Shown here in pieces: positions 1 to 64,000 of a DNA stretch of 64,000 nucleotides (positions are counted from its first letter, which is position 1; the number at the start of each line of letters is the position of its first letter). A program made the position numbers and the translations under genes. Below the pieces are notes generated by a model. The model had not been told where the DNA came from, did no database searches, and saw only the letters and a list, made by a program, of their open reading frames with translations. This DNA comes from a virus (Duplodnaviria > Caudoviricetes), in IMG/VR virus record IMGVR_UViG_2930337131_000001, positions 32,001 through 96,000 of that record. One strand, given 5' to 3'.

Positions 1-40
1 CGAGGAGTGGGCCAGCCTCCCCGCGGGCCAGTGAACGCCA

Positions 41-74
41 CAGGGGCCCCGTACGGCGTCGTACGGGGCCCCTG
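41..74 (-). terminator. Intrinsic terminator-like hairpin
   Basis: Perfect 15-bp arms CAGGGGCCCCGTACG/CGTACGGGGCCCCTG, 4-nt loop, 8 nt beyond the stop of 83..535. Confidence 0.7.
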
Positions 75-82
75 CCGTCTGA

Positions 83-535
83 TCACTCGGCCGGGTGCGC
101 GTCCAGCCACCGGGACAGCTCATGCGCGGAGCCGAGGACCGCCGGCCGGTTCGTCCCGAGGGCCGTGGCGCCCTTGTCCTCCCCCACCGCGATGCCGTCC
201 TCCATCTTGTTGATCAGGACGTACGCCCCCGACCAGAACTCCGGCCCTGTGCCCTTGTCCGCGTGCATCGCAGTCCGCAGGGTCCGCGCGGGCCCCATGA
301 GCGCCTGCATCTGCTTCCAGCACGTCCCCGGCTCCTGCTCGAGGCAGCCGCCGTCCGTGTCGAACTTCTCCACCGCGGCCTGGAACTTGGTGGTGGCCGC
401 CCCCAGGCTCACCGTCTTCGCCTTCGCCGCCGGCTTTGCGTCGTCCTTGCTGCTCGAGCCGCAGCCGCTCACGGCCGCCACGGTCACGGCCAGGACCACG
501 CCCACGGCCGCCTTCCCCCACGTGTGTCTCCCCAT
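83..535 (-). CDS. Predicted lipoprotein
   Basis: Basic N-terminus, hydrophobic stretch, lipobox VSGC followed by GSSS linker. Confidence 0.75.
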   Translation of the reverse strand: MGRHTWGKAAVGVVLAVTVAAVSGCGSSSKDDAKPAAKAKTVSLGAATTKFQAAVEKFDTDGGCLEQEPGTCWKQMQALMGPARTLRTAMHADKGTGPEFWSGAYVLINKMEDGIAVGEDKGATALGTNRPAVLGSAHELSRWLDAHPAE

Positions 536-599
536 GGCGGGAGATCATCGCACGGGCCGCCGACATGCACACGATCAGCCGTAGGCCGCGCACGGCAAA

Positions 600-624
600 G
601 GGCCCCGACCAATGGCCGGGGCCC
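600..624 (-). terminator. Hairpin downstream of the Spd-like gene
   Basis: GGGCCCCG...CGGGGCCC arms. Confidence 0.45.
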
Positions 625-639
625 CTCGGTTCAGCAGCG

Positions 640-1077
640 TCACGCGTGCGTGTTGGAGCGGCCTCCCCACCGGTTGTTGTTCGTGATGTTCACCGTCTTG
701 CCCGCCCGGTTCGAGGGCGCCATCTTCCAGGCGAGCAGCAGCAGCGCAATCGCCGCGACCGCGCCGCCCGCAGCCGAGAACGCACTGATGAGCTGGCTTG
801 CCCCGGCGAGGAACTGCCCCGCTCCCCAGCCCGCGACGCCACCGCCGACACCGCCACCGAACAGGCGCTGCGCGAGCGGGTCGATGAGCGGCTGGGGGCT
901 CAGGTCCCGGGCCGGGGTCGGCGCGGTCGGCTGCAGGGCGGAACGGCGCACCGCCACGGACCGGTTCGGATCGTACGGGTCCTGGACGTGGACGATCGGG
1001 TCGTTCTCGTCGCCCAGCTCGACGAACCCCACGACCGGCTGAGGGGTGTACGCGCGGATCACAGGCTTGCCGGACAT
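640..1077 (-). CDS. Spd-like (plasmid spread/transfer accessory) membrane protein
   Basis: ATG 1077 with AGGAG RBS, overlaps traB end; Gly/Ala-rich hydrophobic segments and C-terminal NITNNNRWGG tail; position directly behind traB. Confidence 0.55.
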   Translation of the reverse strand: MSGKPVIRAYTPQPVVGFVELGDENDPIVHVQDPYDPNRSVAVRRSALQPTAPTPARDLSPQPLIDPLAQRLFGGGVGGGVAGWGAGQFLAGASQLISAFSAAGGAVAAIALLLLAWKMAPSNRAGKTVNITNNNRWGGRSNTHA

Positions 1078-3065
1078 GCGGAGTTCTCCTTGCTGGTGTC
1101 GTCGACGTCGGCTTCGGGGGTGTGCTGCGCGGCAGTGAGGACGAAGACGACTGAGCGGTCGCGCTTGCCGTTCTCGGTCACCCAGCCCTGACCAACCCAC
1201 TGGGACAGCCACGGGCTGATGGACGAGTGGTGATTGCAGATCCCGTCCCGGACCGCCTCGCCCTTGGTCAGGCCCTCGGGACCGGCCTTCTCCAGGGCCC
1301 GCCACAGCTCCAGCCGGTTCTCCTCGATCCGGGAGCCGTCCGGGTACGTCGGGACGGCGCGCAGCACCGGCCGGCCGCCGCCCCGCGGGCCGCCACCACC
1401 GCCGCGCGGGGGCGGAGGGGGCGTCGGGTCCGGGTCGGGTTCCAGGTCCGGGTGCGGGCGGACGTCCGCGTCCGTGTCCTCGGCGGCCGGGGCGTGCTCG
1501 CGGGACGTCTCGAGGATCTCCTCCTCGGTGATCCAGTAGCAGCGGCCTTCGTTCGGCGCCGTGTACCGCTCGGACGAGACCATGCACTTGCCCGGCAGGT
1601 CGAGCTCGTCGAGGCGCCAGCCCTTCCCGTACGCGCCCGTCCCCATGATCATGTTGATGGGGGTGGGCTCGTTGACGGGCAGGCCGATGCGCACGCCGAA
1701 CTGCTGCCGGGTGTCGGTGCCCTTCCCCCCGAATGCCTGCTCGCTGGGCGACTGGGTCGCGGCGATGATGCGGATACCCATGGCGCGGGACACCTGCATC
1801 AGCGTCATCAGCTCGGACGCCACGTCGGGCGCCTGGCGGATGAGCTCGGCGAGCTCGTCGATGATCAGGACGATGTACTTGCCGTGCTTCCGGGTCCACT
1901 TCTTGACCCGCTCGCCCTTCGGGCCGCGCAGCGTCGACAGGTGCTTGCCGCGCCGGGTCATCTCGCCCTTGAGCCAGACCAGGACCTGACGCGCAGTGTC
2001 CGGGTCGTCGGCGAGGGCGATCATGTTGTCGCGCCACGGGCCCAGCTCGAGCGCGCCGGGCTTCATGTCGATGCCCGCGAGGTCGACGTCGCCGCAGGCC
2101 ACGAGGTTCGCGGCGAGGACGTTGACGGCCCCGGACTTGCCCTTGTTGGTGCCACCGGCGACCAGGACGTGCCCGTCGACGATGTCGACCAGGATCTCGC
2201 TGCCGTCGGGGTAGACGCCGATCGGGATGGGCTGCTCGATCGAGTCGATGCGCACGCCCGGCCACGAGATGCCAGGTCCGGCGAGCGGGTCCGTGGTCTG
2301 CAGACGCACGATCAACTGGTTCGGCTGCGCGCCCTCGGTGAGACGGAGCCGGCCGGGGAGGTCGAGGTTCGCCTGGAGCTGCTGCCGCTTGGCGATGACG
2401 GAGGCCGCGGACGTGTTCTTGCCCGGGGGCAGCGTCACCAGGCAGTACCAACCGGTCTCGGTGAACACGATCCGGGAGACGTCGACGGCGGGCACGCCCA
2501 GGGCCACCAGGGCGCGGCGCAGCGCGGTCTCCTCCTCGGTGTCGCCCGTGACTCCGGCCTGGCCGACGTTCACGCCCATGCCGTCGGGCAGGGGCGCGGT
2601 CTTGGCCGCCTTGATCTGCAGGTTGAACCGCTCGTGGCGGGACTTGATCAGCCACGGCACGTACACCGCGTACGAGGAGATCGTTACGACACCCGAGGCG
2701 ATGAGCGACGGGACGGTCGGGCCGGTGATGGCGCCGATCGCCGTGTTCACGATCGTGCCCGTGGAGGCGACGCCGAGGGAGGTGGCGAGTCCGTTCTTGT
2801 GCTTGATGCCGCCCCAGGTCAGGCCGCCCGCGGCGGCGAGCGCCACGCCGTACCCGGCGTACGCCTCCGGTGTGACGCCGGCGAGGTGGTGGAGCCAGCC
2901 CAGGCACGTCATGCCGAAGGTCACCGCGGCCGGGGCCAGTTCGTAGCGCATCCGCCCGCACCAGCGGCACACAGCCTCGGCCATGCGGCGCGTACGGCCG
3001 TGGGGCGAGATTTCGTCTATGGGTGGCGGGGTGACGTGATCGGTCTTCTCGCGAGGGATGAACAC
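1059..3065 (-). CDS. traB: FtsK/SpoIIIE-family conjugative DNA translocase (Streptomyces TraB type)
   Basis: N-terminal TM segments, Walker A AGGTNKGKS, Walker B LIIDE, SRAMGI/ATQSP motifs, Pro/Gly linker and C-terminal wHTH-like domain. Confidence 0.9.
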   Translation of the reverse strand: MFIPREKTDHVTPPPIDEISPHGRTRRMAEAVCRWCGRMRYELAPAAVTFGMTCLGWLHHLAGVTPEAYAGYGVALAAAGGLTWGGIKHKNGLATSLGVASTGTIVNTAIGAITGPTVPSLIASGVVTISSYAVYVPWLIKSRHERFNLQIKAAKTAPLPDGMGVNVGQAGVTGDTEEETALRRALVALGVPAVDVSRIVFTETGWYCLVTLPPGKNTSAASVIAKRQQLQANLDLPGRLRLTEGAQPNQLIVRLQTTDPLAGPGISWPGVRIDSIEQPIPIGVYPDGSEILVDIVDGHVLVAGGTNKGKSGAVNVLAANLVACGDVDLAGIDMKPGALELGPWRDNMIALADDPDTARQVLVWLKGEMTRRGKHLSTLRGPKGERVKKWTRKHGKYIVLIIDELAELIRQAPDVASELMTLMQVSRAMGIRIIAATQSPSEQAFGGKGTDTRQQFGVRIGLPVNEPTPINMIMGTGAYGKGWRLDELDLPGKCMVSSERYTAPNEGRCYWITEEEILETSREHAPAAEDTDADVRPHPDLEPDPDPTPPPPPRGGGGGPRGGGRPVLRAVPTYPDGSRIEENRLELWRALEKAGPEGLTKGEAVRDGICNHHSSISPWLSQWVGQGWVTENGKRDRSVVFVLTAAQHTPEADVDDTSKENSACPASL

Positions 3066-3071
3066 GTCACG

Positions 3072-3128
3072 TCACCTCGCCAGGAGGGACGCGGAAAGGC
3101 GGACAACGGCTGCGGTGCGCGAGGGCAT
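3072..3128 (-). CDS. Possible 18-aa leader peptide MPSRTAAVVRLSASLLAR
   Basis: GAAGGA RBS before ATG 3128; its stop codon overlaps the GAGGTG RBS of traB. Confidence 0.35.
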   Translation of the reverse strand: MPSRTAAVVRLSASLLAR

Positions 3129-3153
3129 CGGGGTGTTCCTTCGTTCGTGGTCT

Positions 3154-3171
3154 CGGCGGTGCTCTCCGCCG
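3154..3171 (-). promoter_or_regulatory. AGAGCA-loop leader hairpin, copy 1
   Basis: Minus strand CGGCGG-AGAGCA-CCGCCG. Confidence 0.6.
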
Positions 3172-3217
3172 TGGGGCCTGGCCATGACGCCAGATGTTCG
3201 GTTGTCGCAGGTGCGGG

Positions 3218-3466
3218 TTACGGGCCGGGCGGCCCGAGCGTCACGGGGTCGGTCGTCTTGTCGTGCCAGACGTAGCCCCACTGATGACGACTGGTCATCT
3301 GTGTTTCGGGTGGGAGCGCGCGGCCGGCGATGGCTGCCACGGCCGTGGTCATGCTGTCCACGGCGTCCATGCGTTTGGCCGTGCGCACATTGGTCGGGGT
3401 GCCCGGCGGGATCGTGAACTGGAAAGTCACTGTGAGCACCCGCGGGGCATCTCGCTCCGACGTCAT
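3218..3466 (-). CDS. Hypothetical protein
   Basis: ATG 3466 with GAGGGGGG RBS. Confidence 0.55.
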   Translation of the reverse strand: MTSERDAPRVLTVTFQFTIPPGTPTNVRTAKRMDAVDSMTTAVAAIAGRALPPETQMTSRHQWGYVWHDKTTDPVTLGPPGP

Positions 3467-3550
3467 TCGTCCCCCCTCTGGATCAGACACAGCCCTCATT
3501 GTGCCTGATCTGTCGGGGAGATTGATAGTTCTCCGGGAGAACTTGCGCCC

Positions 3551-3868
3551 TCAGCGCCTACGAACCAGGAGTGGCCTGGCCTTTTCCAGAAGGATTCGCA
3601 CGTTCTCCGGGAGAGCTGGGGGAGCTGGGGGCGGTTCCAGGCCCAGCCACTCGAGCGCCAACTCCTCCGGCCACGGCGTCCACGCCACGAGGGGCACCAC
3701 CTGGTCCAGGTCCGCCTTCACGCGCGCCGGGTGCGTCCGCTTCCACGCCTCCGCCCACGCGGCCTCGTCGGCACGCTCCGCCTCGGCCTCGAGCCAGTGC
3801 AGGATCCGCCGCGGCCCCCGCGCCTCCAGCCAGCCGTCTTCCAGCAGCGTGGCGTACAGGCCCTTCAC
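3551..3868 (-). CDS. Hypothetical protein
   Basis: GTG 3868 overlaps upstream stop (GTGA). Confidence 0.55.
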   Translation of the reverse strand: MKGLYATLLEDGWLEARGPRRILHWLEAEAERADEAAWAEAWKRTHPARVKADLDQVVPLVAWTPWPEELALEWLGLEPPPAPPALPENVRILLEKARPLLVRRR

Positions 3869-4515
3869 GATGCCCTCCGCGGGGCGCGGACGGGCTGCAT
3901 GTGCTCCTTGCAGTTCACGCACCGCACCACGCCCTTGAAGCGCGGGTGCGGCTCCGTGCCCAACGGCCCGCACAGCTCGCACGCGCGCGGGAACACCCAC
4001 TCGCTTGCCTCGACTGCCGATGCGATCGGGGGGTCGTGCGGCGTCGCCGCGTCGTACATGTCATTCCACGTGAACCGCGTACCGTCCCGGTCCGGTTCCG
4101 ACTGATGCCAACCGCCAGGCTGGTCCCGCACGGGCATGAGCGACGGGTCGTAGTGGCCCACCGGCCGCCCGCAGGAAACCCGGCCCGCCATGGCGTGCAG
4201 CATGGTCGCGCTGCAGGTGGTCACCTCACCCGAGCACTCTGGACACGGCACGGGCCTCTGCTCCCACCGCGTGAGGTCGGGGACCACACCGCGGCCGCGG
4301 CAGCGGCGGCAAGGCGGAGCCGGCGGCTTCGGCGGGGGAAACGACACCTCGAGCTTCACCAGGTCGGGGTGCCGGTCGGACGGGCCGAGTGCGTCGACCT
4401 GGCAGTGCAGGGTGACCGTCCGCCAGCCCTCGAGGGGCAGCGTGGAAGGCAGCTCGCCCTTGAGCAGCTCGGGCAGCTCCTCGGCGGTGATCTCGCGGTT
4501 TCCGGGGGCGGTCAT
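3865..4515 (-). CDS. Hypothetical Cys-rich (Zn-binding) protein
   Basis: CRRCRGRG...CPECSG, CELC, CVNC; ATGA overlap with upstream gene. Confidence 0.6.
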   Translation of the reverse strand: MTAPGNREITAEELPELLKGELPSTLPLEGWRTVTLHCQVDALGPSDRHPDLVKLEVSFPPPKPPAPPCRRCRGRGVVPDLTRWEQRPVPCPECSGEVTTCSATMLHAMAGRVSCGRPVGHYDPSLMPVRDQPGGWHQSEPDRDGTRFTWNDMYDAATPHDPPIASAVEASEWVFPRACELCGPLGTEPHPRFKGVVRCVNCKEHMQPVRAPRRAS

Positions 4516-4694
4516 GCGGTCAGCACCGCCATAGACCAGCAGAAGGCCATGAACACGGAGACGAAGCCGACGACAACTCCCCAGAGCTGCGCGGCCCCCT
4601 TCCACGATCCATCCATGTGGTAGCCCAGCCAGGTGATTCCCCCGGCGAAGGCGGCCACGGTCGCCACCACCACGACCCACGCCAACACGACCAT
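4512..4694 (-). CDS. Small 2-TM membrane protein
   Basis: Two hydrophobic stretches, coupled to neighbours. Confidence 0.6.
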   Translation of the reverse strand: MVVLAWVVVVATVAAFAGGITWLGYHMDGSWKGAAQLWGVVVGFVSVFMAFCWSMAVLTA

Positions 4695-4697
4695 GTC

Positions 4698-5000
4698 CTA
4701 CGCCTCCACTTCAGTGAGCCCGGCGGCGTCGGCCAGGCGCGCGTACCAGCCCTCGACGGTCAACGCCGTGATCCGACAGGCCAGATGCCGGGGCATGACC
4801 CGCCGGAAAATGCTCAGGGGAAGGACGAACTCCACCTCGGCCAGAAGTGGCCGGGCGGGGAGCAACCCGCCCGGCTTGTACTCCTGCTCGGTGTCGAGCT
4901 GGGCGTCCGCGGCGTAGCCGACGTACGACCAGGCGCCGGCCGCGTCCGGCGGGGTTCCCGCCGGAGCCGTCCACACCGCACCGCCCACCGGGCCCGTCAC
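4698..5000 (-). CDS. Hypothetical protein
   Basis: Coupled ORF in operon. Confidence 0.55.
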   Translation of the reverse strand: MTGPVGGAVWTAPAGTPPDAAGAWSYVGYAADAQLDTEQEYKPGGLLPARPLLAEVEFVLPLSIFRRVMPRHLACRITALTVEGWYARLADAAGLTEVEA

Positions 5001-5443
5001 GACGCCTCCGGGGTGTTCACGAAGCCGCGGATCTCCCCGGCGAGCATCCCGATAGCGTGCCCGTCTATCCGTCCCTCGACGACGTCCTCGTACATCGCCA
5101 GCGCCTTGCGCAGCAGGGCCTCCGCCTTCTCCCCGCGAGCCAGTTCCTTGTCGATCCGGGCCTTGAGCGGCGCCCCGAACTCCTGCACCGAAGGGTCCGG
5201 AGCGAACCGCTTCACCGCCTCCCAGAACGCGCCGGCCGCCTTGTCCGGGGCGTAGTTCTCCCCGAACACCATCCGCCCGTCCGGGTGGACCGTCAGCATC
5301 GGGCGGCCGTTGTCGTCCGGGATGACCAGGGAGTACGAGGTGATCGGCTTCATCGCGCTGAGCGCGCTCAGGGGCACCACGTCACCGACCAGCGCCGTGG
5401 GGACGATGCCGCGAGACTCGCCGACGTTGAACGCGCCGCTCAC
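4997..5443 (-). CDS. Hypothetical protein
   Basis: Coupled ORF with normal composition. Confidence 0.65.
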   Translation of the reverse strand: MSGAFNVGESRGIVPTALVGDVVPLSALSAMKPITSYSLVIPDDNGRPMLTVHPDGRMVFGENYAPDKAAGAFWEAVKRFAPDPSVQEFGAPLKARIDKELARGEKAEALLRKALAMYEDVVEGRIDGHAIGMLAGEIRGFVNTPEAS

Positions 5444-5898
5444 GCGGTCTCACCCCAGTAGCCAGGCAGAGCGTGGACGTCGATGCCGTCCCGCTCGGAC
5501 ACGCGGGCGACGCTCGGGTCGGCACTCCACACGGTGAGCCCGCCGAACTTGGCGGCCGCGGCGCGCAGCCGCTCCCCCTTCACCACGGCGGTCGGCCGGA
5601 AGTCACCGCGGCCGCGCATCAGCACGAGGGTGGCGGGCACCCCGTGCGCGCCCAGCCACGTCACGACGAGCTGCTCCAGGCGCCGGTCGCCGCCGGTCAT
5701 GACCAGGACGGTCTGCCCCTTCGCGTGCGCCTCCCTGGCAGCCTGCACGACCTTGCGGTTCGGGGGGCACTGGAGGCTGGCACGGTAGAACGCGGCCGCA
5801 TCGCCGGCCAGGTGGCGGATGGTCCGAACGTTGATGAGGCCGCCCTCGAGGTCGAAGGCGACGGCCCCGCGCGGCGGGGCGGCGACAGCAGTGGTCAT
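5440..5898 (-). CDS. Degenerate HAD-fold protein resembling the T4 PNK 3'-phosphatase domain
   Basis: AFDLEGGL, PPNRKVV, LVMTGG, LMRGRGDFRP..VVK pattern; catalytic motifs altered. Confidence 0.55.
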   Translation of the reverse strand: MTTAVAAPPRGAVAFDLEGGLINVRTIRHLAGDAAAFYRASLQCPPNRKVVQAAREAHAKGQTVLVMTGGDRRLEQLVVTWLGAHGVPATLVLMRGRGDFRPTAVVKGERLRAAAAKFGGLTVWSADPSVARVSERDGIDVHALPGYWGETA

Positions 5899-6170
5899 GC
5901 GAGGTCTCCGTTGTAAATGTGGATCATGCGGACGGCCTTCGCCTGGCACGAGTCGCACGTCTTGCGGCGGGGGTCGCCCGTGCCGCAGATCGCCGCGGCG
6001 AGGGCGTCGACGGCGCCGGTGGAGGTGATGCGGAGCAGCGTGACGCCCTTCTTGCGGCAGGAGTCGCACGCCCGGGTCTTCCCGGGCCGGGTGTTCTCTC
6101 CGCACGCGACCAGTGCCAGGCGCTGCTCGAGGACGAGATCCGTGGGGAGCTCAGTGACAGTGGCGGTCAT
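5895..6170 (-). CDS. Small Cys-repeat protein
   Basis: Two C...CDSC units; ATGA overlap. Confidence 0.6.
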   Translation of the reverse strand: MTATVTELPTDLVLEQRLALVACGENTRPGKTRACDSCRKKGVTLLRITSTGAVDALAAAICGTGDPRRKTCDSCQAKAVRMIHIYNGDLA

Positions 6171-6826
6171 CGGTTGCAGTCCTTCGGCGCGCGCGACTTG
6201 TGGTGGGCGATGGTCTGCAGGTCTCCCCCGACCTGCTCGTAAGCGGTCATCAACTGGCAGGCCGTGCAGCGACGGGCCAGGAAGATCCGCAGGGGGTTCG
6301 TCGTCGACTTCTGGTGTCCCGAGCGGCCGCTGGTCATCTCGCCGTGCGTCCGGTCGCCGCACCACTCACACGACGGGTCGTAGTGGGACAGGATCGGAGC
6401 CGGCCGCCACGGCATCGACCAGGTGATCGCGCAGCCCGCGTGCTCCCTGGGCAGGGGCGCCTCGGCGTACGTCGTCGGCTCAGGAACCGCCCAGAGGTGG
6501 CGGCCGCGGCGGTCCAGTTCAGGCTCCGGCAGCTCCTCGGCGGCGTCGGCCTGGACGAGACGGGGCTTCTCCGGCTCCGGCTCCCCGCGCAGGGCGCGCA
6601 GGCAGGCCGGGCAGATGTCCGCCTCGGTGACTGGCCCGTCCCACGGCCGTACGCCCGGGGCCTGTTCGACGTCCGGCGTGCACTCCAGGGGCACGGTGAA
6701 CACGGGCATCCTGGGGGCCGTGACGCCCTCCCCCGCGATGTGCAGCATCGGGCGGCCTGCAGCCCGCACGACCAGGCGGCCGGCCCACACGGGCGCGGCC
6801 GGGGTCTCGACGGCCAGGGCGCTCAC
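6167..6826 (-). CDS. Hypothetical Zn-finger protein
   Basis: CPAC, CEWC, CTAC motifs. Confidence 0.6.
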   Translation of the reverse strand: MSALAVETPAAPVWAGRLVVRAAGRPMLHIAGEGVTAPRMPVFTVPLECTPDVEQAPGVRPWDGPVTEADICPACLRALRGEPEPEKPRLVQADAAEELPEPELDRRGRHLWAVPEPTTYAEAPLPREHAGCAITWSMPWRPAPILSHYDPSCEWCGDRTHGEMTSGRSGHQKSTTNPLRIFLARRCTACQLMTAYEQVGGDLQTIAHHKSRAPKDCNR

Positions 6827-7077
6827 GACTTGTCCCCCGCGGTGCTCTGGAGCGCGCCGGCGACGCGGGCCCACATGGTCGCCATGCCGACCGCACGCTC
6901 GCGGTACATCTCGAGGCCGTCAGCCGTCGCCCGATGCAGGGCAGCGGCCGCGTTGTCCCGCGCGCTCTCGGCGCGCTTCGCCTCCCTCTGCTGCTCGTCG
7001 ACTGCCTTGATGCCCAGCTCGGCGGCCTCCGCCCAGCCCAGCGCCTTCTCTGCGGCCCCGGCCGCGGTGAGGCTCAT
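6823..7077 (-). CDS. Hypothetical helical protein
   Basis: Coupled ORF. Confidence 0.55.
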   Translation of the reverse strand: MSLTAAGAAEKALGWAEAAELGIKAVDEQQREAKRAESARDNAAAALHRATADGLEMYRERAVGMATMWARVAGALQSTAGDKS

Positions 7078-7310
7078 CGGGCCCGCCCCGTCAGGAGCTG
7101 CACCAGGCCGGTGGGCTTGGCGTTCTGCCGGTACAGGTCCCGGCGGGCAGTGTGGACGCTGCGCCGGGCGAGGCAGAGCACGCCCGCCGGAACGTGGCAG
7201 GTCGGGCACTGCACGGAGTAGGAGCCGTGCCGGAACCGGGCCGCGGTCTCGTGCGCAGCATCGTGCGCGGCGTCTGCGGCCGGGGACGGTATGACGCTGG
7301 AGAGGATCAC
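7074..7310 (-). CDS. Small actinophage-type zinc-finger protein
   Basis: CPTCHVPAGVLC...HTAR. Confidence 0.6.
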   Translation of the reverse strand: MILSSVIPSPAADAAHDAAHETAARFRHGSYSVQCPTCHVPAGVLCLARRSVHTARRDLYRQNAKPTGLVQLLTGRAR

Positions 7311-7969
7311 GCGCGGCCGCCCTGGTCGGGCACCGGCAGGAAGCGCGGACGGGAGCCCTCGGCCGGGAACGGCTGCTCGCGGTCGAGCATGTACTCCCAC
7401 TGCCCGGTGCGCGGCTGGGCCCGCTTGAGCCGCTTGTAATAGGCCGTGCCGAACACCATGTCCGTGGTGTCCCCGCACTCCGTGGGCAGTTCGAGCCGGT
7501 AGACCGGGCCGGTCAGCGCGTCGGCCGCCGGCGGTTCCTTCGGCCCCCACACGCCCAGCACGATGCCCATGTGCGGGCCCTCGACGATCCGGACCTCGTG
7601 GAAGTCCCGGGTCGCCCCGGACGCCTCGGCGGAGGCGTCGCGTATGCCGCGCGCCCAGGCGTTGACGTCCACGGCCGTCGGCGTCGGGGCGTAGCCGAGG
7701 AGGCTGCGCAGGGCGGCGATGGTGGTGAGGAGCTCCGTGTACGCGGCGACAGGGAAGTTGTCTTTCCACTGGTCACGCAGCAGGGAACACGCGGCCTTGT
7801 CGACGATCTCGAGAAGGTGGAGGTCGACGACGTCGCGCTCGAGCATGGTCCCGGCGGCCGAGAACGCATTGACGACCAGGTCCACGTTGCGGAACCGGTC
7901 CCAGAGCGGCGCTACGGGCATCCCGCGGTGGTCGTACATCTGCAGGGATACGGGGTGCTTGGTGCTCAT
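7307..7969 (-). CDS. Hypothetical protein
   Basis: AGGAG RBS, 220 aa, normal composition. Confidence 0.7.
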   Translation of the reverse strand: MSTKHPVSLQMYDHRGMPVAPLWDRFRNVDLVVNAFSAAGTMLERDVVDLHLLEIVDKAACSLLRDQWKDNFPVAAYTELLTTIAALRSLLGYAPTPTAVDVNAWARGIRDASAEASGATRDFHEVRIVEGPHMGIVLGVWGPKEPPAADALTGPVYRLELPTECGDTTDMVFGTAYYKRLKRAQPRTGQWEYMLDREQPFPAEGSRPRFLPVPDQGGRA

Positions 7970-8060
7970 GGAGGGGCATCTCCTGTTAGCTGAGGCGAGG
8001 GCGGGCCAGCCCTCATGTGAGGTACGTCGAGTGGCCGATTCCTGTTACGGTTCCGGCGTT

Positions 8061-8642
8061 CTAGCTGGTCAGAGGCTCGGTGAGTTCCACGATGACCAGC
8101 GACATGCGGGCGAATCCGGTGGTGACGGGCTCCCCCATGACGGGCATCGGGCCCATGAGGAACTCGTGGTTGTCGTCCGGCAGGAGTCCCCCGTCGGTGA
8201 CCAGGCCGTCGACGTACGCCTTCACCGTGGGCGCCCAGTTGCCCGGGTCCCGCTTCCGGGAGAGCGGCCGGGGGTGCAGCACGTAGAAGACGGCCGCGCG
8301 CTGCAGCTTGGGCAGGCGCTTGGCCATGGCCATGGCGGCGGCGTCCTGGCGGAGCTGCTTGCGGATCCGGTGCACGGCCATGTGGTGGAGCCGCTGGTTG
8401 CTGTCCAGCATCTCCTCGACGTACGGCATGAGCAGCGTCCAGGTGCGCCCGACGCCGGACAGGCCGGTGAGCAGGGGCTGGACTGCGGGCGCGGGCGGGG
8501 TGGACGGCGGGCCCGGGTGCACGGCCGGCTTCTTCCGGGCCTTCTTCTTCGGCTTCGCGGCGGCGGCCGCCGGGGAGGCTTGTCCCCCGCGGCGGCTCGC
8601 CATCAGGTCGCGGTACTGGGCCGCGGTCATACGGGCAACCAA
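8061..8642 (-). CDS. RusA-like Holliday junction resolvase
   Basis: KRDPGNWAPTVKAYVDGL...LPDDN acidic motif pattern. Confidence 0.7.
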   Translation of the reverse strand: MVARMTAAQYRDLMASRRGGQASPAAAAAKPKKKARKKPAVHPGPPSTPPAPAVQPLLTGLSGVGRTWTLLMPYVEEMLDSNQRLHHMAVHRIRKQLRQDAAAMAMAKRLPKLQRAAVFYVLHPRPLSRKRDPGNWAPTVKAYVDGLVTDGGLLPDDNHEFLMGPMPVMGEPVTTGFARMSLVIVELTEPLTS

Positions 8643-8646
8643 GGGA

Positions 8647-9561
8647 TCAGCTCTCCAGGGCAGCGGTACCGGCGTCGGTCAGCCGCCAACGCCACCCCAT
8701 GCCGTTGGCTTGCGTCCTGCTGAACTGTTCGTCGACCACCACCCACCCCTTCGCCTCGAGCTTCTTCACCGCGGCGCTGACCCTCCGGCCCAGGTGTCCC
8801 CATGCCGAGGTGCTGCGCTGGCTGGTGTCGAAGACGATGGGCTGGCTCGTGCGGCCCGGCCGCAGGGTGAACACGACGCCCGACTTGATGAGCTCGAGCA
8901 GCGCCTTCTCCGCCGCGGTGGGCGGCGCCGGGGCGTCGGCGGGGCGGACCTTCCCCATGTAGTCCAGGCACCGGTGGCAGTTGGCGGGGGCGTCGACGGG
9001 CTCGCTCAGGTGCAGCGGGTTCGATCGGCCGGGGGTCTCGCACAGGCCGCGGTCGGCCGGGTGCTTGCGGGACCGGCCGGAGACCAGGTCGTCCTTGGGC
9101 GCGGCGTGCCGGAGCGATCCGCCCACGCCCGAGTGCCTGGTGTTCTCCCGCACGGTCATCTCGACGCCGGCAGCGGCGAGTGCCTCGTCCCACCTGCGTT
9201 TTTCGCGCTCTCGGCGCTCCTTGGCCTTCTGGGCGATCAGCTCCTCGTGTTCCTTGCGGCGCTGTCGCGCCTCGACGACGGACGGCGGCAGGGGCGGGTC
9301 CAGGGCCATCTGGTCGGCGAGGACGAGCATCCAGCCGTCCACGCTGGAGCTGCGGTCGATACCGGGGAAGGAGTGCCCCAGTACGGCGGTGCACCAGTCG
9401 TTGCCGCGCCGGTCGGCGACCTCGTACATGCTCTTGAGGTCCTCGGGACCCAACGGTCCGCGGCTCTTGCGCTCGGCGTCCGTCCGCACCATCTCGTACG
9501 TGTCGTACGCGGGATCGGGCACGGGGCGGGGAAGCAGAGCGGTCACGACGTGTCGTCGCAT
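8647..9561 (-). CDS. Hypothetical protein with C-terminal wHTH-like segment
   Basis: ATG 9561 with GAGAGG RBS; VKKLEAKGWV...WRLTDAG. Confidence 0.65.
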   Translation of the reverse strand: MRRHVVTALLPRPVPDPAYDTYEMVRTDAERKSRGPLGPEDLKSMYEVADRRGNDWCTAVLGHSFPGIDRSSSVDGWMLVLADQMALDPPLPPSVVEARQRRKEHEELIAQKAKERREREKRRWDEALAAAGVEMTVRENTRHSGVGGSLRHAAPKDDLVSGRSRKHPADRGLCETPGRSNPLHLSEPVDAPANCHRCLDYMGKVRPADAPAPPTAAEKALLELIKSGVVFTLRPGRTSQPIVFDTSQRSTSAWGHLGRRVSAAVKKLEAKGWVVVDEQFSRTQANGMGWRWRLTDAGTAALES

Positions 9562-9586
9562 CGGGGGTGTTCCTCTCTTCGGGTGA

Positions 9587-9606
9587 ACAGCGGTGCTCTC
9601 CGCTGT
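9587..9606 (-). promoter_or_regulatory. AGAGCA-loop leader hairpin, copy 2
   Basis: Minus strand ACAGCGG-AGAGCA-CCGCTGT. Confidence 0.6.
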
Positions 9607-9646
9607 GTGGCACCGCGGTGGGCGCCGAGACCTGCGTACGGTGAGG

Positions 9647-10231
9647 TCAGGAACGTCGCGCGGGCTCTGCCCGGATGATCGCAAGGGACTGGACGAGCAG
9701 CTCGGCGTTGGTCCGCGGGTCCGAGCGCCAACGCAGCGCGTATCCGCCGGAGATGGTCGGGCCTTCGATCTCGTGCAGTGTCGGGTGGCGGTCGCGTGCC
9801 CGCTCCTCCCACCCGTCGGCGGGCAGTGTCACGCCGCCGTGGCCGTTGTCCGGGCAGGTGATGAACACCGTGGTCTCGGCAATTTCCGCGGAGAAGCCGC
9901 CCGCGTACGCGAACCGCGCGCGCGACGCTGGAGCCTGACGTGCAGGGCGCCGACCGCGCGGCCGGTAGGGGCCGCGGCCGCCGCGGGGCACAGGGTGCTG
10001 TTCCATCCACTTCCGGCCGGAGTCGGTCAGCTTCACGGGGGCGGAGTCGTCTCCCCCGTCGGTCACGTACCCGGCGCTGGTCAGCGGGTAGAACGAGCTC
10101 TGATTGACGACGTAGTCGGTGCCGGTGAGTCGGTAGCGGGCGCGGGGCGCCACGGCGAACTGGGCACCGGTGCTGCCGGCCTCCGCGATGGTGCGGAGGA
10201 GGGTTTCGACAGCAGGCGTGAAGTCGGGCAT
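9647..10231 (-). CDS. Hypothetical protein
   Basis: GAGGAG RBS; wHTH-like VKLTDSG. Confidence 0.6.
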   Translation of the reverse strand: MPDFTPAVETLLRTIAEAGSTGAQFAVAPRARYRLTGTDYVVNQSSFYPLTSAGYVTDGGDDSAPVKLTDSGRKWMEQHPVPRGGRGPYRPRGRRPARQAPASRARFAYAGGFSAEIAETTVFITCPDNGHGGVTLPADGWEERARDRHPTLHEIEGPTISGGYALRWRSDPRTNAELLVQSLAIIRAEPARRS

Positions 10232-10307
10232 GTGGTTCTGCTCCTCGACGGGGCTGAGCGGAGAATCGTTCTGAGCGAAGAATCGAACGCGTCGAACAGC
10301 CGGGTTG

Positions 10308-10595
10308 TTACGCCTTGGCCGGAGCCTTCACCGGCAGGATGGCGTCGATCGAGGTGTCCCAGGCGCGGCCGAACCACCGTGCGGCGTTGCCGAGTCGGCC
10401 GGGGAACATCTGCGCCACCAGGACGCCGGCGGCGATCGTCAGCGTGAGGGCCAGGTGCGCGAGGAACCAGCCCACGACTGCGCCGACAACTTCCGCCAGG
10501 AAGAGGAGAGTTGCCAGGGTAGGCGGGACGATGGCCGGGTGCGCGACGGCCAGGAGGCCGAACGCCCAGGCGAGAAGCTGCAGCTTGGCGCGCAT
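10308..10595 (-). CDS. Small membrane protein
   Basis: Mostly hydrophobic; GGAGG RBS. Confidence 0.65.
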   Translation of the reverse strand: MRAKLQLLAWAFGLLAVAHPAIVPPTLATLLFLAEVVGAVVGWFLAHLALTLTIAAGVLVAQMFPGRLGNAARWFGRAWDTSIDAILPVKAPAKA

Positions 10596-10596
10596 C

Positions 10597-10785
10597 TCAA
10601 CCCTCCTGCTGCTGGCCGTAGAAGCCGCTGGAGGGGTTGGTGGTGTCGGAGAGGTGGACTCGCCACCCGTCGGTGGTCTTCACCAGCGGGTCCTCTTCGG
10701 TACCCGGGTGACCGTCTGCCGCGCAGATGTTCCGCAGACCGTCGTGGTCGCGCTTCTGCTGGCCCGTGCTGATCCAGCCCGCCAT
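10597..10785 (-). CDS. Hypothetical protein, first gene of the leftward operon
   Basis: GAGGAG RBS. Confidence 0.6.
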   Translation of the reverse strand: MAGWISTGQQKRDHDGLRNICAADGHPGTEEDPLVKTTDGWRVHLSDTTNPSSGFYGQQQEG

Positions 10786-10810
10786 GGGGGAGCTCCTCAG
10801 TTCGTGGTCT

Positions 10811-10828
10811 GGGCGGTGCTCTCCGCCC
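10811..10828 (-). promoter_or_regulatory. AGAGCA-loop leader hairpin, copy 3
   Basis: Minus strand GGGCGG-AGAGCA-CCGCCC, just downstream of a TAGAGT -10-like hexamer (10839-10844). Confidence 0.6.
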
Positions 10829-10863
10829 TTCGAGGAAGACTCTACGCGGTTACTCGTCGGTAG

Positions 10864-10889
10864 CCGACAATAATCCCAATTGTTGTCGG
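10864..10889. promoter_or_regulatory. Inverted repeat in AT-richer divergent promoter region
   Basis: CCGACAATAAT-CCCA-ATTGTTGTCGG (11-bp arms, 1 mismatch). Confidence 0.5.
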
Positions 10890-10930
10890 TAATCTTGGCT
10901 CAACGTCAGAACTGCAACCCAGGGGGCACC

Positions 10931-11188
10931 ATGACGGCCAGTCGGCCAACCGACGTCGAAGAGGTCCGGGCCCAGGTGCTCGCCGCCTTCGGTCTCGCAG
11001 AAGACGACCCATGGGGTCAGGCGCTCGATGCGCTGTACACCGCGGCGGCCACGGACCGGGAGGCGCACCACACGCGCATCCTCGGCGAAGTCGACACCAT
11101 GGCCGAGGAACTGACGCAGACCCTGCCGCCGGAGCTGCGCGCCGCCGGCCTCCGCATTGCCTACGACACCGAAGGACTCCACGCATGA
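10931..11188 (+). CDS. Hypothetical protein
   Basis: AGGGGG RBS; first gene of a coupled rightward run. Confidence 0.6.
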   Translation: MTASRPTDVEEVRAQVLAAFGLAEDDPWGQALDALYTAAATDREAHHTRILGEVDTMAEELTQTLPPELRAAGLRIAYDTEGLHA

Positions 11189-11442
11189 ACCTCGAGCCGA
11201 TCCCGCCCGGCGCGATCACCGCGGGCAAGATCCCCTCCGGTGCCATCCAGAGCGGCGACGTCCTCGAGGACATCCGCAACCGGGAGCCGTACGCCGTCGA
11301 GGCCGTCATCCTCCACGCGCTCGCCGAGTTCAGCATGGGCGGCCCGCCCATGGGCAAGGACGAGGCCCGCCAGTGGCTGAGCCTCTACCTGCAGCAAGTC
11401 GCCGAAGGCCGCTCCCCCGTAGACCCCGGAGTACACGCATGA
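11185..11442 (+). CDS. Hypothetical protein
   Basis: ATGA overlap with upstream gene. Confidence 0.6.
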   Translation: MNLEPIPPGAITAGKIPSGAIQSGDVLEDIRNREPYAVEAVILHALAEFSMGGPPMGKDEARQWLSLYLQQVAEGRSPVDPGVHA

Positions 11443-11774
11443 ACTACGACGACGACCTCGAGGACCGCCTGGCGGCCGAGTACCAGAACCGGCAGCGCCA
11501 GACCGGTGACCTGGACTACATCCGCCGTTACTACGGGCTCGAGCGGCGCCACGGGATTCGCGTGGCGATCGGCGGCCGGATCCGGAGCAGCGGGCAGGAG
11601 GGGCAGATCGTCGACACGTCCGGCCACTACCTGATGGTGCAGTTCGACGGTGACGAGCAGCCGGTACGCCGTCACGTCACCTCGAACATGGAGTACGCCA
11701 CGGCGGCCGGATGGGTCGCGGCCACGCCCGTCCCCGACCCGTACGCCGCGGCGCCGGCCGGGGCCGCGCAGTGA
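11439..11774 (+). CDS. Hypothetical phage protein (SH3-like)
   Basis: DYIRRYYG...GGRI...GQIV...YLMVQFDG pattern. Confidence 0.65.
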   Translation: MNYDDDLEDRLAAEYQNRQRQTGDLDYIRRYYGLERRHGIRVAIGGRIRSSGQEGQIVDTSGHYLMVQFDGDEQPVRRHVTSNMEYATAAGWVAATPVPDPYAAAPAGAAQ

Positions 11775-12289
11775 CCGCCGTCGACGAGCAAATCGCGCTC
11801 GCCTTCTACGAGTTCATCCAGGCACGGTACGCCGACGAGCTGCGCGAGCAGTACCCGACGGCGGACAGCACCCCGGCCGTGGAGACGTACCGGGAGCAGT
11901 ACCGCGAGGCGCAGACGGAGCACCAGGCCCTCGTCGACGCGCTGCACCGCGGCGACCAGGAGCAGGCCGCAGACTGCCTCTGGGGGCTGCGCAACCAGGC
12001 GTCCAAGTGGAAGGCGCACCCCGACTACCCCGAGCCGATCTCCGACGGCACCATGCCCTGCCCTGTCCCGGCCCCCGAGACCGGGCACCCCTGCACGAAG
12101 CGGATCCCGAAGGGCCGGGCCGCATCGGAAGGGCACGGCGGCGGCCACTTCTGGCAGTCCCCCCGGGCGGCCGAGCTCGAGGCCCTCGGCGCGCACATGG
12201 ACTACGGCACCTTGCTGTCCGGTCAGCCCACGCCGTGGCACCTGCCCAAGGACTGCACGCCCGACTGCTGGAAGTGGAGCGACCGATGA
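11771..12289 (+). CDS. Hypothetical protein (DUF6221-like HPDY motif)
   Basis: FIQARYADE...WKAHPDY. Confidence 0.55.
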   Translation: MTAVDEQIALAFYEFIQARYADELREQYPTADSTPAVETYREQYREAQTEHQALVDALHRGDQEQAADCLWGLRNQASKWKAHPDYPEPISDGTMPCPVPAPETGHPCTKRIPKGRAASEGHGGGHFWQSPRAAELEALGAHMDYGTLLSGQPTPWHLPKDCTPDCWKWSDR

Positions 12290-12648
12290 TGGTGGAGCGG
12301 CGCGCGAGTGACCTGACGCCGATGCTGTGGCCTGGAGCGGAGATCGAGGCAGCCCCGGGCGTGGTCGAGCGCTACGACGAGGCGCCGGACCTTGCCGAAC
12401 CGATCCGGGGCATCGGCCCGGAGGACGGTCCAGTGCGCACGATGTGGTGCCCGCAGTGCCAGGAAGAGATCACGGGGTCGGATCTCGATGTCATCGCTGC
12501 TTGCTCCCCCATCACGGTGCAGGCGCCCAGCATTGCGTGGCCCGGATACAGGAGACTCGCGGGGTTGGTCACGGTGAAGCCGTGCGGGCACGCCTTCCGC
12601 GTCGTGGACGGCCAGACACTCGTTGAGATTCGGGAGTCGGCGGCATGA
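12286..12648 (+). CDS. Hypothetical Zn-binding protein
   Basis: CPQC...PCGH. Confidence 0.55.
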   Translation: MMVERRASDLTPMLWPGAEIEAAPGVVERYDEAPDLAEPIRGIGPEDGPVRTMWCPQCQEEITGSDLDVIAACSPITVQAPSIAWPGYRRLAGLVTVKPCGHAFRVVDGQTLVEIRESAA

Positions 12649-13775
12649 GCCTGCACGACGAGGAGGAGGAGTTCGTCGACGCGGAGATCGTCGAGGGCGG
12701 CGTCCTGGCGCTCGTCGACGACGAGGTGCCGCTCGTCGACTTCAACACCGTGCTGCACCCGGGCCAGGAGCTGCCCACGGCCGCCAACGGCCCGCAGTAC
12801 AGCGAGCGCGACCTGTACGTCAGCCAGGAGACCGCCGACATCCTCGACGGCACGGACCCGACGGAGACGGGCCCGATGAAGGCCTTCAAGGCGTGGTGCG
12901 AGGCGAACGGTCGGGTGGCGGTTCCGTGTACCACCGCCACCTACACCGAGTACAGCCGGCACCTGATGGCCCGAAGCCTCAAGGTCGCCACGATCAAGAA
13001 CTACATGTCCCTGATCAAGACCGCGATGCCGCCGGGGAAGAAGCCCGATAACAGCCTCTACCTGCGGCTGCTCGCGAACTACCGGCAGAACAACAAGCGG
13101 GCGATGCGCACCCGCCGGGCGTTTCCGATCACGCTGTCGTACCTGATCCCGATGATGGAGAAGGCCGAGGCGAGTAACCAGCCGATCGGCTGGCGCGACG
13201 CGGCCATGTTCGCCTTCGGGTACCGCTTCCTCGGCCGGAGCGTCGAGAACGCGAACCTCGAGATCGAGGACGTGAGGTTCACCAGCGGCGGCATTCTGGT
13301 GTGGTTGCCCGAGGACAAGACGCACGACGAGGAACAGAACCTCGTGCTGCGCGACCGTGAGGACCTGCAGCTCGTCCCACGGCTCAACCGGTGGTTGGAG
13401 TACATGGCTGACCAGGGCATCACGTCCGGCCCGGTCTTCCGGCACGTCCTCAAGAACGGGAAGGTGGCCACCGAGGAGACCCGGAGCAAGACGGCCACGA
13501 GCCGCGGCCTGCACCTGCGGGGGCAAACCGTCAACGACCGGGTGAAGCACTGGTTTGGCGCGGCCGGCCTGGTCACGGACGGGCGGCACGTCTCCTCGCA
13601 GGGCCTCCGCGCGGGCGCGGCGACCGAACTGGCCCAGAACAAAGCCACGGACGAGGAGTTGGAGCGGGCCGGCCGGTGGCGTCCGGGCTCCCGCGTCCCT
13701 CGCGAGGTGTACGTCCGGCCCGCCGAGGCGGAGAGGAAGGATCCGTTCGACAAGGTGCCATTGCACCGGCCCTGA
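12645..13775 (+). CDS. Cre-like tyrosine recombinase
   Basis: RDAAM..GY..LGRSVE (R), EDKT (K), SSQGLRAGAAT, AGRW, EVY (Y). Confidence 0.85.
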   Translation: MSLHDEEEEFVDAEIVEGGVLALVDDEVPLVDFNTVLHPGQELPTAANGPQYSERDLYVSQETADILDGTDPTETGPMKAFKAWCEANGRVAVPCTTATYTEYSRHLMARSLKVATIKNYMSLIKTAMPPGKKPDNSLYLRLLANYRQNNKRAMRTRRAFPITLSYLIPMMEKAEASNQPIGWRDAAMFAFGYRFLGRSVENANLEIEDVRFTSGGILVWLPEDKTHDEEQNLVLRDREDLQLVPRLNRWLEYMADQGITSGPVFRHVLKNGKVATEETRSKTATSRGLHLRGQTVNDRVKHWFGAAGLVTDGRHVSSQGLRAGAATELAQNKATDEELERAGRWRPGSRVPREVYVRPAEAERKDPFDKVPLHRP

Positions 13776-13801
13776 ACCGGGCATGACGGGCGGTCAACGA
13801 A

Positions 13802-13830
13802 AGACCCCGCTCCCGAGGGGGGCGGGGTCT
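13802..13830 (+). terminator. Terminator-like hairpin after the recombinase
   Basis: AGACCCCGCTCCC...GGGGGCGGGGTCT. Confidence 0.65.
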
Positions 13831-13895
13831 GTCCGTGCCCCCCGAAGCCGATCGAGGGGTACCGTTCTGGTGTCGAGTCAGAACAGGAGATAAGT

Positions 13896-15086
13896 ATGCA
13901 CGCTCTGCCTCAAGACCACACCGGGGTACGAATCGCGCGTCTCCGTCGGGAGCGCCATCTCACTCAGCAGGGTTTGGCCGACCTCTCAGGAGTCCCGTAC
14001 AACACCCTGACCAAGATCGAGCAGGGCAAGTACGCGGCCACGCCGCACGCGATTGCTTGCCTGGCCCGCGCTATGCGCGTGGAGGTCTCCACCATCATCG
14101 GGCAGCCCTACAAGGCCGAACTGCGCGCCGACGAACTGGACGTGTTGATAGCGCCGATCCGGGAGGCCCTGGACGTCTACGACCTGGGCGTTGACCCCGA
14201 CATCTCGGCCCGCCCGCTGCGGAACCTGCTGGAGGACTCCGAGAGCCTGTGTGCAGCCGTACGGGCCGGAGAGATCAAGCGGGCGGCCAGTGACGTCGCC
14301 GGACTGATCGAGGAGGCAACCACCGCGGCGCACCAGCACGGCAGCAGCGACGGATGGCTGATCCTCTCCTCCCTCTACCGCACGTCGTACGACGTGGCGA
14401 CGAAGCTGGGATACGCCGACCTGGCGCAGCTCTCCCTCGCCCGGCTGGACTGGGCCTCGCAGCGAGCGGGCAGCGCGGTGTTCGGCGGCGCGTACCAGTA
14501 CTTCCGCGCCCTCACCTACTTGCGGGAGGGGAAGTTCCGCACCGGGCAGCGCCTCGTCGACCTGGGCCTGCGCACCATCAGCCAGGCGGAGCCCTCACGA
14601 GAGCGCGACGTCGTAACCGGGCAGCTCCACCTCGGCGGGTCCGTGATGGCCGGCCGGGCGCACAACGAGTCCCAGGCCATGGACCATCTCGCCGAGGCCG
14701 ACACCATCGCGGCCCGCACGGGCGAGTCCCCGCGGGTGCTCTGGATGGCGTTCGGCGAGACCAACGTCCGAGTGCACCGGGTGTCCGTCCTCGCCGAGCT
14801 CGACAAGTACGACAAGGCCGTCGCGGCGGCCGACAACCTCCTCATCCCGGCCGACTGGCCGAAGTCCCGGACGAGCCACCACTGGGCTGAAGTCGCCCGC
14901 GCGCAGATGTGGACGGGCAAGCTCGATGCGTCGTTCGCCAGCCTGCTCAAGGCGCGGAAGACAGCTCCGCAACAGGCGAAGTACCACCCGATGGTGCGGG
15001 AGACGTACGCCAGTTTGGAGGCCGCACACCGCCGGCTTCCCGACACCTTCCTCTCGTACGGCAGTTGGCTGGCCAGCCAAGTCTGA
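13896..15086 (+). CDS. XRE-family HTH regulator with C-terminal helical (TPR-like) domain
   Basis: IARLRRERHLTQQGLADLSGV...LTKIEQG; architecture typical of actinobacterial XRE proteins. Confidence 0.88.
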   Translation: MHALPQDHTGVRIARLRRERHLTQQGLADLSGVPYNTLTKIEQGKYAATPHAIACLARAMRVEVSTIIGQPYKAELRADELDVLIAPIREALDVYDLGVDPDISARPLRNLLEDSESLCAAVRAGEIKRAASDVAGLIEEATTAAHQHGSSDGWLILSSLYRTSYDVATKLGYADLAQLSLARLDWASQRAGSAVFGGAYQYFRALTYLREGKFRTGQRLVDLGLRTISQAEPSRERDVVTGQLHLGGSVMAGRAHNESQAMDHLAEADTIAARTGESPRVLWMAFGETNVRVHRVSVLAELDKYDKAVAAADNLLIPADWPKSRTSHHWAEVARAQMWTGKLDASFASLLKARKTAPQQAKYHPMVRETYASLEAAHRRLPDTFLSYGSWLASQV

Positions 15087-15102
15087 CGCTGCGTAAACCC
15101 TT

Positions 15103-15138
15103 GGCCCTAACTGGTATGAACTCATGCCAGTTAGGGCC
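15103..15138. promoter_or_regulatory. 36-bp near-perfect palindrome (operator or recombination site)
   Basis: GGCCCTAACTGGTATGA-AC-TCATGCCAGTTAGGGCC, 17-bp arms, 1 mismatch. Confidence 0.6.
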
Positions 15139-15189
15139 TAGTTGTGGCCCCACCATGTCGTCACTGGCCATTTCGACATGGAGCCGACC

Positions 15190-15693
15190 ATGACGACTTA
15201 CCTTGCGGACCAGGTGCGCACCCGTCGAAGCGCGCCCGGAACCGCCCCAGAGCCGAGAAGCCCCGGAGACACCCGGACAGCGCTCGACATGTCCATCGAG
15301 CGCCGACCCGATCCGGAAACCGGCGGCCTGTCCGCGGCAGATGCCGCCTGGCCCCGACGCCTCCGCCGTATCGTCCGCGCCAGCCTCATCCACTGGGGCC
15401 ACCCCGGCATGGTCGATACCGCGCTACTGCTCGTCACCGAACTGGCCACCAACGCACTTCAGCACGGCAGCGGCCCCGCGATCGGAGTCCGCATCTTCCT
15501 CCAGGGCGACCACTGTGTGATCAAGGTGACCGACACCGCCGGGTCCCCCACCCGTCCCCGGCTCCGCGCCGCCAGCCCCACCGACGAGAGCGGCCGCGGC
15601 CTCTTCCTCGTCGAGGCCCTGGCCGCGGAGTGGGGCGTCAGCGACGACGGCACGCGCGTCTGGTGTCTCTTCCCCGTAGGGGGCACGTCCTGA
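15190..15693 (+). CDS. HATPase_c anti-sigma-factor-like ATP-binding protein
   Basis: LLVTELATNALQHG, VTD, ESGRGLFLV, GTRVW. Confidence 0.88.
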   Translation: MTTYLADQVRTRRSAPGTAPEPRSPGDTRTALDMSIERRPDPETGGLSAADAAWPRRLRRIVRASLIHWGHPGMVDTALLLVTELATNALQHGSGPAIGVRIFLQGDHCVIKVTDTAGSPTRPRLRAASPTDESGRGLFLVEALAAEWGVSDDGTRVWCLFPVGGTS

Positions 15694-16157
15694 TGCCCTC
15701 CACCGCCTGCGTCCGCCGCGGCAGCGAGAACGCGCCCCGCTGGAATCATGACGTCGAGCCCGCGCAGCGCCCGGAAGAGGCCGCAGTGCTGGACGCCCTG
15801 GCGAAGTTACGGGCCTGGAGCCCCTACAACGGGGATGACTGGCTGGACGACGTCGCGGATGCCCTCGACACCGTCGCACCGGCCGAAGACCAGGTCGAGG
15901 AACTCGCCCAGCGCTTACGCGGGTACCTGATGCAGCTCGTCGCCATCGCCGCCGGCGACGAAACCGAGAAGCGCGACGCGCGCGCGGCACTCCGCATCAC
16001 CCGGGCCCGGGACATACGAGAAGCAGAGATGCCGGGCGACTACCGCCAGGCCGTCGGCCACCTGCGCCAAATGGGATGGGCCGTGAACGAGCTGCTGGAC
16101 CTCCTCGTCGAACTCGGCTGCGTGAAGTCCCCGGACTCCCTGAGCGAGGCACTGTGA
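15693..16157 (+). CDS. DUF6415-like helical protein
   Basis: EELAQRLRGYLMQL motif; usual context next to these ATPases. Confidence 0.55.
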   Translation: MPSTACVRRGSENAPRWNHDVEPAQRPEEAAVLDALAKLRAWSPYNGDDWLDDVADALDTVAPAEDQVEELAQRLRGYLMQLVAIAAGDETEKRDARAALRITRARDIREAEMPGDYRQAVGHLRQMGWAVNELLDLLVELGCVKSPDSLSEAL

Positions 16158-16627
16158 ACGCCCCAGAGACCTCGCTCGCCGTTCCGGCCGAAGCCGAGTT
16201 GGCCATCGCTCGCTCCCTCTCCACCGACCTCCCCGGCGTCCCGTACGCCGTTCAGGGAGCGCGGTTCTGGGTTCGGATGTCCGTCACGGCCCTGTGCTGG
16301 CAGGGCGACATCCTGCAAGCGGTCGAGGTCATCAGCCGACTCGTGGACAACGGTGTCCGCCACGGCATGCCCGCCGACGTACCCAAGGACGAGCGGCGCC
16401 TGGTTCTGTCCGCTGCCGTCGCCGAGACCGGCGAGCTCCTCATCGACGTGTCCGACCTCAACCCCGCGTTCCCCGACTTCGACAGAGCGGTGGCGGGAGA
16501 GAAGGGGCGCGGCCTGTGGCAGGTCGCCCGCCTGGGCGCGCGCATCATCCGGTTCCTGCCGCACGAAGGGGCCGGGAAGACCGTACGGGCCGTACTGCCT
16601 CCTGGACCGGTGAACCCCTATGCCTAA
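16154..16627 (+). CDS. Second HATPase_c-like ATP-binding protein
   Basis: SRLVDNGVRHG, IDVSD, GRGLW, GKTVRA. Confidence 0.75.
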   Translation: MNAPETSLAVPAEAELAIARSLSTDLPGVPYAVQGARFWVRMSVTALCWQGDILQAVEVISRLVDNGVRHGMPADVPKDERRLVLSAAVAETGELLIDVSDLNPAFPDFDRAVAGEKGRGLWQVARLGARIIRFLPHEGAGKTVRAVLPPGPVNPYA

Positions 16628-17315
16628 GCAGCTCCATTGGGGGGACCTGCGCGTCCCCTACATCACGGCCTGGAGCGCCGAGGTCGTTCCCCAGCCCGAT
16701 GTCGTCCGGGTCACCCGACGCGGCGGCGAGGGCATCGGGTACGAGGACGAGGACCCCGTCATCGATCGCCGGCACGAGGCCTTGTGGGTGCGTTCCGGCA
16801 TGGCCCGCGGCCGCGGTGCGCCCGACTTCAGCCGCATCAACTCGCTCCGGCAGAAGCGGGCGATGCGATACGACCTGTGCCAGCTCTGCGGGTTCACGGT
16901 TCTGGGCACGCGGGACGACGAGCGAACCCTGTGCCTCATGGGTGGCGACAGACCGATCGCGGAGGGGGAGACGACGACGGCACCCCCGGTTCACCCCGCG
17001 TGCGCCAAGTACTCGATCGAGAACTGCCCGCCTCTCCGCCGCAAGCACGCGGCCGCGCTCGTCGACGTCAGCCGCCTGTGGGGCGTCGCTGGTGTGGTCT
17101 TCGACCCGGTCACGATGCAGCCGCTTCCCAGCACCGGATCGCGACCTGGCGACCTGGACCACGTTCACGTCGCGGACAAGGCCATCCGGTGGACCCTGGC
17201 CAACTTCACCGTGCACAGCCTCCATGGCGTCACACCCGTGTCCACGGATGAGCTGTACGCCATGGCTGAGCGCGAGCCCGGCCTACCCGACGGTGAGCGC
17301 GTGAGCGCCCCCTAG
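16620..17315 (+). CDS. Conserved actinobacterial Zn-binding hypothetical protein
   Basis: VPYITAWS...RQKRAM..LCQLCG...PPVHPACA...CPPL. Confidence 0.7.
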   Translation: MPKQLHWGDLRVPYITAWSAEVVPQPDVVRVTRRGGEGIGYEDEDPVIDRRHEALWVRSGMARGRGAPDFSRINSLRQKRAMRYDLCQLCGFTVLGTRDDERTLCLMGGDRPIAEGETTTAPPVHPACAKYSIENCPPLRRKHAAALVDVSRLWGVAGVVFDPVTMQPLPSTGSRPGDLDHVHVADKAIRWTLANFTVHSLHGVTPVSTDELYAMAEREPGLPDGERVSAP

Positions 17316-17424
17316 ATCCTGCCCGGCGGCCCGGTGCCGATATGGCCCTGGCCCTCGGGCAGCACAACCCCGGCGCGCAGAGACCTGCCTTTCCCCTCCC
17401 CTGGGCAAGTCCCGACGCCGGCAT

Positions 17425-17472
17425 GTCGGCCCTGCAGTCCAGCGATGCCACGCCCCGGACTGCAGGGCCGAC
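17425..17472 (+). other. 16-bp perfect-stem hairpin in the radical SAM operon leader
   Basis: GTCGGCCCTGCAGTCC-N16-GGACTGCAGGGCCGAC. Confidence 0.55.
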
Positions 17473-17563
17473 GCCCGGGTCGCGGTACCCGGTCCGCCGA
17501 CTCCCCTGCGGGCGGCCGGTGCCGCGGCCCGAACCATCACCCCGACGCTCAACGGAGGAAACT

Positions 17564-18541
17564 GTGACCGACCTTGGATTGCCGAGCGTGCCCCGTCAGC
17601 AGCACAGGGAGCTGGGCGGAGGCATCGGGTACGCCTTCAACGGACAGCACTTCGACGCTCCGGCAGACGCCAGCGTCGCGGACATCGCGAGCACACTCGA
17701 CGCGCCGCTGTCCGTGATCGTGCAGGTCACCAAGCGCTGTGACTTCGACTGCTCGTTCTGCTCCGAGATCCTGCAGATGCCGGATCCCACCCTCGAGCAG
17801 CTCGACACCATGCGCCGGAACCTGGCAGGAGTCAGCCGGGTGTTCCTGTCCGGCGGTGAGCCCCTGATGCGCAAGGACTTCGGGGAAGTCGTCGACATCT
17901 TCGCCGACCACCACATTGTCGCCGTGCCCACGAACGCCACCCACGCCCTGGACCACGCGCGGAACATCGCCGGGAAGATCTCGTACGCCAACGTCGGGTT
18001 CGAGGGCCCCCGCGCCGCCTTCAAGCGGGTCCGCGGCGACTACGACAAGACGATGGCCGGCGTCCGCGTTCTGCAGGAGCACGGCATCCCCCTCGCCCTG
18101 TCCGCCGTCGTCTACCGCTCCACCCTGTCGGTGCTGCCGTACACCGTGCAGATCGCCGACGTCCTGGACGCCACGAAGGTGAAGCTGATCCTGCCCCTGC
18201 GCAAGGGCAACGCCCTGAACCTCGCCGACCACGAGTTCATCACCACCGAGGAAGCGGAGACCACGTTCGCGCGACTCAAGGAGCAGCGCGCCGAGATGCA
18301 GTGGTCCCCGGCGCTGCGGCTGACGGCCTGGACGCCGCAGAACGAGGGGCACATGCTCGTCGTGGAACCGAACGGCATCGTGAGGGCCTGGCCGGTCTAC
18401 GACGCCCCGGACCTCTGGGAGAACCTCGGCAACATCCTCGAGGAGCCCATCACCGAAATCTGGAAGCGGTACCGCTTCAAGGAGAACCACATCTCCAAGT
18501 ACGTCGGCCGCTCGATCCACGCGGTCACGCAGGGGGTGTGA
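17564..18541 (+). CDS. Radical SAM enzyme with a Cys-less SPASM/Twitch-like C-terminus
   Basis: CDFDCSFC, SGGEP, TNA; C-terminal VVEPNGIVRAWP...LGNILEEPITEIW; GTG 17564 with GGAGG RBS. Confidence 0.9.
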   Translation: MTDLGLPSVPRQQHRELGGGIGYAFNGQHFDAPADASVADIASTLDAPLSVIVQVTKRCDFDCSFCSEILQMPDPTLEQLDTMRRNLAGVSRVFLSGGEPLMRKDFGEVVDIFADHHIVAVPTNATHALDHARNIAGKISYANVGFEGPRAAFKRVRGDYDKTMAGVRVLQEHGIPLALSAVVYRSTLSVLPYTVQIADVLDATKVKLILPLRKGNALNLADHEFITTEEAETTFARLKEQRAEMQWSPALRLTAWTPQNEGHMLVVEPNGIVRAWPVYDAPDLWENLGNILEEPITEIWKRYRFKENHISKYVGRSIHAVTQGV

Positions 18542-18542
18542 C

Positions 18543-19331
18543 GTGCTCGAACGCACCAACCTGGGATGGCCCGAGACGCCATACGGCTCGGTCACCAGCC
18601 CCGTGCAGAAGCCCGGGACATGGTTGACCGGCATCTTCCTGCTCTGGGGCGAGGCCGGCGACGACCCGATCCTCATGGGCGCCGCTGCGGTGTTCATGAA
18701 GATCCACCGCACGCAATCGCTACCCGTCTCCGCTCCGCTCATGAACTTCGGGTACAGGGTGCTGATCCCGCAGGCCCTGGGCGAGACCGCGGCGATCGTC
18801 CGGCAGCTCGACACCGTGCTCGTCCAGGCCCGCCGCAAGTCGCAGATCCTCGCCTGGCACAACGGCGCCGACGACCTGCACGTCCTGCGGCAACTCCCCC
18901 GGGCCGACGACGAGCCGCGCCACCCGGGCGTGACCGCCATCGCCGACGCCTGGAAGGACCGCAGCACCCGCGAACGGGGCACCACGCTGTGCGTGGACAC
19001 CAGCCACGATCTCGGACCGGCCGGACTGATCAGCGACACCGCAACAGCGCACGGGCTCGAGCCGCTCAAGTCGTTCGCCGGCCAGCAGCAACAGGCCAGC
19101 GCGCAGGAGGCGTGCGACGCCCTCACGGAGGACCGGGACGCAGCGTTCTCGCCGGACGCCCTGGCCGGCAGTGCCCTGTCCTCAGCCCTCGCTACGGCAC
19201 TGATGGGAGGTAAGCACACCGGCCGGCTGCACTGGGACGAGCCGCTGAGTCTCTTCCAAGCACTGTCCGAAGCCGCGTGGGAGGCGGCCCCCTCACTTCT
19301 CGGCGGCGTGGCGTCGGTACGGAGCGAGTAG
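18543..19331 (+). CDS. Exonuclease-fold (DEDD-like) protein, probably inactive paralog of the next gene
   Basis: LAWHNGADDLHVLR and VDT motifs; lacks ExoI DxE. Confidence 0.55.
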   Translation: MLERTNLGWPETPYGSVTSPVQKPGTWLTGIFLLWGEAGDDPILMGAAAVFMKIHRTQSLPVSAPLMNFGYRVLIPQALGETAAIVRQLDTVLVQARRKSQILAWHNGADDLHVLRQLPRADDEPRHPGVTAIADAWKDRSTRERGTTLCVDTSHDLGPAGLISDTATAHGLEPLKSFAGQQQQASAQEACDALTEDRDAAFSPDALAGSALSSALATALMGGKHTGRLHWDEPLSLFQALSEAAWEAAPSLLGGVASVRSE

Positions 19332-19392
19332 CGTCCCGGCGGGGCCGTGCGCACCGGGCGTGCGGCCCCGCCCTACCCCAGGAACACCACAC

Positions 19393-20253
19393 ATGATCAT
19401 CACGAGCAACTTGCCCAGCACCCGCTCCCTGCGACCCCCTCCCCTGCACTCGGGAGATGTGCGGATCGCGTCCGTCGACGTTGAGTGGACGAAGAACTAC
19501 CGGATCAAGAACGGGCAACGCCCCTTCTGCTTCAGCGTCGCCTGGCTCGACCTGCCTGCCGACGGGACACCGGACCTGGCGGACGTCCCGTTCGAATGGA
19601 CCAGCCTGTACGTGGATGAGCCCGACGAGATGGATGAGCTCATCCGGCGCGCCGCGCAGACGCTGTCCGCGGCCGCGGAGACCGCCACGATCATCACCGG
19701 GCACCAGTTCTGCAGCGACCTGGCCGTCCTGCGGTCGAACGCTCCCGCGGACGCGCTGCAGGAGCTGGAGCGGGCCCGTGAGCAGTGGAGCGGCCGTCGC
19801 ACGGCCGACCCCACCGCGAGCCACTACGTCGACACCCGGTATGACGCCGGGCACCTGCTCACCGGAGCGTCGCGCCGCCTGGTCGACGTGTGCACGGAGC
19901 TCGGCCTGGACGTCACCCAGCCCGAGCTCAGCAAGACGTCCATGCCCGAGTGGCACCGCCGTTGGCTCAACGACGGCAACGAGGAGGGCCGGGAGCGCGT
20001 GAGCGTCCTCAACCTCCGGCACTCCCTCTCGACCGCCTACGTCGCCGCCCGCAGCGCCGGACTCGCGGTGTGGGCCGCCGACGGCCTGAACGTCAACCGA
20101 GTCATCGCCGAGGGCGCAAAGGGCGCCTGGGCCTGGCTCGAGAACCCCGTCTTCACCAACCTTCTGGAGGTCCCGTGTCCGTCCGCGAGTGCCGCGTTAT
20201 CGCCGTCGAAGGCACCCAGGCCGCAGGCAAAACGACGTTCGTCCACGCCCTGA
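19393..20253 (+). CDS. DEDD/RNase H-like 3'-5' exonuclease-fold protein
   Basis: ASVDVEW (ExoI), ITGHQFCSDLAVL (ExoII), YVDT, RLVDVCTELGL. Confidence 0.6.
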   Translation: MIITSNLPSTRSLRPPPLHSGDVRIASVDVEWTKNYRIKNGQRPFCFSVAWLDLPADGTPDLADVPFEWTSLYVDEPDEMDELIRRAAQTLSAAAETATIITGHQFCSDLAVLRSNAPADALQELERAREQWSGRRTADPTASHYVDTRYDAGHLLTGASRRLVDVCTELGLDVTQPELSKTSMPEWHRRWLNDGNEEGRERVSVLNLRHSLSTAYVAARSAGLAVWAADGLNVNRVIAEGAKGAWAWLENPVFTNLLEVPCPSASAALSPSKAPRPQAKRRSSTP

Positions 20254-20786
20254 CCGCGCACCTTCGAGAGCAGAGCATCGGCGTCACCTGCACCGGCGAG
20301 CCCGCGCGCACCAGCCCGTTCATGGAGGACATCGTCCTTCACGGGACAGGGCCCTTCGACCTGGTCGCGGAGCTCGACCTGTTCGCCCAGCACTTCACCG
20401 TGCCGCTGCGCGCCGCCCGGCACCACCAGGTCCTCATCACCGACAAGACCCCCGCGAACGTCCTGGCCCTGGCCGGTCTGGTCCTCGACCCCACCGAGCC
20501 GGGCACCGCTTCCGTCCTCGCCGCGGCGGAGGCGATGTGTCGGGCCTGGATGCCCATTGCGTACGACGCGATCGTGTACTGCCGGGACCGCTACGACCAG
20601 AAGGCCGGCGGCGACCGCATGAGGGAGAAGGTCCTCGGCCTCCAGGACGACGCGGACACCGCCATCTACGACGCGTGCCGCGCCACGGGCGTGCCGATGC
20701 TCGAGATGCCCACGGGCCTGACCGTGTCTGAGCGTGTCTCGTGGACTATGCAACGCGTTGGAGACATGGGGCTGATCGCTGTCTGA
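20175..20786 (+). CDS. P-loop nucleotide kinase (dTMP kinase/AAA_28-like)
   Basis: IAVEGTQAAGKTT, EPAR, ITDKT; GTG 20175 with GGAGG RBS. Confidence 0.75.
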   Translation: MSVRECRVIAVEGTQAAGKTTFVHALTAHLREQSIGVTCTGEPARTSPFMEDIVLHGTGPFDLVAELDLFAQHFTVPLRAARHHQVLITDKTPANVLALAGLVLDPTEPGTASVLAAAEAMCRAWMPIAYDAIVYCRDRYDQKAGGDRMREKVLGLQDDADTAIYDACRATGVPMLEMPTGLTVSERVSWTMQRVGDMGLIAV

Positions 20787-20841
20787 TCCCGGCTAGAGTC
20801 CCCTACCGGCAAGCGCCCAACCGGTCGGAGGACAACGCACC

Positions 20842-21285
20842 GTGCCCCAACTGCCCGTGAACGACGTAATGCTCATCCTCGAGCGCGACGGGGCCGTGTG
20901 CCTTGCCGAGCGGCAGGGCACCGGCTACGCCGACGGGAAGCTGAACCTGCCGTCCGGGAAGCTCGACCCGGGCGAGGACGTGTTCGACGCCGCGCTCCGC
21001 GAGCTCGAGGAGGAGACCGGCGTCAAGAGCACCCGGGACGCCCTGCGGATCGTGCACGTGATGCACTTCCGCAACCCCGAGGGGGAGCCTCGCGTGGGCT
21101 GGTTCTTCGTCGTCCAGGATTGGGAGGGGGAGCCGCGGAACATGGAGCCGCACAAGTGCGCCGGCCTGTCCTGGCACCCCGCGGACCACCTTCCCGACAA
21201 CACCGTCGAGTACAACGCGCTGGGGATCGCCCACTACCTCAAGGGTGAACAGTTCTCCGTGCACGGGTGGGACAGGTCCGCGTAG
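20842..21285 (+). CDS. NUDIX hydrolase (MutT/NUDT15-like)
   Basis: SGKLDPGEDVFDAALRELEEETG; NMEPHKC. Confidence 0.9.
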   Translation: MPQLPVNDVMLILERDGAVCLAERQGTGYADGKLNLPSGKLDPGEDVFDAALRELEEETGVKSTRDALRIVHVMHFRNPEGEPRVGWFFVVQDWEGEPRNMEPHKCAGLSWHPADHLPDNTVEYNALGIAHYLKGEQFSVHGWDRSA

Positions 21286-21377
21286 AGCCGGGGGTGTAAC
21301 AGATCACGGCCGTTGACGTTCGGGCAGTGAAGGGGGTTGGCCTTTATGTCAACCCCGCAGTGACCCGGAGGAACGGT

Positions 21378-21983
21378 GTGACGACCGCGACAGCTCCCAT
21401 CTCGCCCGAGGCCGGCCGCTCTCATCTGCAGGAGAGCCTGTTCTCCTGGCTCGAGCCCGAGCCCGCCCCGAAGACGCGCGTAGCCAAGCCCACCGGCGAG
21501 CCCGCGCGCTCGCCGGTGGCCGAGGCGTTGATGCTCGAGGAAGCGGCCCCCGCCACCGCGCCGGTGGTCACGGCCGAGACGAAGACGCTCGAGGAGTCCG
21601 CCCAGGAAGAACCCCCGGTCGCCCCGGCCCCGCCTAAGAAGCGGGACCTGTCCCACGTGTGGGTCGTGGCCGCAGAGATCGAGGTCAACCCGAAGATCGC
21701 GAGCGTCGCCGACTACCGCGGCAGCTTCAAGACCACCGAGGGGCAGCGTGTCGACGCGCTCGAGGTGTATTGCAAGGGCTGCCGCCGCCCGTACGACGAG
21801 GTCAAGGGCCGGGACTGCGCCGAGAAGATCGACAACAAGCACCTGATCGGCGGGGACCAGAGCGTCCGCGCGAAGCGGAAGATCCCCGTGCCGCCCGCGA
21901 ACGCGAAGATCATCCCCGGCGGCACGATCAACCGGCGCGGCCTCGGCGCCTACGTCTCTGGAGTGTCCCGCCCCAAGCGCTGA
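21378..21983 (+). CDS. Hypothetical protein with CxxC and basic C-terminus
   Basis: GGAGG RBS; EVYCKGCRR. Confidence 0.7.
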   Translation: MTTATAPISPEAGRSHLQESLFSWLEPEPAPKTRVAKPTGEPARSPVAEALMLEEAAPATAPVVTAETKTLEESAQEEPPVAPAPPKKRDLSHVWVVAAEIEVNPKIASVADYRGSFKTTEGQRVDALEVYCKGCRRPYDEVKGRDCAEKIDNKHLIGGDQSVRAKRKIPVPPANAKIIPGGTINRRGLGAYVSGVSRPKR

Positions 21984-21989
21984 GCAGCA

Positions 21990-22020
21990 CGCGACACTAA
22001 CCGCGGCCGCTGTCCATGGT
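21990..22020 (+). promoter_or_regulatory. Late-promoter motif 1 (leaderless)
   Basis: CGCGACACTAACC-N12-CATGGT-N7-GTG. Confidence 0.7.
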
Positions 22021-22027
22021 GCGCGGC

Positions 22028-22420
22028 GTGACTACTCAGCAACCTCAGCCGTCGATCGTCGATGACCTGACCGACCCGGACATCATCGGCCCTGCGGGTC
22101 CCGACGCGAAGATCGGCCGGGAGGCCTTCGGGCTTCTCCTGCTCTCGTTCGGTGTGCTCGGCGGCCTCGGTGCGCTGGGCGCCCTGCACTGGGTCGCCGG
22201 TCTGTCCGCAGCTCTCATCGGCCTGTGCGCCAGTGGCGTCGTCGTCCGCCGCAACAGCAAGCAGCGATGGCAGCAAGACGCCGGCGCCATGGTCGCCTTC
22301 GCTGCCTACGCGGGGCAGACCGCCCTCCTGTTCTACCTGCTGCAGCCGCTCGGGTGGCTGGCCGTCAGCGCCCTCGGCATAGCCGCCGGCCTGTGGCTGT
22401 CCAGCGATGAGGGGGCCTGA
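22028..22420 (+). CDS. Membrane protein preceding the portal
   Basis: Several hydrophobic segments; TGATG coupling to the portal. Confidence 0.7.
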   Translation: MTTQQPQPSIVDDLTDPDIIGPAGPDAKIGREAFGLLLLSFGVLGGLGALGALHWVAGLSAALIGLCASGVVVRRNSKQRWQQDAGAMVAFAAYAGQTALLFYLLQPLGWLAVSALGIAAGLWLSSDEGA

Positions 22421-24903
22421 TGCCCCGCCAACTCTTCCCCGGGCTCCGCGGCCTCCTTGTCCCACGAGGCGCCGTGGAGCCAGCAGCCGCGCCCGCGCCC
22501 GTCGAGACGAAGGACCTGCTCGCAGGGGGCGTCTACACGTCGATGACGTACGCCGGCGTCACGAACGTGTGGGGCACCCCGGGCCGTGCGGACGGCTGGG
22601 ACCTCGAGCGCGTCATCGTCGAGGGCTACGAGCGTTCCATCTGGACCTTTAAGTCCGTGGAGGCGATCAGCAAGCACGCCTCTACCCTGCCCATCCAGAT
22701 CGGCCGCGGTGGCGACGAGCGTGAATTCGCCGAGGTCCTCAAGGACCATCCGCTGCTGAAGTTGCTCAACCGCAAGGCCAACCCGCTCGAGACCGGCGAT
22801 GTCTTCAAGAAGCGGCTGAGCGCCATGCTGCTGCTGAGCAAGAAGGGCGTGTTCGTCGAGAAGACGAAGAACCGGCGCGGAGTGCTGACCCGGCTCGACC
22901 TGCTGCCCCCGGACCGCGTCAACATCATCCCGGACGTCGAGAACTCCGCCTATGTGAGCCACTTCGAGCTCACGGAGTACAACGGCCGCATCCGCGAACT
23001 GCCGCCGGAAAAGGTCATCTGGATCAGGGACCCGCACCCCACGGACCCGTTCTGCGGCGTGACTCCGCTCGAGGCCGCCGGGCTGTCGGTCGACCTGGAC
23101 GTCAAGGCCCGCACCTACAACATCTCCTTTATCGACAATGACGGCCGCCCTGGCGGCATCGTCGGTATCGACCTGGACGGCGTGGACCAGGCAGAGGTCA
23201 AGCGGATCCAGAAGCGGCTCGAGCCGGGCGCGCACAACGCCGGACAGCTCACCCTCGTGGGCACCGGGCCCGGCGGTGTCACGTACGTCGACACCTCGGC
23301 CCGCCCCCGCGAGATGGCATACGAGACGCTCGCCAGCACCTCGAAAAACGAGATCCTCTCCGCGTTCGGTGTGCCCGAGAGCGTGATCGGCAACGCCAGC
23401 GAGCGGACGTTCGCGAACGCCGACCGGGAGGAGTACACGTTCTGGGCCCACACGGAGCTTCCCCACCTCAACCTGCTCGCCTCGGCGTTCGACCCGGACC
23501 TGTCGGACGACTGGGTGATCCGGTTCGACACCTCCCGCATTCAGGCCCTGGAGTTCCCCCGCCGCCAGGCCCGTGAGGAAGCGCGCAAGGAGTGGGAGTC
23601 GGGCCTCATCACCATCGACGAGTACCGGGTGGCGGCCGGGCGTAAGCCGTTCAACACCCCGCAGTCCCGCGCGCTGTGGATCAGCCCGCAGAAGGCACCC
23701 GTCCCCGCCAACGCCCAGGACGCGGCCGCCCTCGGCCTCTCCGACCCGGGCGGCGCTCCGGGCGCGGGCGGTACCCCCGGAGCAGGCCCGGCCGCCGGAC
23801 CGCCCACAGCCGACGGGGACCAGTCCGCCGCCGCGGCGGTCGCTGGGGCCCGCACCGACGACCCCGGTCCGACCGCGGCCGACGACGTAGCCGCAGCCCG
23901 CGGGCAAGCGCCCTCCGAGCCGGCCGCCGGTTCGGACTCGCCCGCGGCCGACGCCGTGGCGGACGCCCGCGCGGACGTCACCGACGACGGCCCCGGGGAA
24001 GCAGCCGGCGACGTCGCGGCCGCGCGCGCCAGCACGGTGCAGCCCGAGGCCGGACCCGCGGCCGAGGAAGTCGAGCGGGCACGCGCCCAGCTCGAGACCA
24101 AGGCACTCACCGGCGACGACAACGGGTTCGAGGTCACCGACGCCGACTTCGACACCCTCGCCGCGGCCATCAAGGCAGCCCTCACCGCGCTTCTGGCGCG
24201 CCAGGAGGGAGTCATCGTCGCCCGGATCCACGCCCCGAAGATCCGCAAGCACACGCGGTTCTGGGAGCCGGAGAACGAGAACGACACCCGCGGCGGCGAC
24301 GCCAACCTCGACGAGGACCGCGTCGTCAGCGCGGCCCGCTGGGCGGAGGAGACCACCAACACCCTGACCCCGATCCTGCAGCAGGCCGCGGCCGCCACCG
24401 CTCGCAAGCTGAGCAAGGCAGTCACCGGCACCGAAACGGTGCCCCCGGCCGCCGTCGCGCCCGCGCTCGTCACCGCGGCGCACGCCGGTGAAGCGATGAC
24501 CGCGTTCCTCACCGAACTCGCCGTCGTGCTGCACCAGGCCCAGGCCGATCCGAACCTCGACCTCGACACGCTGAAGCACGTGGTCGGCGGCTTCTACAAC
24601 TCGGCCGGCCCCGACCTCGCGGCCCGGGTCGCGGAGACCTGCGCCGTCTCGACCATCAACGGGGCCGCGGACGCCGCAGCAGAGAACGCCGGGCCCGGAG
24701 TCGTCCGGACGTGGATCACTCGCCAGGACGACCGCGTACGGCCCGCGCACCGCGCCCTCCAGGGCAAGACGCTGCCCGTCGGCACGCCGTACGAGATCGA
24801 CGGCGCCCAGCTCCGCTACCCCGGCGACCCGTTCGCTCCGCTCGCCCTGACGATCAACTGCCGTTGCCGTCTCCACTACGCCACAGACGAGGACGTGAAC
24901 TGA
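22420..24903 (+). CDS. HK97-type portal protein fused to a C-terminal MuF (gp7-like) domain
   Basis: HPLLKLLNRKANP, LPPDRV, NDGRPGG, AFGVP, GLITIDEYR; C-terminal RTWITRQDDRVRPAH...YPGDP...INCRC. Confidence 0.9.
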   Translation: MPRQLFPGLRGLLVPRGAVEPAAAPAPVETKDLLAGGVYTSMTYAGVTNVWGTPGRADGWDLERVIVEGYERSIWTFKSVEAISKHASTLPIQIGRGGDEREFAEVLKDHPLLKLLNRKANPLETGDVFKKRLSAMLLLSKKGVFVEKTKNRRGVLTRLDLLPPDRVNIIPDVENSAYVSHFELTEYNGRIRELPPEKVIWIRDPHPTDPFCGVTPLEAAGLSVDLDVKARTYNISFIDNDGRPGGIVGIDLDGVDQAEVKRIQKRLEPGAHNAGQLTLVGTGPGGVTYVDTSARPREMAYETLASTSKNEILSAFGVPESVIGNASERTFANADREEYTFWAHTELPHLNLLASAFDPDLSDDWVIRFDTSRIQALEFPRRQAREEARKEWESGLITIDEYRVAAGRKPFNTPQSRALWISPQKAPVPANAQDAAALGLSDPGGAPGAGGTPGAGPAAGPPTADGDQSAAAAVAGARTDDPGPTAADDVAAARGQAPSEPAAGSDSPAADAVADARADVTDDGPGEAAGDVAAARASTVQPEAGPAAEEVERARAQLETKALTGDDNGFEVTDADFDTLAAAIKAALTALLARQEGVIVARIHAPKIRKHTRFWEPENENDTRGGDANLDEDRVVSAARWAEETTNTLTPILQQAAAATARKLSKAVTGTETVPPAAVAPALVTAAHAGEAMTAFLTELAVVLHQAQADPNLDLDTLKHVVGGFYNSAGPDLAARVAETCAVSTINGAADAAAENAGPGVVRTWITRQDDRVRPAHRALQGKTLPVGTPYEIDGAQLRYPGDPFAPLALTINCRCRLHYATDEDVN

Positions 24904-24904
24904 C

Positions 24905-25258
24905 CTGAACACCTACCCCGCGGCCCTGCTGCGCGTGATCGACGGCGACACCCTCGACGTCGACCTCGACCTCGGCTTCACGATCCGCTCTCGGCAGCGC
25001 CTGCGCCTGCTGGGCCTCAACGCGCCGGAGAAGAACACCCCGGAGGGCAAGACCGCCAAGGCGTGGGTGAGTGACTGGCTCACCGAGCACGGCCCCGACC
25101 TGGTGGTCGAGACCCACGCCCGGGAGAAGTACGGCCGCTGGCTGGCCACGGTCACCGGCCAGGACGGCGCCTGCCTGAACACCGCACTCCTCGAAGCCGG
25201 CCAAGCCGCCCCGTACGACGGCCACGGCCCCCGCCCCCTCCCCGAACCCAAGGAGTAA
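24905..25258 (+). CDS. Thermonuclease (SNase-like)
   Basis: RVIDGDT, RLRLLGLNAPE, EKYGRWLA, LNTALLEAGQA; start uncertain (CTG 24905 vs GTG 24935). Confidence 0.85.
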   Translation: MNTYPAALLRVIDGDTLDVDLDLGFTIRSRQRLRLLGLNAPEKNTPEGKTAKAWVSDWLTEHGPDLVVETHAREKYGRWLATVTGQDGACLNTALLEAGQAAPYDGHGPRPLPEPKE

Positions 25259-25263
25259 CCGCC

Positions 25264-25476
25264 ATGTGGGCAGCCATCTGGATCGCCTGGACCACCGTCT
25301 TCGCCATCGCCGAGGCCATCGCCCTCGCCAACAAGAAGGACGAGGACACCCTCTCGGAGAACGTCCGCCGCCTGTTCCGCACGAGAACCAGCAAGGCGGG
25401 CCGGGCCATATTCGCGGCCGCCTGGTTCGGATTCAGCGGCTGGTTCGCGCTGCACATCCTGACGGAGACGATGTAA
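25264..25476 (+). CDS. Small 2-TM membrane protein
   Basis: AAGGAG RBS; two Trp/Phe-rich helices around DTLSENVR. Confidence 0.7.
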   Translation: MWAAIWIAWTTVFAIAEAIALANKKDEDTLSENVRRLFRTRTSKAGRAIFAAAWFGFSGWFALHILTETM

Positions 25477-25493
25477 CCAGCGGGTGGGGGCCG

Positions 25494-25521
25494 CTTGCCC
25501 AATTGGGCAAGAACGATCTTG
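25494..25521 (+). repeat. 28-bp double-palindrome element, copy 1
   Basis: CTTGCCCAATTGGGCAAG-AACGATCTTG. Confidence 0.85.
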
Positions 25522-25543
25522 GAGTATGGCGCGGCCATCACCA

Positions 25544-25574
25544 CGCGACGCTAACCGCGCGCGATGTGCATGGT
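25544..25574 (+). promoter_or_regulatory. Late-promoter motif 2 (leaderless)
   Basis: CGCGACGCTAACC-N12-CATGGT-N7-ATG. Confidence 0.7.
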
Positions 25575-25581
25575 CCGCGCC

Positions 25582-28500
25582 ATGCTGAATCGCCCCGCTG
25601 CTGCGCACGCTGAGTTGCAGGACCTGAGTGACGGTCTCGAGGTCAAGGCCGCCCGCCGTTGGAACCCCGCCCTGCATCCTCGCGACAGCAAGGGCCGATT
25701 TATCGAGACCGGCGGCATCGTCCGCCTGTGGGGAGGCGACCTCGCGCGCGTCATGCGCGCCCTGCCCAACGACCGCATCCTCGTGCAGGACCAGACCGGC
25801 CCGAACGAGTTCAACGGCCGCAGGCACACCACCAGCGCCAAGTGGGTGTCCATGGTGGCCCGCCCCGACGGCTCCGCGCCCACTGACAACGAGCACAAGG
25901 TCGAGGCGGAGGACGAGAAGCGGGACAAGGACGCCCGGCGCGGCAACGGCGTTGTCCACGACGACGCCGGCGACCCCGACACCCCCAACGACGCTCACCC
26001 CGTCGACGACCGCGGCCGCCCGATCGGCGAGGACGACCACCCCGTCGGGCCCCGCGAGAACGACGACCAGGACGAGCCCGAGCACGGCAGGCACCCGGTC
26101 AACGTCCGCGCCCTGCCCAACGAACCCACTTCGGGCGGCAGCCGCTTCCAGGACACGGCGGCAGTCCGTCAGCACTTCCTCGACCTGGCCGACCGGCCCG
26201 ACACCCGGCCGGAGATGGCGCAGTTCCTGCGCTCCGTCGCCACTGACGACGACCTGCGTATCGCGGGGGACCTGGCCGTCCTCCGCGACGACTCCACCGG
26301 CCGCTGGTACCTGACGGCGACCGGCACCGGTCAGCGCATGGACCTTGCCGGGGACTTCGCCACCCCCGACGAGGCCAGTGAGTTCGCCCGCCACCTCCGG
26401 ACCACCGCCCCGACCAAGGGCGCTGCGATCCGCGCGTTTGCTCGGGGATTCGACTTCTCCAACCCCGACCTTGACGCCGAGGCGCGCACCTGGCGCTCGG
26501 ACAGGGACGAGAACATCGCGACCGCCATCAAGCGGGCCCGCGGGGAGTTCGACGCCTCCCGCCCCAATCCCGACACGGCCCACGCCCCGCACCCGGACGC
26601 TGGTACGCCGGAGACGGTCAGCCGAGACCAGCTCCAGCCTGGTGACCGCGTCAGGGTGACCGTGGGCCGCGGTGACATCGAGTGGCCGGACAGCACCCGC
26701 GGCCAGGACAAGCCGGAGACGGTCACCGTCGAGGGCACCGTCGCGCCCACCTACCGGCCCGGCCCGGGAACCCAGGGCGCGCCCCTCGTCGACGTCACCC
26801 TGACCCGCCCGGACGGCGTCGTGATGGCATCCAACGACTCCGCCCACGTCCGGCGGATGCCCAGCCAGGCGGACCGGCTCGGGCACACGGACGGCCACGC
26901 CCCGGAGGAACGGCGCGCCGACCACGTCCGCGTCGGAGACGTCATCTCCCGCGGCAACTTCGGGCACGTCGTCACCCGGATCAACCGCCACCAGGGCGGC
27001 CGGACCTTCACGACCCGCAACCTCGGCGGCCGCGGCGAGGTCGACCAGTTCGGTACGCGCCCCGACGCCATGCTGTCCGTCGTCCCGCGCGGCAGCCGCC
27101 GACCGGAGGACGTCCTGCGCGACGTCCCCAGCCACACGCAGCAGCACCCGAACAGCACGGATGCCCGCGGTGCGGCCAGGATGATCGTCCGGGACTGGGG
27201 CCGGGTCAACGAGCTCGCCGGGCAGCAGTGGCCGGACGGGGCGCCGGACGAGTTCCGCACCCTGGCCCAGCACATGCAGAACGTCACGGAGGACCCCAAG
27301 GGCCCCGAGGGCTACCAGCAGAACGCCGACGCGATGCGCGGCGCCCTGGACGTCCTCCACGGGCTGGACTCCGACAACGTCAGCCAGGACATGGCGCGCT
27401 CCCTTCACCGGCTCGAGGAGGGCCTGGACTACAACGCCGACCGGTTCGAGGCCGACGCCCGCGCGATCCAGGCCCGCAGGGCGGCCGCGGCCGCGAACGC
27501 CCCGGACGCCAACGCGCCCGAGACCAACGCGCCCGCGAGCCCGGAGCCTGCCGGCGAACCGCTGCAGCACGATTGGTCCCCCGACAACCTGGTCACCCTG
27601 ACCATGCCGGAGGCGCTCGCGGACTTCCTCAACGTGGACGAAACCGCGGCGATGGAGGACCCCGACACCCGTAAGGCACTCACCGAAGCCGTCCGCGGCC
27701 GCAACGGCACGCTGAAGGTCACCGCGCCGATCGAGACGCACCGGGCCCTGCTCGAGTGGGCGTGGACGCTCGCGGGCGGTGAAGGACTGGACTCCGACCC
27801 GAAGGAGGTCCGGGCCCACCGCAACTACACCAAGCGCGTTGACGAGGCCGCGGCCAAGCTGGAGGAGGCCCGCGCGGCGAAGCCGGACGGCGACGCCCCA
27901 GACGCGAACGTTCCCACCCCGGACGCCGGTGGCAGCACGCCGGATGCACCGTCGGCCAACGCCCCGGACGCCGGCCAGGGCACCCCGGACGCTGGCACCC
28001 CGGACACGGTCACCATGTCGCCCGACGAGGTGAACGCGCCCGCGGCCGCGGCGCACGGAGCGAAGGCCCCGTCGTCGATGGACGACGGCGAGATCCGCGA
28101 CGAGATCGTCTCCCTGATGGAGCGGGAGATGGCCAACGGCGGGGAGCTGTCGGGAGTCGACCGCACCCGCCTCCAGGTCCTCGAGGCGGAGGAGGCCCGC
28201 CGCGCCGGCCGTGCGCCGAAGCGCGAGGACAAGCCGAAGCCGAAGCCCGCGGAGGAGCCCGGCGGTCTGTTCGACGTCGCCCCCGACGAGCAGCAGCGGT
28301 TCGTTGCCGACCCGAACAACCCGGACGACCTGGCGGACGACCCGCTGGGCACGCCGGACATGTTCGCCGACCACGAAGGCCGCGACACGTCCCGGCTGCG
28401 GCCCCCGCAGTCCCGCAAGCCTGCCGACTTCAAGCCCGGCGACCGGTTCGTCGACACCGACGGGCGCACCCACACCGTGCGGGACGAGCCGATCCGGACC

Positions 28501-31500
28501 CCGCGCGGCCGCATCCGCGTCGTCGACGAGGACGGTGGGGAGCACTTCCTCGCGCCGGACAAGGAACTGCGCGTCCTGCACGAGGACGAGACCGCCCCCG
28601 AAGTGCCGGAGACCAACACCCCCGAAGCGAACGCGCCGGAGGGCGACGCCCCGTCCTCGGACGCCCCGGACACCAACACCCCGGGCGCCGACGCCGCCGA
28701 CACCCCTGACGCCAACGCGCCCGAGGGAGACACCCCCGGCACCCCGGACGACTCCGTCGCCCCGCCTGCCCCGATCGGGGAGGCGTCCCCGGCGAGCATG
28801 AGCGACGAGGACATCGACGCCGAGCTCGAGGCGCTGCAGGCGTGGCAGAACCGGCACGTCTCGAGCAGCGGGGAAGGCCCGCGCGTTCAGGGCAGTCGCA
28901 TGCTCGCGCTCTCACCAGTCGGCAGCCGCCGCGGCGACCTGTGGCAGGAGCAGCGCAACCGCGAGACGGCCCGCAAGGACAAGGAACGGAAGGAGAAGGA
29001 GAAGCAGGACCGGGCCGCGGCACTCGCCCGTGCCGAGATCGGCAACCGCTCCGCTGACGGCTCGTACCCGGTGGCCGTCGACGGCGACGACGCCGGCAGC
29101 GTCAGCCAGACCGCCCGCAAGTGGCAGTACACAGACGCCGAAGGCCGCCGGTCTCCCGACTTCTACCCGAGCCGCGCCCAGGCCGTGGCCGCGCTCGTCC
29201 AGAGCCGCGACGTCCGCCGGAACAACGACGCCGAGCACGCTCGCCAGGACCAGGCGCGCACGCAGACGCCGAACGGCTGGACTCTCGGCGACCGCGCCGA
29301 CGTGGCCGAGAACGACATCATCCGTATCCCCCGGATGGGCCGTGACCGGGACGGCAGGCCGTACCCCGAGGGCTGGGGGCAGCCGGTCCGCGTTACCGGC
29401 GTGGAGCACCAGGACGACGGCACGACGATCGTCCGCTTCAGCAACCCCGACGGCTCGCACGCCTGGGGCAGCCCCCTGTTCCTGCGGGGCCCCGACGACA
29501 CGTTCGCGTGGGCCAACGACCGCACCCGCCCGGAGCCGACCCCGGCATGGCGGCATGAGCTCCGTCCCCGGATGGCCGACATCGGCGACGACGTCGCCAC
29601 CCTGCTGAACCACGCCGATGGGATCGACGACCAGGACCAGGAGCGGATGCGGCGCCTGGGCGAGCTGATCCGCCGCGTCGAGGACGGCGACACCGAGGAT
29701 CTGCAGGCAGACCTCCGCAAGATCCGCGACGAGGCCGCGTGGCTCGAGGAGCAGTTCAGCCGCGAGGACCTGCCGTTCGAGACGCGCCGGTACAAGTCGT
29801 GGGCGGTGGCCGCGCACGGCAAGGCTCAGCGGGCCCTCGACCACCCGGACTTCCAGCACGGCAGCACGACGGACGCTCCCACCGCGCCCGACGCGAACGC
29901 GCCCGAGGGCGGGGTTCCGGGAACGCCGAGCACGGGCCCCGAGCTGCCCGACGAGTTTGCCGCGGTGCGGCAGCGCTACGGCGGCGACATGGTGCCCGCG
30001 TCCGAGATCCAGCGCGGGGACTGGGTGCACACCGTCTCGCGTGACCCCGTCTACAACGAGCCGATGCACATGGTGGGGCGCGTCGTCGACGTCACCCCCG
30101 TACTCAGCAACGGGCAGGTCCGCATCGAGGTCGAGGCGCACGTCAAGCTCAACGGCAAGGACACCGTGCGGACCGAGTTCGCGATGATCCCCGCCACCGA
30201 TCTGGCGGAGCGGCTCCCGGAGGGCAACCCCGGACGAGAGGACTCCTCCGACCTGGCGCGCCGGATCGAGGGCGATTTCGAGCGGCACCATGCGTCCAAG
30301 GTGCCGGTACCGGAGGGCTGGCAGGCCGTTGACGGCTCTCAGATCCAGCCCCGCCCCGGCGACCGCTACCGGATCGTCGCGCGCAGGGGCGGCGGCTCGG
30401 GCCCCCACGCGGGTAAAGAGCACATGAACGTCACGGTGGAACGCCCGGCCGAGCGAGAGGGCTACTGGCGCGTCAAGGGCCAGCCGCTGAGCTTCCGCCC
30501 GAGCGACATCGTGGCCATCCCCGACGACGCCGGAGCGCAGCACAGGGACGACGCACCCGACGCCAACCTGCCGAACGCCGACGCCCCGAACGCGGACGCT
30601 CCGAACGTCGACGACCGCGCCACCCGTGCCCGGGACCTGTTCGGCGAGGGCATGAACGCCGTGGGCGGCGACTCCCTGCCGGAGATGCAGGAGCTCAACG
30701 ACCGTCTCGGCCGCGCTGACTCCGCGGACGACCGGGACGCGGAACTCGGTGACATCGCCGACCGCATGGACGAGCTCGCCGACCAGTACGGGCTCGCAGG
30801 CCCCCAGGGCGAGCTCGCCGCCGACCGGTTCCGCCGTGCTGCGCGTGCAGCCCGCGGCGAGCAGGACGACCGCGACAACCACGGAGGCGACGACCACAGC
30901 AACGCTCACGCAGACGGCGACCGCAGCACCGACGGCGCGTCCAACGACGGCCAGAACGACGGCAGCAGCAACGACACGACGGACGGAGGCACCCCCGACG
31001 GTGAGGACCGCGGGCAGCAGCGGGACGACCAGACGGCCCCGGCCGGCGACAGCGCCGACGAGCCGAACCAGGACGACAACCAGGGCGAGCCGAACCCCGA
31101 CGACACCCAGACCCCCGGCGACGACCAGGGCCAGCCGGACAACGAGGACGAGCAGCGCCAGGACGACCAGGACAACGGCCGGCAGCGCAACGACACGAAC
31201 CCGGACGGGGCCGCCCCCGACGGCGCCCCCGACGGTGGCGGAGCAGGCGCGCCCGACTCCAGCGACGACAGCAACAACTCGAACGACGACAACGGCGACG
31301 GCCCCGACCACGCGAACGACGAAGAGGACGCCCCGAACCCGGACGAGGAGAACCAGGACGACGAGGAGCGCCGCCGGAAGCGCCGGCGTCGCCGCAACAA
31401 CCGCGGGGGCGGTACCGGTGGCCCCGGCGGGGGCGGACCGGGCGGCCCTGGCCTGCCGCACCTGAGCCTGCCGGACCTCAACGTCCCTGCCGGAACGGGC

Positions 31501-34500
31501 GGAGGCGGAGACGGTGGCGACGGCAGTCACGGCGATGGCCACCACCCGCGTACGCCGCACAGCCCTCGTCCGCACGACGTGGACTCCCTGCGGAACGCCT
31601 GGCGATCCGGTGAGGGACTCACCGCGGGCGAGGACACCCCCGAGCGGCGCGCCCATCTCGCCGCCCTGGCGGACCGGGAGGGCCTCGCCCTGTCCCCCCA
31701 GGGCGGAATCGCCCTGTACCCCGAGCAGCAGGACGACGGCACCACCGTGTGGCGCTTCGCGCAGGCCCGCAACGGCTCGAACCTGCCCGGCATCACCCTG
31801 ACTACCGACGATCCCGAGGAAGCGCGCGCGCTTGCGGGCCGGTTCGAGGAGATCACCGACGCCAACGGTGACCCCTTCGACTGGCACCAGCCGCAGGGGC
31901 CGGCCAGCGTCGCCGCGTGGCGCGACGGCGAAGGCCGCACTCTGCCCCAGGCCATCCGTGCGGTGCAGGACGACTACCAGCAGGAGCGCGCCGGAGCGTT
32001 CAACCTGCCCGAGGACCTCACGGGCATGGACGACGCCGACCTCGAGGCCGCCATGCGTCAGGGCCTCGGCCCGGAGGACGAGCTCCGCGTCATGGCGGAG
32101 ATGGACCGCCGCGACGGCTACGTCGACGAGCGGGTCCGTGCCGCCGCGCAGGCCACACCGCCGGCGAACGCCGACGAGGCGGAGCGCGAAGGCCGCGCCA
32201 TGGACGAGGCACTTCGGTTCGGCGACACGGACGTCACGCAGCCTGCTCCGGCCACCCCCGGACGTCTGCGCCGTGAGTTCGACGCCCTCGACGAGGAGCG
32301 GTTCCAGGCCGCCATGCAGGCCACCGGCGGGCGGATGCTCAGCCCCGAGGCCGAGGCCCAGGGCATCGACCCGCGCGCCCTGTTCTCCGGTGGCAAGTAC
32401 AGCAACAAGCAGGCGAAGGCACTGGCCTCGCCCGAGCTGAAGCACTGGTTCGACGGCGACGACACCACCCCCGGCAACGGCCGACTCACCTACCCGCAGT
32501 ACCGGGCGCGGGAGGCCGACCGTGCTCTGCGCGCAGAGTTCGCCGACTGGGACGAGGCCCGCTACCGGCAGGCCGTGGACTTCACGAACGGCTACTTCTT
32601 CCGCCGGGAGTACAAGTTCGGCGGCACCGACTTCAACGAGCGGGAACTGTTCTCCGGCGGCAGCCTGAGCGCCCGAGACCGGTGGAGGCAGTACGCCAGC
32701 GACGAATTGCAGGAGTGGTACGACCTCAACGGCGGCCGCCAGACCTTCGCCCAGTTCCGCGAGGCCCGCCGCGCCAACGACCGCGCCGAGCGGCACCAGC
32801 ACGAGGAGGAGGAGCTGCAGCGCGCCGCCGGGGGCACCCCCGAAGGCGGAGCCCCCGACGGGGTGGCACCCCTCACCGACGACGACGTCACCCCGGCGCC
32901 GCCCTTCAACGCTGCGACCCCCGAGAGCGAGGCCGACGCCGCGTTCCGCTTCGGCGGCCGCGACCGTATGCAGGAGTTCGCCGACCGGGCCGAGGTGCGC
33001 CCGGACGGGGCCACCTCCGAAGGCGTGTGGCTCGACGGCAGGCAGATCGGCACCATCCGGAGCGTCAACGGCGGCAATGGCGACGGGGAACCGGTCTGGG
33101 ACGCCAGCCCGTTCTACGGCCTGGACCACTCGGCCAACAGCCGTTCCCAGAGCCGGGACACGGCCATCGCCAACCTGGTCGCCCGCGCCCTGCAGAACGG
33201 CCCCGCGGACTCCTCGAACCCGAACGAGGACATGTGGGACTCGGTGACCCTGCACCTGGCAGGCCTCACCCACCCGCTGCCCGAGCTGCCGGAGTCCCTC
33301 CGTAACGACCCGGAGGCGCGCGCCCGGTACGACCGGCTGTCCAGCATGGTCGACTCCTTCCGGGACCAGCAGTCGCCCACCGGCGACCTGCGCCAGGACC
33401 TGACGCAGGCTCGCGACGACTTCGCGTGGCTGCACGACGCCCTCGAGGGGCGGGCGCGTACCCAGCAGCAGCGCGAGGAGCTGTCCGACCTCAAGACCCG
33501 CACCTTCTGGGCGGACCGTCTCCAGCAGGGTCTCGGCGAGCCGGACAGCGGCCCGGAACGCCCCCACGCCCCCGGCGAGCCGCAGGGCGACGGAGATGCC
33601 CCGGCCCCGGCGGCGCCGACGCCGGAGCCGGTAAACGCCCCGGACGACACCGTCGATCCGTCGGCGACGCCCGAACCTACGCCGGAGCCGGACCCGGACC
33701 CGATCAGCGGCCAGCCCGCGCACTGGGCCCGCGTTGGGGACCTGCAGCAGGGCGACATGGTCCGCATGAACGGCACCACCAGGAGGGGCCGGCCGGTCCA
33801 GCGCGCCGGATACGTGCAGACCACTCCGCAGTTGGTCGACGTCACCCGCCGCGGCCGCACCGACCAGATGTGGCGTACCTGGGTCACCGAGAACCCGGAC
33901 GGCACCGGCGCGGCCGGGAACGTCTACACGTCCGCCAACGCCACCGCGGCGCGCGCCGAGGCGCCGGACAACGTCGTGCCCGGGTCCCCGGTCAGCGGCG
34001 CCCAGGCATCGCTGCGCTCGGGTGACCTGCCCGACCAGATCCCGGCCGACCGTGACGGCAACGGCCTGTTTCCCGGCAGCACCGTCCGCGGCACCGACGA
34101 CCGGGAAGGCACCGTCACCGGCGCTGCTCCCACCACCGTGTCGGTGCACTGGTCCGACGGCAACGACGACGACGCGCTCCCGGCGACCACGCTGACCGTG
34201 ACCAACGGCCAGCGCCCCGACGGCTGGACCGCCGACGGGCACCGGGTGACCACGCAGAACATCGTCAGCGACAGTGACGGCGCCCTCCTCGGCCCCGTCG
34301 ACGACGTCGACGGAGACAACGTCACCGTCCACACGGCCGACGGCACCATCACCCGCAGCGCGGGCGACCTCCGCGTCACCGGCCAGGTGCGCGACGACGA
34401 GCCCGCGACCGCACCGGTGACCGGCATCGACGAGCCCGCGGCCGCGGACCTCAAGGACGGCGACGTCGTCGTCCTGGACCTCGACGGCCAGCTCTCTACC

Positions 34501-37500
34501 GTCGCGATCACCAGCCCGCCCCACCGGGACGGCGACCGCGTCACCCTGCAGTACGCCGACACCACCACCGGCGAGATGGGCGAGATCGACGTCGACGCCC
34601 GCGCGGTCCTCCCGCGCGCCCAGGGCCCGGACGGTGGCGCCCCGGACCTCGGCCCGGACAACGCGCCGGAGCCGGCCGACGACCTGACCGTGCACCCGAC
34701 CCCGCGCACCGTGGACCCGGTGACCGGCCCGACCGTCGACCCGGAGCTCGACTCGAGCGACCGGAACGTCATCGGCGACCACGCCGACGGCCCGGACACC
34801 GACCCGGACGCCCACCAGGCGGCCGTGCGCATCACCAGCGACCTGCCCGTCACCCCGGAGCAGGCGCAGGCCCTGGCGACGCAACTGCGCTCCGCCGCGG
34901 ACCCGTCGACGCCGGAGGGCCGTGCCGCACTACGCGCCGCGGACCACCTCGACCGGGCTGCCGGCCGGACCCCGCCCGCGGGCCTGGACCGGCCCCGGGC
35001 GTCGAACGCCGCGCAGATCGGTGAGGGCGACCTGGTGGCCATGCCGGACGAGCGCCACGGCAACGAGGTGCGTGTCTTCCGCGTCATCGACGCCGAGGAC
35101 GGCCCCGGAGGCGTGCGCAGCTTCCTCCTGGAGGACGAGAACCAGCAGTGGCGGCGCCGCGTCGTCCACGGGGCCATGCCCGTGTGGCAGCTCCCCGAGG
35201 CCGAGCCGGAGCCCGTCAACCCGCCCGACGTCGACGACACCGACGGCGCCCCGGACCCCGCGGGCGACCCCGGATTCGGTATCCCCGGCGGCCCGATGCG
35301 CCGGGCTGGAGACGGCCCCGCCGCCCCGGCCGCCCCGACGACCACCGCCGCGCCGGACGACTCGAGCACGCCGGACAGCCCGAGCACGCCTGACGAGCCC
35401 ACGGCGCCCGTCGCCCAGGTCCGCCCGGGAAGCCTGCGCCGCGGCGACGTCATCGACGCGCCCGTGAGCCGGACCGGTTACCAGTTCAACGGCCACCGGC
35501 GGCTGACCATCATCAGCGAGCCGCAGCGCAACGGCTGGTGGATGCAGCTCACCGGCGTCGACGAGGACGGCAACGTCCACGACTTCGGGCTGCACAACGG
35601 CCGCGCCGTGAACGTCTACGACAGGAACCGGCCCACCCCGGCTCTGCCCCCGGCCGGTACGCCCCGCGACCCCAACCAGGTGCCGCAGACCGACCTCAAC
35701 CAGCTCGTCACCGACCACGGCCGCGCCCACGCCGCCCGCATCATCGACGAGGCCATCGCAGGCACGGAGCCGCCCGGCGACATCCACGCCCTGCGTGAGG
35801 GCATCGCCCAGCGCCTCACCCCGGACGCCCTGGCCAACGCCCGCCAGGCGACCCGCCAGGACGGCATCGCTGCCCTCGACGCCGCGGGCATTACCGGCCG
35901 GGACCGGGCGAGCGCCCAGCGCCGCCTGCGCACCACCCGCAACCGGGCCCACGACGACACCGTGCGCGCGGCCCTGCGGACCATCAACGACCTCGAGCCG
36001 CTCGATGGGGAGAGTAACGAGGACCTGGCGGCCCGCGCCCGGGACCTGCTGCGCCTCATCCCGGACCAGGTCGCCGGCCGCCCGGACGCCGACCCCGACG
36101 CCGACCCGGACGTCACCCGGGCTGTGACGGGACACGCGGACGCCGCGGTGAACGCTCTCCTGCAGCAGCTCCAGGCCGCGGGCGTGGACCCGGGCGACGC
36201 CGAGCGGATCGCCCGCATCCTCACCCAGCAGATGGCCGGTTCCCGGCAGGCCACGGCCCGCCGGATCGCGCGCCGGGTCGCCGCGGCGAACCCCGACGCG
36301 GGACAGCAGTCGGGCCTCCTCGCCCGGATCGTCGCCGCCCTGGTCCGACTGGCCAAGCGGTTCGGGGAGCTGGTGAAGCAAGGCGCCCGCGCAATCGCCG
36401 AGAAGTACCGGGACACCCGCGATCGGCTGGCCCGCCTGCGTGCCTTCCTGGGTCGCATGGTGCGCCGTGTCCGGCAGTGGCCGGAGTCCCGCCGCCTGGC
36501 CCGTCTGCACCGCGCGGTGAACCTGCCGGCCGCGGACGGCGAGTCGCTGGCCGCACGGATCAGCCACTGGGCCGGACTCATGCCGGAGCCGGGCCGGTTC
36601 GGGCAGGCGCAGCGGCGCCTCACGTTCTGGCGGCCGACCACGTGGGCGCGCCTCGCGTCCGGTCGTCTCCCGGACCGGTCGGACCGGATCCAGTGGACCC
36701 CGGACCGTGCGGCCGACGGCGGCCCCGGCCTGACCGGGCTCCGCCACATGGCGGCCCTGCGGATGGCCGGCCAAGACGTCGACACCGACGTGACCCGTCG
36801 TCTGTCCGCCGCTCTCGGCGACGACTTCGGGGACGACCCGCACGCCACGCTGCAGCACGCCGACGACTACGTGGCCGCGAGCGAGCGCCGTCTGGTCAAC
36901 CTGCAAGCGGCCCGCAGCAGTGCGACCATTCCGGACGACCCCGACCTGGACATCGAGATCACGGCCGCCCGCTCCGAGCTCGCGGCCGCCCGCCGGGAGT
37001 ACTCGGACCTGCGGGACCGGTACGCCGCCGCGGTGCCCGACGCCGTGGCCGCGTCCCTGGCCGACATCCGCGACATGGGCCCCGAGGGCAACTCCGCGAT
37101 CGTGTTCGGCCCGGACACCGACCCGGACGCCGAACGGGCCGTGCGAGGCGTTCAGCGGCTCATCCCCCGGTCGTGGCTCAACACCCCCGAGGCGCGCCGC
37201 TTGACGGCCGTGGACGGCACCCAGGGCCGGTACGAGCCGGAGGGGCAGCGGGTCACGGTTGCCGACCTGGCCGACGAGGGACTTGGCACGGCCGGGTTCG
37301 CCCTGGGCCAGCACTTCGCCGGGCACCTGGGCGACCTCGACGCCGCGCAGCGCGCGTTCCAGTTCAGCCGGACGCACACCGGCCGGCCGGGCGCCCGTCG
37401 GATGCAGCGCAGCCCGTGGGACCGGCTCCGGCGACGGCAGCAGACGCAACCGGAGACCGGTGACACCCTCGCGCGATCCATTCAGGCGATGTTCAGTGGC

Positions 37501-37560
37501 GACTGGTACCAGGACGACGACATGCGCGCGTTCCTCCTGGGCCTGCTCGCCACGCGATAG
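25582..37560 (+). CDS. Giant (~3990 aa) multidomain putative virion-internal protein
   Basis: Uninterrupted ORF in the head module; N-terminal LEVKAARRWNPALHPRDSKGRF; repeated small domains and acidic linkers. Confidence 0.85.
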   Translation: MLNRPAAAHAELQDLSDGLEVKAARRWNPALHPRDSKGRFIETGGIVRLWGGDLARVMRALPNDRILVQDQTGPNEFNGRRHTTSAKWVSMVARPDGSAPTDNEHKVEAEDEKRDKDARRGNGVVHDDAGDPDTPNDAHPVDDRGRPIGEDDHPVGPRENDDQDEPEHGRHPVNVRALPNEPTSGGSRFQDTAAVRQHFLDLADRPDTRPEMAQFLRSVATDDDLRIAGDLAVLRDDSTGRWYLTATGTGQRMDLAGDFATPDEASEFARHLRTTAPTKGAAIRAFARGFDFSNPDLDAEARTWRSDRDENIATAIKRARGEFDASRPNPDTAHAPHPDAGTPETVSRDQLQPGDRVRVTVGRGDIEWPDSTRGQDKPETVTVEGTVAPTYRPGPGTQGAPLVDVTLTRPDGVVMASNDSAHVRRMPSQADRLGHTDGHAPEERRADHVRVGDVISRGNFGHVVTRINRHQGGRTFTTRNLGGRGEVDQFGTRPDAMLSVVPRGSRRPEDVLRDVPSHTQQHPNSTDARGAARMIVRDWGRVNELAGQQWPDGAPDEFRTLAQHMQNVTEDPKGPEGYQQNADAMRGALDVLHGLDSDNVSQDMARSLHRLEEGLDYNADRFEADARAIQARRAAAAANAPDANAPETNAPASPEPAGEPLQHDWSPDNLVTLTMPEALADFLNVDETAAMEDPDTRKALTEAVRGRNGTLKVTAPIETHRALLEWAWTLAGGEGLDSDPKEVRAHRNYTKRVDEAAAKLEEARAAKPDGDAPDANVPTPDAGGSTPDAPSANAPDAGQGTPDAGTPDTVTMSPDEVNAPAAAAHGAKAPSSMDDGEIRDEIVSLMEREMANGGELSGVDRTRLQVLEAEEARRAGRAPKREDKPKPKPAEEPGGLFDVAPDEQQRFVADPNNPDDLADDPLGTPDMFADHEGRDTSRLRPPQSRKPADFKPGDRFVDTDGRTHTVRDEPIRTPRGRIRVVDEDGGEHFLAPDKELRVLHEDETAPEVPETNTPEANAPEGDAPSSDAPDTNTPGADAADTPDANAPEGDTPGTPDDSVAPPAPIGEASPASMSDEDIDAELEALQAWQNRHVSSSGEGPRVQGSRMLALSPVGSRRGDLWQEQRNRETARKDKERKEKEKQDRAAALARAEIGNRSADGSYPVAVDGDDAGSVSQTARKWQYTDAEGRRSPDFYPSRAQAVAALVQSRDVRRNNDAEHARQDQARTQTPNGWTLGDRADVAENDIIRIPRMGRDRDGRPYPEGWGQPVRVTGVEHQDDGTTIVRFSNPDGSHAWGSPLFLRGPDDTFAWANDRTRPEPTPAWRHELRPRMADIGDDVATLLNHADGIDDQDQERMRRLGELIRRVEDGDTEDLQADLRKIRDEAAWLEEQFSREDLPFETRRYKSWAVAAHGKAQRALDHPDFQHGSTTDAPTAPDANAPEGGVPGTPSTGPELPDEFAAVRQRYGGDMVPASEIQRGDWVHTVSRDPVYNEPMHMVGRVVDVTPVLSNGQVRIEVEAHVKLNGKDTVRTEFAMIPATDLAERLPEGNPGREDSSDLARRIEGDFERHHASKVPVPEGWQAVDGSQIQPRPGDRYRIVARRGGGSGPHAGKEHMNVTVERPAEREGYWRVKGQPLSFRPSDIVAIPDDAGAQHRDDAPDANLPNADAPNADAPNVDDRATRARDLFGEGMNAVGGDSLPEMQELNDRLGRADSADDRDAELGDIADRMDELADQYGLAGPQGELAADRFRRAARAARGEQDDRDNHGGDDHSNAHADGDRSTDGASNDGQNDGSSNDTTDGGTPDGEDRGQQRDDQTAPAGDSADEPNQDDNQGEPNPDDTQTPGDDQGQPDNEDEQRQDDQDNGRQRNDTNPDGAAPDGAPDGGGAGAPDSSDDSNNSNDDNGDGPDHANDEEDAPNPDEENQDDEERRRKRRRRRNNRGGGTGGPGGGGPGGPGLPHLSLPDLNVPAGTGGGGDGGDGSHGDGHHPRTPHSPRPHDVDSLRNAWRSGEGLTAGEDTPERRAHLAALADREGLALSPQGGIALYPEQQDDGTTVWRFAQARNGSNLPGITLTTDDPEEARALAGRFEEITDANGDPFDWHQPQGPASVAAWRDGEGRTLPQAIRAVQDDYQQERAGAFNLPEDLTGMDDADLEAAMRQGLGPEDELRVMAEMDRRDGYVDERVRAAAQATPPANADEAEREGRAMDEALRFGDTDVTQPAPATPGRLRREFDALDEERFQAAMQATGGRMLSPEAEAQGIDPRALFSGGKYSNKQAKALASPELKHWFDGDDTTPGNGRLTYPQYRAREADRALRAEFADWDEARYRQAVDFTNGYFFRREYKFGGTDFNERELFSGGSLSARDRWRQYASDELQEWYDLNGGRQTFAQFREARRANDRAERHQHEEEELQRAAGGTPEGGAPDGVAPLTDDDVTPAPPFNAATPESEADAAFRFGGRDRMQEFADRAEVRPDGATSEGVWLDGRQIGTIRSVNGGNGDGEPVWDASPFYGLDHSANSRSQSRDTAIANLVARALQNGPADSSNPNEDMWDSVTLHLAGLTHPLPELPESLRNDPEARARYDRLSSMVDSFRDQQSPTGDLRQDLTQARDDFAWLHDALEGRARTQQQREELSDLKTRTFWADRLQQGLGEPDSGPERPHAPGEPQGDGDAPAPAAPTPEPVNAPDDTVDPSATPEPTPEPDPDPISGQPAHWARVGDLQQGDMVRMNGTTRRGRPVQRAGYVQTTPQLVDVTRRGRTDQMWRTWVTENPDGTGAAGNVYTSANATAARAEAPDNVVPGSPVSGAQASLRSGDLPDQIPADRDGNGLFPGSTVRGTDDREGTVTGAAPTTVSVHWSDGNDDDALPATTLTVTNGQRPDGWTADGHRVTTQNIVSDSDGALLGPVDDVDGDNVTVHTADGTITRSAGDLRVTGQVRDDEPATAPVTGIDEPAAADLKDGDVVVLDLDGQLSTVAITSPPHRDGDRVTLQYADTTTGEMGEIDVDARAVLPRAQGPDGGAPDLGPDNAPEPADDLTVHPTPRTVDPVTGPTVDPELDSSDRNVIGDHADGPDTDPDAHQAAVRITSDLPVTPEQAQALATQLRSAADPSTPEGRAALRAADHLDRAAGRTPPAGLDRPRASNAAQIGEGDLVAMPDERHGNEVRVFRVIDAEDGPGGVRSFLLEDENQQWRRRVVHGAMPVWQLPEAEPEPVNPPDVDDTDGAPDPAGDPGFGIPGGPMRRAGDGPAAPAAPTTTAAPDDSSTPDSPSTPDEPTAPVAQVRPGSLRRGDVIDAPVSRTGYQFNGHRRLTIISEPQRNGWWMQLTGVDEDGNVHDFGLHNGRAVNVYDRNRPTPALPPAGTPRDPNQVPQTDLNQLVTDHGRAHAARIIDEAIAGTEPPGDIHALREGIAQRLTPDALANARQATRQDGIAALDAAGITGRDRASAQRRLRTTRNRAHDDTVRAALRTINDLEPLDGESNEDLAARARDLLRLIPDQVAGRPDADPDADPDVTRAVTGHADAAVNALLQQLQAAGVDPGDAERIARILTQQMAGSRQATARRIARRVAAANPDAGQQSGLLARIVAALVRLAKRFGELVKQGARAIAEKYRDTRDRLARLRAFLGRMVRRVRQWPESRRLARLHRAVNLPAADGESLAARISHWAGLMPEPGRFGQAQRRLTFWRPTTWARLASGRLPDRSDRIQWTPDRAADGGPGLTGLRHMAALRMAGQDVDTDVTRRLSAALGDDFGDDPHATLQHADDYVAASERRLVNLQAARSSATIPDDPDLDIEITAARSELAAARREYSDLRDRYAAAVPDAVAASLADIRDMGPEGNSAIVFGPDTDPDAERAVRGVQRLIPRSWLNTPEARRLTAVDGTQGRYEPEGQRVTVADLADEGLGTAGFALGQHFAGHLGDLDAAQRAFQFSRTHTGRPGARRMQRSPWDRLRRRQQTQPETGDTLARSIQAMFSGDWYQDDDMRAFLLGLLATR

Positions 37561-37568
37561 GAGGCAGC

Positions 37569-37838
37569 GTGTTCACCGTCACCGGCGCATTCGATGACGG
37601 TGCGACCTACACCGTGCAGATCACCGGGCGGGCAGACCGCCCGGTGATCGGGTCGCACCGGGCCGCGGCCCTCGTGGAGCTCCACCTGGGCGAGAAGGTC
37701 CTCCTGTCCCCGACCGGCCCCCTGGCGGCCGTTGCCGGGGACGACGGGGCGTCTGTGCTCGCAGTGCTGCGCGAGCACACCAACGTGATCGAGGAGAGCG
37801 GCCGCGTACCCCGGCAGGCGAGCGTGCCCGGGAGCTGA
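37569..37838 (+). CDS. Small partner protein of the giant ORF
   Basis: AGGAGG RBS overlapping the giant ORF stop; SPTGP motif. Confidence 0.7.
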   Translation: MFTVTGAFDDGATYTVQITGRADRPVIGSHRAAALVELHLGEKVLLSPTGPLAAVAGDDGASVLAVLREHTNVIEESGRVPRQASVPGS

Positions 37839-37847
37839 TCCCGGGCG

Positions 37848-37875
37848 CTTGCCCAATTGGGCAAGAATGATCTTG
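37848..37875 (+). repeat. 28-bp double-palindrome element, copy 2
   Basis: CTTGCCCAATTGGGCAAG-AATGATCTTG. Confidence 0.85.
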
Positions 37876-37897
37876 GTCAGGGGTGCGGCGGGGTGGC

Positions 37898-37928
37898 GGC
37901 GACACAAGCCGCTCCGCTCGCTCATCCT
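37898..37928 (+). promoter_or_regulatory. Late-promoter motif 3 (leaderless)
   Basis: GGCGACACAAGCC-N12-CATCCT-N7-GTG. Confidence 0.65.
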
Positions 37929-37935
37929 CCGCCCC

Positions 37936-38574
37936 GTGACCAGATACGGATTCGCCATCAAGGCTCTCCCCAAGGGCGCCAAGCCTTTCGGGCAGGAAGA
38001 CGACGAGAACGAGGAGACCCCGGGGCTCGAGACATCCAGCCCCGGCGCCTCCGACAGCGACACCTCCCTGGACCCTGCGGACGAGCTGCCCGAGGATCCG
38101 ACAGCGGCCCCGGCCGCACCCGCCGAGGACCCCACCGCACCCCCGGAGGACCCTTCAGCCTCCCCGGCCGGGGACGCTCCACCGGAGGGAGACGGCACCG
38201 GCCAGGAGCCGGCGGACGCCCCGCCGCAGCCCGAAGACGACTCCCGCCCCTGGGCCGGAGACGAGTACAACGAGGGCGACGAGACCGACCCCAACGGCCC
38301 CCAGTCGTGGTCTGCGTTCACCGGCAGCAACGGGGAACAGGCTTGGCTCGACAAAGCCCAGGACGGCACACTGACCGGATGGGTGCGGGACTCCAGCGGC
38401 CAGGTGTGGCGCTACACCGACCCCGACGCGTGGGCGCTCGACGTCGACGGCGCCCAGATGACGCAGACGCACCACAACGGCGAGGACAACGCCCAGGCGG
38501 CCGGGGACGGCACGCAGGGCGGACAGGCCCCGGACGACCGGGGCAAGCAAGACCTGATGTTCGCGGGCCAGTGA
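37936..38574 (+). CDS. Acidic, Pro-rich hypothetical head-module protein
   Basis: GTG 37936 in frame; Trp-rich C-terminal beta domain. Confidence 0.7.
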   Translation: MTRYGFAIKALPKGAKPFGQEDDENEETPGLETSSPGASDSDTSLDPADELPEDPTAAPAAPAEDPTAPPEDPSASPAGDAPPEGDGTGQEPADAPPQPEDDSRPWAGDEYNEGDETDPNGPQSWSAFTGSNGEQAWLDKAQDGTLTGWVRDSSGQVWRYTDPDAWALDVDGAQMTQTHHNGEDNAQAAGDGTQGGQAPDDRGKQDLMFAGQ

Positions 38575-38586
38575 GGAGAGTCGAGA

Positions 38587-38802
38587 GTGCAGCTCAACCG
38601 GCAGGCGTTCCAGGACCTGCTCAACGAGGGCAAGGCCGCGTACGCGGCGGGAGACCCCTCCGACTCGTGCCCGTACAACATGTACGGCGCCGACGTGGAG
38701 GAGCGGTTCGGATACCGCTACTGGACCCGCGGTTGGGTCATGGCCCGGTCTGAGGCCGAGGCCCAGGCCGCCCAGCCTGTAGGAGCCAGCGCAGGACAGT
38801 AA
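38587..38802 (+). CDS. Rmf/CrpP-fold-like small protein
   Basis: EGKAAYAAG....CPY......YWTRGW..A pattern. Confidence 0.55.
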   Translation: MQLNRQAFQDLLNEGKAAYAAGDPSDSCPYNMYGADVEERFGYRYWTRGWVMARSEAEAQAAQPVGASAGQ

Positions 38803-38822
38803 GGCACTCCACTCGGCACGGT
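38793..38822 (+). promoter_or_regulatory. Degenerate late-promoter motif 4
   Basis: AGGACAGTAAGG-N12-CACGGT. Confidence 0.4.
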
Positions 38823-38861
38823 GCCCGGCGGCCCACTGTCCACCGCCGGAGGTTCCCCGCC

Positions 38862-41063
38862 GTGCCGAGCGCTGCTCCACCCACCAGATCCACCCGTCCC
38901 AGCACCACCCAGCGAGGCACCAGCCGGGCAATCTACGCCGTGACGGGCGTGGTCGACGAGGTCGAGGACCTCATCCTGCCTGGTGCTTTCACCCGCACCC
39001 TGGCTTCACGGCCCGTCAAGTCCGTGTGGCATCACGGGTGGAAGGACCCTGTCGGCGTCGTCCTCGAGTGCGAGGAGTGGATGCCCGGGGACGTCCGATT
39101 CAAGAGCATCCCCGACTGGCCGCCCGAGGCCGGCGCGCTCGTCGCCACCGTGCTCTACAACCTGCGCACACAGCAGGGCCGCGACGCCTACGAGCAGGTC
39201 AAACAGTGGCATGAGCACAAGCAGGCCGCGTTCTCCATCGGCTTCCGCGTCCCCGAGTGGGGCGCCACCATGCGCAACAAGACCCGCATCATTCACGACA
39301 TGGACCTGTTCGAGGTCTCGCCCGTGCTGCACGGAGCGCACCCGATGACCCGCAGCCTCGAGGTGAAGTCCGCCGCCGGCAGCGGGCACGACGGGCTCGA
39401 GTACAAGTCCACGCCCGGCACCGCGGAGATCGACGTCGTCGCCCCGAAGGACGACACCGCCATCAAGGTCGCCGGCCTGGTCGTCAAGGCCGCCGACACC
39501 GGCCGCGTCCTGATGATCCAGCGCGCGCTCGACGACGAGGACCCGGCCGCGGGTACGTGGGAGTTCCCCGGCGGGCATGGAGAGGACGACGAGGACCCGC
39601 TGCAGACCGCGATCCGCGAGTGGGGTGAGGAGACCGGCTCGACGCTCCCCGGCACCGCCAGCGTCGTCGGATCCTGGACGGCCCCGAACGGCATCTACCG
39701 GCTCTACGTGGCCGTGGTCCCGACCGAGGCGTCCGTGCCGATCAACACTCCGCACGACGAACGCCGGATCGCCAACCCGGACGACCCGGACGGCGACGCA
39801 ACCGAGGTCACCGCCTGGTGGCCGATCACGGCCCTACCCGACATGCCGCTCCTGCGGCAGGAGTGCCGCGAAACCCCGTGGGACCTCCTGGCCGGCGCCG
39901 CCCTGCCGAAGCCCTCCGGGCCGAGCCTCGACCCCGTGAAGGTCGCGGCCGGGACCGTCGCCGCCCAAGACTTCGCCGACGGCGTGCTGTCCCGCTACCG
40001 GGCCCTGGCCGCCGCCGAGAAGAAGTCCGCGCACGCCGCGGTGCAGGGCGCTCGTACGCGGCCGCACCTCGAGCACAAGTCCGCCCGGGTCATCGTCTCC
40101 GAGGCCAAGGCCGCCGGCGGCGCGGACCAGAACCGCGGGGACGCCGAGCAGTTGCGGCACTGGTACGTCCGCGGTGAGGGCGCAGCTCAAATCGGCTGGG
40201 GCACTCCCGGCGACTTCGACCGCTGCGTGTCCATCGCCGGACGCCACATGAGCCCGGAGAACGCCAAGGGTTACTGCAATCTCCGCCACAAGGACGCCCT
40301 GGGCATCTACCCCGCCACCCACGCGGCCGAGAGCAAGAGCGCTCGCCGCGCGGTCCTCGAAGCCAAAGCACTCAGCGCCAGCACTGGAGACCCCATGGAC
40401 CCGATCCAGCCCCTGCCCCAGTCGTTCGAGCAGATTCGCGACCGCCTCGGCCAGGCCGTCCGCGTGCTGCTCGCTCCCGATGACGACACCTGGGCGTGCA
40501 TCCACGGCACCTACCCGGACCACGTCATCGCCTCGGTGCACTCCGGCGAAGAGGGAGAGGAGCACTACCTGGTGCCGTACACCCTCGACGGCGACGACGT
40601 GACCCTGGGCACGCCGAAGCCGGTCACGCTGGCCACCGTCGTCGTCTCCGACGAGGACGACGACGAGCCGCGCGAGGCCGACGAGGACGAGGAGGCCGAA
40701 GCCCGCGTCGTCCAGCCCACGGTCGACGCACTCAGCGACGCGACCGCGCGGATCAGCACCACCACCGCGGGCCCGAAGCAGCTCCAGGGAGTCCGAGACA
40801 AGGTCCGCGACCTGATCGCCGCCCTGTCGGCGAAGGGACTCGACGTCGCCGACGCACAGCCCGCGCGCCGGATGGGGCTGGACCTGTGGGAGGAGGACGA
40901 CGAAGAGACGCCCGACGACACCGGGGACGGCGAGCCCGAGGGCGACCCCGCGGGCGACGACCCGGACGGCGACCAGGACGACCCGACCCTCAAGTCGGAC
41001 GACGACACCGTCCGCCTGGACCCCGAAGAAGTGAAGGCCGCACTCGCCGCACTGCGGAGCTGA
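38862..41063 (+). CDS. HK97-type prohead protease fused to NUDIX and further domains
   Basis: DEVEDLILPGAF, WHH..DPVG, FSIGF, LFEVSPVLHGA; NUDIX box GGHGEDDEDPLQTAIREWGEETG; later WGTPGDFDRC domain. Confidence 0.88.
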   Translation: MPSAAPPTRSTRPSTTQRGTSRAIYAVTGVVDEVEDLILPGAFTRTLASRPVKSVWHHGWKDPVGVVLECEEWMPGDVRFKSIPDWPPEAGALVATVLYNLRTQQGRDAYEQVKQWHEHKQAAFSIGFRVPEWGATMRNKTRIIHDMDLFEVSPVLHGAHPMTRSLEVKSAAGSGHDGLEYKSTPGTAEIDVVAPKDDTAIKVAGLVVKAADTGRVLMIQRALDDEDPAAGTWEFPGGHGEDDEDPLQTAIREWGEETGSTLPGTASVVGSWTAPNGIYRLYVAVVPTEASVPINTPHDERRIANPDDPDGDATEVTAWWPITALPDMPLLRQECRETPWDLLAGAALPKPSGPSLDPVKVAAGTVAAQDFADGVLSRYRALAAAEKKSAHAAVQGARTRPHLEHKSARVIVSEAKAAGGADQNRGDAEQLRHWYVRGEGAAQIGWGTPGDFDRCVSIAGRHMSPENAKGYCNLRHKDALGIYPATHAAESKSARRAVLEAKALSASTGDPMDPIQPLPQSFEQIRDRLGQAVRVLLAPDDDTWACIHGTYPDHVIASVHSGEEGEEHYLVPYTLDGDDVTLGTPKPVTLATVVVSDEDDDEPREADEDEEAEARVVQPTVDALSDATARISTTTAGPKQLQGVRDKVRDLIAALSAKGLDVADAQPARRMGLDLWEEDDEETPDDTGDGEPEGDPAGDDPDGDQDDPTLKSDDDTVRLDPEEVKAALAALRS

Positions 41064-41138
41064 GTTGCACCCCCGCGACCACTCCACCCCGCCGGCCCCG
41101 CTCTACCGCAGTTAACAAAACCGCAGGTCAAACCCCAT

Positions 41139-41174
41139 GCGCTGCCCGCTCTTGACGTCTCGAGCGGGCAGCGC
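41139..41174 (+). terminator. 13-bp stem hairpin between the protease and capsid genes
   Basis: GCGCTGCCCGCTC-N10-GAGCGGGCAGCGC. Confidence 0.55.
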
Positions 41175-41201
41175 GCGACGTTAACCCCCCTCTCCCACTT
41201 T
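41174..41201 (+). promoter_or_regulatory. Late-promoter motif 5 (capsid)
   Basis: CGCGACGTTAACC; nearest CAnnnT (CACTTT) is at 9 rather than 12 nt. Confidence 0.55.
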
Positions 41202-41288
41202 CATCCCGCCTCGCGTTGAGGCGTCCCGGTGCTGGCCGGGCGAACGGCGCACGTCAACCGCCACCCCAGCATCAGGGAGAGCCCCGCA

Positions 41289-42581
41289 ATGCCCACCAGC
41301 CGTATCCAGGAGCTGCAGAAGGCGCTCGAGCTCAAGAGCAACGAGGCCGAGCGCATCAGCCAGAGTTTCAAGGTCGAGGACGGCGGTCAGTTCGTCGTCT
41401 CCAGCGAGCAGGCGAAGGCCTTCAAGAAGGTCTCCGGCGAGGCGCAGGAGATCAAGGCGCTCATCGACGCCGAGCAGGGCCTGACCGAGATCAAGCAGTA
41501 CCTCGACGCCCCGGACGCCCCGCCGGCCGCGGCCGCGCACTACGCCCAGCGTCACATGGGCGTCGAGGAGAAGTCCCTCGGCGACCTGTTCGTCGAGTCC
41601 AGCTCCTTCCAGCGCGCCACGCAGGCCGAGTTCCGTGACAAGCCGTACATCCGCGCCGACATCGAGGGAAAGAGCATCTTCTCCCTGTCGGCCGGCACCG
41701 TGACCCACCAGGTCCTCGGCTCCGCGCAGAACCTCGGCATCGCCGAGCGCCCGTTCCGCAAGTTCCACATCCGCGACCTCTTCCCGAAGTCGACGACCAA
41801 GAACCCGGTCCTGTACGGCGCACGTGAGACCGGCTGGACCAACTCCGCCCGCCAGGTCAAGGAGCGGTACGCCGCGGACGGCGTCTCGCCGGCCACCGGG
41901 GCGGACACCGACACCTGGGGTCGGGCCCCGCGGTCCAAGCTGACCCTGACGCCGGTGATGTACCCGGTCGCAGAGGTCGCCCACCTCCTGGACGCGCACA
42001 AGAACATCCTGTCCGACGAGCCACGCCTGAAGACCTTCATCAACACGCGCATGGTCGAGGGCGTCAAGTACGCGGAGGACTGGGACCTCCTGCACTCCGT
42101 CGGCGACGGCCAGTCCCTCACCGGCATCTACAACACCCCCGGCGTCCAGCAGTACACGGGCCTCGCGGCCGACCAGTACTCCGTCCAGATCCGCCGCGCC
42201 ATCACCAAGGCGCTGCTGGCCGAGTACGACCCGACCGGCATCGTCCTGTCGCCCACGATGTGGGAGCACGTCGAGGTCGAGGAGGACAAGAACGGCGCCT
42301 TCCGCGTCGCCATCGCCGTCGCCATCGGCGCCGAAAAGAAGGTCTGGAGGCTGAACGTCGTCGAGACGACCGCGATGGCCGACACCGACTTCCTGATCGG
42401 CGCCTTCGGCCTCGGCGCGCAGCTCCACGACCGCGAGAACGTCTCCGTGACCGTCTCCTCGGAGAACGCGGACAACTACGAGAAGGGCCTCATCACCTTC
42501 CGTGCCGACGAGCGCCTGGCGCTCGAGGTCCCCCGGCCGGAGAGCTTCGTCATCGGCACCTGGACCCAGCCGACCGGCTGA
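41289..42581 (+). CDS. HK97-fold major capsid protein with N-terminal coiled-coil (delta) domain
   Basis: IRDLFP, VAHLL..HKNILSDEPRL, LLHSVGDG, ITFRADERLALEVPRPESF. Confidence 0.92.
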   Translation: MPTSRIQELQKALELKSNEAERISQSFKVEDGGQFVVSSEQAKAFKKVSGEAQEIKALIDAEQGLTEIKQYLDAPDAPPAAAAHYAQRHMGVEEKSLGDLFVESSSFQRATQAEFRDKPYIRADIEGKSIFSLSAGTVTHQVLGSAQNLGIAERPFRKFHIRDLFPKSTTKNPVLYGARETGWTNSARQVKERYAADGVSPATGADTDTWGRAPRSKLTLTPVMYPVAEVAHLLDAHKNILSDEPRLKTFINTRMVEGVKYAEDWDLLHSVGDGQSLTGIYNTPGVQQYTGLAADQYSVQIRRAITKALLAEYDPTGIVLSPTMWEHVEVEEDKNGAFRVAIAVAIGAEKKVWRLNVVETTAMADTDFLIGAFGLGAQLHDRENVSVTVSSENADNYEKGLITFRADERLALEVPRPESFVIGTWTQPTG

Positions 42582-42594
42582 TCCACGCCGCAGT

Positions 42595-42628
42595 GAGGGG
42601 GTGCACCCGGGCACGGGTGCGCCCCCTC
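42595..42628 (+). terminator. Terminator after the capsid gene
   Basis: GAGGGGGTGCACCCG-GGCA-CGGGTGCGCCCCCTC. Confidence 0.7.
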
Positions 42629-42661
42629 CCCCGTACCACCACACGACGACGGAGGACCCTG

Positions 42662-42934
42662 GTGATCGAGAAGCAACTCACTGGACTCGCGGCAGACCTG
42701 GACGCACTCACCAGCGCCCCGGCCGCTCACCGGGGGCCGCGGTGCCATATCGGGCTCCTCCTGGAGGGCGCGGACGCCGACGTGGCCGAGTCGCTGCGCG
42801 CCGTCCTGGAGACCACCGTGTCCGCCACGGTCATTGCGGAAGCCCTCGGCCGGCACGGCAACCAGGTCACAGCCTGGACGGTCAACCGGCACCGCAGACG
42901 CGGAACCCCCAACGGATGCAGGTGCCCCCGATGA
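42662..42934 (+). CDS. Small HTH/Zn-binding protein
   Basis: GGAGG RBS; PRC...IAEAL..HG...TVNRHRR....CRC. Confidence 0.65.
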   Translation: MIEKQLTGLAADLDALTSAPAAHRGPRCHIGLLLEGADADVAESLRAVLETTVSATVIAEALGRHGNQVTAWTVNRHRRRGTPNGCRCPR

Positions 42935-44178
42935 GCCTGAGCACAGAACTGCAGGCGCTCCTCGAGCCGGCCGCCCCGCAGCAGAGCCAGCCCGCCCAGT
43001 CGCAGCGCCCGCAGCAGGCCGCGCCCCGCGGCTGGGAGTCCGGGGTGCGATACGAGCCGGGCGGCACGATGGTCGTCACGGCCCCGCCCGCAGACAGCCC
43101 GCCCGCCGGAGAGGCCGACTGGCGCGAGCGCGTCGAGGAGATGGGCCTCGCCATCCCCGAGGGCTTCCGCGTCCGCCTGGTCGAGGCCAAGCACGACCCG
43201 GCCGCCTGGCACCGTGACGCCCAGGGCGACGACGCCGTCACCCGCGCGGTGTGGCGCTGCAGGTACGTGATCGAACCCGCTGCGCCCGCATGGATGTCCG
43301 CCGGCGACGTCGACGCCCTGGTCCGCGACGCGATGCGCCGCCGCCGCAAGGCGCGTCCGGCCGTCGACACCGCGGAGCGCGCCCTGGTGGTGGTGTACGC
43401 CGACGCCCAGGCCGGGAAGGTGGGCCGGGACGGAGGTACGCCGGAGCTCATCGCCCGGATCGCCGAGCGGTTCGACCGACTCGACGACCACGTCCGGGAC
43501 CTGAAGGCCGTGGGCCGCGGCCCGTCCGTCGCCTACTGGGCCGACGCCGGAGACTGTGTCGAAGGCTTCGAGAACACCACGCAGCAGGCGTTCACCAACG
43601 ACCTGACCTTGACCGAGATGATCCGCGTCCACCGGCGCGTGACCTTCGAGGGCCTGGACCGTCTCGCCGGGAAGTTCGGCCGCGTCGTCGCCGCGACCTG
43701 CGGCAGCAACCACGGCCGCGTGCGCCGCGGGAAGGACGCTGTGGGCCCGCCGGTCGACGACTGGGGCATAGAGGTCATGTCCCAGGTGGCAGACGCCTAC
43801 GCCCGCAACGAGGACGCGTACGGGCACGTCTCGTTCGTGATGCCGGAGCGGTGGCGGGACACCGTGAGCCTGGACGTCGCCGGGAAGATCGTGGGCCTGT
43901 CCCACGGCCACCAGTACCCGCGGCCGGAGAAGGCCGGCGACTGGTGGAGGGGCCAGACCTTCGGGCGGCAGCCCGTCGCGGACGCCGACATCCTGATCAC
44001 GGGGCATTACCACCACTTCCGCACCCAGCAGATGGGCAACGGCAGGCTCTGGATTCAGGCCCCGACTCTCGACAACGGCTCCGACTGGTACGCGGTCCGC
44101 TCCGGCGAGGTCTCCACGTCTGGCCTGCTCGTGTTCAGCGTCGGCCCCGAGGGCTGGGACGACCTCCGCATCTTGTGA
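42931..44178 (+). CDS. Calcineurin-like metallophosphoesterase (phage Mre11-like)
   Basis: ADAQAGK, AGDCVEG, SNHG, SHGH, TGHYHH. Confidence 0.85.
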   Translation: MSLSTELQALLEPAAPQQSQPAQSQRPQQAAPRGWESGVRYEPGGTMVVTAPPADSPPAGEADWRERVEEMGLAIPEGFRVRLVEAKHDPAAWHRDAQGDDAVTRAVWRCRYVIEPAAPAWMSAGDVDALVRDAMRRRRKARPAVDTAERALVVVYADAQAGKVGRDGGTPELIARIAERFDRLDDHVRDLKAVGRGPSVAYWADAGDCVEGFENTTQQAFTNDLTLTEMIRVHRRVTFEGLDRLAGKFGRVVAATCGSNHGRVRRGKDAVGPPVDDWGIEVMSQVADAYARNEDAYGHVSFVMPERWRDTVSLDVAGKIVGLSHGHQYPRPEKAGDWWRGQTFGRQPVADADILITGHYHHFRTQQMGNGRLWIQAPTLDNGSDWYAVRSGEVSTSGLLVFSVGPEGWDDLRIL

Positions 44179-44216
44179 AGAAGACGTAAAGGAGACCGGA
44201 AGTTCACCGTCCGCGG

Positions 44217-44960
44217 ATGACTTCCACACGCCGGTGGCTCCTGACCACCTACAAGGGATCCGACTACGCCAACACCTACAAGTGGACCCTGCCCGCGTGG
44301 GCAGGGACCCTCCCCGACGGCCGCAACTACAACACCTGTCCTGGCGCCTCTGTCTGCGCCCCCCTCTGCTACGCCCGGACGGGGACCTACCAGTTCCGCA
44401 CCGTCAAGGCCGCCCACGAGGCGAACCTGATGATGGTCCTGGACGACCTGCCCGGCTGGGAGGCGGCGATGACCGCCGAGCTCCAGCACAAGCGCTACCG
44501 AGGCGGGAAGTTCGTCCGCTGTCACGACGCCGGCGACTTCTTCAGCCCGGAGTACACCGCCGCCTGGATGCGCGTGATGCGCTCCGCCCCCGACGTCACG
44601 TTCTACGCGTACACCAAGAGCGTCAGCCTGTTCCGCGAGTGCGTGGAACCGGACCCGCCCGCGAACTTCAAGTGGGTGTACTCCCTCGGCGGCCGCGAGG
44701 ACCACCTGATCGACCTCGAGACCGAGCGGCACGTCGACGTCTTCCCCGACGAGGAAGCCGTCGAGGCGGCCGGCTACACCTCCCGGGGCGACCTGGGGGA
44801 CCTGATCTCGATTCTCGGCCCGCAGAAGGTGGGACTGCCCGCCAACAACATCCGCCACCTCAAGACCAAGCAGGGCGGCAAGCGGTTCAGCGAGCTCGAG
44901 CGCGAACGGAAGGCGCAGCGCCGCGGGCCCGGCAAGCAGTTCCGCGGCGGGCGCCCGTAG
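44217..44960 (+). CDS. GP88-family protein (mycobacteriophage gp88-like, Cys triad)
   Basis: TCPGASVCAPLCYA, VRCHDAGDF, FYAYTKS. Confidence 0.75.
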   Translation: MTSTRRWLLTTYKGSDYANTYKWTLPAWAGTLPDGRNYNTCPGASVCAPLCYARTGTYQFRTVKAAHEANLMMVLDDLPGWEAAMTAELQHKRYRGGKFVRCHDAGDFFSPEYTAAWMRVMRSAPDVTFYAYTKSVSLFRECVEPDPPANFKWVYSLGGREDHLIDLETERHVDVFPDEEAVEAAGYTSRGDLGDLISILGPQKVGLPANNIRHLKTKQGGKRFSELERERKAQRRGPGKQFRGGRP

Positions 44961-44969
44961 CTACAGGCT

Positions 44970-44997
44970 CAAGATCGTTCTTGCCCAATTGGGCAAG
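44970..44997 (-). repeat. 28-bp double-palindrome element, copy 3 (inverted)
   Basis: CAAGATCGTT-CTTGCCCAATTGGGCAAG, exact reverse complement of copy 1. Confidence 0.85.
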
Positions 44998-45014
44998 TGC
45001 CCCACCCGGCAGGG

Positions 45015-45045
45015 CGCGACCGTAACCGTCCGGGTGGGGCACGGT
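45015..45045 (+). promoter_or_regulatory. Late-promoter motif 6
   Basis: CGCGACCGTAACC-N12-CACGGT. Confidence 0.65.
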
Positions 45046-45084
45046 GCCCGCGCCCAACACAGACACGAGAGAGGGGCGTGGAGC

Positions 45085-45576
45085 ATGGGGCTCTACAAGG
45101 CGGACGGAAGCCGGATCACGAAGTCGGCGTTCCCTTCCACCACGGCGGGCATCACCGACCCCGAGGTGATCGTCACGCAGGACGTATACGCCACCCGTCA
45201 CAGCGACGAGGGCAGCTACTACCCCGGCACCAGCAACGACTCGAAGCCCGAGGGGTCCGTTAAGACCCTCGCCTTCAAGGCCGGGCAGGTCGTCCGACAG
45301 TCGGCGATCAATGCCCTGTACCCCGCGGCGGTGATCGACAGCATCAGTCCGGCAACCGGTGGTGTCGCCGGAGGCACGGTCGTGACCATCACCGGCAAGA
45401 ACCTGGACGGTGTCACCTCGGTGACCTTCAACGGAGTCGCGGGCACTGCCCTGAACGTCGTCTCCGCCACGAAGCTGACCGTCACCACGCCGGCCGTCGC
45501 GGCAGGCGTGAGGGACGTCGTCCTGGTCGACGACGCGGGCAACACGACCAAGACCGGCGGGTTCACCTACGCCTGA
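45085..45576 (+). CDS. IPT/TIG (Ig-like) domain virion protein
   Basis: IDSISPATGGVAGGTVVTITGKNL...VTF...VVSATKLTVTTPA...FTY. Confidence 0.85.
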   Translation: MGLYKADGSRITKSAFPSTTAGITDPEVIVTQDVYATRHSDEGSYYPGTSNDSKPEGSVKTLAFKAGQVVRQSAINALYPAAVIDSISPATGGVAGGTVVTITGKNLDGVTSVTFNGVAGTALNVVSATKLTVTTPAVAAGVRDVVLVDDAGNTTKTGGFTYA

Positions 45577-45588
45577 CCCGCACCACGA

Positions 45589-45618
45589 GGGGCGGCTTCC
45601 TACCCAGGAGGCCGCCCC
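45589..45618 (+). terminator. Terminator-like hairpin
   Basis: GGGGCGGCTTCCT-ACCC-AGGAGGCCGCCCC. Confidence 0.6.
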
Positions 45619-45629
45619 CTGTCGTACCG

Positions 45630-45660
45630 CGCGACACAAGCCGTACCCGACGTGCAGGGT
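45630..45660 (+). promoter_or_regulatory. Late-promoter motif 7
   Basis: CGCGACACAAGCC-N12-CAGGGT. Confidence 0.7.
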
Positions 45661-45700
45661 GCGCGCCGTCCGGACCGAACCCCCCGAGAGGGAGCCACCC

Positions 45701-46291
45701 ATGGCAGGCACCACCGCCCGCACCCGCAAGACCACGGCCAAGACCACCGAGGCCGCCCCCGCAGAGGAGACCACCGCCGAGGCTGCTCCCGCGCAGGAGA
45801 CCGCCCCCGCCGAGACCACCGCCCCGGCGGCCGCCGAGGAGACGACCGCGGCGGCCCCCGCCGAGGAGGCGGCGCCCGTGGCCGAGGACACCCCGGCCGC
45901 CGACAGCACCCCGAAGGCGCCCGAGGCTGCCCCGCTCGAGCCTCCGGCCGTCCAGGAAGCCCCGGAGGCGCCTGCAGAGCCCGGCTACGCCAGCCCCACC
46001 GAGGTCATCCCCGACGACGCCAACCTGGCCGAGGTGATCATCGACGACGCCACCAAGCAGCCCCCGGCCGACCCGAGCAGCGTGTTCCGACCGCTCACCC
46101 CCTACGGCTCCACCCTCGTGTGCACCCTGCGCCTGATCGAGCGGACGCACGTCGGGCCGCACTCCAACCCCATCGAGCGTCTCCTGCAGCCCGCGGGCGC
46201 TCAGGTCTCCGAGGGCGTCGCCGCACGCATCCAGGAGCGACTCGACGCCCAGGCCGCCCGGCTCGCCGCCCGCAACGGCGACGACGACTAA
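45701..46291 (+). CDS. Ala/Glu/Pro-rich hypothetical virion-module protein
   Basis: GGGAG RBS; APAEET repeats. Confidence 0.75.
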   Translation: MAGTTARTRKTTAKTTEAAPAEETTAEAAPAQETAPAETTAPAAAEETTAAAPAEEAAPVAEDTPAADSTPKAPEAAPLEPPAVQEAPEAPAEPGYASPTEVIPDDANLAEVIIDDATKQPPADPSSVFRPLTPYGSTLVCTLRLIERTHVGPHSNPIERLLQPAGAQVSEGVAARIQERLDAQAARLAARNGDDD

Positions 46292-46302
46292 GGGGGCGCG
46301 GG

Positions 46303-47163
46303 GTGGTCTTCGACTATGAACCCATGTACGGCGGGGCGCAGTACGACCCCGAACCGGCCGGCGGAGCTGTCAGCCGCCTGGACCTGTACGGCACGGCCGA
46401 TCGAGGCGGGCCGGTAGTCGCCGCGGCGACGACGGTCACCCGGCTCCGCGCTGGGGTGTACCGGTTCGACCTGCCCGAGGTCCCGCCCGGCCGCTACTGG
46501 GGGATGGTCACCTTCACCCCGAACGACGGGGCCCAGCCGGTCAAGGACACGAGTCCGCGCCTGGACCTGCCCATGGGCATGGGCCTCGTCACCTCCCCCG
46601 AGGCCGTCGCCGACGAACTCGGTGTCCCCCTGCCCGTCACGCCGGAGCAGCGCGGCGCGCTGGAGACTGCCATCCGCAACGCGCAGGCCGACGTGGTGGG
46701 CCACATCAACCGGCCCATCGTGCCGCGGGCACTCACCCTGCGCGCCGTGATGCCGTTCTACACCGGCCGTCTCGACGACGCCGACACCTGGCCCCTGCCT
46801 GAGCAGGACGACAACGTCGTGGTGAGCGCCTACCGAGCCAACCCGGATGGCACGTACGACGTCGACTTCCTCATCGGCCTCAACGGGGCCCGCGAGGAGA
46901 CGATCGTCCGCTACGTCACCGCGGCGGCCGCGGAGTCCGAGCGGCAACGCCCCGGCGGAGTCGGCGCCACCGGCCGCCGGGTGACCTCCGTGAGCGCCGA
47001 GGGACAGTCCATCTCCTACGAGAGCGCACCCACCGAAGGACAGGCCGGAGCAGCGCCCACGCTGGCCTCCCTCAACCGGCTGCGCCGCAGCCTGTACCAG
47101 CCCCTCAACCGCCCGGCCCGCCCGCCGTGGCCGTACTCCACGTACCGCGGCCGCGGTCGCTGA
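46303..47163 (+). CDS. Head-tail adaptor-like protein
   Basis: Position; AIRNAQADVVGHINR, RVTSVSAEGQSISY. Confidence 0.6.
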   Translation: MVFDYEPMYGGAQYDPEPAGGAVSRLDLYGTADRGGPVVAAATTVTRLRAGVYRFDLPEVPPGRYWGMVTFTPNDGAQPVKDTSPRLDLPMGMGLVTSPEAVADELGVPLPVTPEQRGALETAIRNAQADVVGHINRPIVPRALTLRAVMPFYTGRLDDADTWPLPEQDDNVVVSAYRANPDGTYDVDFLIGLNGAREETIVRYVTAAAAESERQRPGGVGATGRRVTSVSAEGQSISYESAPTEGQAGAAPTLASLNRLRRSLYQPLNRPARPPWPYSTYRGRGR

Positions 47164-47182
47164 TCCGAAAGGAGCGTCTCCG

Positions 47183-47818
47183 ATGGGCGACCTCTACCAG
47201 TCCTACAGCGAGCTGACCGGCGGCCAGATCGAGGGCATCGACTACCAACGGACCTGGCGCACGTCCGAGGTGTCCACGCTGCTGCACCTGGCTATCCACG
47301 GGGGCGGCATCGAGACCGGTACCACCGAACTCGCCGATGCGGCCGCGGCCGACATCCACGACTTCTACACCCTGGACGCCTTCAAGGCCGCCGGCAGCAA
47401 CGGTGACCTGCACATCACGTCGACCCGGTACGACGAGCCGCAGGCCCTCGCCATGGCCGCGGCCGCCACGCACATCGTGTCGTGGCACGGCGCCACGGGC
47501 ACCACCGCGTTCACCGACCTGGGTGGGCGGGACTCCAACCTCCGCGACCAGATCGGCCAGTGCCTCCGCGACGCGGGGTTCACGGTGCAGCTCGCCACGG
47601 AGGAGCTGAACGGGAACGACCCGGCGAACATCTGCAACAAGAACCGGCGCGGCATGGGCGTCCAGCTCGAGATCAGCACCACCCAGCGCGCCGCGTTCTT
47701 CGTGGGCGGCGACATGACCCGGGCCAATCGCAAGAACACCACGGCGGCGTTCACCTCGTACGTCGCCGCGGTGAAGCTGGGCATCTCCAAGGCCCTCGTC
47801 ACGGCCGGGGCGGGCTGA
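47183..47818 (+). CDS. Poly-gamma-glutamate hydrolase family protein (PghP/YjqB-like)
   Basis: AIHGGGIETGTTELA, LHITSTRYDEP, SWHG, NICNKNRRGMGVQLEIS. Confidence 0.85.
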   Translation: MGDLYQSYSELTGGQIEGIDYQRTWRTSEVSTLLHLAIHGGGIETGTTELADAAAADIHDFYTLDAFKAAGSNGDLHITSTRYDEPQALAMAAAATHIVSWHGATGTTAFTDLGGRDSNLRDQIGQCLRDAGFTVQLATEELNGNDPANICNKNRRGMGVQLEISTTQRAAFFVGGDMTRANRKNTTAAFTSYVAAVKLGISKALVTAGAG

Positions 47819-47820
47819 CC

Positions 47821-48156
47821 ATGGCTGTCGTCCTCCCGAACGCCGTACTGACCGTGTACGCCCTCGCCCACCCCTGGGGGAGGGACGCCAACGGGGTGCC
47901 CGTCCCCCCGAACCCGAACCAGAAGCCGGCCCCGCGCGGCACCTGGCCCGGGTCGGTCCTGCTGCAGGACGACGGCTCATGGTCGGTGCGCCTCGACCCG
48001 CGGGCCTGGCCGGTGAAGGACGGCGACACCATCAGCGACGAGACGGGCCGCTCTTGGACGTTGACCGGCTCGCCCCGCAACCACGCGGTGCCCGGCTGCC
48101 CTGATGTCGACTACGTCCAGGCAGTCGCCACCCTCAACCCGCCCGAGGTGCTGTGA
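47821..48156 (+). CDS. Head-closure/stopper-like protein
   Basis: Position, size, WGRDANGVP. Confidence 0.55.
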   Translation: MAVVLPNAVLTVYALAHPWGRDANGVPVPPNPNQKPAPRGTWPGSVLLQDDGSWSVRLDPRAWPVKDGDTISDETGRSWTLTGSPRNHAVPGCPDVDYVQAVATLNPPEVL

Positions 48157-48692
48157 TGGCGGACGCGAAGTTCACGCCGCGCCAGGGTCTCGAGGAGGCC
48201 CTGGCCCGGATGCTCGCCCCGTACGTGCAGCGCATCGCGCACCAGGTGGAGATCGAGGCGAAGCGCCTGGCGCCGCCCACCAAGCGGTGGGTGACCGTCG
48301 GCGACGACAAGGTCCGCCCCACCCACGTCGCGGCCCAGGGCCAGGAGGTCCCCGGGAACCTGCGCTTCACGATCAACTCCATGCGTTGGGACATGGAACA
48401 TCGGGGAGTCGGGCCCAGCACGTACATGCTCGAGCCCCGCGACGAGAGCTCCCGGGCCGTGGCCAACATCAAGAACTGCCGCTGCACCACGCACAAGGAC
48501 CCGCAGGGCATCGCCCGGCACATCAACACTGGCCAGCCGGTCGTGGCCGGGAAGAAGGTCACCGTCACCGTGTCCGTTCAGGCCCCCCAGGTCGTCGAGG
48601 CCGAGGTGGGCACCGTGTACCCGGGCAACCTGCGTGCGGACGGTACGCACTTCATGTCCCGCGCGGCCGCGATCGTCGCCGCCCGTCGCTGA
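48156..48692 (+). CDS. Neck (HK97 gp10-like) protein with inserted MuF-like motif
   Basis: EAKRLAP..., AEVGT...THFMSRAA; internal KRWVTVGDDKVRPTH...NCRC. Confidence 0.6.
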   Translation: MADAKFTPRQGLEEALARMLAPYVQRIAHQVEIEAKRLAPPTKRWVTVGDDKVRPTHVAAQGQEVPGNLRFTINSMRWDMEHRGVGPSTYMLEPRDESSRAVANIKNCRCTTHKDPQGIARHINTGQPVVAGKKVTVTVSVQAPQVVEAEVGTVYPGNLRADGTHFMSRAAAIVAARR

Positions 48693-48695
48693 CCG

Positions 48696-48725
48696 CGCGA
48701 CACAAGCCGGCCGGGCGCCCACAGT
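48696..48725 (+). promoter_or_regulatory. Late-promoter motif 8 (leaderless)
   Basis: CGCGACACAAGCC-N11-CACAGT-N7-ATG. Confidence 0.7.
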
Positions 48726-48732
48726 GCCCGGC

Positions 48733-49005
48733 ATGGCTACGAACCCCACCACCAGGAAGCCCGCCGCTGAGGCGGAGGAGAACACCGAGCCGGTCATCGA
48801 GACCGCTGAGGCCCGCCCGGAGCGCGCCCGCCGCGCACCCGACGTCGTTGGGCCGCCCCTCGGTGACGGCGAGAAGGCGGTCACCGTCACCCTGTCCCAC
48901 CACCTGCGGATCGACGGCGCCGACTATCTGCCGGGCGTCGAGATCCGCGTGTCCCCCGACTACGCCCGCGGCCTGCGCGGTCAGGGCTACGTCGCCCGCA
49001 CCTGA
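48733..49005 (+). CDS. Small hypothetical virion-module protein
   Basis: In-frame ATG 7 nt after the -10; TGATG coupling to the next gene. Confidence 0.65.
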   Translation: MATNPTTRKPAAEAEENTEPVIETAEARPERARRAPDVVGPPLGDGEKAVTVTLSHHLRIDGADYLPGVEIRVSPDYARGLRGQGYVART

Positions 49006-49430
49006 TGACCGAGCCGACCCTTGCCGACGCCGACCCGGTCTCCGTGCTCCTGGCGTGGCTTCTGCAGAGCGATGAGGTCGCCGACGCACTCGGTGGCCCC
49101 AATCGCGTGTCCGGCGTCGCCGAGGCGCCGTGGCCGCACCTGGTCATCGACCACGGCGCCGGCGGGGACCTGCGTGACCTGAACTGGGCCATGGCACCGG
49201 AGGTGACGCTCGAGGTGCACGGGGACCCGGGCGGCTGGCCGGGGAAGGCCGAACTGCGGAAGATCCTCGTGCGCTGCGCCACGGCCGCCAAGGGCATCGT
49301 CGAGGCGCCGCACACGCCCGGCCAGCCCGTCATCAACGGGGTGAAGCCCTCCGGCCTCTTGGTCTGGTCGCCGCTCGTCAACGGCCAACCCAGGTGGCTG
49401 ATGAACCTCTCGGTGACCCTGCACCCGTGA
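49005..49430 (+). CDS. Tail terminator-like protein
   Basis: Position immediately before the major tail gene, size 141 aa. Confidence 0.6.
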   Translation: MTEPTLADADPVSVLLAWLLQSDEVADALGGPNRVSGVAEAPWPHLVIDHGAGGDLRDLNWAMAPEVTLEVHGDPGGWPGKAELRKILVRCATAAKGIVEAPHTPGQPVINGVKPSGLLVWSPLVNGQPRWLMNLSVTLHP

Positions 49431-49433
49431 CGA

Positions 49434-49464
49434 CGCGACGTTAACCACTCCCGCTCTCCAAGGT
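49434..49464 (+). promoter_or_regulatory. Late-promoter motif 9
   Basis: CGCGACGTTAACC-N12-CAAGGT. Confidence 0.7.
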
Positions 49465-49503
49465 GTCCGCGCCCTGACACCGGACACCTTGGAGAGCCCC
49501 GTC

Positions 49504-50097
49504 ATGAGTGGCGAGACGATCAACAACAACGAAATCGTTGTCCCCAGCATCACCCGCGTCTACCTGGGGCCCGTCGGCACGGCCGCGCCCGCCGACGCAA
49601 CCGTGGCGATGCCGGCCGCTCTGCGGAGCGTCGGCCTCACCACTGAGGACTCGCTCAAGTTCAACTCCGAACCGAACTTCGAGCAGGTCAAGAGCGCGCA
49701 GAGCTCCTACCCGACCCGCACCTTCCAGACCTCCGACGCGGCGACCATCGAGGTCGACCTGCAGCAGTGGTCCGGCGAGAACTTCAAGGCCGTGTACGGC
49801 GGCGGCACCATCGCCGAGATCACGCCGAGCGGCGGCACCGGCACCCCCAAGCACTACAAGTTCACGCCGCCCCGCATCGGTTCTCGTACCGAGGTGATGG
49901 CCGTGGTCGAGGTCATCGACGGCGGCAAGCACTACCGCTACGTCATCCCCCGCTGCATGCAGATGGAGGGCGTCGCCTCCGACCTCGCGAAGACGAAGGA
50001 GGCCGTCCTCCCGCTGCGCCTGGCCGTCCAGGGCGGCGACGACCTGGATGCCTTCTACGTCCTCACCGACGACCCCGCGTTCGCGCCCGCGGCGTGA
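49504..50097 (+). CDS. Major tail (tube) protein
   Basis: VYLGPVGTAAP...VGLTTEDS...IDGGKHYRYVIPR; position. Confidence 0.8.
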   Translation: MSGETINNNEIVVPSITRVYLGPVGTAAPADATVAMPAALRSVGLTTEDSLKFNSEPNFEQVKSAQSSYPTRTFQTSDAATIEVDLQQWSGENFKAVYGGGTIAEITPSGGTGTPKHYKFTPPRIGSRTEVMAVVEVIDGGKHYRYVIPRCMQMEGVASDLAKTKEAVLPLRLAVQGGDDLDAFYVLTDDPAFAPAA

Positions 50098-50112
50098 CCT
50101 CCCGCGGCAGCG

Positions 50113-50143
50113 CGCGACACAAGCCCCACCGGCTTGGCACTGT
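50113..50143 (+). promoter_or_regulatory. Late-promoter motif 10
   Basis: CGCGACACAAGCC-N12-CACTGT. Confidence 0.7.
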
Positions 50144-50195
50144 CCGCGCGCTGCCGCACCCCGGCAACCCAGCTACTCAAGAAGAGGTCACCCAC

Positions 50196-50720
50196 ATGTC
50201 GTTCGTCATCGACCTGGACGCCGAGCGCCGCGAGGTCCAGTACCCCGACGGCATCCCCGTGAAGTTCGGCGGGGAACAGTTCATCTTCCCGGCCGAGCTG
50301 CCGGCCGAAGCTCTCGACCCGATCCTGTCCGACGAGCTGGACCTGGTCGGCCTCCTGGGCGAGGTCCTCGAGTCGTCCGACGGCGACGCCGGCATCAAGG
50401 AAGTCGTCAACGCCCTGTTCCGGCGCCCGTCCCTGCCGCGCAAGTTCCTCGAGGCGATCCGCCAGACGTACGCGATCCTCCTCGGTGACCAGCACGAGGA
50501 GTTCCTCAAGCGCCGCCCGTTCATCGGCGACTACGTCCGCCTCACGACCGGCCTGACCAAGGTCTACGGGGTTGAGCTGGGGAAACTCTTTCGGTCGGCC
50601 GACTCCTCCGAGAGCGATTCGGAGACCTCGAGTCCGACCTCTCCCGATACCACCGGATCGACGCCCGACGAGTCTGGCTCCGCCCCGGACAGCCCGGATT
50701 CCTCGGACTCCGACGGCTGA
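50196..50720 (+). CDS. Tail assembly chaperone (G)
   Basis: Between tube and tape measure genes; LGK slippery site then low-complexity Ser/Asp tail. Confidence 0.8.
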   Translation: MSFVIDLDAERREVQYPDGIPVKFGGEQFIFPAELPAEALDPILSDELDLVGLLGEVLESSDGDAGIKEVVNALFRRPSLPRKFLEAIRQTYAILLGDQHEEFLKRRPFIGDYVRLTTGLTKVYGVELGKLFRSADSSESDSETSSPTSPDTTGSTPDESGSAPDSPDSSDSDG

Positions 50721-51028
50721 TCTCCCTCGTCGACGGCCTGCCTGACGACTCCCAGGTCCGCTCTGCCCCCATGGGGGGCTGGAACCGGTACCTCGAGCTC
50801 CTGGCGATGGTCGTCGAGGAGATCGGACTCCTTGCCTCCGACCGACGGCGCGAGGAGCCCACCACCATCGTTCGTCCGCCGCGCCCCGGCACAGCGACGC
50901 GCAGCAGCTCCGGCACCCCACGCCAGCAGCTCCCGCCGCCCGAGCCGGAACCGCAGGCGCCCCGCATGACCGGCCACCGCCAGATGCTCATGGCCGCCAT
51001 GCAGAGAGGAATGGTCCGCAGTGGGTGA
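50196..51028 (+). CDS. Tail assembly chaperone G-T via -1 frameshift at G GGG AAA (50579-50585)
   Basis: The -1 frame is open from 50579 to 51028 and reads ...DLESDLSRYHRID...RRLISLVDGLPDDS..MGGW, joining ORF 50771..51028. Confidence 0.75.
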
Positions 51029-54000
51029 GGGCCTACAGGCTGGCCGCCTCGATGTGCCGGTCGTCGCTGACCTCGCAGGGTTCGCGGCGAAGCTGCGCAG
51101 CGAGGTTGAGGCGGCCGCCGAGGGCCTGGCCGCGAAGATCAAGGTCGAGGTCGACTCCAAGGGTCTGCGCAAGCAGATCAAGAAGGCAGTCGAGGAAGCC
51201 TCCAAGGGCATCACGGCGAAGATCAAGGTCAAGGTCGACGAGGAGCGGTTCCGGTCCGAGCTGGACGGGCTGCGGCGCCGCCTCGATGACGAGGAGCTGC
51301 ACGTTCCCGTCCGGCCGAACGGTGACGGCGACGGCCGCCGTGACGGTCTCCGCGACGGCCTACGCCGCATGATCCGCGGCGCCCAGGACGACGCCGACCG
51401 TAGCCCCGTCAACGTCCCCGTGAAGCCGAAGCTGCCCGGCGGCCGCGGGGCGTTGATCGGCGGCATCCTCACCCTCCTCGAGCCGGCCGTCGCGCTGATC
51501 ACCCAGTACGGCGCAGGCCTTACCGCGTTGGTGTCCGCGGCCGCGCCCGCGGTCGGTGTCCTAGGCGCGATACCGGGGCTGATCGCCGCGGCGGGTACCG
51601 CGGCGATCGGCACGAAGATCGCTTTCTCTGGGTTCGGCGACGCCCTCAAGGAGACGCTGAAGATCCAGCAGCAGCAGGCCGACGGAACCAAAATCACGAA
51701 GGCCGAGCAGCAGAAGCTGGACCAGGCCGTGGGCAAGCTGGGCACCTCGGCCCGCAAGTCCGTGAAGGACATCGCGTCACTGTCCCCGGCCTGGGCCAAG
51801 GTCAAGAAGTCCATCAGTGAACGGTTCTTCTCCCAGATCGAGGGGGACATCAAGCCGCTCGCGAAGACCACACTCCCCCTGCTGAAGAGTGCCCTCGGCG
51901 ACTCGGCCTCCCAGATGGGCAAGCTCGCCGACCGCGGCGCCCAGTTCATGAAGTCCAGCATCTTCCGCCGGGACTTCAAGACGATCGCGGGCACCAACTC
52001 CCGCGTCATCGGCAGCATGACCAACGGCCTGGCCAACATGGGCCACGCCACGCTCGATTTCCTCGTCGCGAGCGGTCCGTTCGTCGAGCGGGTCGGCCGC
52101 GGTACCGAGCGCATGACCCAGTGGGTCCGCGCCCAGGTCCAGGCCGGCAGAGAGACGGGCAGCCTCGCCAAGTTCCTCGACCACGCAGGCGACGCGGCCG
52201 GACAGCTCGGGCGCGCCACCGGGAGCCTGATCAAGGGACTCGGCGGTATCGGCCGCGCGGCCCAGGACACCGGCGGCGCCCTGCTCGACGGCCTCGAGGG
52301 CAGCATGAAGCGCTTCGAGCGCTACGCCCAATCAGGCGCCGGCCAGAAGGCGATGAAGCAGTATTTCTCCGACTCTGCGCCTGCCTTCCACGAGGTCAAC
52401 CTCCTGTTCGGCGACATGATGCGCGGGCTTGGCAAGTCCATGAAGGACGGCGGCATCGTCGACCTGGTCCGGCAGATCCGCCTCCAACTGATGCCCGCGC
52501 TGGGGACGTTCTTCAACAACCTCGGCCAGACCGTCGGCCCCGCGATCATCTCGGTCATCTCGAACATCGCCGAGGCCATCGGGAACCTTTCTGCGGCCGG
52601 CAGCGGTCTCGGGGTACTGCTCGTGGCCTTCAACGGTCTCTTGCACGGCATCAACGCGCTGACGAGCGCGTTCCCCGCCCTGAACACCGTGGCAGCGATC
52701 CTCCTCGGCACGATGGTGTCGCTCAAGGTCGTCAGCGCTGTCGCCACCATGCTGCGCGGCTTCGGCACGTCGGTCGTGACCGCAGGCTCCAACATCACCC
52801 GTTTGAACAACACGCTGCGCGGCACGGCAACCGCGAGCGGCTCGAGTCTGAGCGTCTGGGGCCGTATGACCGGCGTCTACGGCCGGGTGTCCCAGCAGGG
52901 CAACCGCCTGACCGGCACCCTGCGCGGTATCGGCGCCGCCAACAAGGTAGCCATGCGGGCGCTCGGCGGTGTCACCGGAGCGCTCGGCGGCCCTCTCGGT
53001 ATCGCCATCGCCGCGGCGACGATCGGTCTCGGCTGGCTCGCCTCCAAGCAGGAGGCCGCGGCCCGCGCCGCCCAGGCGCACGAGGAGCAGGTGCAGAACC
53101 TGGCCCAGGCCCTGGCGCAGTCCAACGGCGTCGTCGACGCCAACGTCCGGGCGCAGGCAGCGACCTACCTTCAGGACGTCAAACTCGCCGACGGCAAGGG
53201 GAAGCTCGTCGACGTCCTGCGCGACGCCGACGTGAGCCTCAAGGACGTCACGAACGCCTACCTCTCCCAGGGCGGTTCGATCGACGACCTGCAGAAGAAG
53301 CTGATGACCCTCGCCGACGCCACCAAGTACTACAAGAGCTACGCCGGCGACAAGGCGTCCAAGCTCGTGTACACGGAGCAGGGCGAGGCGTACAAGGCCG
53401 CGGCCGACGCCCTCGGGGATATGAGCGGCACCCTCGCGGAGACGAAGAAGAAGCAGAAGGAACTCAACGACGCGACGAACGGCGGCACCGCCACCGGCAC
53501 GACGGCATACGACCGACTGCAGACGGCCGTCCAAGGCTTCTCCGACAAGACCAAGTCGGCGGACGAGCGGACCCAGGCGCTCAAGTCGGCACTGGACGCC
53601 CTCAACGGCAACACCCAGTCGTTCCACGACGCCGAGGCACAGCTCAACTCCGTGATGCTCCAGATCGACGACACGATGAAGTCGAACATCGACCACGCGG
53701 ACGGCTGGGGCAAGGCGCTCGTCGGCAACGACAAGCTGGTCGACACGAGCACCAAGAACGGCCAGACCCTGAACAGCCAGCTCACCGACCTGCGCGACAA
53801 CATGCTGTCCGTCGCTACCAAGGCGCAGGAAGCCGGGGAACAGGGCCTGATCCCCATGTCCGCGGCCATGGACAAGAGCCAGGCCGCCATGGAGAAGGCC
53901 CGGAAGAAAGCCATCGAGCTCGCCCGGGACATGGGCATCCCGAAGGAGCAGGCCAAGGCACTCGCCGACCAGATGGGTTTTGTGCCGTCCGAGATTCAGA

Positions 54001-55034
54001 CGGTGGTCATGGGCAACATGCCCCAGGCGACCCAGCAGGTCCTCGCGCTGCGCAACCAGCTCGACGGCCTGAAGCCCGGCAAGACCATCAAGATCGACGC
54101 CCCCACGGCCGATGCCCAGGCGCAACTCCGTGCCCTGGGTTTCACGGTGGAGAAGGTCCCCCACAGCAAGAAGATTTCGGTCACCGCTCCGACCACCGGC
54201 GCGCGTGTCGACCTCGCGGCTCTCGTCTCGGACATGGCCAAGGCGCCGAAGAAGAAGCAGGTCACGGTCCAGGCGATCATCAAGCAGGCCGCGGGCGACC
54301 TGAAGGGGATCCAGGACAAGGTCGCGAGCCTCAAGCCGAAGAAGTCCATCACGGTGACGGCACCGACGGCCGTGGCCCAGAAGGCGCTCAAGGATCTCGG
54401 ATACAAGATCACGAACGTCGACAAGGGCGGCAAGAAGGTCAAGATCACCGCGCCGAACGCCACCCCGCTCGCCCAGGTCCAGCGCGTCCAGACCGCGATC
54501 AACAACCTGACCGGCAAGACGGTGCACGTCACCGTGCAGTACAGCGAGTCAGGCAAGCCGGCTGTGGTCCGCACGCACGCGGACGGCGGCATCGTGCAGT
54601 ACGCCAACGGCGGTATCCGCGCGGCAGTCGGCCGGATCAAGGCGTTCGCGGCCGGCGCCGAGAACCACATCGCGCAGATCGGCAAGCCCGGCGAGTGGCG
54701 GCTGTGGTCGGAGCCGGAGACCGGTGGCGAGGCGTACATCCCCCTGGCCCCCGGCAAGCGCAAGCGCAGCGAGGCAATCCTGCAGAAGGTCGCGGAGATG
54801 TTCGGCGGCCGGGTCGTCTACTTCGCCAATGGCGCGCTGCGCCAGTACGCCCAGGGCGGCGTCCGCGCGCGGGCCGCCACCGTCCGTCAGCGAGCATCGG
54901 CCGCGCAGGCAGCGGCCTCCCTCGTCGGCGGTGACCTGAACCTCAACATCGGTGCCGTGGACTCCACGGGCACCGCACTGGACGACGCCATGTTCGAGCT
55001 GCGTCGGATTCGCCTGGGAGGCAGCTATGCGTGA
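51021..55034 (+). CDS. Tape measure protein
   Basis: 1337 aa, Ala/Gly-rich helical, AGRLDVPVVAD N-terminus, ADGG/EPETGGEAYIP C-terminus. Confidence 0.9.
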   Translation: MGEGLQAGRLDVPVVADLAGFAAKLRSEVEAAAEGLAAKIKVEVDSKGLRKQIKKAVEEASKGITAKIKVKVDEERFRSELDGLRRRLDDEELHVPVRPNGDGDGRRDGLRDGLRRMIRGAQDDADRSPVNVPVKPKLPGGRGALIGGILTLLEPAVALITQYGAGLTALVSAAAPAVGVLGAIPGLIAAAGTAAIGTKIAFSGFGDALKETLKIQQQQADGTKITKAEQQKLDQAVGKLGTSARKSVKDIASLSPAWAKVKKSISERFFSQIEGDIKPLAKTTLPLLKSALGDSASQMGKLADRGAQFMKSSIFRRDFKTIAGTNSRVIGSMTNGLANMGHATLDFLVASGPFVERVGRGTERMTQWVRAQVQAGRETGSLAKFLDHAGDAAGQLGRATGSLIKGLGGIGRAAQDTGGALLDGLEGSMKRFERYAQSGAGQKAMKQYFSDSAPAFHEVNLLFGDMMRGLGKSMKDGGIVDLVRQIRLQLMPALGTFFNNLGQTVGPAIISVISNIAEAIGNLSAAGSGLGVLLVAFNGLLHGINALTSAFPALNTVAAILLGTMVSLKVVSAVATMLRGFGTSVVTAGSNITRLNNTLRGTATASGSSLSVWGRMTGVYGRVSQQGNRLTGTLRGIGAANKVAMRALGGVTGALGGPLGIAIAAATIGLGWLASKQEAAARAAQAHEEQVQNLAQALAQSNGVVDANVRAQAATYLQDVKLADGKGKLVDVLRDADVSLKDVTNAYLSQGGSIDDLQKKLMTLADATKYYKSYAGDKASKLVYTEQGEAYKAAADALGDMSGTLAETKKKQKELNDATNGGTATGTTAYDRLQTAVQGFSDKTKSADERTQALKSALDALNGNTQSFHDAEAQLNSVMLQIDDTMKSNIDHADGWGKALVGNDKLVDTSTKNGQTLNSQLTDLRDNMLSVATKAQEAGEQGLIPMSAAMDKSQAAMEKARKKAIELARDMGIPKEQAKALADQMGFVPSEIQTVVMGNMPQATQQVLALRNQLDGLKPGKTIKIDAPTADAQAQLRALGFTVEKVPHSKKISVTAPTTGARVDLAALVSDMAKAPKKKQVTVQAIIKQAAGDLKGIQDKVASLKPKKSITVTAPTAVAQKALKDLGYKITNVDKGGKKVKITAPNATPLAQVQRVQTAINNLTGKTVHVTVQYSESGKPAVVRTHADGGIVQYANGGIRAAVGRIKAFAAGAENHIAQIGKPGEWRLWSEPETGGEAYIPLAPGKRKRSEAILQKVAEMFGGRVVYFANGALRQYAQGGVRARAATVRQRASAAQAAASLVGGDLNLNIGAVDSTGTALDDAMFELRRIRLGGSYA

Positions 55035-56070
55035 CGGCGACTGGTACATCGGCTACTACGCCGCCGACAACTATCCGGGCGCGCTGATGCACTTCGGGCG
55101 GGAGGACTCGGGCGTCTACTGCCTGTCGGAGCCGGACATCGCGTTCGCGGACGTCGACGTCGCGGACGCGGCGCTCCCGGGCGAGGACGGCGTCCGCATG
55201 GGACGCGACTACCAGCGCAGCGCCACGGCCACCTTCGAACTGGGCATAGACGGCAGCCGGACGGTCATTGACCGGCACTGGCCCCTGCGCCCCGGCCCAG
55301 GCGACCGGGTCGGTGACTGGTCCGAGATGGAAGCCATCATGGCGCTCGTGAAGAAGCACGACGACGGCCCCGCCGTGCGGGGCCTGGACGGCGTGAACCT
55401 GATGCGCCAGGTGTGGCGGGCCGACGCCATCCGCGGCAAGGCAGGGCGCGTCTCCTGGCTCGCGCACAAGACCGCAGGGCGCACCCGCCGGCTGTACGGC
55501 CGCCCGCGGAAGTTCGCGGTCTCGCACTCCCGGCTCTCGTCCCAGGGGTACACCCCCGTCGTTGCCGACTTCGTCGCGGTCGACGATCGCTTCTACGACG
55601 AGACGGAGCAGCAGGTCGAGCTCTACGACCACATAGCCATCGGCCTGCCGTGGCGGCCGGGCCGGGGACACCTGCCTGACTGGCTGTACACGTCGAAGAA
55701 GACCGTCGCGTTCCAGCAGCGGGGCACGGTGAACACCTTCCCCTACATAGACATCTACGGGCCGTGCAAGAACCCCAAGCTCACGATCAACCGTGACCTG
55801 TGGGCGGTGCAGCTCAGCATGACGATCGCCGCGGGGGACTACGTCCGTATCGACCCGCGGCCATGGGTCCGCACGGTCACCCTCTACACCAAGTCGGACT
55901 CCAAATCGGTGGCGGACAAGCTGACCCGGGCCTCGCCCCGCCTGGCGCAGATGTTCATTCCGCCCGGCCGCTGGTCGGCGTCGCTGTCGTACACCAAGAC
56001 GGCCGGCGCCACCTCCCACGACGGGCCGCGCATCCTCATCAACTGGCGGGACGCCTTCAACTGGTGGTGA
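55027..56070 (+). CDS. Distal tail (Dit-like) minor tail protein
   Basis: Position; DGVRMGRD, RRLYGRPR, IYGPCKNP, WRDAF. Confidence 0.75.
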   Translation: MRDGDWYIGYYAADNYPGALMHFGREDSGVYCLSEPDIAFADVDVADAALPGEDGVRMGRDYQRSATATFELGIDGSRTVIDRHWPLRPGPGDRVGDWSEMEAIMALVKKHDDGPAVRGLDGVNLMRQVWRADAIRGKAGRVSWLAHKTAGRTRRLYGRPRKFAVSHSRLSSQGYTPVVADFVAVDDRFYDETEQQVELYDHIAIGLPWRPGRGHLPDWLYTSKKTVAFQQRGTVNTFPYIDIYGPCKNPKLTINRDLWAVQLSMTIAAGDYVRIDPRPWVRTVTLYTKSDSKSVADKLTRASPRLAQMFIPPGRWSASLSYTKTAGATSHDGPRILINWRDAFNWW

Positions 56071-56073
56071 CCG

Positions 56074-56104
56074 GGCGACGTTAGCCCCCGCGGCCGCCCA
56101 CTCT
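56074..56104 (+). promoter_or_regulatory. Late-promoter motif 11
   Basis: GGCGACGTTAGCC-N12-CACTCT. Confidence 0.65.
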
Positions 56105-56134
56105 CTCCCCTCCCGTACGGAGAAGGAGAGCAGC

Positions 56135-57106
56135 ATGACGTGGGACCCGATCCCCTGGTTCGTGGAGAACACCGCGGCGTCCGAGGAGGTGCTGCGCCTG
56201 ATCGCCGACGTCGCCGCGTGCGGCGGGGAAGGCATCATCAGCCCCGCGGACCTCCTCGTCACCGCACTGGACGTCCCGGCCGGCTCGGTCCAGGTCGGAC
56301 CGGGCGCCATGGTCGCGATACGCCGCGCGGCGGCAGGCGGGGGCAGCCAGAGCTACGCCGCGCGGATGCCGACGACGGAGCAGGTGGACATCGAGCCGAC
56401 GTCGGTGGACGGCGCCCGCTCGGACCTGATCATCGCCCGCGTCGAGGACCCGTACGGCGGGGAGTCGTGGCCGACGCCGGAGGACCCGAGCGTCGGCCCG
56501 TACGTCTTCACGCGGGTCATCTCCGACGTGCCGGTGGGCACCACCAGCATCCTCGACATCGACCCTGACTCCACCGCGGTCACCCTGGCCCGGGTCGACA
56601 TACCGGCGGGGACGACGAACATCACTGCGGCGATGGTCACCGACCTGCGGCAGCTCGCGCGGCCGCGGTCGCAGACCTCCCGCCGCTACCTGCCCGGCGC
56701 CTGGGCGACCACGGACGACGTCGGCGCGATCACTGACACCTGGGAGGGCTTCCCGCTCGGCGCCACCTGGACGGAGAAGGTCCCGGAGTGGGCCACCCAC
56801 GTGTCGGTGCACGTGTCCATCACGGGCCTGCTCCACCCGGACACGACGGAGGCCCGCGGGCAGCTCCGGGTGTCGTTCGCCGACACCCAGCACGGTGTGG
56901 GGATGCCGTTCAGCGCCACCCAGGCCGGCCGCCTCGCGGTGCAGGCGGGAGCCAAGTTCACCCTTGCCCCGGCCGACCGCGGGGAGATGCGCGACATCGA
57001 CGTCGAGGGCACCGGCACCGCAGGCTTCACGGGCGTACTGCGCGCGGACGCCTACACGGTGCTGTCGCTCGAGGTGACCTACTCGCAGGAGCCGGTGAGC
57101 GCCTGA
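56135..57106 (+). CDS. Minor tail/baseplate protein
   Basis: RSDLIIARVEDP, LARVDIPAGTTNITAAMVTDLR. Confidence 0.75.
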   Translation: MTWDPIPWFVENTAASEEVLRLIADVAACGGEGIISPADLLVTALDVPAGSVQVGPGAMVAIRRAAAGGGSQSYAARMPTTEQVDIEPTSVDGARSDLIIARVEDPYGGESWPTPEDPSVGPYVFTRVISDVPVGTTSILDIDPDSTAVTLARVDIPAGTTNITAAMVTDLRQLARPRSQTSRRYLPGAWATTDDVGAITDTWEGFPLGATWTEKVPEWATHVSVHVSITGLLHPDTTEARGQLRVSFADTQHGVGMPFSATQAGRLAVQAGAKFTLAPADRGEMRDIDVEGTGTAGFTGVLRADAYTVLSLEVTYSQEPVSA

Positions 57107-58308
57107 TGAGCGGGTGGCGGTACATCGCGATGCGCGCGGTGTCGGGCGACTTCCTGGACTGGGACGTCCCGTTCGTCGCCGACTCCCCGCCGCGGCGGGA
57201 GCTGAACGGGCCGGGCCAGATGACGGGGACGATCTCACCGGAGTACATGCGGCTGATGGCCAAGCCCGACGGCCTGCCCGTCCTCGCGGAGTGGTCGACC
57301 GCGCTGTTCGCGGAGTTCGAGGGCCGCATCCGGTGGGGTGGGTTGATCACGAACCTCGCCTTCGAGAACCAGTCGATGAAGGTCACGTGCGCGGGCTACA
57401 CCGCCTACCCGGCCGGGATGCCGTACCTCGGGAGCGTGATCCGCTCCGGCGCCACAATCCCGCAAAAGTGGGCGTACGACGGAAAAGACAAAAATCACGA
57501 CGGATACATCGACGGCACCCACCCGAAGCGGAAGATGCCGAAGAAGCCGAAGGACAAGATCAGCAGCCGGGTGGACGCCTTCGACGTCGTCCGGACCATC
57601 TGGAGCCACCTGCAGAGCTACAAGATGGGCGCCCTGGGCGTCACCCTCGACAAGCACGACTCCGGCTATCTCCTCGGCGCGGCCAGCGGCAAGGACCCGT
57701 GGGAACTGCTGTGGTGGGACTCCCCCGACTGCGGCTCCACCATCACCGACGTGATGAACCTGGCGAAGGGCGATTTCCTCGAGCGGCACTACTGGGACGG
57801 CAGCAAGGAGAAGATCCTCCACCACATCGACCTCGGCAAGAGGCGCCTCGGCAAGGCCCGCTCCGACCTCCGCTTCGCCCAGGGCGAGAACGTCATCGAG
57901 ATCGCGACCCCCTCCTACCAGGGCGACTTTTTCGCGAACAACGTCTACGTCCTGGGCAAGGGCAGCGGCCAGAAGACCGCCCGCGTCCGCGTCGTCGTCG
58001 ACGACAAGCGCCTCCGCCGGGCGAAGATCATCACCCGGAAGTCCACGGCGCACGCCAAGACGCTCACCGAGTACGGCAAGAAGGAGCGCGCAAAGCACTC
58101 CGAGCAGCTCACGATCCCGTCCATCGCAGTCCGCCACCACCCCAACGCGCCCCTGGGCTCATGGGCCCTGGGGGACCGCATCCTCGTCCAGGTCGAGATC
58201 CCGTGGGTGGGTGAGCTCGCGATCTGGCACCGCATCACGGCCGAGGAGATCGACCCGGCCGGCGGCACCGCAGTTCTGTCCCTGACCCGCTCCGACTTCT
58301 ACGGATGA
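57106..58308 (+). CDS. Minor tail (Tal/hub-like) protein
   Basis: LDWDVP...LNGPG...IRWGG...[10 protein letters not shown]...LGDRI. Confidence 0.75.
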
Positions 58309-58314
58309 CCAGCA

Positions 58315-58345
58315 CGCGACACTAACCCGCTCTCCCCTCCACTCT
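58315..58345 (+). promoter_or_regulatory. Late-promoter motif 12
   Basis: CGCGACACTAACC-N12-CACTCT. Confidence 0.7.
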
Positions 58346-58396
58346 CCGCCTGCCCCGGACATCCCGGCGGCCGCGGAGACACGGAGGGGAGGACGG

Positions 58397-61300
58397 GTGT
58401 CGTCCTTCAACCTGGACGAGCGGGAGAAGCGCAGGCAGTTCGCCACCTACTTCAAAGAGCTCGAGGACCGGATCGCCAACCTCGAGCGGACCAACCAGCT
58501 CAACAACGCGAGCATCGAGGGCGGCGCCCTCGACATCTACGACGAGGACGGTGCCCTCAAGGGCTCCGTCGGCGTGCAGGACGACGGCACGGTCGCCCTG
58601 GTCCCCCACCCGGAGAACACCGACCCGCCCCCCACACCGACCGCACCGACCGTCGACTCCGCCCTGGCAGGGCTGGACATCACATGGTCCGGCCAGTGGG
58701 CCAACTCCGAGACCGCGCCCAACGACTTCGCCCTGGTCCAGGTCCACGTCGGCACACCCGCCGACTTCACCCCGAACGCCGCCACCCAGGTCTCGCAGAT
58801 CAACGACGTGACCGGCGGCAAGACGACCGTGCACGTCGAGGGCTACGACCCCGTGTGGGTGCGCCTGGTCGCGGTGAACACCGCGGCGCTGACAGGTGAT
58901 CCGTCGGACGCGGTGCAGGGGCAGGCGAGGCAGGCCGTCAGCCAGGACCTGATCGACAACATCATCACGGACGTCAAGATCGCGAACGAGGCGATCACCG
59001 AGGCCAAGATCGCGCTGTCGGCTGTGACCAGCGACAAGATTGCGGCCGGCTCGGTGAACGAGCTGCTCCTGGCCGACGACGCGGTCACCGCGGCGAAGCT
59101 CGCGGCCGCTTCCGTGGGGACGGTTGCCCTCGCCGATGGGGCGGTGCTGGCGGAAAAGCTCGCCGACAACGCGGTCACGCAGTCCAAGGTGGCGGCGAAC
59201 GCGGTCACGGAACTCGCCCTCGCGAACTCGGCGGTCACCTCGGCGAAGGTGGCCGTGGGCGCGATCGACTCCACGAGGATCGCGGACGCGGCCGTCACGG
59301 CAGTGAAGATCGGGCAGAACGCGGTCACCGCGGCGAAGCTAGCCGACGGCGCCGTGGGCGCGCTGGCCCTGGCGGACTCCGCGGTCACGGCGGCGAAGGT
59401 CGCCGTCAACGCGATCGACTCCACGAAGATCACGGACGCGGCCGTGACAGCGGCAAAGATCGGCGCGGCCGCAGTCACCACGGGCAAGCTCGCCGCCCAG
59501 GCCGTCACGCTCGCCAACCTGTCCGGGGCGCTCGCCGACGTCGCCTCCCAGCGCTGGGTCGACACGATGGGCGACCCGTCCACCTGGACGGTGGCCGCCC
59601 TCAGCACCGGCGGCGCCTTCGACTTCCTCACCGGCGTCACCGACGCCCAGACCGGACAGACCGTCGGCCAGGCCACCGGATTCGCCCGGCTGCGCGGCAA
59701 CACCCTGATCCCGTACGACCCCGACGTCCTCTATCGCATCTCCGCCCGGGTCCGGATGCCGCAGGCCGGCACCTCCGACGCGGTCTATGTCGGCGTCCTC
59801 GGCATCGGCGCGGACGGCGTGACGCTGGTCAACCGCGACGGCTCCAACTCCGTGAACAGCCACTACTACCCGGCCGCGTCGGGGAAGGCCGTCGCGAACA
59901 CGGACGGCTGGGTCACGGTCATCGGGTTCATGAAGGGCCGGGCGGCCTCGGGTGTCTCAGGCAGCGCCGGCCCGAACAACGACCCCCGCTCCCCGGGCCT
60001 GGTGAACGCGGGCGTGCGGTTCATCAGCCCGTACATCTGGCTCAACTACAACCAGCAGTCCAGCGGGTCCTCAAAGATGCAGATGGACTACGTCGCGATC
60101 GAGGCCCTGAAGACCGGCGTGGTCGACACGATCAACCTGTCGTCCGGCGCGGTCACGGCCCCGGCCATCGCGACGGACGCTGTGATCGCCGGGAAGATCG
60201 CGGCCGACGCCATCACCGCGCGAGAACTCGCGGCGAACTCGGTCACGGCCGCGGAGTTGTCCGCCGGATCGGTCACGGCGGCCGCCATTGCGGCGAACAC
60301 CATCACGGCCGGGCAGCTCGCCGCGAACTCCGTCACGGCGGCGCAGATAGCCGCGGGCAGCGTGCAGACGGCGGCCCTGGCCGCGGACGCGGTGGCGGCC
60401 GGGAAGATCGCGGCTGACGCGGTCACCGCGCGGGAGCTGGCCGCGAACTCGGTCACGGCCGCGGAGCTGTCCGCCGGGTCCGTCACGGCGGCCGCCATCG
60501 CGGCGGGAACCATCACGGCCGGACAACTGGCCGCGAACTCCGTCACGGCGACGCAGATAGCTGCCGGGGCGGTGCAGGCCGGAGCCCTGGCCGCGGACGC
60601 CGTGGCGGCCGGAAAGATCGCGGCGGACGCAGTCACCGCGCGGGAGCTCGCGGCGTCCTCCGTCACGGCATCGGAGCTCTCCGCGGGGTCCGTCACGGCC
60701 AACGCCATCGCGGCCGGGTCGGTCACCACCGACAAGCTGACCGTCGCGGGCGGCGCCAATCTCATGTCCGACCCCTCGTTCGAGGGAGCGTTCAGCGCCG
60801 CCCTCGTCGCCGGCAGCAACAACTTCTCCATCGACACGATCGGAAACGGGTCCGCCAAGTCCCTCAAGCTGAACGCAGTTGCCGGAGCTGCCACCACCAA
60901 GTCGCAGATGATCACTCGGGTGCCGATCCTCGCCGGTGATCAGCTCTATCTCGCGTTCGACTACCTGGCCTCCAGCGACTACACCAGCACTGCCACCCCG
61001 AAGTTCTACGCCCGGTGGGAGGACTCCACCGGGACAACGATCGGCTACGGCGTGGCAGCGGCCTCCCCGCCCGTCCTCGGCGGCAGCACGTGGAACCGGC
61101 CCACCGCCACCGTCACCGCCCCCGCCGGGACCGTGCAGGCATCCATCTGGGCGGAATCCTTCAATGCCTCGGCCGGAACCCTTTGGTTCGACAACATCGC
61201 CGTTCGCCCGGTCGTGGCGGGCGTGCAGATCGCCGACGGTGCGATCACCACGCCCAAGATGGTCGCCGGGTCCATCCAGGGCGACCGGATCGCGGTCAAC

Positions 61301-63910
61301 ACCCTGAACGCCGACCGCATCGTGTCCGGCTCGATTACTACGAGCCAGCTCAACGTCACCACCGCGGCGAGCGTGCTGCAGAAGTTCTACGACGTCGGCG
61401 CGGACGCCGGGAAGTGGCGCACCGGCGGCTCGAGCACCACCACGGTCACCACCCCCTCGAACCTGGCCTCGGTCCAGGTGGCCGATGCCCAGGCCGGCGG
61501 ATCGGTCATGCGCGCGGTCGGCGGAGTCGTTGCCGCCTGGCGGCCGGATGTGCTCATCCCGTTCGACCCGAACATCCTCTATCGGGTCTCCGTCGTCGCC
61601 CGGCAGACCGTCGCGGGCAGCGACACCTCGCAGCAGCGGCTCTACATGGGCGTGGCCGGCGTGGCAGCGGACGGCACCACCCTGGTCAACACCACCGGCG
61701 CAGCCTCCGCAGCCACCCAGCACTACATCGCCGCGGCCTCGCAGAACCTCACCGCGGGCAGCGGATGGCAGCGCTTCACCGGCTACCTCAAGGGCTATGC
61801 GGCGACCGGCGCCACCGCCACCCAGGGCGCCACCACCTCGCCCACCACGCCGGGCGTGCTCCACGCGAACGCCCGCTACATAACGCCGCTGTTCTACCTG
61901 AACTACAGCGGCGGGACCGGCACCGCCGAGATCAGCTCCATCACGGTCGAAGTCATCGAGACCGGCGCAGTGCAGACCGTCAACATCGCCGATGGCGCCA
62001 TCACGGCGAACAAGATCCTGGCCAACACCATCACGGCCGACAAGATCGTCGGCCTGACCATCACGGGCGACAAGCTCGCGGCGAACACCATCACGGCCGA
62101 CAAGATCCAAGCCCTGTCCATCACGGCGGCGCAGCTCGCGGCGAACTCGGTCACGGCGACGGCCATTCAGGCGGGCTCCATCGACGCCACCCACATCAAG
62201 GCTGGGGCAATTACCGCCGACCGGCTGTCCCTCGGCACTGACGGCAACCTCATCGCCGACCCCAGCTTCGAGGGCGCCGTCTCCGTCGGTCGGGCGTCCA
62301 CTAGTACGTACTGGTCCATCGTCAGCCCCGGCAACAACACCCCGCAGGCCCTTCAGGTGAATGCGGCCAACGCCACGGCCATCACCCGATCCCTGACGCT
62401 GGCCACGGTGCCAGGGATGCCCGGTCAAAAGCTGTGGCTGTCCATCGACTACTACGCCTCCACCGACTGGAACGGCCTCCGGATCAGCTTCTACGGGCAG
62501 TGGCTGGACGCGGCCAGCAACATCCTCGGATACAGCACCATCACCACCGGCGACAACGCGGCCGTCAAGGGCGCATGGACCACCCTGAGCGGCGTTCCCG
62601 ACGATGCCGCCCCCGCTGGCACCACCCAGCTCCGCATCGCGTGCTCCACCACCAACTCCAGCGCGGGCACCGTCCAGTTCGACAACACGACCGCGCGCAT
62701 CGTCCTCGCCTCCGGTTTTGCTGGGGCCCGCTCCGAGATCAGCCCTCGAGGCCTGCAGCTCTTTGACGACAACGGCGAGGAAGCCGTCTCTCTCCTGACC
62801 GGCCGGCCCAACTACCTGACGCTCAGCTCCGACGGACTGCCCGTCGCGACGATCGACCAGACCGGCGGCGCCTACTTCCAGAGCCTGGCGGTCGCCGACA
62901 CCCTCACCGTGGGCGGGGACCCCTTGACCGCGGTCCTCGACCAGCGGCCGCGCGGAATCATCTCGTACGGCGTGCCCGCCACGACTGTGACGGCCACCGG
63001 CACAGAGCTCGGCTACTTCGAGCTGCCCGTCACGGTCGAGTCCGGCCGGATGTACCGCATCAAGTTCCACGCGACCGCGGATTTCGACAACAACAACGAT
63101 GGAGAGGCCCGCCTGTACCTCCGCGACGGCGGGGCTTCCACGCCCTCGATCTCGTCGACGCTGCGCCAGCACGTCATCCTCACCCCGTCACACACGGGCC
63201 GGTACTGGACGGCAGAGCTCGAGTACATCGTTCCTGGAAGCACCCTCGGCGCCGGCCTGCACCGATTCCTGCTCTCCTTCGAGAACTCCGGCAGCACCAG
63301 CGGTACGACGTTCGAACTGGGGTTGGCCACCACCGGCCGGAGTTGCGTCTTCTACGCCGAGGACATCGGCCCGGAGATCCCGAAGACCGGCGGATACAAC
63401 ACCGGAGGTGGCACGGCCACCCCGCCTGTCGTCCAGTACACCAAGACCTACTCCGCGACCTGGTCCGGGTCGTACTCGAACCGTGGCTCGTACAACAGCT
63501 ACTACGGCAACTCCTGTTATCAGGGCTACTACAGCTCCACGAACGGCATGCAGGCGAGCCTCATCGGCTTCTCGTCGTCCCTGGGCACCGACCTGTCGGG
63601 CGCGACCATCCAGAAGGCCGAGGTCTATCTGTATTTCGATCACTGGTACTACAACAACGGCGGTAGCGCCGTGATCAAGGCGCACAGCTTCACGTCCCGC
63701 CCGTCCACGTTCTCCTCCGATCCCGAGTCCAAGACGATCTCTTGGGCGAAGAACGAGGGCAAGTGGGTCGACATCACATCGGTGTTCGACTCCACGAAGT
63801 GGCGGGGCATTGCCCTGGACCCAAACAGCTCGAGCCTGACCTACTACGGCCGCGCGCGTGGCTACGGCCAGACCAACCCCCCGAAGCTCCGCGTCACCTA
63901 CACGAAGTGA
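58397..63910 (+). CDS. Long tail fibre/host-recognition protein with decapeptide repeats and CBM-like domains
   Basis: AVTAAKIA/SVTAAEL-type repeats; two NLxxDPSFE domains and two IP(Y/F)DPxxLYR domains. Confidence 0.85.
60170..60730 (+). repeat. Coding tandem repeat (30-nt units, ~180-nt higher-order period)
   Basis: AGKIAADA(I/V)TARELAA recurs near 60190, 60400 and 60610 with intervening decapeptide units. Confidence 0.7.
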
Positions 63911-63919
63911 GGAGGCCCC

Positions 63920-64000
63920 GTGCCCACACTGCCACTGCCGCTTAGCGCCCTCTGCGGTCTCGCCGATGAGCCGACGTTACTGCCGCGGGTCCGCCTGGCC
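63920..64000 (+). CDS. 5' part of the next gene (truncated by the window)
   Basis: GAGGAGG RBS then GTG; open to the window end. Confidence 0.55.
   Translation, partial: MPTLPLPLSALCGLADEPTLLPRVRLA

Follow-up and report, generated by a model that had tools for sequence, protein, structure and literature searches.

A five-gene cassette of a Gilgamesh-like phage encoding a radical SAM enzyme with a viperin-like predicted fold: a candidate nucleotide-modifying module

The cassette and the phage that carries it

The window, i.e. the whole 64,000-nucleotide stretch of phage DNA analysed here, contains five tightly packed genes on its plus strand, encoding a radical SAM (rSAM) enzyme, two proteins termed exoA and exoB, a P-loop kinase and a NUDIX hydrolase (Table 1). 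An earlier note on this DNA had described five co-oriented, closely spaced genes, and this is borne out. The intergenic spacers measure 1 nt (rSAM/exoA), 61 nt (exoA/exoB) and 55 nt (kinase/NUDIX), and the reading frames of exoB and the kinase overlap by 79 nt. The radical SAM gene begins with a GTG codon, consistent with the M-T-x-L-G start of its homologs.

Table 1. Genes of the cassette (positions 17564-21285 of the window)
Gene product	Position	Strand	Length and description
Radical SAM enzyme	17564-18541	+	325 aa; Pfam Radical_SAM; viperin-like closed barrel and C-terminal extension in the predicted model
exoA	18543-19331	+	262 aa; exoB paralog without DxE
exoB	19393-20253	+	286 aa; stand-alone exonuclease-fold protein, family-B-polymerase type
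P-loop kinase	20175-20786	+	203 aa; thymidylate-kinase / deoxynucleoside-kinase fold class, likely
NUDIX hydrolase, MutT-like	20842-21285	+	147 aa; Pfam NUDIX

The window belongs to a record of 128,053 bp that carries direct terminal repeats and represents an entire phage genome, not a Streptomyces chromosome. This large temperate Streptomyces phage is related to Streptomyces phage Gilgamesh, in which the product of gene 39 is 88% identical to the window radical SAM enzyme and gene 42, the counterpart of the kinase gene, is annotated as thymidylate kinase. The cassette shares 85% nucleotide identity with Gilgamesh, and the remaining aligned segments share 73-83%. The phage also encodes other proteins related to DNA modification, including DpdA (~49 kb distant from the cassette), a PAPS-reductase-family protein, a C5 cytosine methylase and a dCTP-deaminase-like protein.

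The five proteins

The first protein matches the Pfam Radical_SAM family with 48.9 bits (cut-off 29.5). The motifs that had been noted in it, i.e. C-D-F-D-C-S-F-C, S-G-G-E-P and K-V-K-L-I-L-P-L-R-K-G, are all present, as is the cysteine-free tail: C66 is the last Cys of the protein, which hence has no auxiliary-cluster Cys. In an alignment of 18 homologs, C59/C63/C66 (CxxxCxxC), which are the sole invariant cysteines, and S-G-G-E-P are invariant, together with many basic residues; an extra N-terminal beta element of ~45 residues is also conserved. In the predicted model (pLDDT 79.4), residues 45-315 match viperins best (Z 22.2, rmsd 2.7, 255 aligned residues), in a tie with the SPASM enzymes SuiB and SkfB, whose Z scores of 21.5-21.7 lie within 1 Z unit. 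The match to AbmM (PDB 8wm2), another solved relative, is much weaker than that to the viperins (Z 15.3), with a profile E value of 6e-6 over the N-terminal core. At the sequence level the nearest relatives are PqqE, SkfB and NirJ/Ahb-type enzymes. No QueE model is found among the best 25 of 36 matched NCBIfam rows, and spore photoproduct lyase shows no similarity among the listed solved relatives.

Two assignments of this enzyme were considered. It lacks the hallmarks of SPASM/Twitch peptide maturases, since its tail beyond C66 is free of Cys, the window protein does not match Pfam SPASM, and no recurrent small ORF accompanies it in the conserved block. It is also not a viperin by sequence, since its match to the PADLOC pVip models is partial (positions 2-110 of 257, E 5e-8; positions 5-88 of 262, E 5.5e-6) and generic radical SAM enzymes score far better, those of unrelated genomes reaching 1e-20 to 1e-30 with the same pVip model. 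As judged from the model, the enzyme may resemble viperin/pVip, having one cluster, a barrel that is closed and an extension at the C-terminus, but it differs in failing the viperin sequence profile, in its N-terminal beta element and in having exoA as a neighbour.

The predicted structure of exoB (pLDDT 87.2) has an RNase H-like exonuclease fold, which aligns over 170-187 residues with the Pol alpha and archaeal PolB exonuclease domains (Z 13-14.2); RNase T was also matched by Foldseek. Its invariant residues include D29, E31, H104, D109, D147, D151, D165, H188 and H210. D29-x-E31 represents the DxE first motif, and H104...D109 is likewise invariant. The protein shares its fold and DxE with stand-alone PolB-type 3'-5' exonucleases (DNA_pol_B_exo2 / RNase_H_2) and with DEDDh enzymes such as RNase T, and its atlas features point to DNA_pol_B_exo2/RNase_H_2; however, its Pfam RNase_H_2 score of 18.2 bits is below the cut-off of 22. 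On the other hand, exoA has no match in Pfam, PHROG, NCBIfam or PDB sequences, although its atlas features point to RNase_H_2/PolB-exo-like clusters. The two proteins are paralogs, as indicated by a BLASTP E value of 0.003, a single BLAST cluster and reciprocal HMM cross-matches of 1e-10 to 1e-20. Only 6 columns are invariant in the exoA alignment, with no DxE among them, because of which exoA was judged to fall short of the DEDD set of acidic motifs and, from its sequence, is probably nuclease-dead. Of the two DEDD-like proteins proposed previously, the paralogy and the exonuclease fold of exoB are borne out, and the description goes too far for exoA.

The kinase matches Pfam AAA_28 with 28.9 bits (cut-off 27), and its Thymidylate_kin score of 18.6 bits falls below the cut-off of 27. 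It also matches PHROG 761 'thymidylate kinase' (E 4e-7), and with a profile of 28 homologs its best solved relatives are thymidylate kinases, at an E value of only 1.3e-3. It is thus likely of the thymidylate-kinase fold class with a weak sequence likeness to thymidylate kinase (TMK). The last protein is a MutT-like NUDIX hydrolase: it scores 65.8 bits with Pfam NUDIX (cut-off 21.1), and among solved proteins it lies closest to MutT/NUDIX family proteins, 8-oxo-dGTPases and Nudix hydrolase 1 (E 4e-11 to 3e-9). It also matches, below their cut-offs, the MutT and pyrimidine (d)NTP diphosphatase models of NCBIfam.

Distribution and neighbourhood

A lack of co-occurrence of the genes in other genomes had been named beforehand as a refuting outcome, and the neighbourhood survey found that they do co-occur. 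The order rSAM-exoA-exoB-kinase-NUDIX is kept in 47 of the 69 evaluable genome loci, which come from many genera of actinobacteria and differ in their flanks, these being unrelated, so that the five-gene arrangement is far beyond chance. The radical SAM gene, exoA and the kinase gene occur together in 65 of these loci, and exoA adjoins the radical SAM gene in 67. Because exoB is absent from eight Frankia-type loci and NUDIX is displaced from its usual place or absent in ten, neither of them is indispensable. In the conserved block there is no recurrent small precursor ORF and no PqqD-like partner, and neither a polymerase nor a restriction partner dedicated to the cassette was seen in the block and flanks surveyed.

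Among 185,579 species genomes, only 205 candidate stretches with the cassette were found. Most copies reside on chromosomes of bacteria, on plasmids or on conjugative elements, and the 10 kb around them are free of phage structural genes; portal homologs are near only 4 of 80 cassette loci. Conjugation genes, Replic_Relax, integrases and transposases occur in the flanks, and a plasmid is among the settings. Within the phage lineage the slot of the cassette, just upstream of g218-portal, is hypervariable. As the cassette is present in 3 of the 26 evaluable contigs of Gilgamesh-like sister phages, it is mobile accessory cargo, and on this reading the phage carries it as an option outside its core life cycle. 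Cas3, QatA and DrmB/DrmC lie beside the cassette in 3 of 30 actinobacterial loci, a weak signal of an island of known defence genes. QueD/QueE-like genes are near it in one of 30 (L069).

Among cluster representatives, the wider radical SAM superfamily has 3,700 matches with E values up to 0.001. Kinases are found with it nearly throughout: Thymidylate_kin accompanies its distant members in 13 of 20 loci, with one more kinase detected by HMM and one adenylate kinase, and a PfkB domain is fused to one relative. Furthermore, three unrelated NTP-pyrophosphatase families accompany the superfamily, i.e. NUDIX in the cassette, a borderline MazG-like domain fused to a relative (P0122; 22.4 bits, cut-off 22) and Ham1 beside another (L111). 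AP_endonuc_2 is found in 11 and HhH-GPD in 8 of the 20 distant loci, other DNA-end or repair-type neighbours being RNase_T, UDG and LigD phosphoesterase/PrimPol. A HamB-like (Hachiman-like) helicase lies beside relatives in both distant loci tested (L099 and L103). In addition, the slot of the window cassette is occupied by another cassette in sister phages. Next to a COG1533-type radical SAM protein, of the family that JGI names 'DNA repair photolyase', this one encodes an exonuclease that is ExoX/DnaQ-like (E 5e-16 to PDB 4fzx), a protein resembling P-loop kinases and a NUDIX protein.

Possible functions of the cassette

The earlier note held that the cassette matches no system that can be named, which is too strong, since thmABC and the viperin-kinase pairs share the same logic. 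According to the report on thmABC of Photorhabdus asymbiotica (PMC12691670), a radical SAM enzyme, an AbmG-like kinase and a hydrolase termed 'nucleoside triphosphatase' lead to 4'-thiothymidine, which enters DNA; its triphosphate is efficiently incorporated by polymerases without proofreading, the triphosphatase alone confers resistance, and the three genes co-cluster as a unit whose flanks vary between genomes. In gene content, thmABC is like the cassette (radical SAM enzyme, nucleoside or nucleotide kinase, NTP hydrolase, variable flanks), whereas the cassette has two extra exonuclease-fold genes and occurs in Actinomycetota and on a phage. In the same paper, AbmM/AbmG of albomycin biosynthesis is a radical SAM enzyme and nucleoside kinase pair acting on a cytidine nucleotide sugar; it resembles the cassette in this pairing, but belongs to a large antibiotic cluster, whereas the cassette is a five-gene mobile unit. 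Viperin/pVip systems, whose radical SAM enzymes make 3'-deoxy-3',4'-didehydro-NTPs (ddhNTPs) and have CMPK2-type kinase neighbours, share with the cassette an adjacent nucleotide kinase and a mobile, conflict-associated setting. A preprint (bioRxiv 10.1101/2023.09.13.557418) describes a frequent linkage of viperins to TMK-superfamily kinases.

A pathway making an unusual nucleotide had been proposed earlier for this locus. That the substrate is a nucleotide finds good support in the context, i.e. the TMK-like kinase, the MutT-like NUDIX and the fusions and neighbours of relatives. We tentatively favour the reading, possible although short of probable, that the cassette produces a (deoxy)nucleotide which is toxic or non-canonical and from which NUDIX and the exonuclease protect the carrier. 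The radical SAM enzyme, with its single cluster and predicted viperin fold, would alter the sugar or base of a nucleotide, and the TMK-like kinase would either supply the phosphorylated substrate or drive the product toward the di- or triphosphate. The NUDIX protein may hydrolyse the toxic triphosphate to the monophosphate, and exoB, as a putative polymerase-B-type exonuclease, may strip the analogue from 3' DNA ends with the probably nuclease-dead exoA as a partner subunit. The cassette would then be a weapon-plus-immunity module, which in a lysogen or on a plasmid could act against superinfecting phages or rival bacteria. In favour of this reading are the conserved gene order amid unrelated and mobile flanks, the optional presence in the phage lineage and the higher identity to Gilgamesh than in other segments, the viperins as best structural matches of an enzyme free of auxiliary-cluster Cys, the company of kinases, NTP pyrophosphatases and DNA-end or repair-type enzymes kept by the superfamily, the defence genes beside some copies, and the thmABC and viperin-kinase systems. 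Against it speak the failure of the viperin sequence profile, the structural tie with peptide-modifying SPASM enzymes, the weak TMK likeness of the kinase, the scarcity of known defence genes (3 of 30 actinobacterial loci), the loci in which exoB or the usually placed NUDIX is missing, and the sister-phage cassette, which agrees equally well with repair.

Alternatively, the cassette may be a repair and sanitation module: a damaged nucleotide or a lesion in DNA would be undone or processed by the radical SAM enzyme, with the exonuclease cutting back damaged 3' ends, NUDIX sanitizing the pool and the kinase recycling the monophosphate. The gain would be survival of the DNA, whether of phage or of host, in soil that is dry and irradiated. 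MutT-like NUDIX proteins and PolB-type exonucleases are classic house-cleaning and end-cleaning enzymes, distant relatives keep company with HhH-GPD, AP_endonuc_2, UDG, LigD phosphoesterase/PrimPol and Ham1, and the 'DNA repair photolyase' cassette of the sister phages, with its exonuclease, kinase-like protein and NUDIX, fits repair as well as it fits a nucleotide analogue. However, repair would be expected to show vertical, widespread inheritance, not 205 candidate stretches with unrelated flanks on plasmids, conjugative elements and phages; furthermore, the HamB-like helicase and other defence genes adjoin relatives, and spore photoproduct lyase is absent among the listed solved relatives of the radical SAM enzyme. 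We hold repair to be unlikely. A precursor route to phage DNA hypermodification, which would shield phage DNA from restriction, is distinctly unlikely. In the T4 route to hydroxymethyl-dC, a pyrophosphatase is followed by a modifying enzyme and then a dNMP kinase. The cassette enzymes would match this order if dNMPs came from NUDIX and the exonuclease, a dNMP were then altered by the radical SAM enzyme, and the kinase brought it back into the pool to be built into phage DNA, and DpdA and the other three modification-related proteins of the phage would suit such a route. Against it, the cassette is limited to 3 of 26 sister-phage contigs, most copies lack nearby phage structural genes (portal homologs being near 4 of 80 loci), and no polymerase or restriction partner is dedicated to it.

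Two further readings have still less in their favour. In one of them, which we consider very unlikely, the cassette is a counter-defence system, NUDIX and the exonuclease destroying host chain terminators (e.g. ddhNTPs) while the radical SAM enzyme and the kinase rebuild or divert nucleotides. NUDIX enzymes typically hydrolyse aberrant NTPs, and the cassette does lie in a phage genome. A precedent for the exonuclease is given in PMC9415739, where a viral DEDDh exonuclease is reported to remove ddhCMP from RNA. However, counter-defence leaves the radical SAM enzyme without a role, most copies are held by cellular genomes and plasmids, and host-type defence genes adjoin relatives. In the other, a peptide or cofactor is the substrate of the radical SAM enzyme, and the nucleotide enzymes next to this enzyme are coincidental. 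The sequence-level kinship with PqqE, SkfB and NirJ/Ahb-type enzymes and the structural tie of SuiB and SkfB with viperins would agree with this, but the missing auxiliary-cluster Cys, the conserved block free of a recurrent precursor ORF or PqqD-like partner, the neighbourhood fixed in 47 of 69 loci and the fusion of relatives to nucleotide or sugar enzymes make it highly improbable.

The toxic-nucleotide reading can be put in a bolder and somewhat unlikely form, in which a hitherto undescribed viperin-fold radical SAM family, invariably accompanied by a TMK-like kinase, would make a DNA-directed replication poison, e.g. a 3'-blocked or sugar-altered deoxynucleotide, and the PolB-type exonuclease with its nuclease-dead partner would provide, along with NUDIX, a 'proofreading immunity' that spares the DNA of the carrier. 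The cassette would then be an exclusion weapon traded by actinobacterial temperate phages, plasmids and conjugative elements, with non-orthologous versions (COG1533-type radical SAM, ExoX-like protein, kinase and NUDIX) in the same phage slot. If the toxic-nucleotide reading holds, both the natural nucleotide analogue and the principle of self-protection, i.e. excision by a dedicated stand-alone proofreading exonuclease, would be new, in a phage-borne system spread widely among antibiotic-producing actinobacteria. Nucleotide-based immunity (viperins) and nucleoside antibiotics (4'-thiothymidine) would gain a chemical class, and the large radical SAM superfamily described above would acquire a function. 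The cassette family is tractable, having five small genes and a cultivable relative, Gilgamesh, which grows on S. lividans.

Gene content and predicted proteins of the cassette

The cassette comprises five co-oriented genes on the + strand, within 17564-21285, which encode a radical SAM enzyme, the paralogs exoA and exoB, a P-loop kinase and a NUDIX hydrolase. Sequence scans of 15000-22500 found no promoters or terminators exceeding the shuffled expectation. In PHROGs, the fourth gene is labelled 'thymidylate kinase' and the fifth 'MutT/NUDIX'; the kinase has the loop G-x-x-x-x-G-K-T-T, and its closest solved relatives are thymidylate kinases, at an E-value of only 1.3e-3, while the NUDIX is closest to enzymes of the MutT/8-oxo-dGTPase type.

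Coordinates of the cassette genes and of other features discussed (G000, the whole phage genome; names beginning with L, contigs compared)
Feature	Sequence	Positions	Strand	Family match or content
Radical SAM enzyme	window	17564-18541	+	Pfam radical SAM domain, 48.9 bits
exoA	window	18543-19331	+	Pfam: no match
exoB	window	19393-20253	+	RNase_H_2, 18.2 bits, under the Pfam cut-off
P-loop kinase	window	20175-20786	+	AAA_28, 28.9 bits; Thymidylate_kin, 18.6 bits, under the cut-off
NUDIX hydrolase	window	20842-21285	+	Pfam NUDIX, 65.8 bits
Small replacement zone	window	15653-17539		End of DUF6415 gene, 183-aa HATPase-like gene, g231
3,998-aa ORF	window	25564-37560	+
Protease-NUDIX fusion, 733 aa	window	38862-41063	+	Prohead serine protease domain (Peptidase_S78) and NUDIX
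Poly-gamma-glutamate hydrolase	window	47183-47818	+	Pfam, 196.5 bits
FtsK/SpoIIIE-like	window	1059-3065	-
DUF2637	G000	101431-102738	-
ParA-like	G000	120084-120926	+
MazF/PemK-like toxin	G000	115049-115366	+
DpdA	G000	16-978	-	7-deazaguanine DNA transglycosylase family
PAPS-reductase-family protein	G000	1045-2145	-
C5 cytosine DNA methylase	G000	14928-17027	+
dCTP-deaminase-like protein	G000	28494-29078	+
Look-alike gene set	L189	2640-6900
1,209-aa protein	L201	818-4447	-
Seven-gene cluster	L103	3110-12146
Seven-gene cluster	L107	3149-12087

All the radical SAM motifs that the earlier note had read in the first gene were found, and, as it had claimed, no Cys lies downstream of the cluster motif. 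The residues C59/C63/C66, the SGGEP motif and many invariant Lys/Arg are common to 18 homologs (60-90% identity), which share no other Cys. None of the NCBIfam models reached its cut-off with this protein, the best rows being of the PqqE, NirJ, Ahb and MoaA types. For the structural model (pLDDT 79.4), viperins gave the best alignment (Z 22.2, rmsd 2.7 Å over 255 residues, model positions 45-315), with SuiB and SkfB at most 1 Z unit from that score, followed by PqqE, BlsE, anSME, MoaA, DesII and AbmM. Assignment as a prokaryotic viperin (pVip) was ruled out by sequence: the PADLOC pVip models cover only the N-terminal core (E 5e-8), generic radical SAM enzymes score much better than the cassette enzyme, and the model is unspecific, being positive in 4 of 14 control genomes. 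Judged by its sequence, the cassette enzyme is no viperin.

Neither exoA nor exoB gave a meaningful match when its sequence was searched against solved structures. The exoB model (pLDDT 87.2) resembles RNase T and, at Z 13-14.2, the exonuclease domains of Pol alpha and archaeal PolB, and exoB retains D29-x-E31, H104...D109 and more invariant Asp/His. Its paralog exoA is probably not a nuclease, since DxE is missing and only six columns are invariant.

Distribution of the cassette and of its radical SAM superfamily

A pattern scan with one genome per species yielded 205 stretches encoding a radical SAM relative, of which the best 80 were kept; 69 of these had enough downstream DNA to be judged. 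Among the judgeable loci, exoA, exoB, the kinase and the NUDIX follow in identical order in 47, the NUDIX is absent from its usual place in 10 (in two it lies inverted nearby), exoB is missing from 8 of Frankia type, and 4 carry an otherwise partial cassette. The most constant partner is exoA, which adjoins the radical SAM gene in 67 of the 69; together with the spacing in the window, where the exoA start codon lies 1 nt past the radical SAM stop, this suggests that exoA may function jointly with the radical SAM protein, perhaps as a complex.

The best 80 loci include the genera Streptomyces, Kitasatospora, Micromonospora, Amycolatopsis, Actinomadura, Nocardia and Frankia, a Lentzea plasmid, and MAGs labelled Solirubrobacterales and Dormibacteraeota; portal homologs are close to only 4 of the 80. 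The flanks differ and are unrelated from locus to locus. In 30 loci examined, they hold TraG/TrwC conjugation genes, Replic_Relax, DUF2637, integrases and transposases. Nucleoside enzymes flank few of these 30: an HIT and a nucleoside 2-deoxyribosyltransferase-like gene in L019, PfkB and a deoxyribosyltransferase in L060, and QueD/QueE-like genes with a phosphoribosyltransferase in L069. Three of the 30 adjoin genes that strongly match known defence proteins, namely Cas3 (L025), QatA (L062) and DrmB with DrmC (L065). In 20 of the best 80 loci (L002-L081), Methyltransf_19 proteins are encoded at most 10 kb from the cassette; HTH_31+DUF5753 regulators, DUF6879 and HATPase_c_2 proteins are likewise recurrent in the flanks, at varying positions.

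An exhaustive search of the wider superfamily recovered 3,700 representatives with E-values no higher than 0.001. Full-length relatives of 25-48% identity keep the architecture unchanged, and individual relatives are fused to a MazG-like domain (P0122; borderline, 22.4 bits where the cut-off is 22), to PfkB (P0205) or to an AP_endonuc_2 TIM barrel (P0153). We sampled a distant branch in 20 metagenomic loci, where a true Thymidylate_kin is present in 13, a further one was identified by HMM, and an adenylate kinase occurs once. Among the 20, AP_endonuc_2 occurs in 11, an HhH-GPD glycosylase-like protein in 8 and a 960-aa DEAD helicase in 4; the helicase matches Hachiman HamB in both loci tested (2e-42 and 1.7e-34; L099 and L103). 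HD proteins are also among the partners, while Ham1, LigD phosphoesterase and PrimPol were seen in L111 alone and RNase_T in L112 alone. These neighbourhoods and fusions therefore reveal a recurrent theme, a radical SAM enzyme with a nucleotide kinase, around which NTP pyrophosphatases and DNA-end/lesion enzymes are interchangeable.

Two metagenome contigs of this branch, L103 and L107, carry a co-directional seven-gene cluster encoding an unknown 280-aa protein, the 960-aa helicase, the radical SAM enzyme, the HhH-GPD-like protein, the thymidylate kinase, the AP_endonuc_2 TIM barrel, and an HD protein that matches dGTPase weakly. On plasmids, tblastn with the window enzyme and its relative P0157 found only PqqE/NirJ-type or lone radical SAM genes, and no kinase or NUDIX partner was present in the three plasmid regions inspected. 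A Klebsiella plasmid enzyme matches the distant-family HMM at 3e-35, yet it is solitary. A protein search with the relative P0188 led to DPANN/nanoarchaeal relatives, not to Enterobacterales.

Optional cargo in the phage lineage and the possible role of the cassette

The virus record is complete (128,053 bp with direct terminal repeats) and collinear with Streptomyces phage Gilgamesh (129 kb), isolated on S. lividans. Genes 39-43 of Gilgamesh correspond to the five cassette genes, with protein identities of 79-90%; three are annotated as hypothetical proteins, one as a thymidylate kinase and one as a MutT-like pyrophosphohydrolase. DNA identity to Gilgamesh is 85% in the cassette segment versus 73-83% in other aligned segments. 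In a literature collection with few subscription journals, neither Gilgamesh nor this combination of genes was the subject of any paper found.

Among 48 viral contigs encoding a portal-MuF relative, 26 with at least 5.2 kb upstream of the portal were evaluated, and only three of the 26 carry the cassette. The g218-portal junction is conserved among these sister phages, and the slot directly upstream of it is filled by at least 8 other gene sets; the cassette is thus optional cargo within the phage lineage. In L189, L190 and L197 the slot holds a non-orthologous look-alike set, with a COG1533-type radical SAM enzyme bearing its own CxxxCxxC motif (its family is named 'radical SAM protein' by NCBI and 'DNA repair photolyase' by JGI), an ExoX/DnaQ-type DEDDh exonuclease (E 4.7e-16 to PDB 4fzx) and a P-loop kinase-like protein (kinase HMM, E 1.8e-6). 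The L189 NUDIX is 81% identical to that of the cassette, and a further protein of the set we take, by its motif, to be aldo-keto-reductase-like. The slot cargo of L201 and L204, and of L222, L223 and L226, includes a 1,209-aa protein whose N-terminus, again by motif, resembles the PHP domain of DNA polymerase III alpha, and large proteins that by motif resemble enzymes of the lanthipeptide/thiopeptide dehydratase type.

The cassette is a mobile, optional, nucleotide-centred unit. As to its role, we tentatively favour a module that would produce a (deoxy)nucleotide of toxic or non-canonical nature and shield its carrier from that product, with exoB possibly adding a safeguard at the DNA level. 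We lean this way because of two parallels. The thmABC cluster shares the logic of the cassette: according to its description (PMC12691670), 4'-thiothymidine, which enters DNA, is made by a radical SAM enzyme together with an AbmG-like kinase and a nucleoside triphosphatase, and the triphosphatase on its own confers resistance. Likewise, a TMK-superfamily kinase accompanies viperin according to a preprint (bioRxiv 10.1101/2023.09.13.557418).

A role in repair or sanitation appears rather unlikely as compared with such a toxic-nucleotide module, and it gains from the photolyase name of the radical SAM enzyme that occupies the slot in sister phages. That the cassette supplies a precursor for hypermodification of phage DNA we consider doubtful; what weakens this reading is that the lineage carries the cassette only optionally and that most copies are non-phage. 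Counter-defence seems quite improbable, and a non-nucleotide substrate for the radical SAM enzyme can hardly be expected.

The phage genome around the cassette

On its upstream side the cassette is flanked by genes for a tyrosine integrase, an HTH regulator of 396 aa and a DUF6415 protein and by two small genes; on the downstream side come g218, a membrane protein, the portal-MuF fusion, the 3,998-aa ORF, the protease-NUDIX fusion and the capsid gene. Directly upstream, a second small replacement zone has no DNA match in Gilgamesh, while both of its sides match. No Pfam family matches the 3,998-aa ORF, directly 3' of portal-MuF, at E up to 0.001; its counterpart, Gilgamesh gene 48 ('hypothetical protein'), is 74-83% identical in DNA over the compared part. 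The protease fusion supplies the phage's second NUDIX, sited in the head-assembly block, and was rejected as a close paralog of the cassette NUDIX, with which it has only the NUDIX box in common.

Outside the window, the genome encodes DpdA, adjoined by a PAPS-reductase-family protein, together with a C5 cytosine DNA methylase and a dCTP-deaminase-like protein. The phage also carries FtsK/SpoIIIE-like, DUF2637, ParA-like and MazF/PemK-like genes, which are commoner in actinomycete conjugative elements and plasmids. Finally, a poly-gamma-glutamate hydrolase gene is found among the tail genes.
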